Of a DNA stretch of 64,000 bases, positions 1 to 64,000 are shown one piece after another. The position numbers and the translations under genes are program-made. Within the stretch, counting starts at the first letter, position 1. Every line of letters begins with the position of its first letter. The notes under the pieces are model-generated. The model was not told where the DNA came from. It searched no databases and was given only the letters and a program-made list of their open reading frames with translations. Source of the DNA: an uncultured Ignavibacteria bacterium (GTDB taxonomy: Bacteria; Zixibacteria; MSB-5A5; CAIYYT01). The stretch lies in NCBI GenBank assembly GCA_964617645.1, contig CAZTYE010000002.1, positions 374,648 through 438,647 of the forward strand, read 5' to 3'.

Positions 1-883
1 AGGTAATGTTGCCGATAATGATGAAGGCGACGATCACGACATGCGCCATCGTCTGCGGCCCCATCATTTGGAGTGCCGGAGTATCGATGTCCTTGAAGCG
101 TGGGTAGCGGTGAATCAGCTCGGCTTCATATTCCGCTGCGCCTTTAGTTCCACCCAAGAGCCCGACCAACTGCCGTGGGTAGTACGGGTACAGGAGCGGA
201 GTCGAAACGGCCGCCGCGCCGCCGCCGGTCGGCACGTTAGCGCGATCGCGGGCAAACAGCACCCATTCTTTGACACCGGGCTGGCCGCCGCCGATCGAAA
301 TCAGCAGATCCATGTCTTTGAGTGAGCGCACACCGGACATCATCGGAATCGAATCAAGCGACTTGCCGTTGATGTCGAAGGGGAACATCTTGCGAATGTC
401 AGTCACGATCACATTGAGCACGCCTTCATTACCGGCCTTATAGCCGAAGTTGATCCAGTCGACGCCGTACTGCGCGTCCGGAAATTCCGGCTTGAGGATT
501 TTCTCAATCGTCTCGCGCTGAAGCAGAGATTGACCGGTCGCCCAGAGCGAGAAGAAGTACACTTTATGACCTTTCGCCAGAGTGTGGCGCACGAAGGAAT
601 TGGCCATCGGCAGTACTTCCGGCGCCATTGCCGGATCGAAATCATAGGAGATGACGATCTTGGAACCGCTGGGGAGATCCTCAATTTTATCGAAGAGCGC
701 CTTGACAATCGGCGTCGCTTTCTCCCCGAACTTAAGTTGGAACAGCACCGCCAACGCCACCGTCAGGCCGATGAAGAGGAAGATGATCCGGCGGTCAACA
801 TCCTGCCCCCGCCATGAACGCAGAAAGACCCAAAATACGCCACCGCCGACAACGAAAGCTGAGACAATGAATCCAATGTTCAT
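1..883 (-). CDS. Cassette component C, second copy: protein with N- and C-terminal TM helices and a large periplasmic domain. Partial; the 3' end lies beyond the window start.
   Basis: Not in the ORF track because there is no stop in the window. Manual minus-strand translation from the ATG at 883..881 gives MNIGFIVSAFVVGGGVFWVF...LPSGSKIVISYDFDPAMAPEVLPMANSF...GVKEWVLFARDRANV...VVIVAFIIIGNIT. This aligns along its length with ORF 3434..4429 (LPPGSKVLMAYDYDPPSAPELQPMADAA...GTKEWVQIAVDRFNV...IVIWFIIVGNV). The start overlaps the stop of 880..1554 as ATGA. Confidence 0.6.
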   Translation of the reverse strand, partial: MNIGFIVSAFVVGGGVFWVFLRSWRGQDVDRRIIFLFIGLTVALAVLFQLKFGEKATPIVKALFDKIEDLPSGSKIVISYDFDPAMAPEVLPMANSFVRHTLAKGHKVYFFSLWATGQSLLQRETIEKILKPEFPDAQYGVDWINFGYKAGNEGVLNVIVTDIRKMFPFDINGKSLDSIPMMSGVRSLKDMDLLISIGGGQPGVKEWVLFARDRANVPTGGGAAAVSTPLLYPYYPRQLVGLLGGTKGAAEYEAELIHRYPRFKDIDTPALQMMGPQTMAHVVIVAFIIIGNIT

Positions 884-1554
884 TTATCCTGCCCCAGATA
901 ACTGCGTTCAATGCCCAAGAGCAGTCGCAAGCTCATCGATATCACGCCGAGCGCAATGCCGATCATGATTGCTCGCTGTCCGGCCAGATTGGGGGCGTTC
1001 ATAATCCAGATCGCCATATTGGGAATCTCCGCGAGCGACAGGCTCGGCGGCATCCAGGAGGTCATGATCATTCCGAGCGGCGTGCGTCCGAGCAGAATCA
1101 CGAAAGCCGCGATTAGCAGAATCGTTGCTTCAACGTTTTTGGCGCGAAACGCGCGATACGAGGCGGACGCGACGTAGAATGCCAGCAGTGAGTACATCGT
1201 CGCCTGCAGCGGCGAGATCATGTAGCGGAACAGCAGCTCGAAGTACGAGCCCGGCGCATCAACCGCGCCTTTGATGCCGATGGGATTGCCGATCTTAAAC
1301 AAGCCCACGGCCAGCACCGCGGCAAACCCGATCAATGTGACAACGGAGTATCCCCAATTCGGAGCCTGGCGGCCGATCTTGTCGGAGTGAACACGGATCA
1401 GATTCCCACCGCCAAGGAAGAATGCAAACACGGCGATGATGTCGAAGAACAAGGACGCTTCCTCGCCCCAACTCTCCAACGGCGGGATAAACACCGAGAA
1501 GATCAACACCCAGCCGACGACAATTGTGATTAGAAGCGGTATCTGTCTGCGCAT
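880..1554 (-). CDS. Cassette component B, second copy: polytopic integral membrane protein of unknown function.
   Basis: 224 aa, multiple hydrophobic helices. Clear paralog of 4431..5102; shared block LLAFYVASASYRAFRAKN / ILAFYVASASYRAFRARN and AGQRAIMIGIALGVISMSLRLLLGIERS / AGQRAIKIGIALGIVSTSLRIILGIERS. Confidence 0.6.
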   Translation of the reverse strand: MRRQIPLLITIVVGWVLIFSVFIPPLESWGEEASLFFDIIAVFAFFLGGGNLIRVHSDKIGRQAPNWGYSVVTLIGFAAVLAVGLFKIGNPIGIKGAVDAPGSYFELLFRYMISPLQATMYSLLAFYVASASYRAFRAKNVEATILLIAAFVILLGRTPLGMIMTSWMPPSLSLAEIPNMAIWIMNAPNLAGQRAIMIGIALGVISMSLRLLLGIERSYLGQDK

Positions 1555-1559
1555 AAACT

Positions 1560-2789
1560 CTAATTAATCGAGAAGATGCGGTGCATCCACTCTTCCAGCC
1601 GTTGCATTGAACCGATGTCCCAAGCTTGTCCAATCGTCGCCACCGTAGTGCCGACCAATATGGCAACCATGGCAATCGCTTTGCCCACGTCCTGCCCTTT
1701 GAGCGAACCCAACTGCTTCGGCTCTTCCGAGAGATAGGCCGATGCCGCGAATAGCTCTTCGCCGATCAGAGTGTAATCACAGGCTGCTACAAAGAACGGC
1801 AACTGCGCCGGCATCGCGGTGCCGGCGATCTGAATCGCTTCAATCGAGTTTCCGGTTTCCGCCAAGATCAGCGACTCGGCAAAAAACGCCCCTAAATAAA
1901 AGCAAGTAGCGGGTCTTTCGCGCACCATAATGCCGTTAGTCGCCGCGACAAAGCCGAACTGCTCGTCAGTGGTATAGTGCACCATGTCATCCGAGTAGCC
2001 ATCCGGCCGGCCAGCCGCCGCGTAGGCTTCCTTGATTATCTCACGCCCGGCCGTCATCACCAGTGACGCGCGACACGGCATATTGATCTTGGAATCGTAC
2101 TGCGCGATCGTACGCGCCACTCTGCTCAGCAGCGTCAAACCGGCCAATGTTTGGACATTATCCATATCTTGCGTGCCTGCGACGAACAACACCGGCCGCC
2201 CCATTTCGGTAGCGCGACCGACGGCCTCGTCAATCGCCTGCAATCCGGCAATCTGGCGCAGAAATAGTCTGCGGCCGCGTTTGGCGGTTTCGATGAACAG
2301 GATCACTGCGCCGCAGATGATCAGTCCGATGACGACCACCGACGTCTTGGATTTCTTGAACCACTGGCGGACAGATTGAACGGGCGCGCTCTCACCGGAG
2401 GCCAAGCGCCGATCGCCTAACACTGCGACAATCTGGTAAGTGAACGTTTCGCCGGTTTTGGCGTGGTCATCTTCAAAGTCGTAGGTCGCGCGGTCCACTC
2501 GGCCTACGGTATCGACAGCGCCGGTTGCCACGTTGCGCCGCAACACCTCGTAACTGGTAAACTCCGGCAGCTCGCCGTAGCCCGAGTCGACCCAGTTAAC
2601 CTGAATGTGATTTCCGTTGTCATCCGGAACGTCTTGTGCTGTAACGGTAATTGGCGGGAGATTCGCAATCACCGAATAGTCTTCAGCGACGGCAGATTGT
2701 GCCAGAAGCTTTGAGCAGTTTGCTGAAACGAGAAACCCAACTGCCAGAATGACAAGAACCGATATCGGCAGCCCGGGTCTCTTGATCAT
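1560..2789 (-). CDS. Cassette component A, second copy: signal/anchor, extracytoplasmic Fn3/Ig-like region, TM helix, roughly 230 aa conserved cytoplasmic domain, C-terminal TM. Function unknown.
   Basis: 409 aa; paralog of 5116..6348 (RRIAGLQAIDEAVGRATEMGRPV / RRIAGIEAVEEAIGRATEMGRKV; AFFAESLILAETGN identical; EELFAASAYL identical). 5-nt gap to the downstream gene. Confidence 0.6.
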   Translation of the reverse strand: MIKRPGLPISVLVILAVGFLVSANCSKLLAQSAVAEDYSVIANLPPITVTAQDVPDDNGNHIQVNWVDSGYGELPEFTSYEVLRRNVATGAVDTVGRVDRATYDFEDDHAKTGETFTYQIVAVLGDRRLASGESAPVQSVRQWFKKSKTSVVVIGLIICGAVILFIETAKRGRRLFLRQIAGLQAIDEAVGRATEMGRPVLFVAGTQDMDNVQTLAGLTLLSRVARTIAQYDSKINMPCRASLVMTAGREIIKEAYAAAGRPDGYSDDMVHYTTDEQFGFVAATNGIMVRERPATCFYLGAFFAESLILAETGNSIEAIQIAGTAMPAQLPFFVAACDYTLIGEELFAASAYLSEEPKQLGSLKGQDVGKAIAMVAILVGTTVATIGQAWDIGSMQRLEEWMHRIFSIN

Positions 2790-2794
2790 AAAAA

Positions 2795-3430
2795 TTATCG
2801 AATCAGTTTCAGCCAGTCGGTGAGCAGGAAATCGACGCGCCCGATCAGCAGCGACATACGGCTCATCACCGTATAGCCAAATGACGCGCCGAAAGTAATC
2901 ATCAGAATCCAGGTACCGAGTTTCGCGGCAAAGCCGAACGCGCCGCGATGTTCTTTAGAGAAGAAAAAGTAAATCAGCGCTGCGATGGTGCCAATCAGCA
3001 CCACCGACTGGCCAATGATCATCCCGACCGCGTCGAGCCCGATCATATTGCGCACCGAGGCATCCACCTGCGCGATCGCGTCGGTCACCAAATACACCAT
3101 GAGCTTGAGGCCGGCCGTCGCGCCGACGATAAATGCAATCGGCCATCGGGCAATCCAGCCGATCTTGTTGGACAGCCGCAGCAACATCATTACGCCCAGA
3201 ACTACACCCACCAGCAGCGTCAGATCACCTTCGTGGAAAATTCCGACGTACGCTTTGCGGTAAATATTATCCCAGAAATAAGTGATGAACCAGTAACCGG
3301 CGGAAATGCCGACAAATACCGCTTCAGCGATCTTGTACAGATAGTTGTCTTTATATAAGAAAGAGAAAATCCCCAGCGTCAATAGCGCGCCGATCCAAAT
3401 GCCGAGGGTTTGCATCGTCAGATGTTCCAT
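2795..3430 (-). CDS. Cassette component D: polytopic integral membrane protein of unknown function.
   Basis: 211 aa, about 6 hydrophobic segments. 3-nt gap to upstream C and 5-nt gap to downstream A', so it is embedded in the operon. Confidence 0.5.
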   Translation of the reverse strand: MEHLTMQTLGIWIGALLTLGIFSFLYKDNYLYKIAEAVFVGISAGYWFITYFWDNIYRKAYVGIFHEGDLTLLVGVVLGVMMLLRLSNKIGWIARWPIAFIVGATAGLKLMVYLVTDAIAQVDASVRNMIGLDAVGMIIGQSVVLIGTIAALIYFFFSKEHRGAFGFAAKLGTWILMITFGASFGYTVMSRMSLLIGRVDFLLTDWLKLIR

Positions 3431-3433
3431 CGC

Positions 3434-4429
3434 CTAACCCTTCCGCTCCTGGCGCCCAAGGAAGAATGCGACGTTGCCGACGATGATAAACCAGATGACG
3501 ATCGCATGCGAGAAAAGCTGCGACAGCAGCGCCACCGTTGCCCGTCCCGTCTCGTTGGTCGCGTTCTCGAATTCGGCGGCGCCGGTCATACCACCCACCA
3601 AACCATAGAGCTGCCCGGCATTGAGATAGGCATACATTTCCGGAGCTTGCACCGCCGTATTACCGGCCCCGACTTTGACATTAAATCGATCGACCGCGAT
3701 CTGCACCCACTCCTTGGTGCCGGGATATCCGGAAGACCAATTGGCGACGAAATCCACGTTGGAAAAATTCTCGACGCCGTTAAGCAGCGGGATTTGCTCA
3801 TAAGGGGTGTTGTTGACATCGCGGGGAAACATCGAGCGGAAACTTGAACCCATGCTCTGAATAACGAACTCGTTCCCCGACTGGAATCCGAGATTCACGT
3901 AGTCTACACCGTACTTGAGATTTTTGGCAGCGACTTCCGGCTCGGCCAGCGCGCGCGCGAGGGACAGATTCGCCTGCTGCGGACCCTGCGGCCAGAGTCC
4001 CATGACGATCACCTTCAGATCGTTCTTGAATGCAAACGCCATCGCCGCGTCCGCCATCGGCTGAAGTTCCGGCGCGGAGGGCGGGTCATAATCGTAGGCC
4101 ATCAATACCTTTGACCCCGGCGGCAGCGAATCAAGCGCATTGTAGAGACCGGCCACCTCTGGCGAGACTTTCGTTTCAAGGGAGATGCTCATGAAGTAAG
4201 GCAGCACCAACCCCACGGCGACAAACACGAACACCCAACGACGCTCGACAAACGTGCCGCGAATTGTGAGCATCAGCACACCCAAGACCGCCAGCGCCAA
4301 TAGGGCGATGACGATGTAGGACACCGTGGGCGAGAACTCGAGCGGCTGCGGATCGGACATGAAAGTGCGAATCGCCGCAATCAGGCAGATGAGGACCATG
4401 ATGATGTTAAACAGATGCTTCTTCATCAT
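3434..4429 (-). CDS. Cassette component C, first copy: bitopic protein (N- and C-terminal TM) with a periplasmic domain.
   Basis: 331 aa. N-terminal TM (IIMVLICLIAAI), second TM (IVIALLALAVLGVLML), C-terminal TM (AIVIWFIIVGNVAFFL). Paralog of the partial CDS at 1..883. Confidence 0.6.
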   Translation of the reverse strand: MMKKHLFNIIMVLICLIAAIRTFMSDPQPLEFSPTVSYIVIALLALAVLGVLMLTIRGTFVERRWVFVFVAVGLVLPYFMSISLETKVSPEVAGLYNALDSLPPGSKVLMAYDYDPPSAPELQPMADAAMAFAFKNDLKVIVMGLWPQGPQQANLSLARALAEPEVAAKNLKYGVDYVNLGFQSGNEFVIQSMGSSFRSMFPRDVNNTPYEQIPLLNGVENFSNVDFVANWSSGYPGTKEWVQIAVDRFNVKVGAGNTAVQAPEMYAYLNAGQLYGLVGGMTGAAEFENATNETGRATVALLSQLFSHAIVIWFIIVGNVAFFLGRQERKG

Positions 4430-4430
4430 C

Positions 4431-5102
4431 CTATCCCTCGAGATGCGACCTTTCGATGCCGAGAATGATGCGCAGCGATGTCGACACGATACCGAGCGCG
4501 ATTCCGATCTTGATGGCGCGCTGTCCGGCGGTGTGCGGGAAGTTCATAATCCAACTCGCCCAGTCGGAAGACTGAAAGCCTTGCGGCATCCACGAAGTGA
4601 GCATATCTCCAAGCGGCACGCGGCCCAGCATCACCAAGAAACCGGCGATTAGCAGTAGCGTGGCCTGCAAGTTGCGCGCCCGGAACGCGCGATACGACGC
4701 GGACGCCACATAGAACGCCAGAATCGCGAACATTGTCGCCGACAACGGTGTGTAAACGAAAGTATATAGCCAGTCGAAATGCGTGCCCGGATCGCGGAAC
4801 GATGTCGGCGGTTCGTTTTGCAGACCATTGTAGCCGTCAATGAACCCGACGATAACCATCAAAAGGAAGCACACCACGACGACAATCGCCAACTGCCACT
4901 CGTGAGACTTCCGCGAAATCTTGGTGAACGACATCTTCATCAGGTTGAGCGCGCCCAACCAGATCGCGAACGACGCGACTATCGTAAACCACTCGTTGTA
5001 GTAGCCCTCGAGTTCACTGAACGGAGTATGCGGAATGAAGTACGAAAGGACGAAAACCAGACCAACAACGAGGGTGATAATGATTGGGACTTCGCGCCGC
5101 AT
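4431..5102 (-). CDS. Cassette component B, first copy: polytopic membrane protein.
   Basis: 223 aa; paralog of 880..1554. 1-nt gap to the C gene. Confidence 0.6.
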   Translation of the reverse strand: MRREVPIIITLVVGLVFVLSYFIPHTPFSELEGYYNEWFTIVASFAIWLGALNLMKMSFTKISRKSHEWQLAIVVVVCFLLMVIVGFIDGYNGLQNEPPTSFRDPGTHFDWLYTFVYTPLSATMFAILAFYVASASYRAFRARNLQATLLLIAGFLVMLGRVPLGDMLTSWMPQGFQSSDWASWIMNFPHTAGQRAIKIGIALGIVSTSLRIILGIERSHLEG

Positions 5103-5115
5103 TCTCTATCGCTTC

Positions 5116-6348
5116 CTACTGAACCTGAACAATTTTTAGGATCTCATGCCAGCCAAATCCAACAGCCACGATCATGGCCAATATTATGTAGATCAGAAAC
5201 GCAGCTTTGGCGAAGTCCTGCCCTTTGAGCGAACCGAGCAATTTCGGCTCGCGCGCCAGATACGCCGACGCCGCGAAGAGTTCCTCGCCAATCAACGTGT
5301 AGTCGCAAGACGCCACAAAGAACGGCAATTGCGACGGCTGACCGGTACCGGCGATTTGAATCGCGCCGGCGGCATTGCCGGTTTCGGCGAGAATCAGCGA
5401 TTCGGCAAAGAAGGCGCCCATGTAAAACATCGTCGCAGGCTTGTCGCGCACGACCATGCCGTCGATGGCGGCGGCATAACCGAATTGGTCGTCGGTGACA
5501 TAGTGCACTTGATCTTCGCGGAAGGCATCCGGTCGGCCGGCCTTCTGGTAGGCCTCGCGAACAGCCTCCCGTCCGGTCACCATTACCAGCGACTTGCAGA
5601 CCGGCACATCGAGCATCGTGTCGTTCTCAGCGGCGATTTTCGCGACGCGACCAAGAATCGTAATTGCGGCGATTGTCTGCACATCGTCCATATCCTGAAT
5701 GCCAGGAATGAACATCACCTTGCGACCCATTTCGGTCGCGCGTCCGATGGCTTCTTCAACCGCCTCGATGCCGGCGATCCTGCGAACGTATAGCTCCTTG
5801 CCCGACTTGGCAATCTGGATGTAGATCAGAATTGCGCCGCAGATGATCAGTGTCCACAGGAAGATCCAAATTCGATTGAGATTAAACCACTGCGCGCTCG
5901 GCGCCACCGGACCAACAACCACTGATGCCGCAGCCGAGCTTAAGGCGCCGTCGGCTTTGTCCGGTGCGAATACCGCAACCACCTTATAGAAATAACTCTG
6001 TCCATCAACTAAATCGCCGTTCGTGAAACTATTCTGCCCCTGGGTCGTCTCCCCGATCACTGTGAAATCGCTATCGGCGGAATTGGCGCGCATGACCTGA
6101 TACTTGGTCACAGCGGATACGTCGTCCGGCGACAAGTCCCAGCGAATCTCCAAGCTCGTCCCATTGTCGTAGGGAGTGTCTTTAACGATAACATTCGCCG
6201 GCGGCGCCGGAACGGGAATAGTCGGAATCGCCGTTGTGACTGCTGTTGTGTCGTTGGCTGGTGGGGTATCTACTTGACCAAAAACGGAAAGATAATGAAC
6301 GAGGACGATGGCAAAGCTCAGGCTGATCAGCGATTTCAAGCCGCGCAC
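5116..6348 (-). CDS. Cassette component A, first copy: signal peptide, Fn3/Ig-like domain, TM, conserved cytoplasmic domain, C-terminal TM.
   Basis: 410 aa. N-terminal hydrophobic leader, Thr/Pro-rich linker, beta-rich segment (YQVMRANSADSDFTVIGETT...YFYKVVAV), TM (IWIFLWTLIICGAILIYI), then the domain shared with 1560..2789. Confidence 0.6.
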   Translation of the reverse strand: MRGLKSLISLSFAIVLVHYLSVFGQVDTPPANDTTAVTTAIPTIPVPAPPANVIVKDTPYDNGTSLEIRWDLSPDDVSAVTKYQVMRANSADSDFTVIGETTQGQNSFTNGDLVDGQSYFYKVVAVFAPDKADGALSSAAASVVVGPVAPSAQWFNLNRIWIFLWTLIICGAILIYIQIAKSGKELYVRRIAGIEAVEEAIGRATEMGRKVMFIPGIQDMDDVQTIAAITILGRVAKIAAENDTMLDVPVCKSLVMVTGREAVREAYQKAGRPDAFREDQVHYVTDDQFGYAAAIDGMVVRDKPATMFYMGAFFAESLILAETGNAAGAIQIAGTGQPSQLPFFVASCDYTLIGEELFAASAYLAREPKLLGSLKGQDFAKAAFLIYIILAMIVAVGFGWHEILKIVQVQ

Positions 6349-6475
6349 ATTCCTCCCAAAGTCCTCCGTCGCGAAGGGCTGATTCGTTGAGCAAACCGTG
6401 TCAATAATTAAGACGAGACAGCGTTCGGTTTGTCCAACGAAAATCGCGCCGGGAATTCAATACCGAATTGCGCGC

Positions 6476-6504
6476 AACTTAGGGCGACCCGCAGTGAGTG
6501 TCAA
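6476..6504 (-). promoter_or_regulatory. Candidate sigma-70-type promoter for the cassette operon.
   Basis: On the minus strand: TTGACA (6504..6499), 17-nt spacer, TAAGTT (6481..6476), about 125 nt upstream of the start at 6348. Confidence 0.25.
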
Positions 6505-6664
6505 GCCTAAAATCGGGAACGACTGCTCAAGCAGCGTGGCGTCTGCTCCCGTTGAATGGAGCGCTGCCGGGCGGTTAACCCGGAAGCGCTGGATTTGAGA
6601 CGTTTTGGACTAAGAGATTCGTCTCCCAATTGACACATCGAGCGCAAAAAGCGAAACAACGCCG

Positions 6665-9418
6665 CTACTTGAGCAGTACCATCTTGCGCGACGATTCGAA
6701 GGACCCAGCACGCATTCGAACAAAGTATACGCCCGAACTGATCTCGCGGCCATCGACACCCCGGCCATCCCAACTTAGGGTATAGATACCCGGAGGTCGG
6801 GGCGAGTCAGCAAGCGTTGTGACTAATTCACCCAGGCTGTTGTGAATTGTCACCGCTACATCTGCATTGTGCGGTACCTCAAAAGTGACCGCCGTTGATA
6901 GGTTGAACGGGTTCGGATAGTTCTGTCGCAGTTCAAAGTCCGTCGGCAGCGATTGCTGCGCCAGAGTACCTTTCGCCGGATCATGCACTGGCATCGTATC
7001 AGAGTAACAGCAGACATCCATGCGCCCGCTCGTCGTCGATACGGGCGCCGAAGGTCGCCCGGTGCGATCCCAAGGATCGACCGAGAACATCGTCACTACC
7101 ACCGGTTCGAACAAGTACTTGGCACAGAATCTTATAGAGTAACCCGTCAACTCCCGAAACCAGAACGTCTCGTTGTGCGAAGGATAATAGATGCGCGCAT
7201 CATATGTCAGATCGAAGTTGTTCTGGTTGAGGGGATATTGCCAGCTCAGATTCAGAACCTGCGTTGGATCGCTCCCGGATAGTTCCGGGGCGATTGCAAC
7301 ATTTCGCGGCGGATTCGGGCCGTTAACGAATGAAGCCTCCGGTGAATACTGCGGCATCCATTGGGTTTCAATGTAAGGATATACCTTATAGTAGATCCGT
7401 TCCGTTCCCGTGAGCGCTGCCAAGGCATCGTCTGTCCATGTGATGATATTTGGGCCGACAGTATCGACAATCGCGTAGATGCCATTGAGCCCTACTTTCC
7501 TTATAATAACGGTGCCCTGCTCGTTCGGATTCTTGTCGTCCCAGTTGAGCACGCAGTTGTCGGCAGCATAGTTAGGCGTAACCGTCAGCGAGGCGGGATT
7601 GTCCAACTCAACTTCACCAGCTACCGCATAGCTAAAAACAACCTCTTCGGCCCGGCATGGGTAATGGTTATCGCCACCGTCGATGTGGTAGACGTAACTC
7701 ACTAATTCGCACCCGGTCTCTGTAACGCTGCCCTCGACAACTCCTGTCCAGTACAATTCGTAGTTTGGATTTGTGGGAGCCGCGCCTGTCGATCCGGCGT
7801 GCCGTCCCCAAACAAGCGGCGGATCATAGTAGCGGCGGGGGAACGTGATTTGTTTTCGTACCTCGACACGGTCCACCCGACGGTAGACGTTCGAGATAAT
7901 GAAGCGCCACGTTTGATCCTCAATGCCGCCTATCGCCGTACCGTTGGCAGCCGTGTAGAAATCAACGGCATTGGGAAAAGTAATCGCTTTCATTGCTGCT
8001 CCCACATCGATGATTCCGTGGCCGGTGTAGATGTCGTATCCAATTGATGCCTCAGCATCAATCGTCGGAGTCACATCCGTCGCCGTCAATTTCAGCAGGT
8101 TTTCCACGTCTCTCATTTGAAGCGATTGATTGAGAGAATACAATAGAGCAGCCGAACCGGAGACCATCGGCGCGGAGCAGGAAGTACCGGAAAAATAACC
8201 AGATGTCGATTCGTCCCAAAGGGCTCGGTGAGACGTTCCGGGAGCAACCGCGTCGATGTGGAAACCAACGGCCGACTCCCAATTGTAGTTTAACGATCTA
8301 CGAACCCGCTGTCCTAGCCCGTCCGTGGCACCAACGGCGAAAACTATGTCCTTGTATCCAGCCGGGTACTGGGTGTCAAGCGGATCGCCTTCCTCGCAAC
8401 CGTCGATGTCGGTATTCCCCATTGCAGCGACGAACAACACGTCATTGATATAAGCCTCCCACACGGCCTCGATGAAACTGTGATTCAGGCCAAAGATGTC
8501 GCAGAAACCGTTACTGTAATTGACAACTCTTACATTGGATCCAATTAGATTGTACAGCGAACCAATGTCCTCCCACGAATGGTGATCAGTCTTATAAAGC
8601 CAGAGGCGACAACCTTTGTTGCCAGTTCCGCCAATCGGATCATAGGACCAACCCCCGGCTATACCGGCAGAAAGGCCGCTAAAATTCGGATTGGGCAGGT
8701 GATAGTTGTTGGTCAACCCAGCGGCAATACCAGCGACAGAAGTGCCGTGGTTTCGGCTTGGTTCACCGGCTGGCGGTTGAATGGGACTGGCATTGACGTA
8801 TTGAACCTTTCCGTATGGCCCCGCATCGCCGAAGTCGTCATTCTGAATATAGAAGCCATTATCCAGAACGGCGATGGCCACATTCGGATCGCCGGTCTCG
8901 ATCGACCAAGCGACTTCCGCGCCAATGCCATAGTAATTTGAACTCCTGAACCCCCAATTGAAACCGCTCACGTAGTCATAGTCATTTGGGGCTATGTTTG
9001 GCTTCGTAATGAAGCCCGGTGTGAATGAGACAACTTTCGACACGGTGTCGAGCGCGGCGCGCACGTCGGTTGAACCGCGCGCGGTCGGCCATTTCGCGAT
9101 CACCATATTGGCCATCGTGATTGGCGGCAATCCCAAAATGTCGCGAACAGTAAGCTGTTTGTCGCGATAGTCGGGTATCGGTCGGTCGCCAAGTCTCCGA
9201 ATGCTGTCGATGCCGGCGCTGATTAGCGCGGCCCGCAGCGACTCATCCATGTGATCGACTTGGAGAATACCCGTGAAGGAAACGGGGACGCCTTCTATCA
9301 GGCGTGCGTCTTCAACGGCAATGATTCCGATGCCCGGCACCTCCTGTGCGAATACAACCGAGCAAAGAAGAAGATAGATGCCCCCAATACTGAGCAATAC
9401 GATCTTGAGTGATTGCAT
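6665..9418 (-). CDS. Subtilisin-like serine peptidase (S8 family) with T9SS C-terminal sorting domain.
   Basis: 917 aa. Signal peptide; catalytic triad motifs AVLDNGF (Asp), HGTSVAGIAAG (His), GTSCSAPMVSGSAALL (Ser); C-terminus LRQNYPNPFNLSTAVTFEV...VYFVRMRAGSFESSRKMVLLK matches the Por/T9SS secretion tail. Confidence 0.8.
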   Translation of the reverse strand: MQSLKIVLLSIGGIYLLLCSVVFAQEVPGIGIIAVEDARLIEGVPVSFTGILQVDHMDESLRAALISAGIDSIRRLGDRPIPDYRDKQLTVRDILGLPPITMANMVIAKWPTARGSTDVRAALDTVSKVVSFTPGFITKPNIAPNDYDYVSGFNWGFRSSNYYGIGAEVAWSIETGDPNVAIAVLDNGFYIQNDDFGDAGPYGKVQYVNASPIQPPAGEPSRNHGTSVAGIAAGLTNNYHLPNPNFSGLSAGIAGGWSYDPIGGTGNKGCRLWLYKTDHHSWEDIGSLYNLIGSNVRVVNYSNGFCDIFGLNHSFIEAVWEAYINDVLFVAAMGNTDIDGCEEGDPLDTQYPAGYKDIVFAVGATDGLGQRVRRSLNYNWESAVGFHIDAVAPGTSHRALWDESTSGYFSGTSCSAPMVSGSAALLYSLNQSLQMRDVENLLKLTATDVTPTIDAEASIGYDIYTGHGIIDVGAAMKAITFPNAVDFYTAANGTAIGGIEDQTWRFIISNVYRRVDRVEVRKQITFPRRYYDPPLVWGRHAGSTGAAPTNPNYELYWTGVVEGSVTETGCELVSYVYHIDGGDNHYPCRAEEVVFSYAVAGEVELDNPASLTVTPNYAADNCVLNWDDKNPNEQGTVIIRKVGLNGIYAIVDTVGPNIITWTDDALAALTGTERIYYKVYPYIETQWMPQYSPEASFVNGPNPPRNVAIAPELSGSDPTQVLNLSWQYPLNQNNFDLTYDARIYYPSHNETFWFRELTGYSIRFCAKYLFEPVVVTMFSVDPWDRTGRPSAPVSTTSGRMDVCCYSDTMPVHDPAKGTLAQQSLPTDFELRQNYPNPFNLSTAVTFEVPHNADVAVTIHNSLGELVTTLADSPRPPGIYTLSWDGRGVDGREISSGVYFVRMRAGSFESSRKMVLLK

Positions 9419-9436
9419 TATTCCCCCGAAACTAAC

Positions 9437-10363
9437 TTACCGAGTTAGTTGTACATCTCTGCCTGTTTTCAAATCATAAGTGAACAAAAAGTACTTGTCT
9501 TTCGGAATTCCGCCGGATACGACGCGTCTTGGGCTTGAATGGATAACGTTCATGCCATCCCGCGAGAAGCACTCAACGAGTCTTTGCCCAATTCTAACCT
9601 CCTTTCCTGAACTAAGGCTGAGTACGATGGTTTGGAACTGTCCGACGACGACTCGGAAGCAGACACTATCGCCACCTGCCGAGACAGCGGGAAAAGCACA
9701 TCCGGAACGAAGCTCGGTTAACTCCTGAGTTAAGGCGTCAACGAAATACAGCGACCCCGACAACTCGAACACCAATCTTGGCTCATTGGGCATCCATCGC
9801 GGCCGAGTCCAATTGTATGCCGCGTACGGCGTGCTACCACCGATTCGGACAAGTGTAACGGATGAGATATCGATGAGAAATATGCGTGAAGGGAGCGTAA
9901 GTTGACTTCTCGTTGATACTGCGATAGTCTTACCGTCTGTCGAGAAACTAGTGTATTGCAATTCACCGATGCTTGTAAGCCGAGTATCAGCCCCAGTCGC
10001 AACAGATCGAATGTAGAGATCTCCGTCGACTTGCGAGATGTACGCAATCGTATCACCCGAAGGACTCCAGGAGGGGTAGCTGCCGCCATAGATGACGAGA
10101 CTGTCGTTCGTTCCATCAGCGTTGATGACGTAGATCCCCGGCAATTTGCTATGACTGTCGACGGGATCATAGAAGGTTACAGGAGTATGTTCATATGCGA
10201 TTACATCGCGGACGGGATTCCAAGCTGCTCGCCAGTCACGGATCGGGACCGGCACGACCGGCACCGGGTTGGTGTCACCGCCCCCGAGGAAATTATCCCC
10301 GCATCCGAGCGCGACGACAACCGCCACGCCCAAGCACACACCACAATACCGGAACTTTCCCAT
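9437..10363 (-). CDS. TolB-like beta-propeller lipoprotein (PD40/WD40-like repeats).
   Basis: Likely start at the internal Met (MGKFRYCGVCLGVAVVVALGCGD, lipobox LGC). Repeated SWSPSGDTIAY / SFSTDGKTIAV motifs typical of TolB-type propellers. Confidence 0.5.
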   Translation of the reverse strand: MGKFRYCGVCLGVAVVVALGCGDNFLGGGDTNPVPVVPVPIRDWRAAWNPVRDVIAYEHTPVTFYDPVDSHSKLPGIYVINADGTNDSLVIYGGSYPSWSPSGDTIAYISQVDGDLYIRSVATGADTRLTSIGELQYTSFSTDGKTIAVSTRSQLTLPSRIFLIDISSVTLVRIGGSTPYAAYNWTRPRWMPNEPRLVFELSGSLYFVDALTQELTELRSGCAFPAVSAGGDSVCFRVVVGQFQTIVLSLSSGKEVRIGQRLVECFSRDGMNVIHSSPRRVVSGGIPKDKYFLFTYDLKTGRDVQLTR

Positions 10364-10534
10364 TTCCGCCTCTTCCGTTGTGGAACCAGAGTACAATTCG
10401 ACAGCAATAGAATTGACGCGGCGATTGTCAGATTGTCAAACGGTTTTTTGACTTTTTAATCTTCTTTAATATCGGATACGTCTATCCAACTCGGCGAACA
10501 GACGTATCCTATTGATTTGCAACAGCGTGAAGAC

Positions 10535-11461
10535 CTAATACCCCAGCACCTTGAGATGCTCTTTGTAGGTCGCGGCCGATTTCTGCAACGCCGCCAATTC
10601 CGGCGCGTCGAGTTTGAGTTCGATGATCTTCTCGACACCGCCGTTACCAAGCACCACCGGCACGCCGATGTAAATGTCGTTGATGCCGTATTGTCCGGTC
10701 AGCAACGCCGAACACGGGAACACTTTTTTCGTATCGGAGAGAACGGCCTTGACCATCTCGACCGAAGCCGCCGCCGGTGCATAGTACGCCGATCCGGTCT
10801 TGAGCAGCGCGACGATCTCGGCGCCGCCGTCGATGGTGCGCTTGGCGAGTGCGTCGATCCGCTCTTTGGGCATCAACTCGGTAATCGGCACGCCGCCGAC
10901 GGTCGTGTAGCGCGGCAGCGGCACCATCGTGTCGCCGTGACCGCCGAGCACCATCGCCTCCGTGCCGGTTTGCGCGATACCAAGCTCCCAACCGACGAAT
11001 GTGCGAAAGCGCACCGAGTCGAGTATTCCCGCCTGCCCGAAAATGCGGTTGGCCGGAAAGCCGGTGACTTTGTAGGCATGATAGGTCATTAGATCGAGCG
11101 GATTGGCAACCATGATAATCATCGCCTGATCGGCATATTGTTTGACACTCTTGGCAACCGAGCCGATGATCTCGGCGTTCTTGATCAACAGATCTTCGCG
11201 CGACATTCCCGGTTTGCGCGCCAGACCCGCAGTGTGAACTACGATGTCAGAGCCTTTGAGCATCGAGAAATCGTTGGTGCCGCTGATCTGGACGTCGTAG
11301 CCGCGCACCGGGCCGGCTTGCATCAAATCCAGCGCTTTGCCCTGAGGTAGGCCTTCGACAACATCGAATAGCGTGATGTCGCAAACGTTATCTTCGGCCA
11401 AGTACTGCGCGACCGCCGCGCCGACATTTCCCGCTCCGATGACTGAAACCTTCTTACGCAT
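10535..11461 (-). CDS. mdh: Malate dehydrogenase (LDH-like MDH family).
   Basis: MRKKVSVIGAGNVGAAVA Rossmann motif. Strong family resemblance throughout (IVVHTAGLARKPGMSREDLL, MVLGGHGDTMVPL). Start taken at the Met that gives the canonical N-terminus. Confidence 0.85.
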   Translation of the reverse strand: MRKKVSVIGAGNVGAAVAQYLAEDNVCDITLFDVVEGLPQGKALDLMQAGPVRGYDVQISGTNDFSMLKGSDIVVHTAGLARKPGMSREDLLIKNAEIIGSVAKSVKQYADQAMIIMVANPLDLMTYHAYKVTGFPANRIFGQAGILDSVRFRTFVGWELGIAQTGTEAMVLGGHGDTMVPLPRYTTVGGVPITELMPKERIDALAKRTIDGGAEIVALLKTGSAYYAPAAASVEMVKAVLSDTKKVFPCSALLTGQYGINDIYIGVPVVLGNGGVEKIIELKLDAPELAALQKSAATYKEHLKVLGY

Positions 11462-11478
11462 AGTGTCCTCCCACTTCA

Positions 11479-12726
11479 TCACACCCGGGCTTGCGGCCGA
11501 CCGGCGAACGAAAGCGTCTGCGCGGCGGCATCAAGCACGACTGCGATTTTGGCGTTTTGTCCATATTGATCAATCAAATCGTCCAATGTATTTTGCGCAT
11601 CCGCCGTCGGCCGAATCGGCAGATCCAGCAGGACGCGCGAATCAAGCTTTGAGCATAGCACAAGGCGTAGGCGCTTGGCAAGAGCGATTGTGCGATGGAC
11701 TTTGTGGATGCCCATCATCCCTCTTTCGCCCGTTGCTGATGCTGGAATTTTGCCGGTTGCGATCTGAGCGGCGATCTTCAGGAATCGATCATCCCCGATT
11801 CCCTCCGCACAAGCCGAGATCAGCAGGATCGTCCCCCCCTCGCGAACCGCCGCGGCGACGTTCTCGTATGACTTCTGCAACTGGTACAGGTTGCGATCCA
11901 ATGGCGGGTAGACGACGCTGATTACGACATCGAACGGCTCGCGGACTTCATGCCCGAAGTTCGTCGCGACGTACTCGCAACACCGGTCGTAAGTCTGATC
12001 CCAGTCGCCGCTGGCCGCAAAGTATACCCGCTGCTTGTGATCACAGACGACCTGAATCGCGAGGCGATCTTTGCCATTGAGAGACTGCGTTCGCGCGAAG
12101 ATGTCTTCCCAAACCGGATTGCCGCTTCGTTTCAGCGGTTGGCTCTCAGCGCTGACGGCGCAAGCATGATTGCGCTCGACATCACGGAATGAAGCGCAGC
12201 CCGGCAGGATGATTTTGCGGCCACCGGTAAACCCGGCAAAGTAGTGCGGCTCGACCGAGCCGATGATCAGAATCGCTTCCGCCCAAGCGAGCCAGTCGTT
12301 GAGCCGCACGGCGTCTTCGCCCGATCCGAAGTCCGCCAGCTCGATTTCGTTGAATGCATCATGGACGCGAATCCGCTTGCCGATGCGATCCGCCCAGGCC
12401 CCGAAGATCTTCTGCGGATTCGAGACCTGTGCGCCTTGGTGCAATCCTGTCGCGACGAGGAATCGCAAATGCGACATGTCCATGCCCGGCAAAATGCGGT
12501 CGAGAATCGCCGCCGTCGGCGTCGGGCGGAAGGCATCATTGACGACGATTAACGTCCGGCCTGACGAGCGAAGAAAGTCGTGAATAGCATGCGGGAGAGT
12601 TCCCTGCTTGAGCCAATGCGAATCATCGATCGGCCGCAGGCGTTTGGCTGGTAGATCGAAGACCACCGCCGCATCAGGAATCGACAGGGGAATTGATGTG
12701 TCATCGTAGTGGACTTGGATGATCAT
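11479..12726 (-). CDS. LarA-family (nickel-pincer-nucleotide-dependent) 2-hydroxyacid racemase/epimerase-like protein (DUF2088).
   Basis: 415 aa with the LarA-like GFTGGRK-type motif (HYFAGFTGGRKIILPG). Length and architecture match lactate racemase homologs. Assignment by family resemblance only. Confidence 0.5.
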   Translation of the reverse strand: MIIQVHYDDTSIPLSIPDAAVVFDLPAKRLRPIDDSHWLKQGTLPHAIHDFLRSSGRTLIVVNDAFRPTPTAAILDRILPGMDMSHLRFLVATGLHQGAQVSNPQKIFGAWADRIGKRIRVHDAFNEIELADFGSGEDAVRLNDWLAWAEAILIIGSVEPHYFAGFTGGRKIILPGCASFRDVERNHACAVSAESQPLKRSGNPVWEDIFARTQSLNGKDRLAIQVVCDHKQRVYFAASGDWDQTYDRCCEYVATNFGHEVREPFDVVISVVYPPLDRNLYQLQKSYENVAAAVREGGTILLISACAEGIGDDRFLKIAAQIATGKIPASATGERGMMGIHKVHRTIALAKRLRLVLCSKLDSRVLLDLPIRPTADAQNTLDDLIDQYGQNAKIAVVLDAAAQTLSFAGRPQARV

Positions 12727-12794
12727 ATCGCGAGAACCCGTTCACAGTCGTCAGTCCGGATCGCGCAATGTTCCAACTGGACGACAACGTCTCC

Positions 12795-12854
12795 ATTCCC
12801 CTCTTGAAAGGGGTGCTGTCCCGCGGCTTGTTGCGGGACGGCGGGCTGTGTCAT
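12795..12854. repeat. Short palindrome-rich element; a second copy lies at 55932..55992.
   Basis: attcccctcttgaaaggggtgctgtcccgcggcttgttgcgggacggcgggctgtgtcattc versus attcccctcttgagaggggtgctgtcccgcaccatcggtgcgggatggcggggtgtgtcactc. Two internal hairpins (cccctcttgaNagggg; gtcccgc...gcgggac). Confidence 0.7.
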
Positions 12855-12912
12855 TCAGCCTTCTCGCCCCGCCGCGGCCAAACAGTGCCCGCGTTCTGTA
12901 AGAATGCGTGAC

Positions 12913-13323
12913 CTACTTGACGTCGCCGAAATGAAAACGAATCTCGATCGCGCCGTTCTCGACCGAGTCCGAACCGTGCACCGAATTCTTGCCGAGATCG
13001 ATCGCAAAATTCTGCCGGATCGTACCGACTGCCGCCTTCTTGGGGTCGGTGGCGCCGATCAATTCGCGAAAGGCGTTGACCGCATTCTCGCGCTCCAAAG
13101 CGGCGACCACAATCGGCGACGACGACATAAACGCCACCAACTCATCGAGAAACGGTTTGCCTTCATGCACTCTGTAGAACTCGCGCGCTTGCGCCGTAGT
13201 CAAGTGAACCATTTTCAGCGCCACGATCTTGAAACCCGACGCTTCCACGCGTCCGAGAATCGTTCCGGTGAGATTGCGTTCCACCGCATCCGGCTTAATC
13301 ATCATTAATGTGCGTTCTTTCAC
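12913..13323 (-). CDS. ndk: Nucleoside diphosphate kinase.
   Basis: 136 aa. MIKPDAVERNL...NAVHGSDS-type Ndk signature (GKNSVHGSDSVENGAIEI). Confidence 0.9.
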   Translation of the reverse strand: MKERTLMMIKPDAVERNLTGTILGRVEASGFKIVALKMVHLTTAQAREFYRVHEGKPFLDELVAFMSSSPIVVAALERENAVNAFRELIGATDPKKAAVGTIRQNFAIDLGKNSVHGSDSVENGAIEIRFHFGDVK

Positions 13324-13928
13324 TATTTCAATCCTTGTCTGGCTTCTTTGCCGACCCTGAGACCAAGCTCAAGCGCCGCCATGTTCTTCTCTTCGGTGCC
13401 GCGTGGCGAGCGCTTCTGCACGATCTTGGTCAGCGCGCCGACCGTGATCACGTCCGTCACCGCGCAAATCGCGCCGAGGGAGATGACGTTGGCAACCATT
13501 GGCAGACCGATTTCATGGCGCGCCAGTTGGCTAAACGGGATTCCCACGGTGCGGGCGAACGGCGTCTGTGTGACCAGATGGGAATCGACAATCATGATGC
13601 CGTGATCTTTGAGCGCATGATGATACAGATCGCACGACTCTTGCGTCATCGCCAAGAGCAGGTCGAGCGCCATCGGCTTGGGATAGTAGATCTCGTTTGG
13701 TGATATCACCAAATCAGTGCGCGAGGCGCCGCCCCGCGCTTCGGGGCCGTAACTCTGCGTTTGCACGACATTCTTGCCGTCGATTGTCGCGGCGGCTTCG
13801 GCGAGAATCACTCCCGCCAGCACCAGCCCCTGACCGCCCGAACCCGAGAGGCGAATTTCATAGCGATCGAACGATTGCGCCGGTTCATGCTGCTCGGCAT
13901 GACCTTTGCCCTTGGTTTTGGTCGTCAT
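13323..13928 (-). CDS. korC: 2-oxoacid:ferredoxin oxidoreductase, gamma subunit.
   Basis: 201 aa. RLSGSGGQGLVLAGVILAEAA motif of the Por/Kor gamma family. Operon position after the beta subunit. Confidence 0.75.
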   Translation of the reverse strand: MTTKTKGKGHAEQHEPAQSFDRYEIRLSGSGGQGLVLAGVILAEAAATIDGKNVVQTQSYGPEARGGASRTDLVISPNEIYYPKPMALDLLLAMTQESCDLYHHALKDHGIMIVDSHLVTQTPFARTVGIPFSQLARHEIGLPMVANVISLGAICAVTDVITVGALTKIVQKRSPRGTEEKNMAALELGLRVGKEARQGLK

Positions 13929-14785
13929 GATTTCTTCCCTCCTACGCTCTCAATCAACTGGTCGTAACGGTCGCAGTACTCTTCCTTTTCCAGGTCGCAG
14001 AAAACTCCGGTGAGCATCTTGCCTTCGAGTTTTTCCGGCGGCATCTTGGCGGCGGCTTTAAGTGGAATTGCCAGTTTCTTCATGTCCTCGATCATCTTGA
14101 CGGCATCGCCGGCTCGATTGAGACGACCGAAATAAGTATGGCAATTCGAAAACGCCTCCACGACCGAAAACCCGCGTTTGGCAATCGCCTGCTCGATCAA
14201 GTCATCAAGCTGCGCAACGTGGTAGACCGTTCCGCGAGCGACATACGACGCGCCGGCGGCCATGGCTAATTTTGGAATATCAAACTGGTTCTCTTTGTTC
14301 CCGTACGGCGAAGTCGTCGCATAGGCATCGGAGGGCGTCGTCGGCGAAAACTGTCCGCCGGTCATGCCATAGATCATGTTATTGATCAGAATTGTCGTGA
14401 TGTCGATATTGCGCCGTGCGGCATGAATAAAGTGATTGCCGCCAATCGCCAGCGCGTCGCCGTCGCCGGTGATCACAATCACTTTAAGTCTGGGCTTGGC
14501 GAGCTTGACACCGGTCGCAAACGCCAACGCCCGGCCGTGCGTCGTGTGCAGCGTGTTGAAATCGAGGTACACCGGCAAGCGCGACGAGCAACCGATGCCG
14601 GAAACCAAGCACACGTCGTCCCGCTGAAGCTGAAGTTTGTCGATGGCGCGCACGAGGCAGCCCATGACAATACCGATGCCGCAGCCGGGGCACCAAACAT
14701 TGGGAAACGCCTTCTTGGGGCGCAGGTACTGGTGAACTACGTCAGATTTTTGCAGCATGTTATCTGGCCTCCTTGATCTTATCAA
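13925..14785 (-). CDS. korB: 2-oxoacid:ferredoxin oxidoreductase, beta subunit (TPP-binding).
   Basis: 286 aa. WCPGCGIGIV and GDGDALAIGGNHFIHAARRN TPP-binding motifs. 4-nt overlap with gamma. Confidence 0.8.
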   Translation of the reverse strand: MIRSRRPDNMLQKSDVVHQYLRPKKAFPNVWCPGCGIGIVMGCLVRAIDKLQLQRDDVCLVSGIGCSSRLPVYLDFNTLHTTHGRALAFATGVKLAKPRLKVIVITGDGDALAIGGNHFIHAARRNIDITTILINNMIYGMTGGQFSPTTPSDAYATTSPYGNKENQFDIPKLAMAAGASYVARGTVYHVAQLDDLIEQAIAKRGFSVVEAFSNCHTYFGRLNRAGDAVKMIEDMKKLAIPLKAAAKMPPEKLEGKMLTGVFCDLEKEEYCDRYDQLIESVGGKKS

Positions 14786-15896
14786 GGATCTGTTCGGGCG
14801 TGATTAGCTCCGAATCGTAGCGCGTCAGGCTCACGACTTTGACATGTTTCGGCGCGACGCGTTCGATCTCATTAACGTATTGCCCCTGGTTCAATTCGGC
14901 GACAATGATCGCCTCCAGCGACTTCGAGCCGAAGATCCGATGGTACTGCTTGTCGTGCGTCGGCCAGATTGTGATCGGCCGCACTTGCCCGACTTTCATC
15001 CGCCGATGCCGCGCCATCATCACAGCTTGCTTAGCGGCGCGAGCCACCGAACCGTAGGCGACGACGGCGACATGCGCGTCTTCCATGCCATCGGTTTCGA
15101 TTTCGCAAATATCGTCGAGGTAGCGCATGATCTTGCTCTGCAGCTTGTGCAGCTTGTCATGAATCTTTTTTGACTCGTTGGTCGGATAGCCTTCCTCATT
15201 GTGTGTCAGACCGGTGACATGATAGCGGTAGCCGTCGCCGAATGCCGCCATCGGTGATTTGAAGCTCGGCGTGATCTCGAACGGCTTGTACCAGTTCGCC
15301 GGCACGTCCGGTTTGGTTCGGTCGACAACCTTTAACGACCGGGACTCCGGCATCACCACCCGCTCGCGCATATGGCCAAGAACTTCGTCGAGCAAGAGAA
15401 TAGTCGGCGTGCGGTACTCTTCCGCTAAATTCATGCATCTTACGGTTAGCCTGATCGTCTCTTCGACCGACTGCGGTGCGAGCGCGATCGCGACATAATC
15501 GCCGTGCGTGCCCCAGCGCGCCTGCATTGTGTCGGCCTGTGACACCTTGGTCGGCAAACCCGTCGATGGCCCACCGCGCTGCACGTTGACAATCACGCAC
15601 GGGACTTCGGCCATGTAGGCGTAGCCGAGGTTTTCCTGCATCAACGAGAATCCCGGCCCCGAAGTTGCCGTCATCGATTTGGCTCCGGCACAGGAGGCGC
15701 CGATAATCGCCGCCATCGATGCAATCTCGTCTTCCATCTGGATGAACTTGCCACCCGTCTTGGGAAGCCGGCGCGCCAGTCCCTCGGCGACTTCCGTCGA
15801 CGGCGTAATCGGATAGCCGGCGAAAAAGCTCAGTCCGCCGATAAGCGCGCCTTCGACCACGGCTTCATTGCCTTGAATCAATCGTATATCAGCCAC
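14760..15896 (-). CDS. korA: 2-oxoacid:ferredoxin oxidoreductase, alpha subunit.
   Basis: 378 aa. Por/Kor alpha N-terminal domain (GNEAVVEGALIGG...FFAGYPITPSTE). Confidence 0.8.
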   Translation of the reverse strand: MADIRLIQGNEAVVEGALIGGLSFFAGYPITPSTEVAEGLARRLPKTGGKFIQMEDEIASMAAIIGASCAGAKSMTATSGPGFSLMQENLGYAYMAEVPCVIVNVQRGGPSTGLPTKVSQADTMQARWGTHGDYVAIALAPQSVEETIRLTVRCMNLAEEYRTPTILLLDEVLGHMRERVVMPESRSLKVVDRTKPDVPANWYKPFEITPSFKSPMAAFGDGYRYHVTGLTHNEEGYPTNESKKIHDKLHKLQSKIMRYLDDICEIETDGMEDAHVAVVAYGSVARAAKQAVMMARHRRMKVGQVRPITIWPTHDKQYHRIFGSKSLEAIIVAELNQGQYVNEIERVAPKHVKVVSLTRYDSELITPEQILDKIKEAR

Positions 15897-15907
15897 GTGT
15901 GTGTCTC

Positions 15908-16180
15908 CTACTTCTCATTCGATACGATCGCCAGATCGGGACAATGCAGCCAGCAAATCGCGCACTGCGTGCACTTGTCCGGATAGGTGATGATCGGTTT
16001 GCCGTCGCGGTCGGACGTGAATACCTGATGCGGACAAAAACTGATGCAAATGCCGCAAGCCTTGCACCAGTGCAGATAGATCGTAAGAGGATTTCGTCCG
16101 CTTGTCGGTGTGGTCGCAGTCGCTTGACCGCCGGTTGTGTCAGACATATCAGCCAACTCCTCGTCTTGCTGCCGCAGCAA
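15908..16180 (-). CDS. korD: 2x[4Fe-4S] ferredoxin, delta subunit of the oxidoreductase.
   Basis: 90 aa with two CxxCxxCxxxCP motifs (CKACGICISFCP, CTQCAICWLHCP). Confidence 0.75.
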   Translation of the reverse strand: MLRQQDEELADMSDTTGGQATATTPTSGRNPLTIYLHWCKACGICISFCPHQVFTSDRDGKPIITYPDKCTQCAICWLHCPDLAIVSNEK

Positions 16181-17263
16181 TTAACGCTTCTTCGTTTTGG
16201 CCTTGTTGTTCTTCGCCTTGGCGGCTTTGGCCGGTTTCATTTTAGTCACGGACGCCTTCAGCTTTTTGACCGGCGCTTTCTTAACCGGTTTCTTGGACGG
16301 CTTCTTGGCGGCTGGTTCTGCAGCCACCTTCTTAGCCGCCGGTCTGGCTTTGGTCGTCTTGGCGGCCAGTTTAGTTCCCGATGACTTTGCCAACTTCGCG
16401 AGCTTCTGCTCGATCAAGACCGCGACCTCGGATGGCGTCTTCGCGACCGGTACACCGACAGCATTGAACGCCGCGATCTTCTCCATCGCCGTGCCTTTAC
16501 CACCGGAAATGATCGCTCCCGCGTGACCCATCCGCTTGTCGGCCGGAGCCGTCAGGCCGGCGATAAACGCGACCACCGGCTTGTTCATGCGCTTCTTAAT
16601 GAACTGCGCCGCTTCTTCTTCGTCGGTGCCGCCGATTTCGCCAACCAGAACGACCGCCTTGGTCTGCGGATCCGCCTGAAACGCCGTCAGGCAGTCGATG
16701 AAATTGGTGCCGATGATCGGATCGCCGCCGATGCCGATGCAGCTCGACTGGCCGATATCTTTTCGTGTGAGATTATAGACGATCTCGTATGTCAATGTCC
16801 CGGAGCGCGAGACGAGGCCGACATTACCTTGTTTGTGAATGTGCCCCGGCATGATTCCGACCTTGGTGACACCCGGCGTAATGATGCCCGGACAGTTCGG
16901 CCCGATCAAGCGGACGCCCTTGAGCTTGAGATAATTGTATACCTTGAGCATGTCGACTGCCGGAACGCCTTCACTGATGCAGACAATCAGGTCAACGCCG
17001 CCGTCGGCGGCCTCGTAAATCGCATCCACTGCGAACTGCGCTGGCACATAAATCACTGAGGTATTCGCGCCGGTCTTGGCGACGGCTTCGCGCACTGTGT
17101 TGAAAATCGGCGTGCCTTCGAATGCCGTGCCGCCCTTGCCCGGCGTGACACCGGCGACAACATTCGCGCCATACTCTTTCATCTGGCGCGCGTGGAATGA
17201 ACCGTCGCGCCCGGTGATGCCCTGCACGACGATCTTCGTTTTCTTATCTACAAAAATTCCCAT
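16181..17263 (-). CDS. sucD: Succinyl-CoA synthetase alpha subunit with about 70 aa Lys/Ala/Pro-rich C-terminal extension.
   Basis: [27 protein letters not shown]... canonical SucD to about residue 290. This is followed by [71 protein letters not shown]. Confidence 0.85.
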
Positions 17264-17283
17264 GACTTCTCATCCTTTCCCGG

Positions 17284-18420
17284 TTATGCGACCTGCGCGA
17301 GTTCGATCGCCTTCTGAACAACGCCGTCCATCGTATCGGACGAAGCCAGCTTCGAGTCGGCCAAAATCTGCCGCGCAGCCTCCTCGTTGGTGCCGGTCAG
17401 GCGTACGACAATCGGTACCGACGGATTGAACTCCGCGACCGCTTTGACGATACCGTGCGCGACATCATCGCAGCGAGTGATACCGCCGAAGATGTTGAAC
17501 AAAATCGCCTTCACGTTCGGATCGCGCAGAATGATGCGCATCGCCGTCACGACCTTATCGGGATTCGACGATCCGCCGATATCAAGGAAATTCGCCGGTT
17601 CGCCGCCGTAGTGTTTGACCAAGTCCATCGTCGCCATTGCCAGACCGGCGCCGTTGACCACGCAACCGATATTGCCGTTGAGACCCACGAATGAGAGGCC
17701 TTTTTCACGTGCTTCGTTCTCCGCTTCCTCGGACGGCGCGACATCGCGCAGTCCTTCGAAATCCTTGTGCCGATAGAGCGCGTTGTCGTCGAGATTGATC
17801 TTGGCGTCCAGCGCCACAACTTCGCCGCTCGGTGTCGTCACTAACGGATTGATCTCCGCCAACGAACAGTCGCTTGCCATGAAACATTCATAGAGCTTTT
17901 GGATGATCCGCGCGGCTTGATTGGCGGTGTGAATATCGCCGTAGATCTTGAATGCCAATTCGCGCGCCTGAAAGAACTGAATCCCCAGCAACGGATCGAT
18001 GTGCAGCTTGTGAATCTTCTCCGGCGTTTTGGCGGCGACGTCTTCAATGTCAATGCCGCCTTCGGCTGATACCATGATCACCGGCTTCTTGGCGGCGCGG
18101 TCAATTATGATACCGACATAGGCCTCATGGGCGATATCACTGGCCTCGGTGACCAGCACCTTGCGGACAGTCAGCCCTTTGATGTTCATGCCGAGGATCT
18201 GTTGCGCGTGCGTGAAAGCTTCTTCGACATTGGCGGCGTACTTGATCCCGCCCGCCTTGCCGCGACCGCCGACATGCACTTGCGATTTGATCATGACCGG
18301 ACGGCCGTAATCGGCGGCGATTTCGCGCGCCTCCTCCGGCGTTGTGGCGACGCGCCCTTTCGGCACCGGAATGCCGAAGCGGGCGAATATCTCCTTGGCC
18401 TGATACTCATGTATTTTCAT
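17284..18420 (-). CDS. sucC: Succinyl-CoA synthetase beta subunit (ATP-grasp).
   Basis: 378 aa. MKIHEYQAKEIFARFGIPVPKG N-terminus typical of SucC. Confidence 0.85.
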   Translation of the reverse strand: MKIHEYQAKEIFARFGIPVPKGRVATTPEEAREIAADYGRPVMIKSQVHVGGRGKAGGIKYAANVEEAFTHAQQILGMNIKGLTVRKVLVTEASDIAHEAYVGIIIDRAAKKPVIMVSAEGGIDIEDVAAKTPEKIHKLHIDPLLGIQFFQARELAFKIYGDIHTANQAARIIQKLYECFMASDCSLAEINPLVTTPSGEVVALDAKINLDDNALYRHKDFEGLRDVAPSEEAENEAREKGLSFVGLNGNIGCVVNGAGLAMATMDLVKHYGGEPANFLDIGGSSNPDKVVTAMRIILRDPNVKAILFNIFGGITRCDDVAHGIVKAVAEFNPSVPIVVRLTGTNEEAARQILADSKLASSDTMDGVVQKAIELAQVA

Positions 18421-19806
18421 TTACGACTCCTCCGACGGCGCCGCCGCCGAGTTCTGTAGGAAGTTTTTAGCCTCATGTATCAATGTCTCGAATTCGTTTT
18501 TCTCGGGATAATCGAGAACGACTTCAAGCAGATGGTCCAATGTTTGTCCGACCCGTTTGCCGGGTTCCAGAGCAAAAATGCGCATGAGATCGTTGCCGTT
18601 AACGGCCAGATCCTTCAGCCCAAACGGCGGTCGTTTGTCGATCTCTTCGCGGATGCGCCGTTCAAAGAAGTCGACGTCGTCGTTGGTCTGCCCCATGCCC
18701 TGACCGATCGTGTCGGCCCGGCGCAACTCAAGCAGCTCAAAAATCATCTCCGTGCCCGTGCGCCGCACCAATCGCCGCAAGCCCTTGTCGGTGACTTCGG
18801 TGTTGAACATGTGCCGGTCGACAAGCAGACAAACATCGTCGACAAAGTCATTAGGGTAGCGCAGTCGTTCAAGCAGGCCGCGAGTGATCCTTGTTCCGAG
18901 CGCGTCGTGCCCATAAAACGACGCGCCGCCTTCATCTTTGATACGTTTCGTGGCGGGTTTGCCAAGGTCGTGGCAAAGCGCCGCCATTCGCAGCAACAAT
19001 CGCGGCGGCGCCGCATCGATGACTTCGAGGGTATGCTCGAACACCGGCCAGCGATGATACGGCCCCGGTTGCTCGACCCCGACTGTGGCTTCGAGTTCCG
19101 GTAGCACATGCTGCAGCAGCCCGGATTCTTGCATCAGCTTGAACCCGATTGAGGGTTTTGCGGCCTTCACCAACAGCTTGTTCAGTTCTTCGGCAATGCG
19201 TTCCGGCGAGACGGTTTTGATCAACCCGGCTTCGCGGCGCAACGCGGCAAGCGTCTCCGGTTCGATGGCAAATTCAAAGCGCGCCGCAAACTGAATCGCC
19301 CGCAGCATCCGCAGCGGATCTTCGCGGAACGACTCCGGCGTAGTGATTCGGATCAGTCGGCTCTCGATGTCGGCGCGACCGTTGAGCGGATCAACATAAA
19401 CACCGGAAACGACTTCACGGGCAATCGCATTGATCGTGAAATCGCGGCGATACAAGTCTTGCTCGACTGGAAGTTCATGATCGAACGCGACCTCAAAGTC
19501 ACGATGACCGGCACCTGTCGAAGTTTCTTTCCGGGGAAGCGCAAAATCAAACTGCGTCTCTGCTGGATCGGCGCCGCGCGGCGTGAACTTGATCACCCCA
19601 AAAACGCGCCCCACCAGGTCAACGCGGCCAAACCCGCGGAGTATCTCCATCAAACCCCGAAACGGCAACCCGGTGACCAGATAGTCGGCATCCTTTGGTT
19701 CCGGTTGCCCGGTCAGAAGCCGGTCGCGCACAGTGCCGCCAACTTCGTACAGTTTGCCGTGAGCGGTAATCGCGTCGATCACCGCCTGCCCTAACTGAAT
19801 TGCCAT
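18421..19806 (-). CDS. cca: tRNA nucleotidyltransferase (CCA-adding enzyme/poly(A) polymerase family) with C-terminal HD domain.
   Basis: GGTVRDRLLG nucleotidyltransferase motif; LCHDLGKP HD motif. Start placed at the internal Met (MAIQLGQ...) to avoid a 59-nt overlap with the upstream gene. Confidence 0.7.
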   Translation of the reverse strand: MAIQLGQAVIDAITAHGKLYEVGGTVRDRLLTGQPEPKDADYLVTGLPFRGLMEILRGFGRVDLVGRVFGVIKFTPRGADPAETQFDFALPRKETSTGAGHRDFEVAFDHELPVEQDLYRRDFTINAIAREVVSGVYVDPLNGRADIESRLIRITTPESFREDPLRMLRAIQFAARFEFAIEPETLAALRREAGLIKTVSPERIAEELNKLLVKAAKPSIGFKLMQESGLLQHVLPELEATVGVEQPGPYHRWPVFEHTLEVIDAAPPRLLLRMAALCHDLGKPATKRIKDEGGASFYGHDALGTRITRGLLERLRYPNDFVDDVCLLVDRHMFNTEVTDKGLRRLVRRTGTEMIFELLELRRADTIGQGMGQTNDDVDFFERRIREEIDKRPPFGLKDLAVNGNDLMRIFALEPGKRVGQTLDHLLEVVLDYPEKNEFETLIHEAKNFLQNSAAAPSEES

Positions 19807-19807
19807 T

Positions 19808-20752
19808 TCATCCGCGTTCGATAACGGTACCGGCACCGCCGAATACTGCATCCGCCGCTCTCTCAATCGATGTTATCACCACGGTTTGTCCGCCGCGTTT
19901 CAGAAAGTCAATCGCGGCCTCGATCTTTGGGCCCATGCTCCCGCTCGGAAAGTGTCCGTCGCGCAAGTACTGCTCAGCTTGCGTGATCGTGATGCGATCC
20001 AGCAATTGTTGATTTGGTTTGCCGTAATCCAGCGCCACTTTTTCCGTGCCGGTCAAGATAATCAGCATCTCGGCGCCGATCTCGTGCGCCAAAAGCGCGG
20101 AAGCGCGATCTTTGTCGATCACGGCATCGACGCCTTCGAGCGTGCCATCTTTTTCAACGTACACCGGAATCCCGCCGCCACCGGCCGCGATCACGATGAC
20201 ATCCGCTTCGATCAGACGCTTGATGATTGAGCCTTCCACGATGCGCCTCGGAATCGGCGAACCGACGACCCGTCGCCAGCCGCGGCTGGAATCCTCTTTC
20301 ATCGTCCAGCCACGCTCCGTCTGGAACAGCACTGCCTCCTGCTCGGTATAGAATTGCCCGATGAATTTGCTCGGGTTGTTCAATTCCGGATCGTGTTGAT
20401 CGACCTCGATCTGCGTAATGATCGTCATCACTTCGCGCCTGATCCCGTCGCGATGCAGGCGGTTGTACAGCGATTGGCCGATCATATAGCCCATGCCGCC
20501 TTCGGTGTCGGCGACACAGATCCCCAGCGGCAGAATCGGCGCCTTGCTGCGCGCGAGTTCAACCCGCAGGATCGCATTTCCGACCTGCGGGCCATTGCCG
20601 TGCGTGATCGCCAGCTTGTAGCCGCGGCGAATCAGCTCGACAATGCCGTGCAGCGAATGGCGCGTATTCGCAAATTGATTGGCGATCGTGTCTTCGACTT
20701 CCTTGCGGGTGATCGCATTTCCACCCAGCGCCACGACAGCAGTTTTGCCCAT
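19808..20752 (-). CDS. arcC: Carbamate kinase.
   Basis: 314 aa. MGKTAVVALGGNAI...HGNGPQVG carbamate kinase N-terminal signature. Confidence 0.7.
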   Translation of the reverse strand: MGKTAVVALGGNAITRKEVEDTIANQFANTRHSLHGIVELIRRGYKLAITHGNGPQVGNAILRVELARSKAPILPLGICVADTEGGMGYMIGQSLYNRLHRDGIRREVMTIITQIEVDQHDPELNNPSKFIGQFYTEQEAVLFQTERGWTMKEDSSRGWRRVVGSPIPRRIVEGSIIKRLIEADVIVIAAGGGGIPVYVEKDGTLEGVDAVIDKDRASALLAHEIGAEMLIILTGTEKVALDYGKPNQQLLDRITITQAEQYLRDGHFPSGSMGPKIEAAIDFLKRGGQTVVITSIERAADAVFGGAGTVIERG

Positions 20753-20755
20753 CGG

Positions 20756-22111
20756 CTATTTTCTTCGGCCTTTCTTCAGCTTGCCGACGAAGTCGGTCAA
20801 AAGCTCGCGCAACGTGGGCGAACCGATTTCCTGCAATTCGTAACCGACGCGCGTTGATTTCTGCTTGATCTTGCAGATTCGGCGCAAGTCTATGGGCGTG
20901 CCGATAATTACGCCGTCACACGGCGTCGCGGCAATTGTCGCCTCAAGGTCCTTGATCTGCTTGCCACCATAACCCATCGCCGGCAGCACTTTGCCGATGT
21001 TCGGGTACTTCTCGAAAGTGTCGACCAAAGTGCCTTTGAGGTACGGCCGCGGATCGACGATCTCCGCCGCGCCGAACTTGTGCGCCGCGACCGTGCCGGC
21101 GCCATACTGCATCTCGCCGTGCGTCGCCGTCGGACCGTCTTCGATCACCAGCACCCGCTTGCCGCGAATCACCGCGGCGTCTTCGACATTGATTGGCGAC
21201 GCGCCATCGACGATTACGGCATCGGGGTTGTATTGCTGGATGTTGGCGCGCACGTATTCGATGTACTCGCCGTCGGCGGTATCGATTTTGTTAATCACCA
21301 CGACATCCGCCCAGCGCAGATTGGTTTCGCCGGGATGGTACTGGATTTCGTGACCGGGGCGATGCGGATCGGCGACGGTTATCCACATGTCGGGGCTGTA
21401 GAACGGCATGTCGTTATTGCCGCCGTCCCAGACCACCACGTCGGCTTCCTTTTCCGCCTGACGCAGAATCATCTCATAATCCACGCCCGCATAGATCACC
21501 TGCCCGCGTGAAATGTGCGGCTCGTATTCTTCCATCTCCTCGATCGTGCACTTGTGAAATTCCAAGTCCTTGACCGACGCAAACCGCTGGCAGGCTTGTT
21601 TGGCGATATCTCCATACGGCATCGGATGGCGTACAGCCACAACCTTCATTCCCAGCGCCTTAAGCTCTTCACAAACTTTGCGCGTCGTCTGACTCTTGCC
21701 GGCGCCGGTGCGAACCGCTGCAATCGCAACGACCGGCTTGCTCGATTTGATCATCGTCGCTTTGCCGCCGAGCAAACTGAAATTCGCGCCCGCAGCGAGC
21801 ACCATCGACGCTTTGTGCATCACGTACTCGTGCGACACGTCGGAATACGAGAAGATCACCTCGTCGATGTCGTGTTCCTCGATCAAATCCATCAGATCGT
21901 CTTCGGCATAAATCGGTATCCCCTTCGGGTACAGCGGTCCGGCCAGTTCCTTCGGATATTTGCGGCCTTCGATATCCGGAATCTGCGTGGCCGTAAAACA
22001 CACGACTTCGACTGACCTGTTCCTGCGATAGTAGGTGTTGAAATTATGGAAATCACGTCCGGCTGCCCCCATGATCAGAATTTTCTTCTTCGCCATATCG
22101 TTACTCCTCAA
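20756..22111 (-). CDS. P-loop protein with N-terminal Rossmann-like domain; resembles cyclic 2,3-diphosphoglycerate synthetase/DUF1611-type proteins (tentative).
   Basis: 451 aa. N-terminus KKILIMGAAGRDFHNFN; Walker A VRTGAGKSQTT. Family call from memory of the motif only. Confidence 0.35.
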   Translation of the reverse strand: MRSNDMAKKKILIMGAAGRDFHNFNTYYRRNRSVEVVCFTATQIPDIEGRKYPKELAGPLYPKGIPIYAEDDLMDLIEEHDIDEVIFSYSDVSHEYVMHKASMVLAAGANFSLLGGKATMIKSSKPVVAIAAVRTGAGKSQTTRKVCEELKALGMKVVAVRHPMPYGDIAKQACQRFASVKDLEFHKCTIEEMEEYEPHISRGQVIYAGVDYEMILRQAEKEADVVVWDGGNNDMPFYSPDMWITVADPHRPGHEIQYHPGETNLRWADVVVINKIDTADGEYIEYVRANIQQYNPDAVIVDGASPINVEDAAVIRGKRVLVIEDGPTATHGEMQYGAGTVAAHKFGAAEIVDPRPYLKGTLVDTFEKYPNIGKVLPAMGYGGKQIKDLEATIAATPCDGVIIGTPIDLRRICKIKQKSTRVGYELQEIGSPTLRELLTDFVGKLKKGRRK

Positions 22112-22376
22112 TAAGCCTCATGATTCTTGTCCAAAACAAACGTGCGTCTGGTAAGTCGTCATGAGTGGAGTCAGACAGCGGATGCCAGCCAAATGATGTA
22201 GAGGAAATAAGACATCACTCGCTGGCGCGGGCAGTATGGTTTTGTGTGAAGCAACATAGTCTTGTCTCGGCCGCTATTCCCGAGTTGTCTTGCTCATCAT
22301 TCCGGCAAGAACCGGAATCCGGAATCGTGAGCGCAAATCTACTCGCCCAGTGCCCCATCCGTCAGGGTGGGACTCG

Positions 22377-23861
22377 TCACGCGTCTATCTGCGCGCGCTG
22401 CAGCGTCCCGGAGAAGTCGACATAGACCGACTTCCACTCGGAAAACACATCCAGCGCCTGATGACCGGCTTCGCGGTGGCCGTTCCCGGTCGCTTTCGTT
22501 CCGCCAAACGGAAGATGCACTTCCGCGCCGATCGTCGGGCTGTTCACATAGAAAATACCGGTATAAACATCCCGCATCGCCGTGAATGCCTCGTTGATGT
22601 CCTGAGTATAGATCGAAGCCGACAACCCGTAGTCAGAGTCGTTAGCCATCTCAATCGCATTGGTTAGCGACTCGCACATCGCGATTGACAGCACCGGCCC
22701 AAACACCTCTTCTTGCCACAAGCGCATCGACTGGGTGACATCCGCGAAGATCGTCGGCTGGACAAAGAAACCCTTGTCATAGGCGCCACCAGTCAAGCGT
22801 TCACCACCACACATCAACTTGGCGCCACCCTGCTTGCCGATCTCGATGTACTTCAGATCAGTTTCAAGTTGGCTTTGATTGACCGCCGGCCCCATGTCAA
22901 CGTTCGGATCAAGCCCGTTGCCGACCCGCAGCTTCTTGGCGCGCTCAACCAGACCGTCGATGAATTTGTTGTACACATCCTTATGCACGATAATCCGCGA
23001 CGTCGCCGTGCAACGCTGGCCTGTGGTGCCGAATGCGCCCCAAAGCGCGCCATCGATCGCCAAATCGAGCTTTGCCGAAGGCATGATCATCATGGCATTC
23101 TTGCCGCCCATCTCCAGCGAACAATGCTTGAAATCGGGCGCACAGGCCTTAGAAACTACTTGCCCGATCTCCGAAGAACCGGTGAAAGACACCACCTTGA
23201 TCTCCGGGTGGTGCATCAACGGATCACCGACTCCGGAGCCGGTGCCGGTCACCATGTTCACCACACCCTTGGGCATGCCGGCCTCTTCCATTGTCTTGAC
23301 GAAGTTGACCACACTCAGGGGGGTATCAGTAGCCGGTTTGATAACCACCGTGTTACCACAAACGAGAGCCGGGATCATCTTCCATGAGGGGATCGCCATC
23401 GGGAAGTTCCAGGGGGTAATCATCGCGCAAACTCCGAGGGGCTGGCGTACCGACATCTGGAACTTGTTGGGCAGCTCGGACGGCGTAGTCTGGCCGTGCA
23501 ATCTGCGACCCTCGCCGGCAGTGAAATAGGAAATATCAATCGCCTCCTGGACGTCACCTCGCGTCTCGTTGAGCACCTTGCCCATTTCGCGCGTCATGTC
23601 GTTCGCGTACTTTTCCTTGCGTTCGACGAGAAGTTGAGCGACGCGGTAGAGAATTTCCGCCCGTTTTGGCGCCGGCACCAGGCGCCACTTCTTGAAGGCC
23701 TGTTTGGCGGCCAAAACGGCTGCTTCAACATCGGACTTGTCGGATTTCTGGAACACCCCGACTACTTCATCGGTATTTGCCGGGTTACGGTTTTCGAATG
23801 TCTGACCGGTGCGCGAAGCCACCCACTCCCCGTTTATGTAGTTCTTGTAAACTTCAGCCAC
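22377..23861 (-). CDS. NAD(P)+-dependent aldehyde dehydrogenase family protein.
   Basis: 494 aa. EMGGKNA (ELGGKSP-type) and catalytic-Cys block [13 protein letters not shown]. Confidence 0.8.
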
Positions 23862-24241
23862 AATTCCTCCCGAAGTGAATTTCTCAGATCCCGGTGGTGA
23901 TTCGTGAATTTTTTCACTTCACCCGACCCGTAGAATGTTGAAAAATAAAGCGATAATGACCTAAACGTCAACCGGTTTTGTTATGAATGTGCACTTTTCG
24001 GAGCCTCAGGGTCGAAAAATCGGCGGGTGCAAGCAATCACGATCTGCAGGTAGCGAACCACCAGGGCATTCTGGTAGTTATCTTCACCTGAGACATCTGG
24101 GTACCAATGACTTCTTGATCTCGGTTGCCATCTCGATAAGTCACTAAGAGAGAACGAATTATGAAGTCGTTCCTTCGGATAGTGAGGAGCACTAACTTGA
24201 ATTCAGGCGGTGCCTTCACCGAACGGTGAGTCAAGCCGTTT

Positions 24242-24778
24242 TCATTCAAACCCGACGGCCAGTGGTTTGAGCAAGCGGCGGTCGAGGTCCCGCGGGAAAC
24301 CGATCGGAAATCTCGCGTAGCGTGACAGCTCACGAATCTTCCCGGAATCGGCGCGTTCATGTCCTGATTTCGATTGCGCGCTGGCCGAAACCGATCCCAC
24401 GAGAATCCAAACCGGCGCCGAGACCAGCAGGATGAATCCGTGCGAGATGGTGGAGGCGGTGCCGAGGATTGTCCAGGTCATCGGCATTCCATAATTGGAA
24501 TCAAACCATTGCAGGTGCAACTTACTGACCTCGCTCACCGCCATCGACTGCAATCCATCTGCTGTTAGCACGTGAATCGAATCAGCGTTGACTGCGATGA
24601 GTTCGCCTTCCAGCTCCATGGCGTCGCCGCTGTCCGGTGTCCACACTTGCGTCCAAGCACCGAAGGCCGTTCGTTCAGAATTTTCGAGATTTTTTCGCCA
24701 ACCGCTCGGTGCGATCGTCGCGGTGCAGGATGCCAGCACAACCGCCAGCACGAGACTAATGAGTGCTTGTGCGCGCAT
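24242..24778 (-). CDS. Hypothetical lipoprotein.
   Basis: 178 aa. Signal with lipobox (VVLASCT). 23-nt overlap with the upstream ORF. No recognisable domain. Confidence 0.4.
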   Translation of the reverse strand: MRAQALISLVLAVVLASCTATIAPSGWRKNLENSERTAFGAWTQVWTPDSGDAMELEGELIAVNADSIHVLTADGLQSMAVSEVSKLHLQWFDSNYGMPMTWTILGTASTISHGFILLVSAPVWILVGSVSASAQSKSGHERADSGKIRELSRYARFPIGFPRDLDRRLLKPLAVGFE

Positions 24779-26303
24779 AGCGACTGCTCCAGAAATATCT
24801 TTCTAAATCGGCTTCGACTCGTTTGTAGCGCGGCGCCATCAGCCGCAGCGCAACTTCCGGCTGGCGCAGCATGGCGATGGCCATCTGCTGATCGTCCTCT
24901 TGCAGCCAGTCTTCACGCATCCACTCAAGGTAATACCCGCGGCTCTCGAGAAAGTATTCGTAGCTTCCGGCCGGTTGGGGCAGTGCATAGATAAGTTCGA
25001 CGGTGTCGCCGGGCAGCGTGACCAGAGTTTTGTTCGAGTCGCAGAGGCTCTGCAGATCGACCTCAGATTCAACGCCATTGCGCAAGACTTTCGACGGATT
25101 GATTCTCACCGGAGATACGCGGTTGCCCAACTCAACCAGCTCGACTTGGTCGAAGCGGTAGTAGCCTTTGGTGAAACGCAGCATCACCCGCTGAACCGGA
25201 CGGTCAATGGCGCCCAAGCACACCAGATGCATGTCGGTTGCCAGCGGCCCCGTCTCACGCACGACGCCAACACTCAACCACCCGGTTGCCGAGTCCGGAA
25301 TACATACTTCGATATTTCCCAGTCTCTCGCCGGACGATTCGAACCCCGCCAGCGAGCTTCGGCCCTGCCGCTGCAGTGCGGCGAAATAGTCTCCGACATT
25401 GTTCCCCATGTAGGCCAGCGTCTGGTAAAACAGAAAGGTGGAAAGCAACGTCTGCCGGCAAGCCATCGCCACGCCCAGGTTTCCGCTGCGGGGAGTTTCA
25501 AACTCGACGATGACCGAATCGCGCGCCCCCAGATCGATCGAGTCGGCCGAAGTGAACCACTCGCTGCCGTCGAATGAAGCGATCTTCGCGGCTGCGCCGG
25601 GATCGCTCCCGAATCGGGAGCAGCTCGAGTGGGCTTGGGTCGTCCAGAATTCGCCGGCCGCCGTCGCGAGAACGCGTTGACCTTGCGGTTTCGGCGCAGC
25701 CAGAAGATCAGCGTAGCGCACGACATGCGTCTCGTAGGCCTCGTTCGTCATCACCAGCTTTGCTTCTTGACCATCGAAGCCGGCCCGGTGCAGCGCATCA
25801 ATGTCTGCGCGTTCAAGAACCGGCGCGACACTCGAAGAGAACCCCTCCGCTTGCAGCAGCAGCGAATCGCCATCCTCGGTATAAAACGTCGGGCACGAAC
25901 CAAAGCAGGCCTTGGGATCGGCGATGCACACGATCGTCACCGCCAGTGAAGCGATGGTCACGAGCGAGAGCGCGGCAACGGCTCCGGACGGAACGCGTCT
26001 ATTTGTCTCGAAAATCGCCACCGAGTCGATTCCGAGAACGTAGCTGCCGGAGTCCAGTAGTTCGCGATCAAAATCGAGGTGAACGCCATTCCCTTCAACT
26101 TGTGTTTCGCCTGCGACAACGCTCCAATTCTGGAGGATGAACACATCACCGGCCACCATATGAACCTTCAAATATGTCGATCTGCCGTCCAGATGTCGGG
26201 CATCGTTACGCAGCGTTAACGTGCGTTCGTAATTACTGAAGCAGCCGTAGGCAAAAGCAAGCAGTGCAAGCAGCGGCAGTCCGCGAACGAAAGTAGAGAG
26301 CAT
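24756..26303 (-). CDS. Hypothetical exported/lipoprotein.
   Basis: 515 aa. N-terminal signal with possible lipobox (AFAYGCF). No recognisable family. Confidence 0.45.
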   Translation of the reverse strand: MLSTFVRGLPLLALLAFAYGCFSNYERTLTLRNDARHLDGRSTYLKVHMVAGDVFILQNWSVVAGETQVEGNGVHLDFDRELLDSGSYVLGIDSVAIFETNRRVPSGAVAALSLVTIASLAVTIVCIADPKACFGSCPTFYTEDGDSLLLQAEGFSSSVAPVLERADIDALHRAGFDGQEAKLVMTNEAYETHVVRYADLLAAPKPQGQRVLATAAGEFWTTQAHSSCSRFGSDPGAAAKIASFDGSEWFTSADSIDLGARDSVIVEFETPRSGNLGVAMACRQTLLSTFLFYQTLAYMGNNVGDYFAALQRQGRSSLAGFESSGERLGNIEVCIPDSATGWLSVGVVRETGPLATDMHLVCLGAIDRPVQRVMLRFTKGYYRFDQVELVELGNRVSPVRINPSKVLRNGVESEVDLQSLCDSNKTLVTLPGDTVELIYALPQPAGSYEYFLESRGYYLEWMREDWLQEDDQQMAIAMLRQPEVALRLMAPRYKRVEADLERYFWSSRYARTSTH

Positions 26304-26399
26304 TCGGCGCCTCCGGGAATCAACGACCTCGAAATCACCGGGAGATGTCGGGTTAACTACTCTAATCTATACATAATCATCAACAATGCAAACTAAATT

Positions 26400-26560
26400 C
26401 AGCGTCGCCACCGCGAAAGGAGCATGTAGGGTCGCCGGCGTCCGCAGCTAGCCACTGGTTGCGGCATGCGATCTTGACGGTGCCCAAGCGGCAAAAACCG
26501 ATTGACCTTAATCACCCGCGTTGATACCATGAAAGAAATGGTTATTACTTTCGCAATCGA
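26400..26560 (+). promoter_or_regulatory. Candidate glycine riboswitch fragment in the gcvT leader (low confidence).
   Basis: Located about 150 nt upstream of gcvT. ccaccgcgaaaggagca resembles the conserved CACCGAAGGAGCA core of glycine aptamers. No full two-aptamer consensus was confirmed. Confidence 0.2.
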
Positions 26561-26568
26561 GATTCATC

Positions 26569-27666
26569 ATGAGTAACGTCAAATACACTCCGTTCCGGAA
26601 ATGTCACGAAGCTGTCGGCGCCAAGATCGTCGAATTCGCCGGCTATTGGATGCCGATTCAATACCATTCGATCAACAACGAACATCTCAGGGTTCGCCAA
26701 AGCGTTGGCATTTTCGATCTCTCCCACATGGGCGAGTTCTTCGTTCGCGGCGCCGGCGCTCTGGACTTTATCCAGAGGGTGACAACCAACGATGCCGCCG
26801 CGCTGAAGATGCACCAAGTGCAATACTCCGCCCTTTGTTATCCGCATGGTGGTATCGTCGATGACCTGTTGGTCTATCGGCTGCCCGATGAGTACATGCT
26901 GGTCGTCAATGCCGCTAACATCGATAAAGACTTCAGTTGGCTGCTGAAGCACAAACCGGCGGGTGTCGAACTGGTTAATCGTTCCGACGAAATCGGGCTG
27001 CTGGCGATACAGGGTCCGAAAGCGGAAGCCGTCATCCGCAAACTCGCCCCATTCGATTACGACAAGCTCGGCTACTATGAATCGGCTCACGCCGTGTTCT
27101 GCGGCAAAGAAACTCTCTTCAGCCGCACTGGTTATACCGGCGAGGACGGCTTCGAAATCTACTGCGAACCGTCTATTGCCGAGGCGCTCTGGGACCAAAC
27201 CATGGAAGCCGGAAAAGAATTCGGCATCGAACCGATCGGCCTCGGCGCGCGCGACAGCCTGCGTCTGGAAATGCGTTATATGCTCTATGGCAACGACATC
27301 GATCAGACGACGAACCCAATCGAAGCCTCATTAGGCTGGATTTGCAAGCTTGAGAAAGGCGACTTCGTCGGCAAGGCTCCGATTCAGGCGATGAAGGACG
27401 GCAAGCCGCCGCGGCGGCTTCAGTCATTGGTATTGAAAGATAAAGCCATACCCCGTCACGGTTACGATATCTTCGTTGCCGATACCAAAGTTGGTGCGGT
27501 TACTTCCGGCTGCTTCAGTCCGTCGGTCGGACAGGGTATCGCACTCGGCTACATTGACCGCGACTATGGCAAAGTCGGTGACACCGTCGAAATCGACGTT
27601 CGCGGCAAGCGCGTCGCCGCCGAAGTCATCAAAGGCGCATTTTACAGAAACGCTACCCACAAATAG
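26569..27666 (+). CDS. gcvT: Glycine cleavage system T protein (aminomethyltransferase).
   Basis: 365 aa. Canonical GcvT N-terminus (YTPFRKCHEAVGAKIVEFAGYWMPIQY) and length. Confidence 0.85.
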   Translation: MSNVKYTPFRKCHEAVGAKIVEFAGYWMPIQYHSINNEHLRVRQSVGIFDLSHMGEFFVRGAGALDFIQRVTTNDAAALKMHQVQYSALCYPHGGIVDDLLVYRLPDEYMLVVNAANIDKDFSWLLKHKPAGVELVNRSDEIGLLAIQGPKAEAVIRKLAPFDYDKLGYYESAHAVFCGKETLFSRTGYTGEDGFEIYCEPSIAEALWDQTMEAGKEFGIEPIGLGARDSLRLEMRYMLYGNDIDQTTNPIEASLGWICKLEKGDFVGKAPIQAMKDGKPPRRLQSLVLKDKAIPRHGYDIFVADTKVGAVTSGCFSPSVGQGIALGYIDRDYGKVGDTVEIDVRGKRVAAEVIKGAFYRNATHK

Positions 27667-27677
27667 GAGGGGGACAG

Positions 27678-28424
27678 GTGATCGTTAAGTTGTACTTTAC
27701 ACCCACGCCGGTTACCGAGGCGAAAATCCGCGGCCGGATTGCGGTGATGATTGATGTGCTGCGCGCATCGACTTCGATCTGCACGGCGATTGCCTCCGGC
27801 TGCCGAGAAATCGTGCCGGTGGCGGCCAGCGGCGATGCCGCCGCGCTGCGCGCCACCATCGGGCGCGGCGTCGTGCTGCTCTGCGGCGAGCGCGACGGCC
27901 ACAAGATCGAAGGTTTCGACCTCGGCAACTCGCCCTCGGAATACACCGAGGATGTCGTGCGCGACAAGGCCCTGATTTTTTCCTCGACGAACGGTTCGCG
28001 CGCTCTGCTCAAATGCGCCGCCGCCGCGCAGGTGTTTGTCTGTGGATTTGTCAATCTCTCGACTATTGCCGAGAAGATTCTTGCTGCACAAAAGGACGTC
28101 GCCATCGTCTGTGCCGGTAGACAGGGCAACTTCTCGTTGGAAGACACCTTTGCCGGTGGCGCCCTGATCGAGAAGCTCATTGCTTCCGGGAGCTTTCAGG
28201 CCGACAACGATGCGGCGCAATTGGCGCACATGGTGTATAAGAATCGCGACGACGACATCGAAACGGTGATAAGCCGCACCGACCATGCACGCTACCTGCG
28301 CGAATTGGGTTATGCGGCCGACATCATCGCCGCCGCCGCGGTCGACACGATTCCGGTTGCGCCGGTCTTGCACGGCAGCAAGATAGTCGATCTCGAGAAA
28401 CAGAAAGTCGAGGGAGTTGTTTGA
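27678..28424 (+). CDS. 2-phosphosulfolactate phosphatase (ComB) family protein.
   Basis: 248 aa. IAVMIDVLRASTSI motif typical of the ComB family. Confidence 0.55.
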   Translation: MIVKLYFTPTPVTEAKIRGRIAVMIDVLRASTSICTAIASGCREIVPVAASGDAAALRATIGRGVVLLCGERDGHKIEGFDLGNSPSEYTEDVVRDKALIFSSTNGSRALLKCAAAAQVFVCGFVNLSTIAEKILAAQKDVAIVCAGRQGNFSLEDTFAGGALIEKLIASGSFQADNDAAQLAHMVYKNRDDDIETVISRTDHARYLRELGYAADIIAAAAVDTIPVAPVLHGSKIVDLEKQKVEGVV

Positions 28425-30307
28425 AGTTTGTTCACGGATTGATTTTCGTCTTACTATTCGACTTCCTACTCACCGCACAATCATTACCGGCTTCCTCCAA
28501 GGCGATCCACTTTACGTGCTCATTTTTGGAGCGCGTAGCAGGAAGCTCGTGGCAGACGGCCGACGAGCGTCGGTTTCTCGCGCCGATCGACTCTCATTTC
28601 TATTTCTCGATGGGAAATTTCAGCTACCGACTGCAGGCTGCCGTCGTACAAGACACCGTCATCCAACTAAGCTCGCAGGTTAACTGTCTTGATGATCGTC
28701 CCCGCAATTTCTTCCAACAGAATATCGTCTTTCGCGGCGCATCGGTGTTTTTCGACTCGGCCCTCACGCGTGGGCAGTCGGTCTACCGCATCAAGCTCAC
28801 CTTTGATTCGTTGTCGGCCTGGCGCAGCGATTGTGATCTCGCGTTTGGCGGCGACAATTTTGCCTCCGATCCGTCGGGCGATTTTGATTTTTACTACGTC
28901 AAGCGCTCGCTCGGCGATTTCCGCTGGAATGAAATTCGCGACGCCTTCGAAAACGACCTCAACGGCTTTATCGAACGCTATGCCGTGAGCGACCGCACCA
29001 AGACTAATTTTTACATTTGCCCCTGCCCGGTCACTGATGTCGGTTGGGATCCGCGCTGGAACAACGCCTACGACTACTCGCGCCAGAATGTGTTCGCACA
29101 CTTTGAACACGGCGTCAACGACTTGCATCCCGAGGTCGTGTACATGACGCGCTTGATGCGGATTCACGGTTACGCGCCGGCGTTCCTTCTCGAAGGCCTG
29201 TGTTCAAGTTTGGATTACGCCGAGATCTTCATCCGCGACGCTCTCCGTAAGAACAAGCTTCCCGATATTGCGTCACTCGGAGTCTCCCGCCAGTATCGTG
29301 CGGTGGCGCGCGACACGTCGCTCTACATCTCGGGCTCGTTCGTGAATTACCTGTTCAATACTTTCGGCCGGGGCAAGCTGCTCCAATGGTATCAAACGGC
29401 GACCGATCTGACCTTTGCCGAGAGCTTCACCGCTGTCTACGGCAAGCCGTTGGCCGAGGTGACGGCGGACTGGAAGAAGTACGTCCTCGCTACGCCTCCG
29501 AAACTCGGCGCGCTTTCGTATTTCGCGACGCGCGCGCAGACTTTCCTGAAGCTCCCCGAGCAGCTCATCTACGCCAATACGGGGTATGCAGAACTGAAAG
29601 ACACGGCTTGGGCCCCGCGCCTGCTTACCAGCCTGCATTTCACTTTTGGCGATTTCAAGAAAGCCGCGCAGTATGCGGGCGAGTTGGCGCGGCTCAACCC
29701 GCAAGATGCGGGAATGCGCCAAATGTACGCCAACATGCTCTTCGCCGCCGGCAATCTCGACAGCGCCGCACTCCTGTACAGCGACGTAATCGAAAATGAC
29801 ACCGCCAGCTATCAATCGGCGGCGCGGCTGGCGCAAATTGACCAGATCCGCGGTCGCCATGAGCGGGCCATCGAGTTGCTTCGCCGGGCGCGCGAGAGTA
29901 CCGGCAACCCCGGCTTCCAAGTCGATTACGATATCGCCATCGGCGACAGTTATGCCGCTCTCGGACAGCGCGACACCTCATGGAGCTACTACCAGCGCGC
30001 GCTGGACATGGGCAAGCAGCTTGCCGCGGCGTACAACAACAATCCGCTGCACCACCTCCGCACCGGCCGCGCCGCGCTGCGGTTGGGTTCACTGGAGGTC
30101 GCGCAGGAATATCTCAATACGGCGCTATTTCTCGAAGAGCGGATGTTCTATATCGGCCAGATTTTGCTCGCTTCCGCTCAAGTCGCCGACTTGCGCAAGG
30201 ACCGCAAGGAAGCCATCGCGCTCTACAAGGAACTCTTGACCTTGCCGACCGCGTACGCCGACCGACAACAGGCGCAAGCCTATCTAAAAAAGCCGTACCA
30301 GAACTAA
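28421..30307 (+). CDS. Secreted TPR-repeat protein, hypothetical.
   Basis: 628 aa. TTG start overlapping the comB stop. Signal peptide. C-terminal half with TPR-like repeats (AAQYAGELARLNPQDAG..., AIELLRRARE...). Confidence 0.5.
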   Translation: MKFVHGLIFVLLFDFLLTAQSLPASSKAIHFTCSFLERVAGSSWQTADERRFLAPIDSHFYFSMGNFSYRLQAAVVQDTVIQLSSQVNCLDDRPRNFFQQNIVFRGASVFFDSALTRGQSVYRIKLTFDSLSAWRSDCDLAFGGDNFASDPSGDFDFYYVKRSLGDFRWNEIRDAFENDLNGFIERYAVSDRTKTNFYICPCPVTDVGWDPRWNNAYDYSRQNVFAHFEHGVNDLHPEVVYMTRLMRIHGYAPAFLLEGLCSSLDYAEIFIRDALRKNKLPDIASLGVSRQYRAVARDTSLYISGSFVNYLFNTFGRGKLLQWYQTATDLTFAESFTAVYGKPLAEVTADWKKYVLATPPKLGALSYFATRAQTFLKLPEQLIYANTGYAELKDTAWAPRLLTSLHFTFGDFKKAAQYAGELARLNPQDAGMRQMYANMLFAAGNLDSAALLYSDVIENDTASYQSAARLAQIDQIRGRHERAIELLRRARESTGNPGFQVDYDIAIGDSYAALGQRDTSWSYYQRALDMGKQLAAAYNNNPLHHLRTGRAALRLGSLEVAQEYLNTALFLEERMFYIGQILLASAQVADLRKDRKEAIALYKELLTLPTAYADRQQAQAYLKKPYQN

Positions 30308-30395
30308 TCAGCAGTTGCATCGTACAAGCTCTTGGCTTAATTGAGACGCGCTTCGCTGCGCCGGTCGACCCTTTAACCGAGAGAATGCCGACGAA

Positions 30396-32495
30396 ATGAA
30401 CTTCATCAACCCGTTTTTGCTGCTCTTCGCCGCTGCGGCCTCGATTCCCCTGCTGCTGCACCTGTTCAACAAGCAGCGCGTCAAGATCGTCGAATTCTCC
30501 ACCGTTCGCTATTTGCTATCGCTGCAGAAAACGCGAATGCGGCAGATTAAGCTGCGGCAGATTCTGCTGCTGATTCTGCGCACCCTCGCGCTGCTCGCGA
30601 TTGCGTTTGCGTTCGCGCGTCCGGCTATCGAAGGCGGCTATCTGCCGGCTCTCGGCGGCAAAACCACCACGACAGCGGTCATGATGATCGATCTGTCCGG
30701 ATCGACACAAACCGAAACGAACGCCGGCTCTTTCTTCGAACGCAGCATCGAGAAAGCGCAGAGTATCCTCGCGAATTTCACGGAGAAAGAGAAAGCGACT
30801 TTGCTTGGCTTTGCCGACGGCGTCATTTACGACTCCGGAGATCCGACGACCGACTTCGCCCGCCTGCAGGAGTTGCTCAAATCGATGCGTCCGACCGCGG
30901 CAACCGCCGACCCGGCGGCGGCGTTCGCGCGGGCGCTGGAAATCCTGAAAGCCGCCACCGACCCGAATCTTGAGGTTTATTTGCTCAGCGATTTTCAGGG
31001 CGATGTCTGGCGTGATCTCGAATTTAACGGCTTCGAATCCGAGCGATTGAAAGTCAGCCTCTTCGTCACGTCTACGGCTTTGCCCGAGCGCGGCAATGCC
31101 GCCGTCGAGCAGGTCGTATTTCCCAATCAGATTATCACGGCCAACCGTGCTTTCGCCGTTCAGGGCGAGGTTCGCAACTACAACGATGACGAACCCTCCG
31201 AATTGCTCGTCGCCCTCGATATCAACGGCCGCCGCGTCGCTCAGACCGATCTGTCGATCCCGCCGCAAGGCGCAAGCCGCGTTGCGTTCGAACACACACC
31301 GGCCGAACCGGGCTACCTCTACGGCGAAATCGCCATCGACGATGATGACCTGCTCGCCGACAATCGGGGCTACTTTGCGATGCGCATTCCCTCGGGCAGC
31401 CGCATCGCCCTGCTTTCGGATAACGACCGCGAAGCCTTCTATATCAAGAGCGCGCTCGCGCCGGGAGAATCGCAAAATCTTGCCAAGCAGGTCGAAGTCA
31501 TTGGCGCCTTGCAGGCCGCAACCGCAAACCTGCTCGAGTACGACGCCGTTATCGTCAATCTCACCGGCCGAGCGCCGCAGGCACTGGTGTCATCGCTGCG
31601 CAACTATCTCAACACCGGTGGCGCCGTGTTGTTGATGATGCGACCAGAACTTGATATCGCCGACTTTTCCGAGAAACTTTCCGAGCCGTTCTTCGGTCTG
31701 CAGATTCTCGAAACGCCCCCGCTGGCTGCTACCGGCGGCAAGTATCTTCTCGACAATCTGGATTTTGCCCATCCGCTGTTTTCGCCCTACAAGTCGATGC
31801 CCAAGGACAAACTGCCGCAGGCCGAGTTTGACGGTCATTTCAAGCTCCGGGAATCGGCGCGCTCAACGATCGTGGCCCGCTTTTCGGACCACTCTCCGGC
31901 GGTTCTCGAGGCCGGGGTCGGCAAGGGCAAGGCGATGTTGTTCACGTTCAGCATGAACGAGCAACTCTCGGACATCGTTTTTCGACCGCTCTCGGTGATC
32001 ATGCTCAACCGCGCCGTCGAATATCTGGTTTCCGAGCCGCTCAATCAGCGCGAGCGCCTCTCCGCCGGATCGGAAATCACCCGCGAATTGGGGCCACAAA
32101 CCGCGCGGGCCTTTGCGCTGGTTACGCCGCGCGGAGACACGACCCAAATCGATGCCTCATTGCGCGCCGGGGCGGTCGTCTTCAATCTGGGCGCATTGCA
32201 GCAGACCGGAATCTATCGCCTCGTCGGCGACAACAATGTCATCGACATGTTCGCGGTCAATTTCCCGATTGCCGAGTCATCGCCAGGATTTACCGACTCC
32301 GAGACGGTCGGCAAGCGTATCATTGGGGCGCGCGTCGTCGTGCTACCCTACGACAGTGATCCTGCCGGCGCGATTTCTTCGGCGCGCTTTGGCACTGAAC
32401 TCTGGAAACTGTTTCTCCTGCTCGGATTCCTCTTCTTGCTCGCCGAGATGGCGGTTGCATATACCGCCCGGCAACCGGAGGTGAGCGCCGGTTGA
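30396..32495 (+). CDS. BatA-like membrane protein: aerotolerance-regulator N-terminal double-TM domain plus vWA domain.
   Basis: 699 aa. MNFINPFLLLFAAAASIPLLLHLFNKQRVKIVEFSTVRYLL matches the BatA N-terminal domain. vWA MIDAS VMMIDLSGST (DxSxS). Confidence 0.6.
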   Translation: MNFINPFLLLFAAAASIPLLLHLFNKQRVKIVEFSTVRYLLSLQKTRMRQIKLRQILLLILRTLALLAIAFAFARPAIEGGYLPALGGKTTTTAVMMIDLSGSTQTETNAGSFFERSIEKAQSILANFTEKEKATLLGFADGVIYDSGDPTTDFARLQELLKSMRPTAATADPAAAFARALEILKAATDPNLEVYLLSDFQGDVWRDLEFNGFESERLKVSLFVTSTALPERGNAAVEQVVFPNQIITANRAFAVQGEVRNYNDDEPSELLVALDINGRRVAQTDLSIPPQGASRVAFEHTPAEPGYLYGEIAIDDDDLLADNRGYFAMRIPSGSRIALLSDNDREAFYIKSALAPGESQNLAKQVEVIGALQAATANLLEYDAVIVNLTGRAPQALVSSLRNYLNTGGAVLLMMRPELDIADFSEKLSEPFFGLQILETPPLAATGGKYLLDNLDFAHPLFSPYKSMPKDKLPQAEFDGHFKLRESARSTIVARFSDHSPAVLEAGVGKGKAMLFTFSMNEQLSDIVFRPLSVIMLNRAVEYLVSEPLNQRERLSAGSEITRELGPQTARAFALVTPRGDTTQIDASLRAGAVVFNLGALQQTGIYRLVGDNNVIDMFAVNFPIAESSPGFTDSETVGKRIIGARVVVLPYDSDPAGAISSARFGTELWKLFLLLGFLFLLAEMAVAYTARQPEVSAG

Positions 32496-34387
32496 TTTTT
32501 CTGCAATTGGCGGGGATCACCAAGACTTTCAACGAAGATCAAATTCTGCGCGGCGTCGACCTGCAAATCGTGCGCGGAGAGCGTTACGGCTTGGTCGGTC
32601 CCAACGGCGCCGGCAAGACGACGATTCTCAAAATCGCCCTCGGTCAGGTTTTGCCCGACTTCGGATCCGTCATGACGAGTCCCCAGATCAAAGTTGGATA
32701 TGTTTCTCAGGAAGACGACCTCGAATCGAATTACTCTCTATTTCTGGCGATGCTCGAATCCTACGCCGAACTACTGGAACTCCGCAGCCGCATGGAGGCC
32801 ATGGAGAGCGCTATCGCCCTTGGCGATGAATCGCTGCTGCCGGGCTACGGCGAACTCCAGCACGAATGGGAGGTTCGCGGCGGCTACACGCTCGATACCA
32901 CGATCGAAAACACGCTACTGGGACTGGGCTTCAGCAAGGATGATCTCCACCGGCCACTCTCGAGTTTTTCCGGTGGCGAACGCAACCGCGCGGCGCTGGC
33001 GCGTGTTCTGTTGCGTCAGCCCGATTTGCTGCTGCTTGATGAACCGACCAACCACCTCGATATCGAGTCGACGATTTGGCTCGAGGAATACCTCAAGACA
33101 TTTCCCGGCGCCGTTGTCGTTGTCTCGCACGATCGCGTCTTTCTGGATCACGTCGTCAACCGCGTCGTCGAACTCGATCAGGGCAAACTCGATCTCTACC
33201 ACGGCAACTTCACTGCCTATTGTGAAGAGCGCGCCGAACGGCGACGGCTGCAACTTAAGAAGTACCTGCATCAACAAGAGGAGATTGCCCGCATCGAAGA
33301 TTTCATCGTTCGCAATATCGCCGGCCAAAAGACCAAACAAGCCCAGTCACGACGTCTGGCGCTCTCCAAACTCGAACGCTTGACGGCGCCGTCCGGCGAT
33401 GCCCGCAAAGCCAGTATCCAAATGGAGGCTTCGCGGCGCGCCTATCAATCCGTCTTGCGTGTCGAAGACCTCGCCTTCGCCTACGGTCATCGCGTCCTCT
33501 TCTCCGATGTCGAGTTCGAGATTGAACGCGGCGACAAAGTCGCTCTGATCGGCCGCAACGGTACCGGCAAGACCACGCTGATTCGGGCGCTGATGGGCGA
33601 ACTCGATGGCGTCAACGGCCAGATCGCGTTGGGTCGCAACGTCGATGTCGAGTATTTCGATCAAGATCTGGCGATGCTCAATCCGGATGAGACGGTGCTC
33701 GACACCGTTTGGAATATTCAACCGCAGTGGGATGCCTTTCGCCTGCGCAGCCATCTGGCGCGGTTTCTCTTCTTTGGCGAGGATGTCTTCAAGCAGGTGA
33801 GAATGCTCTCCGGCGGCGAGAAGAAAAAACTCGCGCTGGCGTGGCTGTTAGCGTTGCCCGCCAATTTTCTGATTCTTGACGAACCAACCAATCATCTTGA
33901 CCTCGGCTCGCGCGAAGTCCTCGAGGAAGCCTTGCGCGAGTTCGACGGCACGGTGCTTGTCGTCAGCCACGACCGCTTCTTCCTCGATTCAGTGGCGACG
34001 CGAGTCTTGGCGCTGCAGAACACTCGGGTCATCGACTTCCGTGGCCGTTACCGGGATTTTGTCGAGAAACAGAATCTATCGCAGTTGGAAACCGGCGAGT
34101 ATGGCGCCGATAAGCAGCAGAAACGCGACTCTTGGCGCGAGGATCGCCGCCTGAAGAACCTTGCGACCACCCGCCGGCGGCGATTGAGAGAACTTGAAGA
34201 GAAAATCGCGCTTCTGGAGTCCGAAGTCGAACAGCTCAAATCCGATCAGGCCGAAGAGCAACACGCCTCAGACTGGAAAAAATTGGGGGAACTGGCTCTG
34301 ACCCAAAAGCAGAAGCAAGAGCTGCTTGATCAATCGGTTTGGGAATACTATCAATTGCTGGATGAAGAAGAAGCTGCTGATCGTTAA
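32492..34387 (+). CDS. ABC-F family ATPase (tandem ABC domains, no TMD).
   Basis: 631 aa. Two Walker A motifs (GPNGAGKTT, GRNGTGKTT), two signature motifs (LSGGERNR, LSGGEKKK), C-terminal coiled-coil tail. Confidence 0.8.
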   Translation: MIFLQLAGITKTFNEDQILRGVDLQIVRGERYGLVGPNGAGKTTILKIALGQVLPDFGSVMTSPQIKVGYVSQEDDLESNYSLFLAMLESYAELLELRSRMEAMESAIALGDESLLPGYGELQHEWEVRGGYTLDTTIENTLLGLGFSKDDLHRPLSSFSGGERNRAALARVLLRQPDLLLLDEPTNHLDIESTIWLEEYLKTFPGAVVVVSHDRVFLDHVVNRVVELDQGKLDLYHGNFTAYCEERAERRRLQLKKYLHQQEEIARIEDFIVRNIAGQKTKQAQSRRLALSKLERLTAPSGDARKASIQMEASRRAYQSVLRVEDLAFAYGHRVLFSDVEFEIERGDKVALIGRNGTGKTTLIRALMGELDGVNGQIALGRNVDVEYFDQDLAMLNPDETVLDTVWNIQPQWDAFRLRSHLARFLFFGEDVFKQVRMLSGGEKKKLALAWLLALPANFLILDEPTNHLDLGSREVLEEALREFDGTVLVVSHDRFFLDSVATRVLALQNTRVIDFRGRYRDFVEKQNLSQLETGEYGADKQQKRDSWREDRRLKNLATTRRRRLRELEEKIALLESEVEQLKSDQAEEQHASDWKKLGELALTQKQKQELLDQSVWEYYQLLDEEEAADR

Positions 34388-34955
34388 CGGCTCGCCGCGG
34401 GTCGGTTCCTCTACGGAAATACTGGCCGCCGAGTTTGAGCGCGGATTCCTCTCTCAATGTCCCAACACTGAAATTGTCACCGTACGTCTGAACGACCTCG
34501 ATATCATTCCCTGCCAGGCCTGCGGTATCGACCCGACGCCGCTGGTCTGCATCTACAAAGACGAACTCTACCCCTATTTGCTCCACCTCAAAGACGCCGA
34601 CTTTGTGCTGATTGCCTCACCGATCTACTTTGACTCGGTGTCCGCGCAAACCAAGTTGTTTATCGACCGCTGTAACTGCTTCCGGCCGCCGCATTTTGTC
34701 AACGGTCGCGCTCAATTTGCCGAGCACGGAATCCTCAGCTGCAAAGGCGCCTACATCCTCGTCGGCGGCGAGCGGGAAAAATACGACGCCGCCGATCGCG
34801 TCATTGGCGGCTTCTTTATCTGGTGCGGAATCGAAAAGGTCGGCCGGCTGGTTCATGCCCACGATGAAGACGTGCTCGGTGGGGTGGCCGGCAATCGCGA
34901 GCGCCTGGCTGAAGCCTTCGCGCTCGGCACTAATTGTGCCCGCAAGATAAGCTGA
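34362..34955 (+). CDS. NAD(P)H-dependent FMN reductase / iron-sulfur flavoprotein-like.
   Basis: Start at MKKKLLIVNGSPRVGSSTE (flavodoxin-like fold motif). 26-nt out-of-frame overlap with the ABC-F 3' end. Confidence 0.55.
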   Translation: MKKKLLIVNGSPRVGSSTEILAAEFERGFLSQCPNTEIVTVRLNDLDIIPCQACGIDPTPLVCIYKDELYPYLLHLKDADFVLIASPIYFDSVSAQTKLFIDRCNCFRPPHFVNGRAQFAEHGILSCKGAYILVGGEREKYDAADRVIGGFFIWCGIEKVGRLVHAHDEDVLGGVAGNRERLAEAFALGTNCARKIS

Positions 34956-34974
34956 TCCGAGAACTAAACCGAAC

Positions 34975-37218
34975 TCACGGGCATCCAGCGCACGGCGCCG
35001 GACCCGACGCAAAGATGAAGTTGATCAAGTACACGGCGTCGGCAATCGATATCGCGCCGCTGCAGTCGCCATCGCCGCGCTCCAGCGATGGAGCCGGACC
35101 GCCGGCAAAAATGTAATTGATGAGAAACACGGCGTCCGCGATGGATACGCTGCCCGACGAGTCGGCATCGCCGCACGCGTTGTTGGCCGGTCCAACAGTA
35201 ATTGAGTAGCCGAAGAGCTTCTCCTGTGGCGGAGTGCTGGAATCCTGGCAGCGCAGCGTAAAGTAGAATGTCGCCATAAACGTCGGCACGCCGCTGACCA
35301 CGGCCTGCTCGCCGCCGCTGAAACTCAGCCCAAACGGCAGGTCCCCGCCCCAGTGAGTCCAGTTGTAAGGCGCTACGCCACCGACCGCCTCGAATGATTG
35401 ACTATAGAACACACCCAGTTCGCCGTCAGCACAAGTAATGGTTGTCGTCTGGATTCCAAACGGAACCAGCGTCGCCTCGCGCAAGATCCACTCTTGCGGG
35501 TCGAATTGGATGTTCGTTATCGAATCCGGCGCATGGAGCTGGAAATACTGACCTCGTTGCGTGCTCGAAACCACCGTATCACGAATTCCTCCGGTCGTCA
35601 CCAACCGCAAGCGGATCGGCATCTGGAAGTTGCTGTAACTCGATTGAACTTGATCCACAAAGAAATCGGCCAGATATCCGCCCCCGACCGTGTCGGGACG
35701 GCACTGGAACGAGTACTCGTACTCCGGGTGACCGTCGCCGTAAATCCACTGCTGGAAAAACTGATGAAGGTCGACCCCCGATGCCGCCGACCAGAAATCC
35801 GCGATACTCTCAGTCGTCGCCGAGCCGTAGCGATAACTCGATGCTGACCACTCCCTGACCACGCGGAAAAACGTCGAATCGCCGAGCACGCCGCGAAGCA
35901 TGTGCACTACCCAGGCGCCCTTGTTGTAAGAGAGATTGCCGTCGAAAATCACCTGCGTCTGCGGATCCTCAACATAAATCGTTCCCGACCCCATGTATTT
36001 CACCGTCTGCATGTGTCCCAGATATGCCGCCAACGATCCGCCATATGCCGCCTCCCAGAAAATCGCCTCTGCCCACGTGCCGAAGCCTTCGTTAATCCAA
36101 ATATGGTGGAACGTCCGGCAGGTGATCATATCGCCCCACCACTGATGAGCGTTTTCGTGAATGAGCAGGTAAACGAAATCGTAGTAATACGCGAACGGAT
36201 CATGGAACGAACAGGTTTGGTGCTCCATCGTACCCCACTCGCCGCAATTGACGTTTGCCAGCTTTTCCGTGACGAACGGATAGATGCCAAAAGCGTCACT
36301 ATAATAATTCAGCATCGGTATTGTCAGCGTGTCGAACACCGCTTTCGAATCATAGGCATTCGGATAGTTATAGGCGTATACCGGCATCGAGTGGCCGTCG
36401 TAGTTCCAGGTTTTCTGCGTGATCTCGAAATTCGCAACCGAGAGCGCAATCAAGTAGGTGGTAATGCGGTAGCGACTGATCCAATGATAAACCTTGCGCC
36501 CGCTGGGCAGAGTCGTCGTCGACTGAAGTACCCCGTTCGCGGCGGCCTGCATATTTCCCGGGCACTCGATCCAGAATTTTACCGAATCGGCCTTGTCTTC
36601 CGGCGTGTCCTTGCAGGGAAACCAGTTGCGCGAAGCGTAAGGTTCGGTCGACGTCCAACAAATCTCGTTGCCGTAGTGCGTTGTGAAAGCCATCCCGCCG
36701 TCGGTGTAACCCATCCCCGAATATGGTGTCCCATGGTAATAGACGCTGAATACGATCTTCTCGCCGGCTGTGTACGTGCGCGGCAGCGTCACCGTGGCCA
36801 CGAAACCCGGATGCGACACATTGACGCGGTTCGGGCCCACATAGGCCGAATCGGCGTTAAGATAATACCAGATCAAGTCAAGGTCGATCGAGTTGATCGT
36901 CGGCGCAACCACGGTAACCTGATAGTCGATCTGCCCGACAATCGACTTGGTGGGAAACAGCAAATTGATGCGGATGCCATAATAGTTGACATCATAATCG
37001 GATTGGTTGGCATTGTGCTTAAGCGCTTGTTCCAGGAGACCCCGTTTGATCGACTCTTCCCGCCCGGCCGATTCGTACCGGTAGAATTCCAGACGTCGAG
37101 ATTTGATTTCCTCGATCTCGGAAGCGCTCAGATTACGATAATCGTAGTTTTTCCGTTGTCCGAAAACGGCTGGAACGATTACTATCGTGAGGAGCAGAGC
37201 GATAAACAGGGTACGCAT
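34975..37218 (-). CDS. M1-family zinc aminopeptidase with C-terminal putative-Ig and dockerin-like repeat pair.
   Basis: Signal peptide from MRTLFIALLLTIVIVPAVFG. Gluzincin motif HENAHQWWGDMITCRTFHHIWINEGFGTWAE (HExxH-18-E). C-terminus GDADSSGSVSIADAVFLINYIF...GDGDCSGAISIADAVYLINFIF has two dockerin-type Ca-binding repeats. Confidence 0.75.
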   Translation of the reverse strand: MRTLFIALLLTIVIVPAVFGQRKNYDYRNLSASEIEEIKSRRLEFYRYESAGREESIKRGLLEQALKHNANQSDYDVNYYGIRINLLFPTKSIVGQIDYQVTVVAPTINSIDLDLIWYYLNADSAYVGPNRVNVSHPGFVATVTLPRTYTAGEKIVFSVYYHGTPYSGMGYTDGGMAFTTHYGNEICWTSTEPYASRNWFPCKDTPEDKADSVKFWIECPGNMQAAANGVLQSTTTLPSGRKVYHWISRYRITTYLIALSVANFEITQKTWNYDGHSMPVYAYNYPNAYDSKAVFDTLTIPMLNYYSDAFGIYPFVTEKLANVNCGEWGTMEHQTCSFHDPFAYYYDFVYLLIHENAHQWWGDMITCRTFHHIWINEGFGTWAEAIFWEAAYGGSLAAYLGHMQTVKYMGSGTIYVEDPQTQVIFDGNLSYNKGAWVVHMLRGVLGDSTFFRVVREWSASSYRYGSATTESIADFWSAASGVDLHQFFQQWIYGDGHPEYEYSFQCRPDTVGGGYLADFFVDQVQSSYSNFQMPIRLRLVTTGGIRDTVVSSTQRGQYFQLHAPDSITNIQFDPQEWILREATLVPFGIQTTTITCADGELGVFYSQSFEAVGGVAPYNWTHWGGDLPFGLSFSGGEQAVVSGVPTFMATFYFTLRCQDSSTPPQEKLFGYSITVGPANNACGDADSSGSVSIADAVFLINYIFAGGPAPSLERGDGDCSGAISIADAVYLINFIFASGPAPCAGCP

Positions 37219-37335
37219 ATAGCCTCCGCAAGTAACAAAGCCAATATACACCACTTCGTCGAAATTAGTAGCCCTTTTTCGCAAATGGCATTGGCGCTTT
37301 GGTGGTGATGTTTCGTCCTATCTCAAGGGTGAAAG

Positions 37336-39381
37336 ATGCAAAGGCGTGAGCCTCTGGACAGTTGCCGCGTTTTTCTTCGGGTTGTTGCGGTCATCGTGAC
37401 CCTCGGCATCTTCCTGTTGTCATGTTCGCAGCGGAAGATGAGCGACTTCGAGTTAAACTACCTCACCATGTCGGTTGACCGGATGGTTGTACTCGACGAT
37501 CTCGACTCCGCAGCGCTGCTGATCAATGACCTGGCGCTGCAGCACCCGCGTGATACGGCGATCTTGATGCGCCAGGGCCTGATCAATCGTGAACTGGGCA
37601 GCGTTGAAGGCCGCCGCAAGTCGGAGTTGGCGTTTCGGCGTCTCGTGCAACTTGAGCCGAAAAGCGCCTTGTACCATCTTGAATTGGGCAAGACCCTCGT
37701 CGCGCAGACTTTCGAGATGGAAGGTCGTGGCGAATTGGCGCGATCTATTGACCTCGATCCGGAAAACGAAGAGCCATACCTGATCATGGCCGACCTCTAT
37801 CGCCGGCCTTACTTTATCAACGACTATGCGGACTTCGCCGACTCCGCGCTTGAGGTCCTGCATTCCCTGCTCCGCGAAGACAGCGACAATGTCTCGGCGC
37901 TGGTTCGATTGTCGGAAATCTCTGCGGTGCGCGGCTGGGTCGATAGTTGCCGCTACTTCGCCGATCAAGCCCTCTCCGTCGATTCCTCTTCGCTTCGCAG
38001 CCGGCTGGCGAAGGCCTATTCTGCATATCGCCAAAGCGATCCGGTCGCGGCAACGCGACATTTCGACTACGCTCTCAGTCGCCTCGACTCGGCCGGCCGC
38101 GCCGGCTACGAATCACTCGCCTATCTGATTCGCCCTGACGAGATTTCGGCTTACAACAAGCTGCCTCTTGCCCGCCGCGATTCTCTCAAGTTGCAGCTCT
38201 GGCTCGATTTGGACAACGATCCAACAACCGCCGTTAACGAACGTCAGGTCGAACACTTCGCGCGCGTCTGGATGGCAAACTTAATTTTCTCCGATGAGCG
38301 CTATGACCGCGACGGCTGGAAAACCGACATGGGCGAAACGCTGATTCGGCTGGGGCTGCCGGACGACCGCCGCCGCCAGCGCATCCATTCCAGCAGCGTG
38401 AGTGGGATTCCGGCATGGTACTGGTACTACACGACGACCACCTATCCGTGCACTCTCGCCTTCGTCGATCACATGCTTTCCGGCGAATTCCGCTTTCCCT
38501 TCTCGTACAGCGACAACACCGGCTCGCTGCGCACCAATGAGAGCAAACGCGTCGCCTACTTCAACAATCTGCAAGTTCCCCAGGAATCGGAATTGTCGCG
38601 GGAAACGGCGCCGGTGCAGTTTGACTACGACGTCTATCAGTTTCGCGGCGAGCGCAGCTACACTGATCTGGAGCTAATTGTTTACTCAGCCGGAAACCAG
38701 TTTCGCTCGGGTGAAATAGCTTTTCGCGCCGCGATCCAGGACTTGCGCGGCCGCTTATTCTGGCGCGACGAATCACGACTCGATTATGAATCGACTCGCG
38801 GTGGGTCGGTGGTGACTCGCTTCTCGACCGCTCAACTTCCGGGGGCGAGGCGTCTCGGGATCGTGCTCGACCAATCGGATTCGGGTCTCTATCGCTATCA
38901 AATCGACTCGCTGGCGATTCGGAGCTTTGCGATCACCGGTATCAGTATGTCGGACATCGTTCTCACCGCGCCCGCCAGTGTCCAGCCGAACTCCGTGCGT
39001 ATCGTTCGCGGTGAAACGGAACTGCCGATTGTCGTCGATCGAGCTTACGCGCTCGAAGACACCGTGCGCGTTTACTTCGAGGTCTACGGACTGCCCTTCG
39101 ATCTCACCGGTCGCACCCGCTTCGACGTCACCTACTCGCTTCAGTTCGTCAAGGGCAGCGACAAGGGTCTGAAAGGCCTCTTGGGCAAAGTCTTCCCCGG
39201 CAAACGCGAGTCGATCTCCTACACTTATCGCGAGGGTGGCATCGCCCACGATATCACCCGCGACCTGCAACTCACTGTCGGCGATCTTCGTCCCGGACGT
39301 TACCAACTGACTATCTCTGTAGATGAACTCGTACTCGGAAGCCAGGCTTCGGCCTCGACCGAGCTGATACTGCTGGAGTAG
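37336..39381 (+). CDS. TPR-repeat lipoprotein, hypothetical.
   Basis: 681 aa. Lipobox FLLSCSQ. N-terminal half TPR-like. Confidence 0.5.
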   Translation: MQRREPLDSCRVFLRVVAVIVTLGIFLLSCSQRKMSDFELNYLTMSVDRMVVLDDLDSAALLINDLALQHPRDTAILMRQGLINRELGSVEGRRKSELAFRRLVQLEPKSALYHLELGKTLVAQTFEMEGRGELARSIDLDPENEEPYLIMADLYRRPYFINDYADFADSALEVLHSLLREDSDNVSALVRLSEISAVRGWVDSCRYFADQALSVDSSSLRSRLAKAYSAYRQSDPVAATRHFDYALSRLDSAGRAGYESLAYLIRPDEISAYNKLPLARRDSLKLQLWLDLDNDPTTAVNERQVEHFARVWMANLIFSDERYDRDGWKTDMGETLIRLGLPDDRRRQRIHSSSVSGIPAWYWYYTTTTYPCTLAFVDHMLSGEFRFPFSYSDNTGSLRTNESKRVAYFNNLQVPQESELSRETAPVQFDYDVYQFRGERSYTDLELIVYSAGNQFRSGEIAFRAAIQDLRGRLFWRDESRLDYESTRGGSVVTRFSTAQLPGARRLGIVLDQSDSGLYRYQIDSLAIRSFAITGISMSDIVLTAPASVQPNSVRIVRGETELPIVVDRAYALEDTVRVYFEVYGLPFDLTGRTRFDVTYSLQFVKGSDKGLKGLLGKVFPGKRESISYTYREGGIAHDITRDLQLTVGDLRPGRYQLTISVDELVLGSQASASTELILLE

Positions 39382-39509
39382 CCCAATCCGACTGCTCGAC
39401 TCGCCACACGACGAATGCGATTCTCCGCAGAGGTTTCGCGCCGTGCCATGCCCACGCTTCGAGGGACAATGCGCCCGTCGACTCTCCCGGTAAGGGTAGC
39501 CCACAGCTT

Positions 39510-39640
39510 GAGGGCTGTTGAAAAGCCCTATGAGCTGTCACCCTGAGCGGAGCGAAGGGTCTGTTATCCTTGTGTCGCATCGGAAAACAGATTCTTCGCT
39601 TCGCTCAGAATGACATGAATATGGCTTTTTCAACAGTCCC
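39510..39640. repeat. Dispersed ~135-bp imperfect-hairpin element, copy a (MITE/REP-like).
   Basis: ctgttgaaaagccctatgagctgtcaccctgagcg...gaagggtctgtt...aacagattcttcgcttcgctcagaatgacatgaat...tttttcaacagtc. Termini and internal segments are mutually complementary. Lies in the convergent intergenic region between 37336..39381 and mscL. Confidence 0.75.
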
Positions 39641-39709
39641 CTTGCTGTGGGTGAGTCAAGCAGCTTGAGCCGTCTCGCGAACTGACAACCCCGATCCCCG
39701 CCGGAGCGC

Positions 39710-40105
39710 CTATCGCGAGCGCAAGGTGTCGCGGATTTCGGTCAGAAGTATCTCTTCTTTCGTCGGCGCCGGCGGCGCAGCCGGAGCTTCTTCCTTCTTA
39801 CGCTTCAGCGAATTCATGGCCTTAACTACCATGAAGATCGCGAAGGCGACGATTACAAAGTCAACGACAGTCTGGATGAACTTGCCATATGAGAGCACTA
39901 CGGGCGCCCCTTCGGCAGTTGCGCTCCTGAGCGTGACGGCCAAATTCGAGAAGTCAACGCCACCGAGCATCATGCCGATTGGCGGCATGATGACATCTCC
40001 GACCAGCGACGACACGATTTTTCCGAAAGCGGCGCCGATCACGATACCGACCGCCATATCGACAACGTTTCCGCGCATCGCAAATTCTTTGAATTCCTTG
40101 AGCAT
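39710..40105 (-). CDS. mscL: Large-conductance mechanosensitive channel.
   Basis: 131 aa. [31 protein letters not shown] matches the MscL N-terminus. Confidence 0.9.
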
Positions 40106-40207
40106 GAGCTTTCCCTCCGTGGATAACGGGTTCTCCGATTTCGGTCCGATCGAGTTTTTTCCGGTTGTTTCCGGCGCAGTCTGGTGAAACGCCGCTTGTC
40201 TGTCAAC

Positions 40208-41920
40208 TTAGAATTTGTTCGTGATCGGCCAGCGACGATCTTTGCCGAACGCGCGCGGTGTGATTCGCGCCCCCGGTGGCGATTGGCGGCGTTTGTATTC
40301 GGCATTGCCCACCATGCGAATAACCCGCCGCACCGTCTTGGGGTCAAAACCCGCCGCAATGATTTCGCGCTCGTCGGTGTCGAGCTCCACATACAGCCTG
40401 AGGATCTCGTCGAGAATCTCATAGGGAGGCAGCGAATCGGTATCGAGTTGGTCTTCCTTCAATTCCGCCGTCGGCGGCCGCTTGATAATCGTCCTGGCAA
40501 TGACCTCTCGCCGGCGCGATTTGTTCAGGTGCCGGCAAATTCGGTACACCAGCGTCTTGGGAATGTCTTTTAGCACGGCGAAGCCGCCGACCATGTCGCC
40601 GTAGAGCGTCGTGTATCCGACAGCCGCTTCCGATTTGTTCGAGGTATTCAGCACCAGCGCGCCGAACTTGTTGGAATAGGCCATCAGCAAATTGCCGCGA
40701 ATGCGCGCCTGCAGATTTTCGCCGGTGAGTCCGGTCGTGCAGTCACCGTAAGCCGGATTGAGTAACTCGGCGTAATCTTCAAAGAGATCGACGATCGGGA
40801 GATCGTCCATCTTGAGCTTGAGAAGTTTCGCTTGATGAGCCGCCGCGCGATGCGATAGCTCCGAAGTAAATCGCGAAGGCATGAAGAGCAAGTGCACGTT
40901 CTTGCTGCCAAGCGCATCCGTCGCCACCGCCGCCGTCAATGCCGAGTCGATTCCGCCGGACATGCCGATGACGACCTGCGTGAATCTGTTTTTGCCCACA
41001 TAGTCGCGGGTCGCCTGCACGATGGCCTGGTAGACTTCCTCCGTCGGGTCCAGCAGGCTGGCGACTTGATTCTTGTGCTCGCGCGCCGGTGGTCGTGATT
41101 GCTGGTCAAGCTCCGCGTACCGAACCGGAAATTGCGAATTTCCCATCGTGCCGGCGCGCTTGAGCAAATCGAATGTCGACTGATTCGCGCCTTTCGTCTC
41201 GGGAATGTCAACGATCAGCAGCTCTTCTCGAAATTGCGCAGCCCGCGCGATCACTTTCCCCTTCGGATCGATCGCGACCGAGGCGCCGTCGAAGATCAGC
41301 TCGTCCTGGCCGCCGACCATGTTGCAGTACAACACATGAATCTTGTTGCGAATCGCGCGATCGCGCAGCATGGCGATGCGTTCATCGGCTTTGTGGTGGT
41401 GGTACGGCGACGCGGAGATGTTCATCACAATCGCGGCGCCGAATGTCGCTTGCTGCTCGGTGATGCCGGGACACATCCAGATGTCTTCGCAGATATTGAT
41501 CCCCAGCAGCGTGTCGCGGATTCGCAGTAGCGGCATCTCATTGCCCGGCTGGAAATAGCGCTTCTCATCGAACACGCCGTAATTCGGAAGCGCCACCTTT
41601 TCGTACGAAAGTTGCAGTTTCTTGCCCGCGATCAGTGCCGCCGAATTGAAGACGCTCAATCCCTCGGAACCGGTATAGCCGCAGATAATCGCCCGCCCGT
41701 CCGATTTGGCGATGAGCTTCTGCAGGTAAATCTGATTAGCTTCGACGAAGCTCCGATTAAGCAGGAGGTCTTCCGGCGGATAGCCGCACAACGACAGCTC
41801 CGGAAAGAGGACCAAATCGCAGGCTTGCGCGCGGGTTTGCTGCAGGGCAGCGAGGATTTTGGCAAGATTGCCGTCAAAGTCCCCGACCGTCGGGTTGATT
41901 TGTCCGAGGGCGATCCGCAA
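40208..41920 (-). CDS. nadE: Glutamine-dependent NAD+ synthetase (nitrilase domain + NAD synthase domain).
   Basis: 570 aa. N-terminal CN-hydrolase domain (MRIALGQINPTVGDFDGN...FPELSLCGYPPEDLL); C-terminal PP-loop SGGIDS. Confidence 0.85.
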   Translation of the reverse strand: MRIALGQINPTVGDFDGNLAKILAALQQTRAQACDLVLFPELSLCGYPPEDLLLNRSFVEANQIYLQKLIAKSDGRAIICGYTGSEGLSVFNSAALIAGKKLQLSYEKVALPNYGVFDEKRYFQPGNEMPLLRIRDTLLGINICEDIWMCPGITEQQATFGAAIVMNISASPYHHHKADERIAMLRDRAIRNKIHVLYCNMVGGQDELIFDGASVAIDPKGKVIARAAQFREELLIVDIPETKGANQSTFDLLKRAGTMGNSQFPVRYAELDQQSRPPAREHKNQVASLLDPTEEVYQAIVQATRDYVGKNRFTQVVIGMSGGIDSALTAAVATDALGSKNVHLLFMPSRFTSELSHRAAAHQAKLLKLKMDDLPIVDLFEDYAELLNPAYGDCTTGLTGENLQARIRGNLLMAYSNKFGALVLNTSNKSEAAVGYTTLYGDMVGGFAVLKDIPKTLVYRICRHLNKSRRREVIARTIIKRPPTAELKEDQLDTDSLPPYEILDEILRLYVELDTDEREIIAAGFDPKTVRRVIRMVGNAEYKRRQSPPGARITPRAFGKDRRWPITNKF

Positions 41921-42041
41921 TTCAGATTCCTTGGTTAGCCGGCCGTCATCCGTTCATTGGCGACAACAATTAACCATTCGCCGGTATGATTGCAAGCGGC
42001 AAAGTGTTTCGCCGAATCGCGGAGTTCGCATTGCGTGGCGC

Positions 42042-42431
42042 TTAGCGGTACGCGATGACTTCGATCTCGACCAGCACATCTAATGGCAACTTGGCCACTT
42101 GCACGGTCGACCGCGCCGGATAGTCACCGCTGAAATACGAGGCATAGACTTCGTTCATCGCCTTGAAATCGTCCATGCTCTTGAGAAAGACCGTCGTCTT
42201 GAGCACGTTGTTCAGACTCGATCCGGCGGCAATGAGCAAACCGGAGATATTCTTGAAAACCTGATGCGTCTGTGCGGCGATCTCGCCGTCAACGACCTTG
42301 CCGGCAGCGGGATCGATCGGAATCTGCCCCGAGCAGAAAATCAGGGTTCGGCAATCGGCGTGCACGACGGCCTGCGAATACGGCCCGATCGCCTGTGGTG
42401 CATTGGTGGTGGCGATAACCTGCTTTGACAT
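42042..42431 (-). CDS. ridA: RidA/YjgF family reactive-intermediate deaminase.
   Basis: 129 aa. APQAIGPYSQAV...family signature. C-terminal PxxVEIEVIA. Confidence 0.85.
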   Translation of the reverse strand: MSKQVIATTNAPQAIGPYSQAVVHADCRTLIFCSGQIPIDPAAGKVVDGEIAAQTHQVFKNISGLLIAAGSSLNNVLKTTVFLKSMDDFKAMNEVYASYFSGDYPARSTVQVAKLPLDVLVEIEVIAYR

Positions 42432-42526
42432 GAATAACCCTCGCTTGATTAACTATACAACCTGCAGAGAATATAGAAGCGCTCGCCCCAGAAGTCACGC
42501 CCATCTTTGGCTGCGGCATAGGCCGG

Positions 42527-42559
42527 AAATAAAAACGGGGCGGGAGCAGAGCCCGCCCC
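42527..42559 (-). terminator. Rho-independent terminator (minus strand).
   Basis: Minus-strand reading: ggggcgggctctgctcccgcccc (8-bp GC stem) followed by gtttttatttcc. Downstream of the 42829..43221 ORF and the vWA gene. Confidence 0.55.
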
Positions 42560-42828
42560 GGCGCAATTCCGATCACGACGGACGTCCTCACAACGCCGGA
42601 TCGGAATATCCTTCTGCGGCGGCGAGGGTCGTGCCGCCCCGGAAGATTCATTCGAAGCGTTTTGGCGCGACTTTTCTTCGCGTCGGGCGAGCATGCACCA
42701 GTTCGATTTCCCAACGCGAGAATTTTGCGTAATCGCTTACGTTATTTACGCGCCGGACACGAAACTGTTCAGTTGATAGACGAAAAAGACGCCCCGATGA
42801 TGACTACAATTTCGTGAACGGTATTTCG

Positions 42829-43221
42829 CTACGCGGAGTCGCCGGGAAAGATCTGCGCCAGTGCGGCTCGGAGCTGGCCGGCCGATCGCGCGGCGATGAA
42901 CTCGACTCTCAGCCCGGCTTTTTCGAAGTGGCGGCGTTTCTCCTCGACGCGATCATTGTAATACGGCATATGGCCGAAACCGCAGATTTCGACAAACAAC
43001 TCGAGTTGCGGCAAGTAGAAGTCCGGCCGGTACTGCCTGCTGCCGAGAACGATCAGCGGCTCGTACTGAAAATCCAGCCTCCGCTCGCGAAACCACTCGA
43101 TCGCCGCCTGCTCCAACTTGGAGCGAATCGGGCGCTCGCCGGCGGCAATCTTCGGCTGTTTCCGCAGTTCCCCGCGCGGTATCTGCAGCGGCATGCCGGT
43201 TTTCCTGCGCAACGGTCGCAT
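42829..43221 (-). CDS. Hypothetical protein, possibly PD-(D/E)xK nuclease-like.
   Basis: 130 aa. Segment QYRPDFYLPQLELFVEICGF resembles restriction-endonuclease-like core strands. Weak. Confidence 0.3.
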   Translation of the reverse strand: MRPLRRKTGMPLQIPRGELRKQPKIAAGERPIRSKLEQAAIEWFRERRLDFQYEPLIVLGSRQYRPDFYLPQLELFVEICGFGHMPYYNDRVEEKRRHFEKAGLRVEFIAARSAGQLRAALAQIFPGDSA

Positions 43222-43313
43222 AAGCGAATTTGCTTCGCCGGTTGCTGAATGTCAAGTTTCCCACTGCGAAAAGCGCCGTCCCGCGCTTGTACGAGGGACG
43301 GCGCTGATATTCC

Positions 43314-45239
43314 CTATTCTTCCCAGCCGAGCGGCTCGGTGCCCGGCTCAGGCGTTTCCTTGGACTTGAGCATCTTATCCGCCTGCGCAATCAGATGCAT
43401 CAACTCCGTAACTTGCTCGTTCGACTTCTCCATCTCGACGCCGCGCACGACTTCCAGCACGTCGCTCAGGCGACTCTTCTTCGCCCAGTACGATCCGCGC
43501 AAGATCTCGGAGAATTCCGCCGCCGCAGCCGCCAGGCGAAAATCACTCGAAGTCTGCGAAAACCGCCCGCGAACCAATTCCCGCGTCAGTGTCTCGGAAA
43601 CTTCGCGGACGGCGCCAGTTTCCGGATGCTTATAGCGAATGAAAATCGTGCCGATATCGCCGGTCGCTTCCGGCCGAAGCTTGATCTCGTAGAGCGCCGT
43701 CGTCATGTGTCCCGAGCCGATCTCGCCACCGTCGACGGCGTCATTGCGGAAGTCCTCGTCGGCAACGTCGCGGTTTTCGTAAACCAGCAGCCGATAGCGT
43801 TCGACCACCGCCGGATCGAAATCGACCTGAATCTTCACGTCGCGGGCGATCACCTGGAGCGTACCCGTGAGATTTTCCATGAACACCCGCTGCGCTTCGG
43901 TCCAGCTGTCGACGTAGGCGTAGTGCCCGTTGCCCTTGTTGCCAAGCTGTTCCATGAGCACATCATTGTAGTTGCCCATGCCAAAACCGACTGCCGTCAG
44001 CGTGATACCGCGGTCGGCATAGCCTTTGATGAACGTCATGAACTCGTCGACCGACGTCTGCCCGACATTCGCGACACCGTCCGAGCAAAGAATCAGCCGG
44101 TTGATCGCGCCGTGCTGAAAATTGCGGTCGGCCATCTGGTAAGCCAGCCGCAAACCGGCCTCGGCATTGGTCGCACCATCGGGAATCAGGCTCTCGATGG
44201 CATTGATGATTCGTTCCTTGTCGCGAATCGAGGTCGGATCCAGCAGCACGCGTGCCGTGCTGCCGTAGATCACGATTCCGACCTGATCGCGCGGCGTAAG
44301 CTGATCTACCAGCATCCGCAACGCCCGCCGCACCGTGCCCAGACGATCCTCGCGATTCATTGAGCCGGAAACATCGACGACAAACACCAGTCGCGCGTCG
44401 CGCCGCTGGGTGTCGGCGATCTTCTGCCCGGCAATGCCGATCCGCAGCAGGTGATACTTCTCGCCGAACCGGGATGGCGCCCCTTCCAGATGCACCGTAA
44501 ACGCCTTGTCGCGCGGGCAGGCGTAGTCGTACTTGAAATTATTCACGAATTCTTCGACGCGCACTGCGTCCTGCGGCGGCAGGTTGCCCGAGTTGATATA
44601 CGAACGCGCCATCGCATAGGAGGCATTATCGACATCGATTGCGAAGGTTGAGAAGTGATCGTCTTCAGTATCGATGATGGGATTCACGCCATAGTGCTTG
44701 AAGAACATGGCGTCGAACGGCTCGCCATTCGGCGGCCGATTGCCTCCGTGCGCCGGCGGCGGTGAGGATGGCGGATAGCAACCACCGATAGCGACTCGAC
44801 TGCCGCGCATCTGAATCTTGCCATATTCCTCCTGCCGCATGTTCTTGGTCTCTACCATTTGTATTGCCCCCGGCGCTGCAAGGACAATCTGCGCCTCCGT
44901 TTCAATCAGGCTCTCTTCGAGTGTGAAGTTGACCTCTGCCGTCGAATCCGAAACGACCTTAACATTCTGTATCAACACCGGCGTATAGCCGGTGACCGAC
45001 GCTCGCAGCGTGTAAACGCCCGGCGGCACATTCACGATCAGGAAATTCCCGTTGCCGTCCGCTTGCGCGCCCATTGTCGTGCCGGTAATTTCGACAACCG
45101 CAAACCCAATCGGAGCTTTGGTTTTGAGATTGATGATTTGACCTTTGATTTTTCCGGTCGATGCCGACTCCAAATCGGCGCAGATCGCGGCCAGCAAGCC
45201 GACAGCCGCCACGATCACCAGCAGGGAATACCGTTTCAT
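43314..45239 (-). CDS. Secreted vWA-domain protein with N-terminal carboxypeptidase-regulatory-like beta-sandwich domain.
   Basis: Start at MKRYSLLVIVAAVGLLAAICAD. CarboxypepD_reg-like segment (GKIKGQIINLKTKAPIGFAVVEITGTTMGAQADGNGNFLIVNVPPGVYTLRASVTGYTP). vWA MIDAS LVFVVDVSGSM. Confidence 0.65.
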   Translation of the reverse strand: MKRYSLLVIVAAVGLLAAICADLESASTGKIKGQIINLKTKAPIGFAVVEITGTTMGAQADGNGNFLIVNVPPGVYTLRASVTGYTPVLIQNVKVVSDSTAEVNFTLEESLIETEAQIVLAAPGAIQMVETKNMRQEEYGKIQMRGSRVAIGGCYPPSSPPPAHGGNRPPNGEPFDAMFFKHYGVNPIIDTEDDHFSTFAIDVDNASYAMARSYINSGNLPPQDAVRVEEFVNNFKYDYACPRDKAFTVHLEGAPSRFGEKYHLLRIGIAGQKIADTQRRDARLVFVVDVSGSMNREDRLGTVRRALRMLVDQLTPRDQVGIVIYGSTARVLLDPTSIRDKERIINAIESLIPDGATNAEAGLRLAYQMADRNFQHGAINRLILCSDGVANVGQTSVDEFMTFIKGYADRGITLTAVGFGMGNYNDVLMEQLGNKGNGHYAYVDSWTEAQRVFMENLTGTLQVIARDVKIQVDFDPAVVERYRLLVYENRDVADEDFRNDAVDGGEIGSGHMTTALYEIKLRPEATGDIGTIFIRYKHPETGAVREVSETLTRELVRGRFSQTSSDFRLAAAAAEFSEILRGSYWAKKSRLSDVLEVVRGVEMEKSNEQVTELMHLIAQADKMLKSKETPEPGTEPLGWEE

Positions 45240-45583
45240 CGCTTCCTCCGCGATAGAAGTTCTCGGTTTCATGTCGCCGGAATTACAAGCGGGCGGTACG
45301 CTTTATTCCCGACGGCGTTGTTTCGTTAGCTCGGAATTTGTCGTGAGGTTCACCGATTGCGCGTGGCCGGCGGGGCTTCGGCGCGCTGCGCAATCAGCGA
45401 GGGAACTACTGAGGCCGTGGCGAGCGTGCGCGCGACATGCCGCCATTCACAATCGTGATCTTCAGAGTGCTGGCAGATAATCCGCCAACGAGTGCTTCCC
45501 GAGATTACGACGGTGAATGATCCAAAGTGTTCAATTAAATGTTGCCTTGCCGATCAAAGATCGCCCCGCTAACTTGATATCGA

Positions 45584-45787
45584 ATGCTAAAGCCCACCAA
45601 ACTCGCCAACATCGACGCACGCGAGTGCCGCAAGCGCGAGATCATCTCACTCCTGGCGTTCATCGCCACCGTGTTTGTGTTTCTGGCTTTGAAAGTCTAC
45701 GATGTCGGCCGCTTGTGGTACGTGTTATTGTTCGCGACCAGCTTCGCCGCGGTGCTGGGTCTGCTTCAGGCCCGAGAAAAAACCTGA
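45584..45787 (+). CDS. Small hydrophobic ORF, hypothetical; continues in-frame after a TGA to 45910.
   Basis: 67 aa with two hydrophobic helices. See findings for the in-frame stop. Confidence 0.25.
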   Translation: MLKPTKLANIDARECRKREIISLLAFIATVFVFLALKVYDVGRLWYVLLFATSFAAVLGLLQAREKT

Positions 45788-46177
45788 ACCCGACTCGCGG
45801 CGCTGGGTCGGCGCAAACTGAATGACGTCGAAGAGACGATCAACAATCCCACTGAAATCGCCCAATTGCGCCTGCAGGCGCGCTGGATTCTCATTCGCGC
45901 GACACTCGTCGCCGGAGTCTTCACGGCGCTGGCGGTGGTCTTCGGCTGAGACTATGGCACGCATCCGAAACGGTGCCCCACAGACCTGTCCCGTTCTGCG
46001 GGATTGCTGTGGGTTCCCCACTCGCCGGGCACCACACCGGCTCGGTGGGCTCAGTCCGCTCTCCCATCGGGTTAAACACAGCGGGTCAGCCAGTCGTGTC
46101 CAATCGCTAAAGCGACACCACACTCCAACAACGATCTATCCTTGCCTTGCCAACCTTGATCGTGTAGCTTCAGCGAC

Positions 46178-46621
46178 ATGATCATCAAACTGATCAAGTT
46201 CAACACCTGGCTCGCCTACGCTTGCGGGATTTTCGCTCTGCTGCTCGCGCCGCAAATCGTCGACACCATGGCCGTCGCAATGGGGGCGCGCGCCGACCGG
46301 ATTCTCACGAATCAGGTTTACTTCATCGCCGTCGCGCTGGTTCGTGTTGTCGGTGTCATGATGTTTGCCTACGCGTTCTTGATTCGTATGCTCCTGAAGC
46401 GGGAATTTCAGATCGACAACCTGCGGCAAACCGGAATGTTGCTCGCCATCGGCGCGCTCGTGTGGACGGCGGCGTTCCTCTTTCTGCTCCCGACTCGAAG
46501 CGCCACCGTGCTCGCGGCAGTCGGCGTCGGCTTGCTGGAGTGGCTGGCGATTCCGGTGTTGCTGATCTTTGAATACAAAAAGACTGATTCGTGGCAGTCG
46601 GTCAAACCGCCGGAATCATAG
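46178..46621 (+). CDS. Hypothetical integral membrane protein.
   Basis: 147 aa, 4 hydrophobic segments. Confidence 0.35.
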   Translation: MIIKLIKFNTWLAYACGIFALLLAPQIVDTMAVAMGARADRILTNQVYFIAVALVRVVGVMMFAYAFLIRMLLKREFQIDNLRQTGMLLAIGALVWTAAFLFLLPTRSATVLAAVGVGLLEWLAIPVLLIFEYKKTDSWQSVKPPES

Positions 46622-46657
46622 TCGAATCGCTGCCGGCAAATTCGCTCTTGAGCTTGA

Positions 46658-46984
46658 CTACAGGCCCAGACTGCCTAACCCCGGAATACTCAAGCCGCCG
46701 GTCAGAGCGCTCATCGTCTCCTGCTGCATCCGCTGCGCGTCCTGTTGCGCCTGCGTAATCGCCGAGACAATCATCTCCTCGAGCATTTCGACATCGGCGT
46801 CTTTCAAAACCTCCGGATCGATCTTGACCTCCTTGAGATCGCCTTTGCCGCTGACGACGGCTTTCACCATGCCCCCGCCGGCTGAGGCCTCGACCCGCTT
46901 TTCATCCAGTTCGGCTTGCAGCTCCATCATCTTGGCCTGCATCTTCTGAACTTGCTTCATCATATCGCCAAAACCTTTGGCCAT
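46658..46984 (-). CDS. ybaB: Nucleoid-associated protein YbaB/EbfC.
   Basis: 108 aa. MAKGFGDMMKQVQKMQAKMMELQAEL...family signature. Located downstream of dnaX as in most bacteria. Confidence 0.85.
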   Translation of the reverse strand: MAKGFGDMMKQVQKMQAKMMELQAELDEKRVEASAGGGMVKAVVSGKGDLKEVKIDPEVLKDADVEMLEEMIVSAITQAQQDAQRMQQETMSALTGGLSIPGLGSLGL

Positions 46985-47020
46985 TACTCGCTCCTGTATG
47001 AATGCTCAGCTATTCGGAAG

Positions 47021-48691
47021 TTATACGTCGCGACGCGCGACAATCTCGGCGTCGAGAATCTCAATGGCCTGCGCCACCATCGGGTGCGCCGTTTTGTCGG
47101 CGTCGGTAAACAGAGCCGCCTTGCTGTCGGTCGCAGTCATCTGAACCTTTGGCGCCCAACCGGGATCAACAAAGAAGTGGAGTCGCAACTCGCGTCCCGC
47201 CACGTCGCGGATTACTTGCTCCAGCGTTTGTTGAATGCTGCGATCCTGGAAATAACGCACGTGAACCTCGCCCAGCCGGTCAAACGCGACGGAAAAGCGG
47301 TTGCCTTCGATGGACCGGGGCTGCGCCAATGTCAGCTTGATCTGCAGACTGCGGTGGCGAGGTTTGAGCGCCTGCAAAAATCGATCCCACAACGACGCGG
47401 CGCCTTCGTCGGAATCTGGTCCCGCCATTGTGCCGCCGTCTGCGGCGGCATTGTTCGAAGGAAGCGCTGCAACTGCGGCCGGCGCCGTAGTCGCCGGCGC
47501 TACAGGCGCCGATTTTTTTTTCGCTTCGGCCGCTTGCGCGTCGAAGGGCACCGCTGACGGTTGCGCACCGGAAAGCGTCTTCAGTATCGCTTCAACGCTG
47601 ACTGTCGCTTCCATCTGCACCAGTTTGAGCAATGTCAACTCGAGATTGATCACCGGTTCGAAACCGTCGCGGATTTTCCCCTCCAGATCGACCAGCACTT
47701 GCTGAATTCTCAGCAGATCCCCGATCTCGTAGTCGGCAGCGCGCGCTTTGTAATCGGCGGATTCTTCCGGCGTCACGCCGTAATCGGCGCCGATATCCGG
47801 CGCGGCTTTGAACACCAACAGAAACCTAACTTCTTCCTGAAATCCGCGGACAAACTCCGCCGCGCTGACTCCGGCGCGCAGGACTTCATCGACCCGCTGC
47901 AGGAGTGCGGCGGAATCCCGATCGCGAATCTTGATCAGCCAATCCCGATACTCGCTGCGCGGCAAAATTCCCAGCGCCTGCGTAATGAGCGCGAGATCGA
48001 TCTTGTCCTGTTGCCACGACGCCACCTGATCGAGAATCGACAGCGCGTCACGCAAACTGCCGTCGCCGCGTCGCGCCAATTCGGCAACGGCGTCGTCCGT
48101 AACCGTCAGATTCTCTTTTTCGGCTATCCCTTTGATCGCGCTGCGCAGTTCCGATTCCGATATCCGCCGGAAATCGTAACGTTGGCAGCGCGACAGAATC
48201 GTCTGCGGCACCTTCTGCGCCTCGGTTGTCGCAAAGACGAACACGGCGTGCGCCGGCGGTTCTTCGAGAGTCTTCAGCAGCGCGTCAAATGCCGAACCGC
48301 TCAAGCGATGCACTTCGTCGATAATGTAGACTTTGTATTTGCCGCCGACCGGTGAGTACTTGATCGCCTCGCGCAACTCGCGCACGTCATCGACCGAAGT
48401 ATGCGACGCGGCGTCGATTTCGAGAATGTCCAGCGAGCGGCCTTTGATAATGCCGAGGCACGATTCGCAGGCGTCGCACGGTTCCGCGCCTTGCGGGTTC
48501 GCGCAATTCAACCGCTTCGCCAGAATCCGCGCGACCGTCGTTTTGCCGGTCCCCCGAACGCCGCAAAACAAATAGGCCTGCGCGATGCGGTCATGTTCAA
48601 TCGCCCGCGTCAAAGTCTCGGTGATATGGCGCTGCGCCAGAACTTCCGCAAACTTTTGCGGCCGGTACTTGCGGGAAAAAACGTAATAGCT
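47021..48691 (-). CDS. dnaX: DNA polymerase III subunit gamma/tau.
   Basis: Start at MSYYVFSRKYRPQKFAEV. Walker A GVRGTGKTT, zinc module CANPQGAEPCDACESC, SRC box TILSRCQRYDF. Confidence 0.85.
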   Translation of the reverse strand, partial: SYYVFSRKYRPQKFAEVLAQRHITETLTRAIEHDRIAQAYLFCGVRGTGKTTVARILAKRLNCANPQGAEPCDACESCLGIIKGRSLDILEIDAASHTSVDDVRELREAIKYSPVGGKYKVYIIDEVHRLSGSAFDALLKTLEEPPAHAVFVFATTEAQKVPQTILSRCQRYDFRRISESELRSAIKGIAEKENLTVTDDAVAELARRGDGSLRDALSILDQVASWQQDKIDLALITQALGILPRSEYRDWLIKIRDRDSAALLQRVDEVLRAGVSAAEFVRGFQEEVRFLLVFKAAPDIGADYGVTPEESADYKARAADYEIGDLLRIQQVLVDLEGKIRDGFEPVINLELTLLKLVQMEATVSVEAILKTLSGAQPSAVPFDAQAAEAKKKSAPVAPATTAPAAVAALPSNNAAADGGTMAGPDSDEGAASLWDRFLQALKPRHRSLQIKLTLAQPRSIEGNRFSVAFDRLGEVHVRYFQDRSIQQTLEQVIRDVAGRELRLHFFVDPGWAPKVQMTATDSKAALFTDADKTAHPMVAQAIEILDAEIVARRDV

Positions 48692-48780
48692 CATGCGCTC
48701 TTTGATTGCCTCGGTGAACGGTAATCGCCGGGGAAGGAAACAGACCAGGCTTCCCCGCGGCACATGAAGACGATCACCTG

Positions 48781-48811
<31 letters not shown>

Positions 48812-48941
48812 GGCGCGTTTGCATTGCGCGGGACCTGGTCAGTTTCAGACTTCCCCGGCGCCAAGCGATAATACCGCGACGACGGCGGCGAGTCAATCGC
48901 CAAATTCCCCTTACTCCCGTATAGATGAAGATCATCTTGCG

Positions 48942-49007
48942 CACATACGGTGTAGCGGCAGGAATCACTCCGGCTCACACAGTGCGGCGGCAGGAATCAC
49001 TCCAGCA
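48942..49007. repeat. 32-bp head-to-tail tandem repeat, array 1 (2 units).
   Basis: Units cacaYagtgYRgcggcaggaatcactccRgcW directly abutting with no spacers. Confidence 0.8.
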
Positions 49008-49009
49008 CA

Positions 49010-49148
49010 CGGGACTGTTGAAAGAGTCCTATAGGCTGTCACCCTGAGCCGCTGCGCAGGCGAAGGGTCTGTTGGTATTGCTGCACAAGGCCAAGCAGAT
49101 TCTTTGCTGCGCGCAGAATGACATAAATTAGATTTTTCACCAGTCTCA
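49010..49148. repeat. ~135-bp imperfect-hairpin element, copy b.
   Basis: cgggactgttgaaagagtcctataggctgtcaccctgagccgctgcgcaggcgaagggtctgtt...agattctttgctgcgcgcagaatgacataaattagatttttcaccagtctc. About 97% identical to copy c. Confidence 0.75.
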
Positions 49149-49276
49149 CACACTGTGCAGCGGCAGGAATCACTCCGGCTCACACAGTGCAGCGGCAGGA
49201 ATCACTCCGGCTCACACAGTGCGGCGGCAGGAATCACTCCGGCTCACACAGTGCGGCGGCAGGAATCACTCCAGCA
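49149..49276. repeat. 32-bp tandem repeat, array 2 (4 units).
   Basis: cacactgtgcagcggcaggaatcactccggct repeated 4 times with point variants. Spurious ORFs 48965..49183(-) and 49234..49440(-) in the track are translations of these repeats. Confidence 0.85.
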
Positions 49277-49277
49277 C

Positions 49278-49416
49278 ACGGGACTGTTGAAAGAGTCCTA
49301 TAGGCTGTCACCCTGAGCCGCTGCGCAGGCGAAGGGTCTGTTGGTATTGCTGCACAAGGCCAAGCAGATTCTTTGCTGCGCGCAGAATGACATGAATTAG
49401 ATTTTTCAACAGTCTC
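49278..49416. repeat. ~135-bp imperfect-hairpin element, copy c.
   Basis: Near-identical to copy b. Confidence 0.75.
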
Positions 49417-49578
49417 ACACAGTGCGGCGGCAGGAACCACTCCGGCTCACACAGTGCAGCGGCAGGAACCACTCCGGCTCACACTGTGCGGCGGCAGGAA
49501 TCACTCCGGCTCACACAGTGTAGCGGCAGGAATCACTCCGGCTCACACAGTGCGGCGGCAGGAATCCCTTCCTGCCGC
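49416..49578. repeat. 32-bp tandem repeat, array 3 (about 5 units, last unit degenerates into a perfect 10-bp-stem hairpin).
   Basis: Units with aacc/aatc variants. Terminal gcggcaggaatcccttcctgccgc forms gcggcaggaa/ttcctgccgc. Confidence 0.85.
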
Positions 49579-49747
49579 GTTTCGGGCAGTCAGGAAAAGA
49601 TATCTAACCGCGCAGCATTGAACCGTCCAAAGCATTTCCATTGTTCTACTTTCGGCGAGCGAGTTAGTCCTTGATTTCCCTCGCTCCCCTTGATAATTTC
49701 TTCACTAACTTTCGCTCGGGGCGGCGAATGCACTTAAGGAGTCGAAG

Positions 49748-51265
49748 ATGTCTTCTGAACAACGTCGCTTGCCGAAATTGACATACAACTGGATCAGCGC
49801 GCTCGGCGCCTTCATCGCCGTCGCAATGGCGCTGGTGCTGGTCGTGATGTTGATCATCAATTTCACCCTCGAACAGACCGGCGCCTATTTCGGCATCTTC
49901 CTCTATATGGTGCTCCCGGCCATTCTGATTTTCGGCCTGCTTCTGATCCCGGTTGGCATGCTCCGCACCTGGCGGCGCTGGAAAAAGGGCGACAAAGTCG
50001 AAATCCCGACTTGGCCGCTGATCGACCTCAATCGCCGCGGTCATCGCAATGCGACCATTGTCTTCATCGCCGGCACCGTGCTCTTCTTGGTGATTACGGC
50101 GGTCGGCAGCTATGAGGCCTACCACTATTCCGAGTCAGTAGAATTCTGCGGCACGACTTGTCACACCGTAATGGAGCCGCAACATACCGCCTATCAGGGT
50201 TCGCCGCACGCGCGCGTCGCCTGTGTCGAGTGCCATGTCGGCACCGGCGCCGGCTGGTACGCCAAATCCAAGCTTTCCGGCGCCTATCAGGTCTACGCGA
50301 CCATCGCCAATGTCTACCCGCGTCCGATCCCGACTCCGATTCGCGATCTGCGTCCGGCGCGGGAAACCTGCGAAGAATGCCACTGGCCGCAGAAAACCTA
50401 CGGCATCGCGCTGCGCAGCTTCACCCATTATCAGTACGATGACGCCAACTCCAAGTGGACTACCGATATGCGAATCATCACCGATACCGGCGAACCGCAT
50501 GAAGGCCAGAAGGCCGGCATTCATTGGCATATCAATCCCGATGTCACGGTCGAGTACATCGCCCGCGACCGGCAGCGCCAGGACATCCCCTGGGTGCGGG
50601 TCACCGAAAAGTCCTCGGGCAAAGTTACCATCTACGAAGACGAATCCAACCCGCTCGATAAATCAGCTCTCGACACACTCGAGGTTCGCGTGATGGACTG
50701 CATCGATTGTCACAACCGCCCGAGCCACGTCTACCGGCCGCCGGATTACGCCGTCGACCGTGCGATTCAATCCGGATTCATCGATCGGTCACTGCCCGGC
50801 TTCAAAGCCGTCGCCGTCGAAGCGATGGCCGGCGAATACGAAACCAAAGATCAGGCGCTCTCGGCGATTTCGACGCGGATCAACGATCACTATCAGGCGG
50901 CCGGTTTGCTCGGCGACCCGGCCAAGCGCCAAGCGGTGCAGTCTTCAATCGCCGGCGTACAGGCGGCCTTCCGGCAGAACATCTTTCCGGAAATGAAAGG
51001 GATGTGGAAACACTACCCGAACAACATCGGCCACTTCTCCGACAAAGGCTGTATGCGCTGTCACATGGGCACGCACAAAAGCGCGGCCGGCGCGGTGATC
51101 ACTCACGATTGCAACGCCTGTCACACGATCCTGGCGCAAGGCCCCGAGGGCGCGATTGTCCGCGATTCGACCGGACAAGGCCTCGAGTTCAGGCATCCGG
51201 TCGACATCGACGAAGCCTGGCGCGAAACCGGCTGCTTCGACTGCCACACTGGCGTGCAACCGTAA
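49748..51265 (+). CDS. Inner-membrane multiheme c-type cytochrome, ImcH-like / NapC-NirT superfamily (7 heme-binding motifs).
   Basis: 505 aa. Two N-terminal TM helices. Six CxxCH (CVECH, CEECH, CIDCH, CMRCH, CNACH, CFDCH) plus one CX3CH (CGTTCH). Confidence 0.65.
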   Translation: MSSEQRRLPKLTYNWISALGAFIAVAMALVLVVMLIINFTLEQTGAYFGIFLYMVLPAILIFGLLLIPVGMLRTWRRWKKGDKVEIPTWPLIDLNRRGHRNATIVFIAGTVLFLVITAVGSYEAYHYSESVEFCGTTCHTVMEPQHTAYQGSPHARVACVECHVGTGAGWYAKSKLSGAYQVYATIANVYPRPIPTPIRDLRPARETCEECHWPQKTYGIALRSFTHYQYDDANSKWTTDMRIITDTGEPHEGQKAGIHWHINPDVTVEYIARDRQRQDIPWVRVTEKSSGKVTIYEDESNPLDKSALDTLEVRVMDCIDCHNRPSHVYRPPDYAVDRAIQSGFIDRSLPGFKAVAVEAMAGEYETKDQALSAISTRINDHYQAAGLLGDPAKRQAVQSSIAGVQAAFRQNIFPEMKGMWKHYPNNIGHFSDKGCMRCHMGTHKSAAGAVITHDCNACHTILAQGPEGAIVRDSTGQGLEFRHPVDIDEAWRETGCFDCHTGVQP

Positions 51266-51450
51266 ACGAGCGCTAGCACACCAGGATCTGCCGGACTCAC
51301 CGGTCGGGAATCTGGACTGACGCCCGCCTGTCAAGTCTGAAGTTGTCCCGGGTTTCGGCTCATACCCCCAATTCCGATCAGATTACGCTGAATAATCCAT
51401 TTTGAGGTGTATTCTTGTCCCCAAAATCTCCCCAACCGATCCCTAAAGTT

Positions 51451-51466
51451 TGTGATGTTTTTCACG
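51451..51466 (+). promoter_or_regulatory. CRP/FNR-family site, distal.
   Basis: tgtgatgtttttcacg = TGTGA-N6-TCACg (9/10 to CRP consensus TGTGA-N6-TCACA). Confidence 0.4.
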
Positions 51467-51568
51467 ATACTATTCAACAAGATGCGAATACATGACAATT
51501 TCATGACAGTTTTTGTTGACCGAGTGTCTGAAACACAATAGTATGCGCACGATATCATGGAGGACTTT

Positions 51569-51584
51569 TGTGACAGTTTTCACA
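51569..51584 (+). promoter_or_regulatory. CRP/FNR-family site, proximal (perfect consensus).
   Basis: tgtgacagttttcaca = TGTGA-N6-TCACA, about 60-75 nt upstream of the decaheme start codon. Consistent with a class-II activator position. Confidence 0.45.
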
Positions 51585-51645
51585 AACACGCTGGCGGCTG
51601 TCACAGATGACAAAGATGGACTTCATACTCTTTCACGGGGTTAGT

Positions 51646-52599
51646 ATGCATAGACACCTAACGAAACCAACCCCGCTAATTCTGTGCATCACCACGACAT
51701 TGCTGATCGCTTTTATCGCCCTTGCCGGCCCCCCATTGTGGGCCGAAAACGGCGAAAGCGACGCGCAGTGTCTCGAGTGCCATCAGGATATGGCGGACAA
51801 TCTGGTTGACGGCAAACACGCACTGACCAAACCCAAAGGCGGCGAACGAATCGCGGTGACCTGCATCGGCTGTCACGGCGACTGGGAGAAGCACATGGAC
51901 GACCCGGAAGCCCACAAGCCGATCGTGCCGTCCAAGCTGCCGATCATTAGGCAAGCCGATGCCTGTGCTTCGTGCCATCAGAACGAGCATCAAATGACGA
52001 TGATCACGACTGATCCGCACAGTCGCAGCGGCCTGCCCTGCTCAAGTTGCCATAAGATTCACGACAACGTCAATGCCGCATCGCTGATCGATGCCGAAGG
52101 CAACTTCTGCCTGACCTGCCACCAAACGGTCGGCGCGCAGTTTGCGTCCCGTTCGGCGCATCCGCTGCACGAGGGTAACGTGCAATGCAACGATTGCCAC
52201 CCGATGAACGACCGCAAGGATCACCAACTCGCGCTCGGATTCGACTGGACCTGTCAGACCTGTCACGCCGAAGTCGCCGGGCCGTTCGTTTACGAACACC
52301 CGGTCAGTTACAATCATCTCGTGCAGGGTGGCGGTTGTGTCGAGTGCCACAGTCCGCACGGATCGCCGAATGAACGGCTGCTGAATCAGCCGGGCAACGG
52401 CGTCTGCTTGCAGTGCCATGGCGTTCCGCCGGGGCATCGCACCGCCCATTCCGGCATGGCGGTCAAAGTCGACTGCGTCAATTGTCATACCGACATCCAC
52501 GGTTCAAATGACAATCGCCTCTTCCTTGACCCGATGCTGACGACCACCTTCTACGCCAACTGTTATGCCTCGGGCTGCCACGACAATTTGAAGAAATGA
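51646..52599 (+). CDS. Periplasmic decaheme c-type cytochrome (MtrA/DmsE-like).
   Basis: Signal peptide from MHRHLTKPTPLILCITTTLLIAFIALAGPPLWA. Ten CxxCH motifs (CLECH, CIGCH, CASCH, CSSCH, CLTCH, CNDCH, CQTCH, CVECH, CLQCH, CVNCH) plus a C-terminal CX4CH. About 320 aa like MtrA. Confidence 0.7.
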   Translation: MHRHLTKPTPLILCITTTLLIAFIALAGPPLWAENGESDAQCLECHQDMADNLVDGKHALTKPKGGERIAVTCIGCHGDWEKHMDDPEAHKPIVPSKLPIIRQADACASCHQNEHQMTMITTDPHSRSGLPCSSCHKIHDNVNAASLIDAEGNFCLTCHQTVGAQFASRSAHPLHEGNVQCNDCHPMNDRKDHQLALGFDWTCQTCHAEVAGPFVYEHPVSYNHLVQGGGCVECHSPHGSPNERLLNQPGNGVCLQCHGVPPGHRTAHSGMAVKVDCVNCHTDIHGSNDNRLFLDPMLTTTFYANCYASGCHDNLKK

Positions 52600-52610
52600 G
52601 GAGAACGATC

Positions 52611-54167
52611 ATGAAGACGCTTAAGCTATTCAGTATCGCGGCGATGATCCTTCTTCTCGGCGTATCCACTTCATTCGGAGCCGGCGGATCCGGCGAGGTC
52701 AAGATCGGATACGTCTATCTCGACGAAGAAGGCAACCAGTCGTCGTACCATCCGACATTCAACCTCTACGAAGGCCCGACCTTCTCGCTGGAAGGATTCC
52801 GCTATCGTTTCGATAACGGTCTCTTGCTGCGCGCCAATCTCGAGAATGTGATCATGAACAATCGCAACTTGAGCGCGTCGCTGTCCAAGCCGGGTCTTTT
52901 CGATCTGCGCGTTGGGCATGACCAGTTCCGCCGCATCTACAGTTTCGATGAGTCCGCCTACACGCGCCGTCACACCGAGCGCGCCTCGCTATCGGTGTAC
53001 GTGCTGCCGCAAATAGAAGTGTTCGGTGGCCTGTTGATGCAGGAACGCACCGGCAAGTCGGAGGATCTTTTCGACCCCAAACCGGTGGCGCGCACCGTCG
53101 AAGTCGACTACCAGCGCATGTTCTTCAATGCCGGTTTGCATGTCTTCCACCACGGCTCGACGATCACCGGCGAGTATCGCGGCGATCAGTTTACCGACAA
53201 CCGCTCCAGCGCTCGCGATCAAATGCGCAGCGAATTCCGTCTCGCCGGTCTGATTTCGATCCCGCGGTATAGCTGGATCAAAGCCGTCGGCGGCTTCCGT
53301 CATTACGAGACGAAATTCGACGAGAGCGACTTCGGCATCTCCAACAACCGCGGCTACGGCGGCGGTCTGGTGCTGCTGCCGCAGAATGTCTCGGTCAAGT
53401 ACGTCGGCGTGCTCGACCGCACCTCGTCCGATTCCGATTTCGTCGCCACTGATAACATGACGCATTCGGGTTATGTGTCCTGGGAAAAGCCGCAGAAATT
53501 CGGCTTCACCGCCGGATATCAATTCGATGTCAACGACGATTACGAAGACGAAGTTCGCGCTAACTCCAGCTACTTCAGCTTCTGGTCAAAACCGGCCAAG
53601 GGCTTCGAGTGGCGCGGCGAGTACGGCATGCGCAAGGAGGAAATCGAGGACGGCGTCCGCCTGACCGGCGACGAGGAATACAACCGTCATCGCACCAGCG
53701 CCAAGTATCGCCACGAAAAGTACGGTTCGATCGGCGTCAAGTGGGACAGCCGCGAGCGCGACAACGACCAGCTCGGCTCGTCGCTCGATATGAACCGTTT
53801 CGGCATCGACGGCGTGCTCTTGGTCGAGAAATACGGCCATATCAATGCCGGGTATGTTTACGGCAAAGGCGAATACGAAAACCGCGAGGCGATGTTCGAG
53901 TTCACCGATCATCTCGTCTTCGGCGATGTGACGACCAAGGAATACAAGGGCGTCACGCTCGGCGGCGGCGCTTTGTACTACCGCAGCAGGCGCGATCTCG
54001 ATGTCGAACACTTCAACGTGCGCTTGACCGGCGCGCTTCGCTTCTATCAGGACTATCGTCTCGAGGTCGAATACAACGCTTACAATTTCGATGACTTGCT
54101 GGTGCTGGATGAGTACTACACCGGCAATGTGGTTCAGATAAGTTTGATCAGAGGATTATCGTTCTAA
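52611..54167 (+). CDS. Outer-membrane beta-barrel porin (MtrB/PioB-like partner of the decaheme cytochrome).
   Basis: Signal peptide MKTLKLFSIAAMILLLGVSTSFGA. Alternating-hydrophobicity strands throughout. C-terminal ...VQISLIRGLSF with terminal Phe. Start overlaps the upstream stop. Confidence 0.6.
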   Translation: MKTLKLFSIAAMILLLGVSTSFGAGGSGEVKIGYVYLDEEGNQSSYHPTFNLYEGPTFSLEGFRYRFDNGLLLRANLENVIMNNRNLSASLSKPGLFDLRVGHDQFRRIYSFDESAYTRRHTERASLSVYVLPQIEVFGGLLMQERTGKSEDLFDPKPVARTVEVDYQRMFFNAGLHVFHHGSTITGEYRGDQFTDNRSSARDQMRSEFRLAGLISIPRYSWIKAVGGFRHYETKFDESDFGISNNRGYGGGLVLLPQNVSVKYVGVLDRTSSDSDFVATDNMTHSGYVSWEKPQKFGFTAGYQFDVNDDYEDEVRANSSYFSFWSKPAKGFEWRGEYGMRKEEIEDGVRLTGDEEYNRHRTSAKYRHEKYGSIGVKWDSRERDNDQLGSSLDMNRFGIDGVLLVEKYGHINAGYVYGKGEYENREAMFEFTDHLVFGDVTTKEYKGVTLGGGALYYRSRRDLDVEHFNVRLTGALRFYQDYRLEVEYNAYNFDDLLVLDEYYTGNVVQISLIRGLSF

Positions 54168-54179
54168 GAGGAGGTTAGT

Positions 54180-55265
54180 ATGAAAGTCCTTAACGCACTA
54201 TTAATCGTCATGTTGGTGGCCGGAATGGCGCTGCTCTCAGGATGCGAGCGCAAGATCGTCAATGAAGTCGCCAACAACGACCAGTCGCTGCTCGGTTGCT
54301 TCGGCTGCCACGGCGAAACCAGTTTCGACGGCGCTCTGCAGCAGGCGCGCGGCGAATGGGAAAACTCGTTCCATGCTTCGGGCATCAGTATCGACTACAC
54401 GAACCGCCCCGGTTCGGACTGTCAGCAATGCCACAACCATCAGGGCTTCCTCGATTGGCTGGCGACCGGCGAAGAAGACTCACTGGCGCTTGGCACGGTC
54501 AGCGCGATCCACTGCTTCACCTGCCACGCTCCGCATGAACGCGGCGATCTGACGCTGCGCGTAACTGAGCCGTACACGCTGAAGAATGGCGTCGTCTTCG
54601 ATCATGGCGCCGCCAATCTCTGCGTACAGTGTCACCATTCACGCACGAGCATCGCGACTGATATCGCCGGCGGCGACACGTTGCGCTTCATTCCGAGTTC
54701 AAGAATGGGCCCGCATCATGGACCGCAAGGCGACAATCTGCAGGGTACGCACGCCTTCCAATTCGGCGCTACGCCGTATGCAAGCTCGACCCACGCGACC
54801 GTCGTTCGTGACGGCTGTATCGGCTGCCACATGGGTAATCCAACTCAGCATGACGGTTACCAGATCGGTGGCCACAGTTTCAATATGCAATTCGAATCCC
54901 ATGACGGAACGACCTATACTCTCGTCGGCGTCTGTCAGTCCTGCCATGCCGGCTACGCCGGTAAGAGCACATTTGATGATGCGACCGTGTTCAATAAGGA
55001 CGTTGATGGCGACGGCGTAGTCGAAGGTATCCAGACCGAATTCGACGGTCTTCACGACTCGCTCGGCGTTTTGTTAGCCAAAGTGATCAACCCGGCGACC
55101 GGATTGTTCCGCACGAATGTGAAAGTCACTCGCGGACAGCAAGGCGCGGCGTACAACTGGAAGATCTACGACGAAGATCGCTCGCGCGGCATGCACAATC
55201 CGAAGTACTTTGAAGCAATGCTCAAGGCCTCGATTGCGCACATGGTTGCCAATCCGATTCCGTAG
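54180..55265 (+). CDS. Outer-membrane lipoprotein hexaheme c-type cytochrome.
   Basis: Lipobox LLSGCE. Six CxxCH (CFGCH, CQQCH, CFTCH, CVQCH, CIGCH, CQSCH). Confidence 0.65.
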   Translation: MKVLNALLIVMLVAGMALLSGCERKIVNEVANNDQSLLGCFGCHGETSFDGALQQARGEWENSFHASGISIDYTNRPGSDCQQCHNHQGFLDWLATGEEDSLALGTVSAIHCFTCHAPHERGDLTLRVTEPYTLKNGVVFDHGAANLCVQCHHSRTSIATDIAGGDTLRFIPSSRMGPHHGPQGDNLQGTHAFQFGATPYASSTHATVVRDGCIGCHMGNPTQHDGYQIGGHSFNMQFESHDGTTYTLVGVCQSCHAGYAGKSTFDDATVFNKDVDGDGVVEGIQTEFDGLHDSLGVLLAKVINPATGLFRTNVKVTRGQQGAAYNWKIYDEDRSRGMHNPKYFEAMLKASIAHMVANPIP

Positions 55266-55330
55266 ATTCGTCCCTCCCGGCGACGTAGCTTTCAGGTTGC
55301 GGCCGCCTTTTGTTAGAGCGTTTCAAGACA

Positions 55331-55367
55331 ACCCTTCGGGTCGCCCGACCCGAAGGGTTTTTGTTTG
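55331..55367 (+). terminator. Rho-independent terminator of the cytochrome operon.
   Basis: acccttcgggtcgcccgacccgaagggtttttgttt: 11-bp GC-rich stem plus T-tract, 66 nt after the stop at 55265. Confidence 0.7.
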
Positions 55368-55518
55368 CCCTACACTCGATCGGAACGGCGCGGCGCCCAA
55401 ATGATGGCTCCGGCAATTGCTGGAGTGCCACATCGGAAGGGACGCTTGAAAAAGTCAGTGAATCACTCAATGTGAGGCGGCAAGAGTCCTTTCCTGCCGC
55501 AACTGAAGCGGTCAGTCA

Positions 55519-55643
55519 AGTCAAGTAGGTCAGGAGCTCTGCGCTCCTGACATCACGCCGCAGGCGTGATAATCGTGGGCGCGAATTCACACCGTCCCCC
55601 GCTTTCGAGGCCGAAGGCCGCGCAATGCGCCAACGTCGCATTC
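55519..55643. repeat. ~125-bp direct repeat, copy 1 (copy 2 at 55786..55910, about 85% identical).
   Basis: agtcaagtaggtcaggagcYctgcgctcctgacatcacgccgcaggcgtgaYaatcgtgggcRcgaatt... Contains hairpins gtcaggagc/gctcctgac and tcacgcc/ggcgtga. Confidence 0.7.
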
Positions 55644-55785
55644 CCACTATTTCTGTTGCGCAGAGTCTTCCGAGTACCGCGTGCGGGACGAGGGCGACTC
55701 GGCGCCCTCACTCCCACCACTCTGGTGGGGCACCAAAAGGTCTCGACGACCCCCGATTCCGTCATTCCGGCGAAAGCCGGAATCC

Positions 55786-55910
55786 AGTCAAGTAGGTCAG
55801 GAGCCCTGCGCTCCTGACATCACGCCGCAGGCGTGACAATCGTGGGCACGAATTTACATCGTCCCGCGCTCCAGCGGCCGAATGCCGCGCAATGCGCCAT
55901 CGGCGCATTC
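55786..55910. repeat. ~125-bp direct repeat, copy 2.
   Basis: See copy 1. Confidence 0.7.
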
Positions 55911-55931
55911 TTCGGCGGCGCAGCCGCTTCA

Positions 55932-55992
55932 ATTCCCCTCTTGAGAGGGGTGCTGTCCCGCACCATCGGTGCGGGATGGCGGGGTGTGTCAC
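55932..55992. repeat. Palindrome-rich ~60-bp element, second copy of 12795..12854.
   Basis: attcccctcttgagaggggtgctgtcccgcaccatcggtgcgggatggcggggtgtgtcactc. Confidence 0.7.
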
Positions 55993-56114
55993 TCGCGGGC
56001 GCATCGTCCCGCAAAGCGCAGGTCCTTCGGCCATGTGCTCCCACGCGCCACACTGCCCGTCGCGCAGGGGCGCTTCGCGCCGTGCCTTGCCCTTGTCATC
56101 CGTGCCCCACCGGA

Positions 56115-56246
56115 AGGGACAGTTGAAAAAGCCCTATAGGCTGTCACCCTGAACGAAGTGAAGGGTCTGTTTTCCTTCTGGCACAACGGCAAACAGATTC
56201 TTCGCTGCGCTCAGAATGACATGAATCCGGTTTTTCAACAGTCCCG
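56115..56246. repeat. ~135-bp imperfect-hairpin element, copy d.
   Basis: gacagttgaaaaagccctataggctgtcaccctgaacgaagtgaagggtctgtt...aacagattcttcgctgcgctcagaatgacatgaatccggtttttcaacagtcc. Convergent intergenic region between the OM cytochrome and the CoA-binding gene. Confidence 0.75.
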
Positions 56247-56713
56247 GAACGGTGGGATTCCCCCTCTCCCTGTCAGGGAGAGGGGCAGGGGTGAGGGTCA
56301 TTTTCCTCCCCCAACCCCGTAAACTCGTAGCATTCCACTACAATTTTCCCCCATCGGACCCTTAGTAGAGGCACGATTGTAATCGCGGATGATTTCACCC
56401 GCCGATCTCGCCCTCGTACCTGACGTGTTCTTTGGCGGCCGCCATTGTCGTAAAAACGCGAACCGCGGCAGGACAAGGCGTCGAGATCAAATCCAAACTC
56501 CGGTGGCTTGCGACGCCGGTAACCGGATGCGAGAAGATCAACCGCAGTGCAATCGCTTCAGAACCGTCGTTCGGGATTTCCGGAAACGTGACGCTCACAC
56601 TGGGCGCGGCGCAACGTGAAAGTCCGATCAGGCACCTGATTAGCTCGAGCTATGCCCTATTTTTTGCGAAAGGACAAACTTAGCGAGAAACACGAGACTC
56701 AAAGAACCGACAC

Positions 56714-57178
56714 TTACTTCGGAACTCTCCCCGTAATCTTGGCGAACCACCAATGCAGATTATGCGGAAAACCCGGATTCGGGAGAAACATGAACGGACA
56801 GTGTCCTTCAATCACGTCGATATGATGTTCGCGGCAGTAGGCGACAGCGTTCGGGCTTACCGCGCCGGCTCCCACCGCGCGATACAGCCAGACACTCTTG
56901 ATTCCGGCCGCGTGACATTCGCGGACGATGTCTTCCGTGACTTCCGGCTTCGTCATGATCAGCGCTCCGGTGACGGGCGGAGTGATCTCTTTGACCGAGG
57001 CGAAACAATGCCGCTCGTCGATCAACGACACCATCGGATTGACCGGAACGACGTCATAGCCGCGCTTCCACAATTCGTGCATTAGCGAGCGCGAAAAATC
57101 CTTCGGTTCGCGCGCCACACCGATCATCGCGACGCGCTTTTGCGACAGGAACGATTCGATTTGTGATCGCTGGGTCAT
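56714..57178 (-). CDS. CoA-binding domain protein (YccU-like).
   Basis: Start at MTQRSQIESFLSQKRVAMIGVAREPKDFSRSLMHELWKRGYDVVPVNP (CoA_binding_2 signature). Confidence 0.6.
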   Translation of the reverse strand: MTQRSQIESFLSQKRVAMIGVAREPKDFSRSLMHELWKRGYDVVPVNPMVSLIDERHCFASVKEITPPVTGALIMTKPEVTEDIVRECHAAGIKSVWLYRAVGAGAVSPNAVAYCREHHIDVIEGHCPFMFLPNPGFPHNLHWWFAKITGRVPK

Positions 57179-57317
57179 AACTTCCTCCCGGCAGAACCAT
57201 CGGTCGGACAACTCTTCCATCCGAAGCTAAATACTTGATCGACTAATCTGTCAAGGAATAGTTTCGCCGTCCAAAACGCATTGCCCAATCACTTCGACTG
57301 CAATAAGTTCGCCAGCG

Positions 57318-58379
57318 ATGAGCGGCCTGCGAATCTATCAAATCGGCGCCGTGCCGCCGCCCTTTGGCGGCGTGGCGGTGCACGTGCAGCGCTTGCACGA
57401 ACGCTTGCTGCGCGACGGCTTCGACGCGCGGGTGCTCGATATTTCCGGAGTGCCGAAAACTCTTCACGGTGTTCGGAACATCTCCTTCAAGATCGCCGCG
57501 TTAAAGTTGTTTCTTGCCCGGCGCAGTCTCCTGCACTTTCACAATTTCTCGATTGCGGCGGCGCGAGCTTTTCATTGGCTCGCCAAACGGCATGAGACAG
57601 TTCTTTCATTCCACAATGAGCGATTCGGCGCCGAGATTGCTGCCGCTGCGAAATCCGATCGTTGCCGCGTCATTGCCGCACTGCGCTGCATGAAGTTCAT
57701 TGTTGTCGATGGCGAACACACCAAAGCGCAATTGGCTGCTCTCATCGGTGATTCGGATATTGTCAAAGTGATTCCGGAATTCATCCCGGCGACGTCGGAA
57801 CCGGACCCGGCCAAGACATTGCCTACGGAAATCAACGCGATCCGCGATCGCTATCGCTTCCTGCTGGCCACCAGCGCGTCGGATCTGGTGGTCGAACGCG
57901 GTCAGGATCGCTACGGCATCGATATCCTGATTCAGGCCGTCGCGCAGCTTCGCAAACTCGCCGTTGACGTTTGCGCGATCATAGTCGTCCCCAATTTGCG
58001 CAACGAAGCGCACCTCCGGGCACTGCAAGAGTTGGCCGCGTCGCTGCAAGTTTCGCAGTTTGTCTTTCTCGTTCGCGAACCGGTCGCCAGAATCGAACCG
58101 CTGTGGCAAATCGCCGATCTCGTCGTCCGCGCTACCAACACGGATGGCAATGCCCTGACGATCTGGGAGGCGCTGGCTTGCGGCACGCCGGTGATTGCGT
58201 CAGATTGCGTTCCCCGCCCGGCGGGAGTGATCCTCTTCCGCAATCGCGATATCGACGACTTGACCGAAAGAATCGCCGTAGCGCTGCGTAACATTCAAGC
58301 GGAGCGCATGAAAGTACGAAACTTGGCCATTCCCGATCACGCAGCGGAGATCATCGCCTTGTATCGATCCCTGATGTGA
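57318..58379 (+). CDS. Glycosyltransferase, GT4-like (family 1 fold).
   Basis: 353 aa. C-terminal EALACGTPVIASD motif typical of GT4 retaining glycosyltransferases. Confidence 0.65.
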   Translation: MSGLRIYQIGAVPPPFGGVAVHVQRLHERLLRDGFDARVLDISGVPKTLHGVRNISFKIAALKLFLARRSLLHFHNFSIAAARAFHWLAKRHETVLSFHNERFGAEIAAAAKSDRCRVIAALRCMKFIVVDGEHTKAQLAALIGDSDIVKVIPEFIPATSEPDPAKTLPTEINAIRDRYRFLLATSASDLVVERGQDRYGIDILIQAVAQLRKLAVDVCAIIVVPNLRNEAHLRALQELAASLQVSQFVFLVREPVARIEPLWQIADLVVRATNTDGNALTIWEALACGTPVIASDCVPRPAGVILFRNRDIDDLTERIAVALRNIQAERMKVRNLAIPDHAAEIIALYRSLM

Positions 58380-58412
58380 AGTTCATGACTTGGCGGGAAT
58401 TGCGGATCGCGT

Positions 58413-59120
58413 TTGAGCGCGCTACTATTCGACGAAATCGGAAGTGACGGCTCGACTAATATGGCAATCACCTGGCGGAAACTCTGGCGCTTCGCCTGTG
58501 ACAAATCTTGGCGCGCCTGCCTGCGCGTCGTCTATATCTTCAGCCCGGCGCAGTATTGGAACCTGCGCGGGCGCGAAATCCATGCGACATGGTTCGACGA
58601 TCATGCCGACTATCGAATCATGAAATCGACTATCGAACACGTCGGCGCCCGATCTTGCCTCGAGATCGGTTGTAACGGCGGACGCTTCTCTCGCTTCCTG
58701 ATCAGGGATCTCGATCACTTGGAGTGTCAGGACATTTCACAGCGTGCGCTCAAGCTCTGTGCCGCCAACTTGCCGCCGGAGTTCACAGCCCGCGCGACTC
58801 TTCGGCGCGGCGGCCTGATCGAACTCTACGGCCGGCAGACCCATCCGCAGTACGACCTCGTAATCAGTAATCGCGTCCTGTCGGCCATTCCGCCCAAGGC
58901 TATCGCCGCCAATCTTGCGGCGCTGGCCAATGTAAGTCGCGCCCTGCTGATCAACGAGATCTTGCCCGGTGAGCCGGGCGCAACCTATTACTGGTTTGCG
59001 CACGACTATGACGCCCTGCTTGCGCCCCTCAATTTTCGTATGACTGACGAGATCGTCTCCAATTCCGCGCCCTTTATCCAGCGATTTCGACTTTACGAAC
59101 GCTTTGGAAAGTCGCTGTGA
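58413..59120 (+). CDS. Class I SAM-dependent methyltransferase.
   Basis: Motif I CLEIGCNGGRFSRFL. Post-I acidic residue LECQDIS. Start uncertain; an internal Met lies at 58461. Confidence 0.55.
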   Translation: MSALLFDEIGSDGSTNMAITWRKLWRFACDKSWRACLRVVYIFSPAQYWNLRGREIHATWFDDHADYRIMKSTIEHVGARSCLEIGCNGGRFSRFLIRDLDHLECQDISQRALKLCAANLPPEFTARATLRRGGLIELYGRQTHPQYDLVISNRVLSAIPPKAIAANLAALANVSRALLINEILPGEPGATYYWFAHDYDALLAPLNFRMTDEIVSNSAPFIQRFRLYERFGKSL

Positions 59121-60394
59121 GCATCCTGCCGGAAATTCGCGGCTGGATTCGTGACGCCGCCACCAAGGGATTTTTCCATCTCTATGCCGCCAATTTGCTG
59201 GTGAATTTCATCGCCTTTGGCGCGCAATTGTTGGTGGTCAGATTCCTCAGCCCGGAAGAAATCGGCCACCTCAAGACGATTCAGTCCTTCATCGGTCTGG
59301 CCGCAATCGTGGCGGGATGCGGAATCAACACGGCGATTCTCAAACTTTGCGCCGAACCGCGTCCTGAATCGGAGAAGGCCGGTCTGCTGCGCTACTCTTT
59401 GCTGACGTCAATTGTTCCTGTAACCGCGACCCTGGTGATTCTCGTTGCCGCCTCAGGCTACGGTTGGTTTTCACCGATTGCCGCTGTCAACCGGTGGTTG
59501 CCGTACTATGCGCTTGTCATCCCCGGAACGATCGCGACCGCGATTGTGACCGCCTATCTGCAGGCCCACCGCGAAATCAAATTGATGGCCGCTATTCAGA
59601 GTTTGAGTCGCCTGGCCGTCGCTCTGGCGTTGGTTGCTCTCACCGCGAAATTCCTGGTTCCCGGCTATATCGCTGCCGTCATCGGCGTCACCACTCTGGC
59701 GGCGCTGCCGTTGCTTTGGCTGGTACGCCGCCAACTTCTCGATTCGCGCCGCGTCGAGATCCCCAAAGAGCCGCTGACTTCGCTGGCATTGTACAGTCTG
59801 GCCGCAAACCTGACCGGAGCCTTGATCGGCTATCTTGATATCCTGTTGCTTAACTACCTCGCCGCCGACCGCGTCAGCCTTGGATACTATTCCATTGCGA
59901 CGATTTTCATCCTCGGCCTCAGCCAGATCACTTCGACGATCCAGACGATTGCAACACCGTATTTCTCGCAATACTCATCTGACGCTGAAAATTTTCGGCG
60001 CGTTTTCTGGCGCTATCAAAGCCGCCTGATAATCTTGTCAGTCGTCGTCGCCGTGACCGCAATACTTCTCGTGCCGCCGTTGATCGTTTGGCTGTACGGC
60101 GAGTCTTACGCTCCGGCCGGCGACTACTTCCGCATTCTCGCCCTGCGCTACCTCATCTGGAGCAGCTACGCTCTGATTGGTGTTGCCTTGTTGGGTTTGG
60201 GTCTGGTGCGCTACAGTCTTTATGCAGTGCTCGTGTCGTTGGTCGCCACGGCGACCGCATCATGGATATTGATTAATGATTACCAGTTCACCGGCGCCGC
60301 CTGGGCGCAAGTTATCGGCGCGACGGTAACTCTGGTTACCGTCGCCTTTCTGATGCGCAAAGCCTTGAGAAAGCGCTTCACCGAGTCGCGCTAA
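59117..60394 (+). CDS. Polysaccharide biosynthesis/oligosaccharide flippase (Wzx/MOP superfamily).
   Basis: 425 aa, about 12 TM helices. 4-nt overlap with the methyltransferase gene. Confidence 0.6.
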   Translation: MSILPEIRGWIRDAATKGFFHLYAANLLVNFIAFGAQLLVVRFLSPEEIGHLKTIQSFIGLAAIVAGCGINTAILKLCAEPRPESEKAGLLRYSLLTSIVPVTATLVILVAASGYGWFSPIAAVNRWLPYYALVIPGTIATAIVTAYLQAHREIKLMAAIQSLSRLAVALALVALTAKFLVPGYIAAVIGVTTLAALPLLWLVRRQLLDSRRVEIPKEPLTSLALYSLAANLTGALIGYLDILLLNYLAADRVSLGYYSIATIFILGLSQITSTIQTIATPYFSQYSSDAENFRRVFWRYQSRLIILSVVVAVTAILLVPPLIVWLYGESYAPAGDYFRILALRYLIWSSYALIGVALLGLGLVRYSLYAVLVSLVATATASWILINDYQFTGAAWAQVIGATVTLVTVAFLMRKALRKRFTESR

Positions 60395-60765
60395 CGCGCA
60401 TTGGCGTCGGATTGCATGATCCCATGCACGTTTCCCTCGGTGTCCTTGAAGTACGCGAGCCACCCAACCCCGGGAATCGCCATCTTCGGCACGCAAATCA
60501 CTCCGCCGTGAACCTTGACCTTCTCGATGTACTCATCGATTGCCGGCACTTCGATCGTATTGTAGACCGCTCCGGCCGGGTCGAGCCGCTTCATCATGCC
60601 ACCGTCAATGCCGGGCGACTTCGGATCGCCGGTGGAGATCAGCCAGTATTCCTGCGGGCCATCCCACTTTTGGAAAGTCCAGCCGAAGACATCCCCGAAG
60701 AACTTGCTTGCCCGCTGCAAATCGTCTACGTGAATCTCGAAATGAATGACGCGATTCATCGCCAA
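60391..60765 (-). CDS. VOC (glyoxalase/bleomycin-resistance) family protein.
   Basis: 124 aa. MAMNRVIHFEIHVDDLQRASKFFGDVFGWTF typical VOC N-terminus. Confidence 0.7.
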   Translation of the reverse strand: MAMNRVIHFEIHVDDLQRASKFFGDVFGWTFQKWDGPQEYWLISTGDPKSPGIDGGMMKRLDPAGAVYNTIEVPAIDEYIEKVKVHGGVICVPKMAIPGVGWLAYFKDTEGNVHGIMQSDANAR

Positions 60766-61069
60766 TCCTCCTGTTGAATTATCCTGATTCTCGGTTTCGA
60801 TATCAAAGTAACGGTACGTGATTATGCGCGGCGGTCAATCACATCTTGGCACCGAGCAACCTGCTGTGTCATTCCACAGCGCGATCCTCATCTGTGCGAC
60901 TGCGCATCAATTATAGTCGCAGCGGTTTCATAATTCGACGAAAATGACCGCCGTATGGTTTGATGAATCGCACACTGCCACAGCGACGGAGTTCGTCAAT
61001 AGTTGCAGCGCCCATTGAACTCTTGCATTGTTCTTGCGTACAATTGCCAAACAAATTGCGAGGTTGGCC

Positions 61070-61966
61070 ATGATGAAAAGCCTTTGGATGATACTCGGTC
61101 TCGGCGTAGCTTGTGTGATGATGAGTCCACTCGAAGCCGCAAACCCTTCGGAAGCCGCCCTCTCCATGGTGAAGACCGAGCGCGCTTTCGCGCAGATGGC
61201 GCTGGATTCGGGCATGACACCGGCGTTTTTGCAGTACCTGCACGATGACGCCGTCGTCTTTCGTCCCGGACCAACCAATGGGAAGGCGTGGTACACAGAA
61301 AATCGCTCGGGCAGCAAGGCCGAGCTTCGCTGGCGACCGATTTTTGCCGAAATGTCAAGCTCCGGCGACTTGGGACTGAGCACCGGCCCGTGGGAATATC
61401 GATCACAGCCGGGCGACACCAATGTCTACTTCGGCCATTTCGTCTCGGTCTGGCGTCGGCTGGATGATGGTACGTTTCGCGTGATGATCGATCTTGGCAA
61501 TTCGCACGACAAAGCCGACCTGCCCTCGGACATTGCCTTCGGCAAACTCGCGACGGCCACGGTGAACAGCCCCGGCAGACCGCAGGCGCGCGAGTCGCTG
61601 GTGAATGAACTCATCGCTACCGAGACGCGCTTTTCCGCCAGCGCCGGCAAAGCGATGATCGGCAAAGCTTACGCCGTCTTTGCCGATGACGACATCAGGT
61701 TGTATCGTGATGGAGCACTGCCGTACCTTGGCAAGAAAGCGGCTGGCGCAGTTCTCATGCCGCTGCAAGAGCAAATGACTTCTGAGCCGATGGTCTTCGA
61801 CGTCTCAACCGCCGGCGATCTCGGATACTGTTATGGCTACCAAAAGAGTTGGTCGCCGGCGGATCCCGCTAAGACTTCACGCTCCAGCTATTTGCGCGTC
61901 TACCGCAAACTCCCCGGCGGCGAGTGGAAGATATTTCTCGACATCGTGCTGCCGATCGAAGAGTGA
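61070..61966 (+). CDS. Secreted hypothetical protein.
   Basis: Signal peptide MMKSLWMILGLGVACVMMSPLEAANP. No recognisable catalytic motif. Confidence 0.45.
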   Translation: MMKSLWMILGLGVACVMMSPLEAANPSEAALSMVKTERAFAQMALDSGMTPAFLQYLHDDAVVFRPGPTNGKAWYTENRSGSKAELRWRPIFAEMSSSGDLGLSTGPWEYRSQPGDTNVYFGHFVSVWRRLDDGTFRVMIDLGNSHDKADLPSDIAFGKLATATVNSPGRPQARESLVNELIATETRFSASAGKAMIGKAYAVFADDDIRLYRDGALPYLGKKAAGAVLMPLQEQMTSEPMVFDVSTAGDLGYCYGYQKSWSPADPAKTSRSSYLRVYRKLPGGEWKIFLDIVLPIEE

Positions 61967-62029
61967 GGTATTTGCTTTCTGCGGATGCAAATAGTCGAAT
62001 TTCAACGATTGAGCTCCGCCAATTCGATG

Positions 62030-62058
62030 TTGACTTTCCTGGAGCCGTCACGTAATAT
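62030..62058 (+). promoter_or_regulatory. Sigma-70-type promoter of rpmH.
   Basis: TTGACT (62030..62035), 17-nt spacer, TAATAT (62053..62058). RBS gaggaga 62081..62087; ATG 62091. Confidence 0.5.
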
Positions 62059-62090
62059 GTGCGGCTAAATTTCTGTGACTGAGGAGAACG

Positions 62091-62240
62091 ATGAAGCGAA
62101 CATATCAACCTTCGCGGCGGAAACGGAAAAACGATCATGGTTTCCGCGAGCGGATGTCAACCAAGAACGGCCGCAAAGTTCTGGCGCGTCGCCGCCGCAA
62201 AGGCCGTCACAAACTTACGGTTTCCGACGAGCGACATTAG
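62091..62240 (+). CDS. rpmH: 50S ribosomal protein L34.
   Basis: Not in the ORF track (49 aa). Manual translation [49 protein letters not shown] matches the L34 consensus MKRTFQPS..R.R.HGFR.RM.T..GR.VL..RR.KGR..L. Confidence 0.9.
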
Positions 62241-62259
62241 TTTTGGCCGCAATTGCCGT

Positions 62260-62565
62260 TTGGCGGATGACGCGCTCATTCGCCGGACGTTGCGCTATGG
62301 CAGCAAACGCGAAAGCGATAATCTTCGCCTGCAGATCCTCCCGACACCGGAATCGGAGTGTCGCTGGTGTCTTCGTGTTCCCAAACAACTGGGCAACTCC
62401 GTGGCCCGCAACCGCCTGCGCCGCCTGATGCGCGAGTTCCTGCGCCATCATCGGCGGCTCTGGCCGCAGAATTCTGCCGCCGTTCTCACGGCTAAGCCGG
62501 GGGCAAAGTTAATTGCCCCGGACGAATTGGCGCATGAACTGGGGACATTGTTAAGCAATGAATAA
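62260..62565 (+). CDS. rnpA: RNase P protein component.
   Basis: In frame with track ORF 62137..62565. Must start after the rpmH stop; the first candidate start is TTG at 62260. RnpA motif [23 protein letters not shown]. Confidence 0.6.
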
Positions 62566-62779
62566 CTTGATGGGGAAGGCGTGCGAGGTAATCGTACGAG
62601 GATATCAGCTTCTCATCTCGCCGCTACTGCCTAAGGTGTGTCGCTTCTATCCTTCGTGCTCACAGTATAGCCGTGAAGCTCTCGTGAAATATGGATTTTT
62701 CAAAGGCTCGGGGATGGCGATTCGCCGAATCGGCAAGTGTCATCCACTTCATCCGGGCGGGTATGATCCCGTGGAATAG
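62558..62779 (+). CDS. yidD: Membrane protein insertion efficiency factor.
   Basis: 73 aa. [30 protein letters not shown]...GKCHP conserved YidD Cys pattern. Confidence 0.85.
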
Positions 62780-62785
62780 GATTCT

Positions 62786-64000
62786 ATGTTCGACCGCAAC
62801 ACCGTTATCGCACTCATTCTGATCTTCGTCATTTTCCTTGGTTGGTCGTGGTACATGCAACTGACGGCCCCGCCACAGCCAGTTAATCAGACTGCGGCTG
62901 ACTCAATCCAAGTCAAACAAGACACGATCTCGAAGCCGGTGGTTCCTGTAGCAAGCACTCAGCAATCTGCCACAATGGCTGTTGACACTGGCGTTGTGGC
63001 AGTTGATACGATTCCGGTTCGTGAAATCTCGATCAAGACCAGGCGCTACAGAATGACCCTGACTAACCGGGGCGGCGGGATTTCCCGACTTGAATTCACG
63101 CAGTACAAGCACGGCAGCACCGGCATGGTTGAGATGGTTTCACCGGGTGGGGATGCGGTTCCGACCGTTATGTCCACAATCTCGGGATTCACCGACAAGG
63201 AGATTGTTTTCTCAAGCGACGATAGCGACTTCGAGCTTAGTGACAATGATGCGCCGCGCACAGTTTCTTTCAAGGCTACTATTGCCGGTCGGGGGGAGAT
63301 TACCAAGAGCTACACGTTTTATCCCGACAGGTACGATTTCGATCTTAAACTGACCATCAACGGCGCTCCGCAATTGGGGTTGGACAAAGAGTACGTGCTG
63401 GCTTGGATCCCCGGCATTCGCTCATCGGAAGCCAATCTTAACGACGACTATAGCAATTTCATGGGCGGCGCGCACATGGCCGACGAGATGTACAAGATCA
63501 ATGATTTCAGCGACGGCAAATTGAGTCAGGATCTGTCCGGTCAGGCCCGCTGGGTTGGCGCGCGCTCGAAGTACTTCATGTATGCTTTTATCCCCGGCGA
63601 TCATGAGAACAACGGCGGCTATTTCCGCGGCACCGAAAAGTCGCGCGTCGGACCTTCCGGCAACTACACACAGCGGGAAATCTCGACCGGCATCATCATG
63701 GCGTCGGGTGCGAATCAGTCGGTAAGTCATGGATTTAAGGTGTTCGTCGGACCGCTCGATTACAATTTGTTGAAGGGGTACAACGTCGGACTTCAGGATT
63801 TTATCTCCTGGGGCTGGAAGATCATTCATCCGTTCTCGATTGCGATCTACTGGGTCACGCACCAACTGGGGCGTCTGATACCGAATTACGGCATTGTGAT
63901 CATCATCATGGCGTTGCTGATCAAGGTGGTCACCTTCCCGCTGACGCGCAAGTCGCTAAAGTCGATGAACGCGATGCGGCGGCTGGCGCCGAAGATGGAC
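62786..64000 (+). CDS. yidC: Membrane protein insertase YidC (partial, continues beyond window end).
   Basis: Not in the track (no stop in window). ATG 62786; MFDRNTVIALILIFVIFLGWSWYM N-terminal TM, large periplasmic domain, then ...IAIYWVTHQLGRLIPNYGIVIIIMALLIKVVTFPLTRKSLKSMNAMRRLAPKM (YidC core). Confidence 0.8.
   Translation, partial: MFDRNTVIALILIFVIFLGWSWYMQLTAPPQPVNQTAADSIQVKQDTISKPVVPVASTQQSATMAVDTGVVAVDTIPVREISIKTRRYRMTLTNRGGGISRLEFTQYKHGSTGMVEMVSPGGDAVPTVMSTISGFTDKEIVFSSDDSDFELSDNDAPRTVSFKATIAGRGEITKSYTFYPDRYDFDLKLTINGAPQLGLDKEYVLAWIPGIRSSEANLNDDYSNFMGGAHMADEMYKINDFSDGKLSQDLSGQARWVGARSKYFMYAFIPGDHENNGGYFRGTEKSRVGPSGNYTQREISTGIIMASGANQSVSHGFKVFVGPLDYNLLKGYNVGLQDFISWGWKIIHPFSIAIYWVTHQLGRLIPNYGIVIIIMALLIKVVTFPLTRKSLKSMNAMRRLAPKMD

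Follow-up and report, generated by a model that had tools for sequence, protein, structure and literature searches.

The question raised by this locus is whether four neighbouring genes encode a complete path for electrons from quinol to the cell surface, as an earlier note on the DNA had proposed. The sequence comes from an uncultured Ignavibacteria bacterium (GTDB Zixibacteria; MSB-5A5; CAIYYT01) and the window, i.e. the whole 64,000-nt stretch that was analysed, covers positions 374,648-438,647 of the forward strand of contig CAZTYE010000002.1 (GCA_964617645.1). The four co-directional genes, A to D, were all found as ORFs on the + strand where the note had placed them. Genes B, C and D form a conserved cassette with its own regulatory region and its own terminator, and A is a transcription unit separate from it.

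Genes and proteins

The heme-site totals given previously (seven in A, ten CXXCH in B and six in D) were borne out by motif count, and they are far above chance, since residue shuffles of the three proteins averaged 0.01-0.13 CXXCH and never exceeded 2. No other ORF with at least two CXXCH was found in the 64 kb.

Gene B (51646..52599, + strand) encodes a periplasmic MtrA/DmsE-like decaheme of 317 aa with a signal peptide. Its longest ORF is 51607-52599 (330 aa), the conserved start being the ATG at 51646, where ACGGGGTTnnTATG is invariant in an upstream alignment of relatives. The note's assignment to the MtrA/DmsE type was upheld by full-length homology, both to TIGR03508 (E 3e-50, profile positions 3-257 of 258, 171 bits against a cut-off of 192.2) and to chain A of PDB 6R2Q, the decaheme in that Mtr complex (E 8e-25, all ten heme motifs aligned). 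On the GSU2203-family model B scored 148 bits, where the cut-off is 325. Beyond its ten CXXCH motifs B has a C-terminal CX4CH (CYASGCH at residue 319 of the 330-aa ORF); the pattern C[YF][QA]SGCH is present in most homologs and the tail ending in it is family-specific.

Gene C (52596..54167, + strand) encodes an outer-membrane beta-barrel of 523 aa with a signal peptide, or 518 aa from M6, and the NCBI call for an identical protein (518 aa) is consistent with the latter start. As had been claimed, it is a barrel ending in Phe (...GLSF); it contains no Cys and its AF2 model (pLDDT 90) has 26 strands. The MtrB-like fold is also supported, MtrB (6R2Q_B) being by far the best Foldseek match (E 8.7e-16, TM 0.81) with a lead of eight orders of magnitude in E-value over other structural matches, the next of which had a TM of 0.52. 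C is indeed shorter than Shewanella MtrB, by ~125 residues (523 versus 649 aa in the solved chain). The family was not reached by MtrB/PioB profile searches, Pfam MtrB_PioB scoring 21.1 bits on C, under the cut-off of 23, and it forms a small separate sequence family with 178 representatives among 1.84 billion sequences.

Gene D (54180..55265, + strand; 361 aa) encodes a lipoprotein with six CXXCH motifs and a lipobox, LLSG|C22. Among 46 homologs G21-C22 is invariant and the six heme motifs are conserved, in agreement with its earlier description as a hexaheme lipoprotein with an LSGC lipobox. D does not resemble MtrC. It is predicted to adopt the fold of the NrfA/ONR/OcwA family, to which cell-surface iron reductases of Gram-positive bacteria belong, and this structural type is unexpected for the third protein of an MtrAB-type system. 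The closest solved folds include OcwA and OmhA, but the model has low confidence in its N-terminal half (pLDDT <50 at residues 24-75), no significant similarity to OcwA is seen at the sequence level (E 0.37) and the profile match to NrfA/ONR is significant over the C-terminal module only. D is a candidate outer-face partner of the conduit. Its C-terminal tail, CERKVVNE, is invariant and to our knowledge fits no described Bacteroidota lipoprotein surface-export signal, which counts against surface exposure.

Gene A (49748..51265, + strand; 505 aa) was identified from its ORF, motifs, hydropathy and homology as an ImcH-type inner-membrane heptaheme quinol:cytochrome oxidoreductase. The seven heme sites consist of six CXXCH (residues 159, 208, 318, 435, 455 and 496) and a CX3CH, CGTTCH, at residue 134, and homology to NapC/NirT and NrfH spans residues 102-213. 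The ImcH-like architecture proposed before stands, but hydropathy revealed three N-terminal hydrophobic segments (~11-46, 43-75 and 100-124) instead of two. Transmembrane and heme positions agree to within a few residues with those of the 507-aa G. sulfurreducens ImcH, GSU3259 (hemes at 132, 156, 205, 311, 428, 448 and 486; segments 13-35, 45-67 and 100-122). Geobacter ImcH is a quinol oxidase required to reduce high-potential acceptors (PMC4251993), and an ImcH homolog of Zixibacteria RBG-1 has been catalogued (PMC6295460, Table S3).

Organisation and regulation of the cassette

With a C start at 52596, the reading frames of B and C share 4 nt, and C and D are separated by 12 nt, so the last three genes do overlap or abut. 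Across 40 related loci, mostly from Zixibacteria MAGs, the order B-C-D was kept wherever the contig extended far enough, with intergenic gaps of ~-4 to +25 nt. A hairpin resembling an intrinsic terminator (55330..55359, + strand; 13-bp stem with 8 GC pairs, then TTTTGTTT) begins 65 nt past the stop codon of D.

The gap between A and B is 341 nt (380 nt up to the conserved B start) and holds three + strand elements. A distal Crp/Fnr-type palindrome, TGTGATGTTTTTCACG (51451..51466), lies 195 nt 5' of the B start codon and a proximal perfect Crp-type palindrome, TGTGACAGTTTTCACA (51569..51584), lies 77 nt 5' of it and is the sole perfect match in the 64 kb. Between them is a promoter match, TTGACC-17-TAGTAT (51516..51544), scored on a sigma-70-like consensus that may not be the Zixibacteria type. 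The proximal perfect site recurs at -77/-78 in ten related loci (L001-L003, L006-L009, L012, L015 and L025); in L004/L005 it lies at -47 and in L010/L011 at -59, with a one-mismatch version at -79 in L013. The distal site recurs at -196 in L001-L003, L007-L009 and L025; in L004-L006 its position is -166/-197 relative to the called ORF starts. Half-sites of the palindromes are invariant among relatives while the spacer varies, and TTGAC of the promoter match is mostly kept. The operon claim therefore holds for B-C-D, but the promoter-like and Crp/Fnr-type sites in the 341-nt gap leave A outside it.

Elsewhere in Zixibacteria, ImcH-like genes (9/40 loci), CbcL-like multiheme/FdnI fusions and a small tetraheme, the last of ~180 aa and encoded downstream of D, flank the cassette; these neighbours tie it to cytochromes of the quinol pool. 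Within the 64-kb window no gene for a periplasmic carrier cytochrome was found. With A a separate unit, beside B-C-D in only nine of the 40 loci, and no carrier in the window, the proposal of an entire route in ~5.5 kb, complete in one operon, was overstated.

Proposed mechanism and alternatives

The reading we prefer, with a probability of roughly 0.65, is that B-C-D is one regulated operon for a porin-cytochrome conduit of the MtrAB type and that electrons travel outward along it. B would be exported to the periplasm and threaded into the lumen of the 26-strand C, so that its hemes span the outer membrane; if it lies as MtrA does in the solved Mtr complex, its C-terminal end with the extra CX4CH would point to the cell exterior and there meet lipid-anchored D, the putative terminal electron-exchange protein of the outer face. 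A, separately transcribed and loosely linked to the cassette, would oxidise menaquinol and hand electrons to the periplasm, where a soluble cytochrome encoded elsewhere would have to link A with B. Net flow would most likely be outward, in respiration of extracellular or high-potential acceptors, e.g. Fe(III) or Mn(IV). MtrAB homologs run both ways, depending on the organism, which counts against this reading.

Gene A might be unrelated in function to B-C-D and adjacent through local rearrangement, since copies of a small dispersed, MITE-like repeat bracket the cluster (~49010-49145, 49280-49415 and 56113-56248). A has its own promoter region, with no Crp-type site found upstream, and its family is very broad (>7,900 full-length relatives, those named being Zixibacteria, Krumholzibacteria and Thermoanaerobaculia) compared with the 178 barrel representatives. 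It is non-adjacent in 31 of the 40 loci, including the ten closest relatives, where A is missing from the neighbourhood and the cassette has a HAD hydrolase on one side and a PLP decarboxylase on the other, an arrangement that also weighs against the preferred reading. We nevertheless consider an unrelated A rather unlikely, as nine independent, divergent Zixibacteria loci have it next to the cassette, on one side or the other and on either strand, which argues for selection and not chance, and any such conduit needs some inner-membrane quinol dehydrogenase. A little less probable again is inward flow, in which B-C, perhaps with D, would work like MtoAB and PioAB, drawing electrons from Fe(II) or some other reduced solid outside the cell; these would either reduce the quinone pool by way of A or a different inner-membrane cytochrome or go to a terminal oxidase. 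The A-then-B order and the lack of an MtrC/OmcA-family decaheme recall mtoAB and pioAB; in Zixibacteria RBG-1, oxidation was the direction defended by Castelle et al. 2013 (PMC3903129), and a later survey places Zixibacteria among iron oxidisers. However, Castelle et al. relied mainly on the absence of an outer cytochrome, an argument weakened here by the lipoprotein hexaheme that comes after the barrel wherever the locus is long enough to show it; moreover the ImcH- and CbcL-type neighbours correspond to the quinol oxidases of Geobacter, and one survey has ImcH homologs in Fe(III) reducers only (PMC6295460).

D itself could be an enzyme of the NrfA family, a reductase or oxidase for a soluble N or S compound (nitrite, hydroxylamine, sulfite), either supplied with electrons at the cell surface via the MtrAB-like conduit or acting on the periplasmic side, and so not the end of a wire. 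A model exists in DmsEF, which supplies the extracellular DMSO reductase of Shewanella. Profile and fold do fit the NrfA/ONR C-terminal module and its three-helix bundle, one database entry names the homolog P0089 nitrite reductase c552, and OcwA reduces nitrite and hydroxylamine in vitro. The H179-H180 pair of D is invariant or nearly so, and OcwA and OmhA have paired His beside open-coordination hemes, albeit unaligned with it. Such a role is improbable: D has no CXXCK motif, the significant match to the C-terminal module is outside the NrfA catalytic-heme region, Pfam C552 scores 20.2 (cut-off 24.1), and D is far smaller than NrfA/ONR. Eight conserved non-motif His are possible distal ligands for the six hemes, all of which could therefore be bis-His.

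Comparison with known systems

With Shewanella MtrCAB (6R2Q) the locus shares an MtrA-homologous periplasmic decaheme, a 26-strand barrel of the MtrB fold and a lipoprotein multiheme as third component. The third protein of Shewanella is a staggered-cross decaheme (MtrC/OmcA), whereas D has six hemes and an NrfA/OcwA fold; the extra CX4CH of B sets it apart, and the inner-membrane partner is of the ImcH type instead of CymA. The order is A-B-lipoprotein in Mtr naming, compared with C-A-B, so the earlier observation of a difference stands, but it is unusual relative to Shewanella only. Shewanella mtr is under Crp-dependent regulation, to which the pair of Crp-type sites 5' of B may be likened. 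Shewanella MtrB carries an N-terminal CXXC, which C lacks because it has no Cys.

The Geobacter OmaB-OmbB-OmcB and ExtABCD systems have the same three parts, a periplasmic multiheme, a barrel and a lipoprotein multiheme, and extABCD has the lipoprotein last, as in B-C-D. ImcH- and CbcL-type inner-membrane partners are common to the Geobacter and Zixibacteria loci, whereas the periplasmic part here is of the MtrA/DmsE type, as judged from profile models, the GSU2203-family one among them. MtoAB and PioAB likewise have a decaheme followed by a barrel and no MtrC/OmcA-family gene, but here a third gene, encoding a lipoprotein cytochrome, is conserved, and the partner in the window is ImcH-type, not CymA or MtoC/MtoD. 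OcwA (Thermincola potens, 6I5B) and OmhA (Carboxydothermus ferrireducens, 6QVM) have nine and 11 hemes compared with six in D, and belong to Gram-positive hosts with no barrel partner, whereas D has a lipid anchor and an MtrAB-type operon.

The earlier remark that such conduits are poorly documented was wrong for Zixibacteria. This kind of system has already been reported there, MtrAB clusters having been described in 2013 (PMC3903129) and mentioned again since (PMC4411801, PMC7005843, PMC9769843, PMC10809760), and ImcH homologs are also in the literature. The RBG-1 cluster (PMC3903129) and later MAG surveys concern the same phylum and a co-located MtrA/MtrB pair with further multihemes; they stated that an extracellular cytochrome was absent and favoured Fe(II) oxidation, whereas here the gene past the barrel encodes a lipoprotein hexaheme that is conserved. 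According to Zhong and Shi 2018 imcH has no mtrAB beside it, whereas the two are neighbours here and in nine other loci.

The multiheme gene cluster

Four co-directional open reading frames occupy positions 49748-55265 of the plus strand: gene A (49748-51265), encoding an inner-membrane cytochrome of the ImcH type, and the three genes referred to here as the cassette, B (51646-52599, a decaheme cytochrome), C (52596-54167, a beta-barrel) and D (54180-55265, a hexaheme lipoprotein). Shuffling the residues of A, B and D gave at most two CXXCH motifs, and among all ORFs of the 64 kb no other had two or more. An earlier note on this DNA had proposed a four-gene multiheme cluster, and on the evidence of ORFs, motif counts and shuffles the cluster and its heme-motif counts are real, with minor corrections. 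Its readings of decaheme plus barrel as an outer-membrane module and of A as ImcH-like were also right, being supported respectively by matches of B to the DmsE family and to chain A of 6R2Q (the Shewanella Mtr complex) together with an MtrB-fold model of C, and by the motif and transmembrane positions of A.

The decaheme and the barrel

B has ten CXXCH motifs in 317-330 residues and an N-terminal hydrophobic signal segment; the longest ORF begins at 51607 and the start codon was set at 51646 by alignment of upstream regions. The NCBIfam DmsE-family model TIGR03508 matched B over profile positions 3-257 of 258 (E 3e-50) with 171 bits, which falls short of the curated whole-protein cut-off of 192.2 bits, and by this profile B is judged a homolog just beyond the curated boundary. 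The best PDB sequence match was 6R2Q_A (E 8.2e-25), in which residues 53-302 of B align with 65-325 and every one of the ten heme motifs lines up; we take this chain to be MtrA and the PDB molecule label for it to be wrong. The full-length DmsE-model match and the 6R2Q_A match together make B an MtrA/DmsE homolog and not a nitrite or hydroxylamine oxidoreductase.

Most homologs of B retain a family-specific C-terminal tail, FLDPxL...C[YF][QA]SGCH, which includes a CX4CH motif at residues 319-325 (window 52560-52580). This is replaced by C-x-CH in the homologs from three related loci (L031, L033 and L035), and that of L030 aligned with a gap there. MtrA in the solved Mtr complex has its C-terminal heme turned outward; by analogy CX4CH may bind an eleventh heme at the outward-facing end of the wire, which it would lengthen at the outer mouth.

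C contains no cysteine and ends in ...GLSF, the family consensus end being SF, a C-terminal aromatic beta-signal. An AlphaFold2 model built on a 41-sequence alignment (pLDDT 90) is a barrel of 26 strands with an N-terminal signal helix at residues 2-22, in agreement with the earlier assignment of this protein as a barrel. A Foldseek search of the PDB with this model placed 6R2Q_B (MtrB) first (E 8.7e-16, TMq 0.81), followed by TonB-dependent receptors at E ~3e-8 and TM about 0.5 (best next 0.52). The Pfam MtrB_PioB model (PF11854) gave 21.1 bits against a gathering cut-off of 23 bits, over residues 68-184 only, and one homolog of C (P0007) carries a precomputed PF11854 match. The family profile of C did not find MtrB among PDB sequences, so that the link between C and MtrB is by fold alone. 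HMMER was run exhaustively against 1.84 billion representatives and gave, rather than a bridge in sequence space from C to MtrB/PioB, a closed small family of 178 barrel proteins, the full-length ones listed all being of 504-557 residues. As modelled, C has the MtrB fold, yet its family is small, compact and separate.

The hexaheme lipoprotein

D has a lipobox (LLSG|C22) and six CXXCH motifs, and 46 homologs show little or no variation in the lipobox Gly-Cys, the E-R-K that follows it and the six heme motifs. The almost invariant stretch in these homologs runs from the lipidated Cys as C-E-R-K-V/I-V-N-E (residues 22-29, window 54243-54266) and may serve as a signal for sorting or docking; to our knowledge it is unlike the acidic surface-export signal described for Bacteroidota. 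The earlier description of D as a hexaheme lipoprotein therefore stands, but its nature was stated imprecisely, an NrfA/ONR/OcwA-type fold being predicted.

Pfam PF22113 (MtrC/MtrF pentaheme domain II/IV) matched D residues 32-159, a poorly modelled region, with 30.9 bits against a cut-off of 30, and matched most homologs also. D does not have the MtrC/OmcA architecture, since it lacks the layout of ten or more hemes in two pentaheme domains with beta-barrel domains on their flanks and fell outside TIGR03507. A cytochrome c552 Pfam match on residues 202-354 was sub-threshold, and the family profile of D matched the C-terminal module of NrfA and octaheme nitrite reductases (ONR) at E 1.8e-5. 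The AlphaFold2 model (pLDDT 76) has a weak N-terminal half and three long helices at the end. Its predicted fold is that of the NrfA/ONR/OcwA superfamily, whose C-terminal three-helix bundle it shares.

Organisation of the cassette

A locus scan, for which a 12-sequence barrel alignment was used, the 41-sequence one being too diverse, gave 40 loci carrying the cassette, mostly from Zixibacteria metagenome-assembled genomes, some with the submitter label 'uncultured Ignavibacteria', and one from Calditrichota. The barrel gene adjoins a B homolog in 40/40, and the order B-C-D with its tight spacing is kept wherever a locus is long enough for it to be seen. In the window the cassette is followed, 65 nt after D, by a hairpin terminator (55330-55359, plus strand). 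In both relatives that were checked the cassette is preceded by an HAD hydrolase, and in one of them (L001) a PLP decarboxylase comes downstream. The Calditrichota locus (L032) has as its third gene (5944-8055) a protein of 703 residues that has 13+1 heme motifs and resembles D in its C-terminal part; the outer component thus varies in size while B and C are constant.

The gap between A and B contains two Crp/Fnr-type palindromes, a distal TGTGA-N6-TCACG with one mismatch (51451-51466) and a perfect proximal TGTGA-N6-TCACA (51569-51584); the 64 kb has only one further match of this kind. The two palindromes are 118 bp apart with a conserved TTGAC between them. Ten related loci have the pair at -196 and -77 from most called B starts and five further loci have a single palindrome at -59 to -79 (the set being L001-L015 and L025); across loci the half-sites are invariant and the spacers variable. 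Such conservation is a phylogenetic footprint of a Crp/Fnr-family regulator and shows that B-C-D is a regulated unit of its own. No Crp-type site was found upstream of A, and a scan of about 30 ORFs of the window and of eight neighbouring genes in L001 and L010 turned up no Crp/Fnr regulator gene.

The inner-membrane cytochrome and its neighbourhood

A is a protein of 505 residues with CX3CH at 134 and CXXCH at 159, 208, 318, 435, 455 and 496. Hydropathy gives three hydrophobic segments, at about 11-46, 43-75 and 100-124, rather than the two transmembrane segments originally assigned. ImcH of G. sulfurreducens (GSU3259), of 507 residues, has transmembrane segments at 13-35, 45-67 and 100-122 and hemes at 132, 156, 205, 311, 428, 448 and 486, the first of which is CX3CH, and an Omnitrophica homolog has its hemes at 135, 159, 208, 317, 434, 454 and 494; a homolog from Zixibacteria RBG-1 is already in the same table (Zhong and Shi 2018 Table S3, PMC6295460). 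Compared by motif and transmembrane coordinates alone, A shares the ImcH architecture with GSU3259 to within a few residues. From its third transmembrane segment to its third heme it also resembles NapC/NirT and NrfH (PF03264 on 102-188, TIGR03153 on 108-213 and the PDB NrfH 2J7A_C on 102-213), and it belongs to a very large, well conserved family (more than 7,900 full-length matches).

Zixibacteria account for most of the named homologs of A, C and D, and identical A, C and D proteins are present on a 488-kb NCBI contig. Only 9 of the 40 loci have A beside the cassette, with side and strand varying among them, and in the ten closest relatives A is not in the cassette neighbourhood. The earlier suggestion of a single operon was thus overstated, A being so rarely adjacent and B-C-D being preceded by its own conserved Crp-type sites. 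Zixibacteria other than that of the window have by the cassette CbcL-like fusions with 8 or 19 hemes and an FdnI/HydC b-type domain, a 9-heme protein and, directly after D, a tetraheme cytochrome of ~180 residues. Cytochrome genes flank the cassette at 970-3576, 3779-6574 and 12264-13535 in L016 (all minus strand), at 10835-11383 in L022 and at 10768-11358 in L028. Neither the CbcL-like fusion nor the 9-heme protein nor the ~180-residue tetraheme was found in the window. The window is without a periplasmic carrier, for which the tetraheme is the obvious candidate, and the claim of a complete route from quinol to cell surface accordingly went too far.

Flanking repeats and other features

The 900-nt gap between a bacterial small SRP RNA gene (48740-48840, minus strand, 65.5 bits), which is just upstream of dnaX-ybaB, and A contains a 32-nt tandem unit, CTCACACAGTGCGGCGGCAGGAATCACTCCGG, present 11 times in three blocks (48877-49610) and interspersed with a ~135-nt repeat in two copies. 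This tandem region gave no Rfam match and no credible ORF; a CRISPR was considered and rejected, the period being too short and spacers being absent. The ~135-nt repeat is a MITE-like element with terminal inverted repeats (GGGACTGTTGAAA...TTTTTCAACAGTCyC) present in four copies, all on the plus strand (~39510-39645, ~49010-49145, ~49280-49415 and ~56113-56248), so that two copies upstream of A and one downstream of D bracket the cytochrome cluster. The 1.4-kb non-coding stretch after D contains a 128-nt direct repeat (55516-55643 and 55783-55910, 89% identical and 267 nt apart), each copy with the palindrome GTCAGGAGCnCTGCGCTCCTGAC. A permissive Rfam scan of 48700-56800 found the SRP RNA only, the non-coding flanks matching no known RNAs. 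The longest dnaX ORF (start 48763) overlaps the SRP RNA, and the true start is therefore probably the Met near 48664.

Elsewhere an S8 subtilase of 917 residues (6665-9418, minus strand) has a C-terminal FlgD_ig-type domain. T9SS cargo often carries such domains, in keeping with a bacterium of the FCB group, and this protein is probably the T9SS cargo mentioned in the earlier note.

Mechanism and direction of electron flow

The arrangement suggests an MtrAB-type conduit in which B would sit within C with the OcwA/NrfA-fold lipoprotein D at the outer end. The quinol pool would feed it via cytochromes of the ImcH type here and of the CbcL type elsewhere, and an unlinked periplasmic carrier would join the inner-membrane cytochrome to the conduit. 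Going further, the zixibacterial cassette could represent a distinct class of conduit, to which a probability of only about 0.3 is attached: an MtrA-like wire of eleven sites, housed in a compact barrel of 26 strands, would pass electrons straight to a surface lipoprotein of OcwA/NrfA fold, the first link of the terminal reductases of Gram-positive metal reducers to diderm MtrAB, with D perhaps keeping an open-coordination heme and doubling as a surface enzyme and the whole being under a Crp/Fnr-family switch.

Electron flow is most likely outward. The reverse, Fe(II) oxidation through the conduit, was proposed in PMC3903129 and is possible, but the main premise of that proposal, that there is no outer cytochrome, does not hold. 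A lesser rival is that D is an enzyme. OcwA and OmhA are cell-surface cytochromes of the NrfA family from Gram-positive iron reducers, in which paired His residues lie beside open-coordination hemes, and D has an invariant or near-invariant His-His pair at residues 179-180 (window 54714-54719) in the motif GPHHGPQ; a phmmer search of the PDB with D residues 110-259, aimed at comparing this pair with the OcwA active-site His, gave no matches. The CXXCK of the catalytic heme of NrfA and ONR is absent from D, all six of its motifs being conserved CXXCH, and eight conserved non-motif His residues among the 46 homologs could ligate six hemes (the models being heme-free). For these two reasons a role for D as the end of the wire rather than a catalyst is favoured. 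It is also conceivable, again as a lesser rival, that A lies beside B-C-D by chance adjacency only, as its scattered placement among the 40 loci would allow; ImcH- or CbcL-type quinol oxidases are often found beside the cassette.

Implications and relation to known systems

Iron-rich sediments and aquifers harbour abundant Zixibacteria, of which we know no cultured representative. Surveys class them as iron reducers or iron oxidisers from 'mtrAB' matches alone. The constant presence with the cassette of a third gene, for a lipid-anchored OcwA/NrfA-fold cytochrome, together with the ImcH and CbcL neighbours removes the main published case for an oxidation-only role. Two of the three cassette components escape the standard models for MtrB/PioB and MtrC, so that marker-based surveys will under-call or mis-describe the system. 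As a defined three-gene unit of about 3.6 kb, B-C-D is open to heterologous expression tests.

Such conduits are not poorly documented in this lineage, as had been thought, MtrAB homologs having been described in Zixibacteria in 2013 (PMC3903129) and repeatedly since (PMC4411801, PMC7005843, PMC9769843, PMC10809760). The kind of system and its presence in Zixibacteria are already known and the gain is incremental. It appears not to have been reported before that the cassette has a conserved third gene, or what the fold of its product is, that the barrel forms a separate family, that B bears an additional C-terminal motif, that Crp-type sites lie upstream of B, or that imcH can adjoin the cassette. 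Zhong and Shi (PMC6295460) never saw imcH beside mtrAB, whereas here it adjoins an MtrAB-type cassette.
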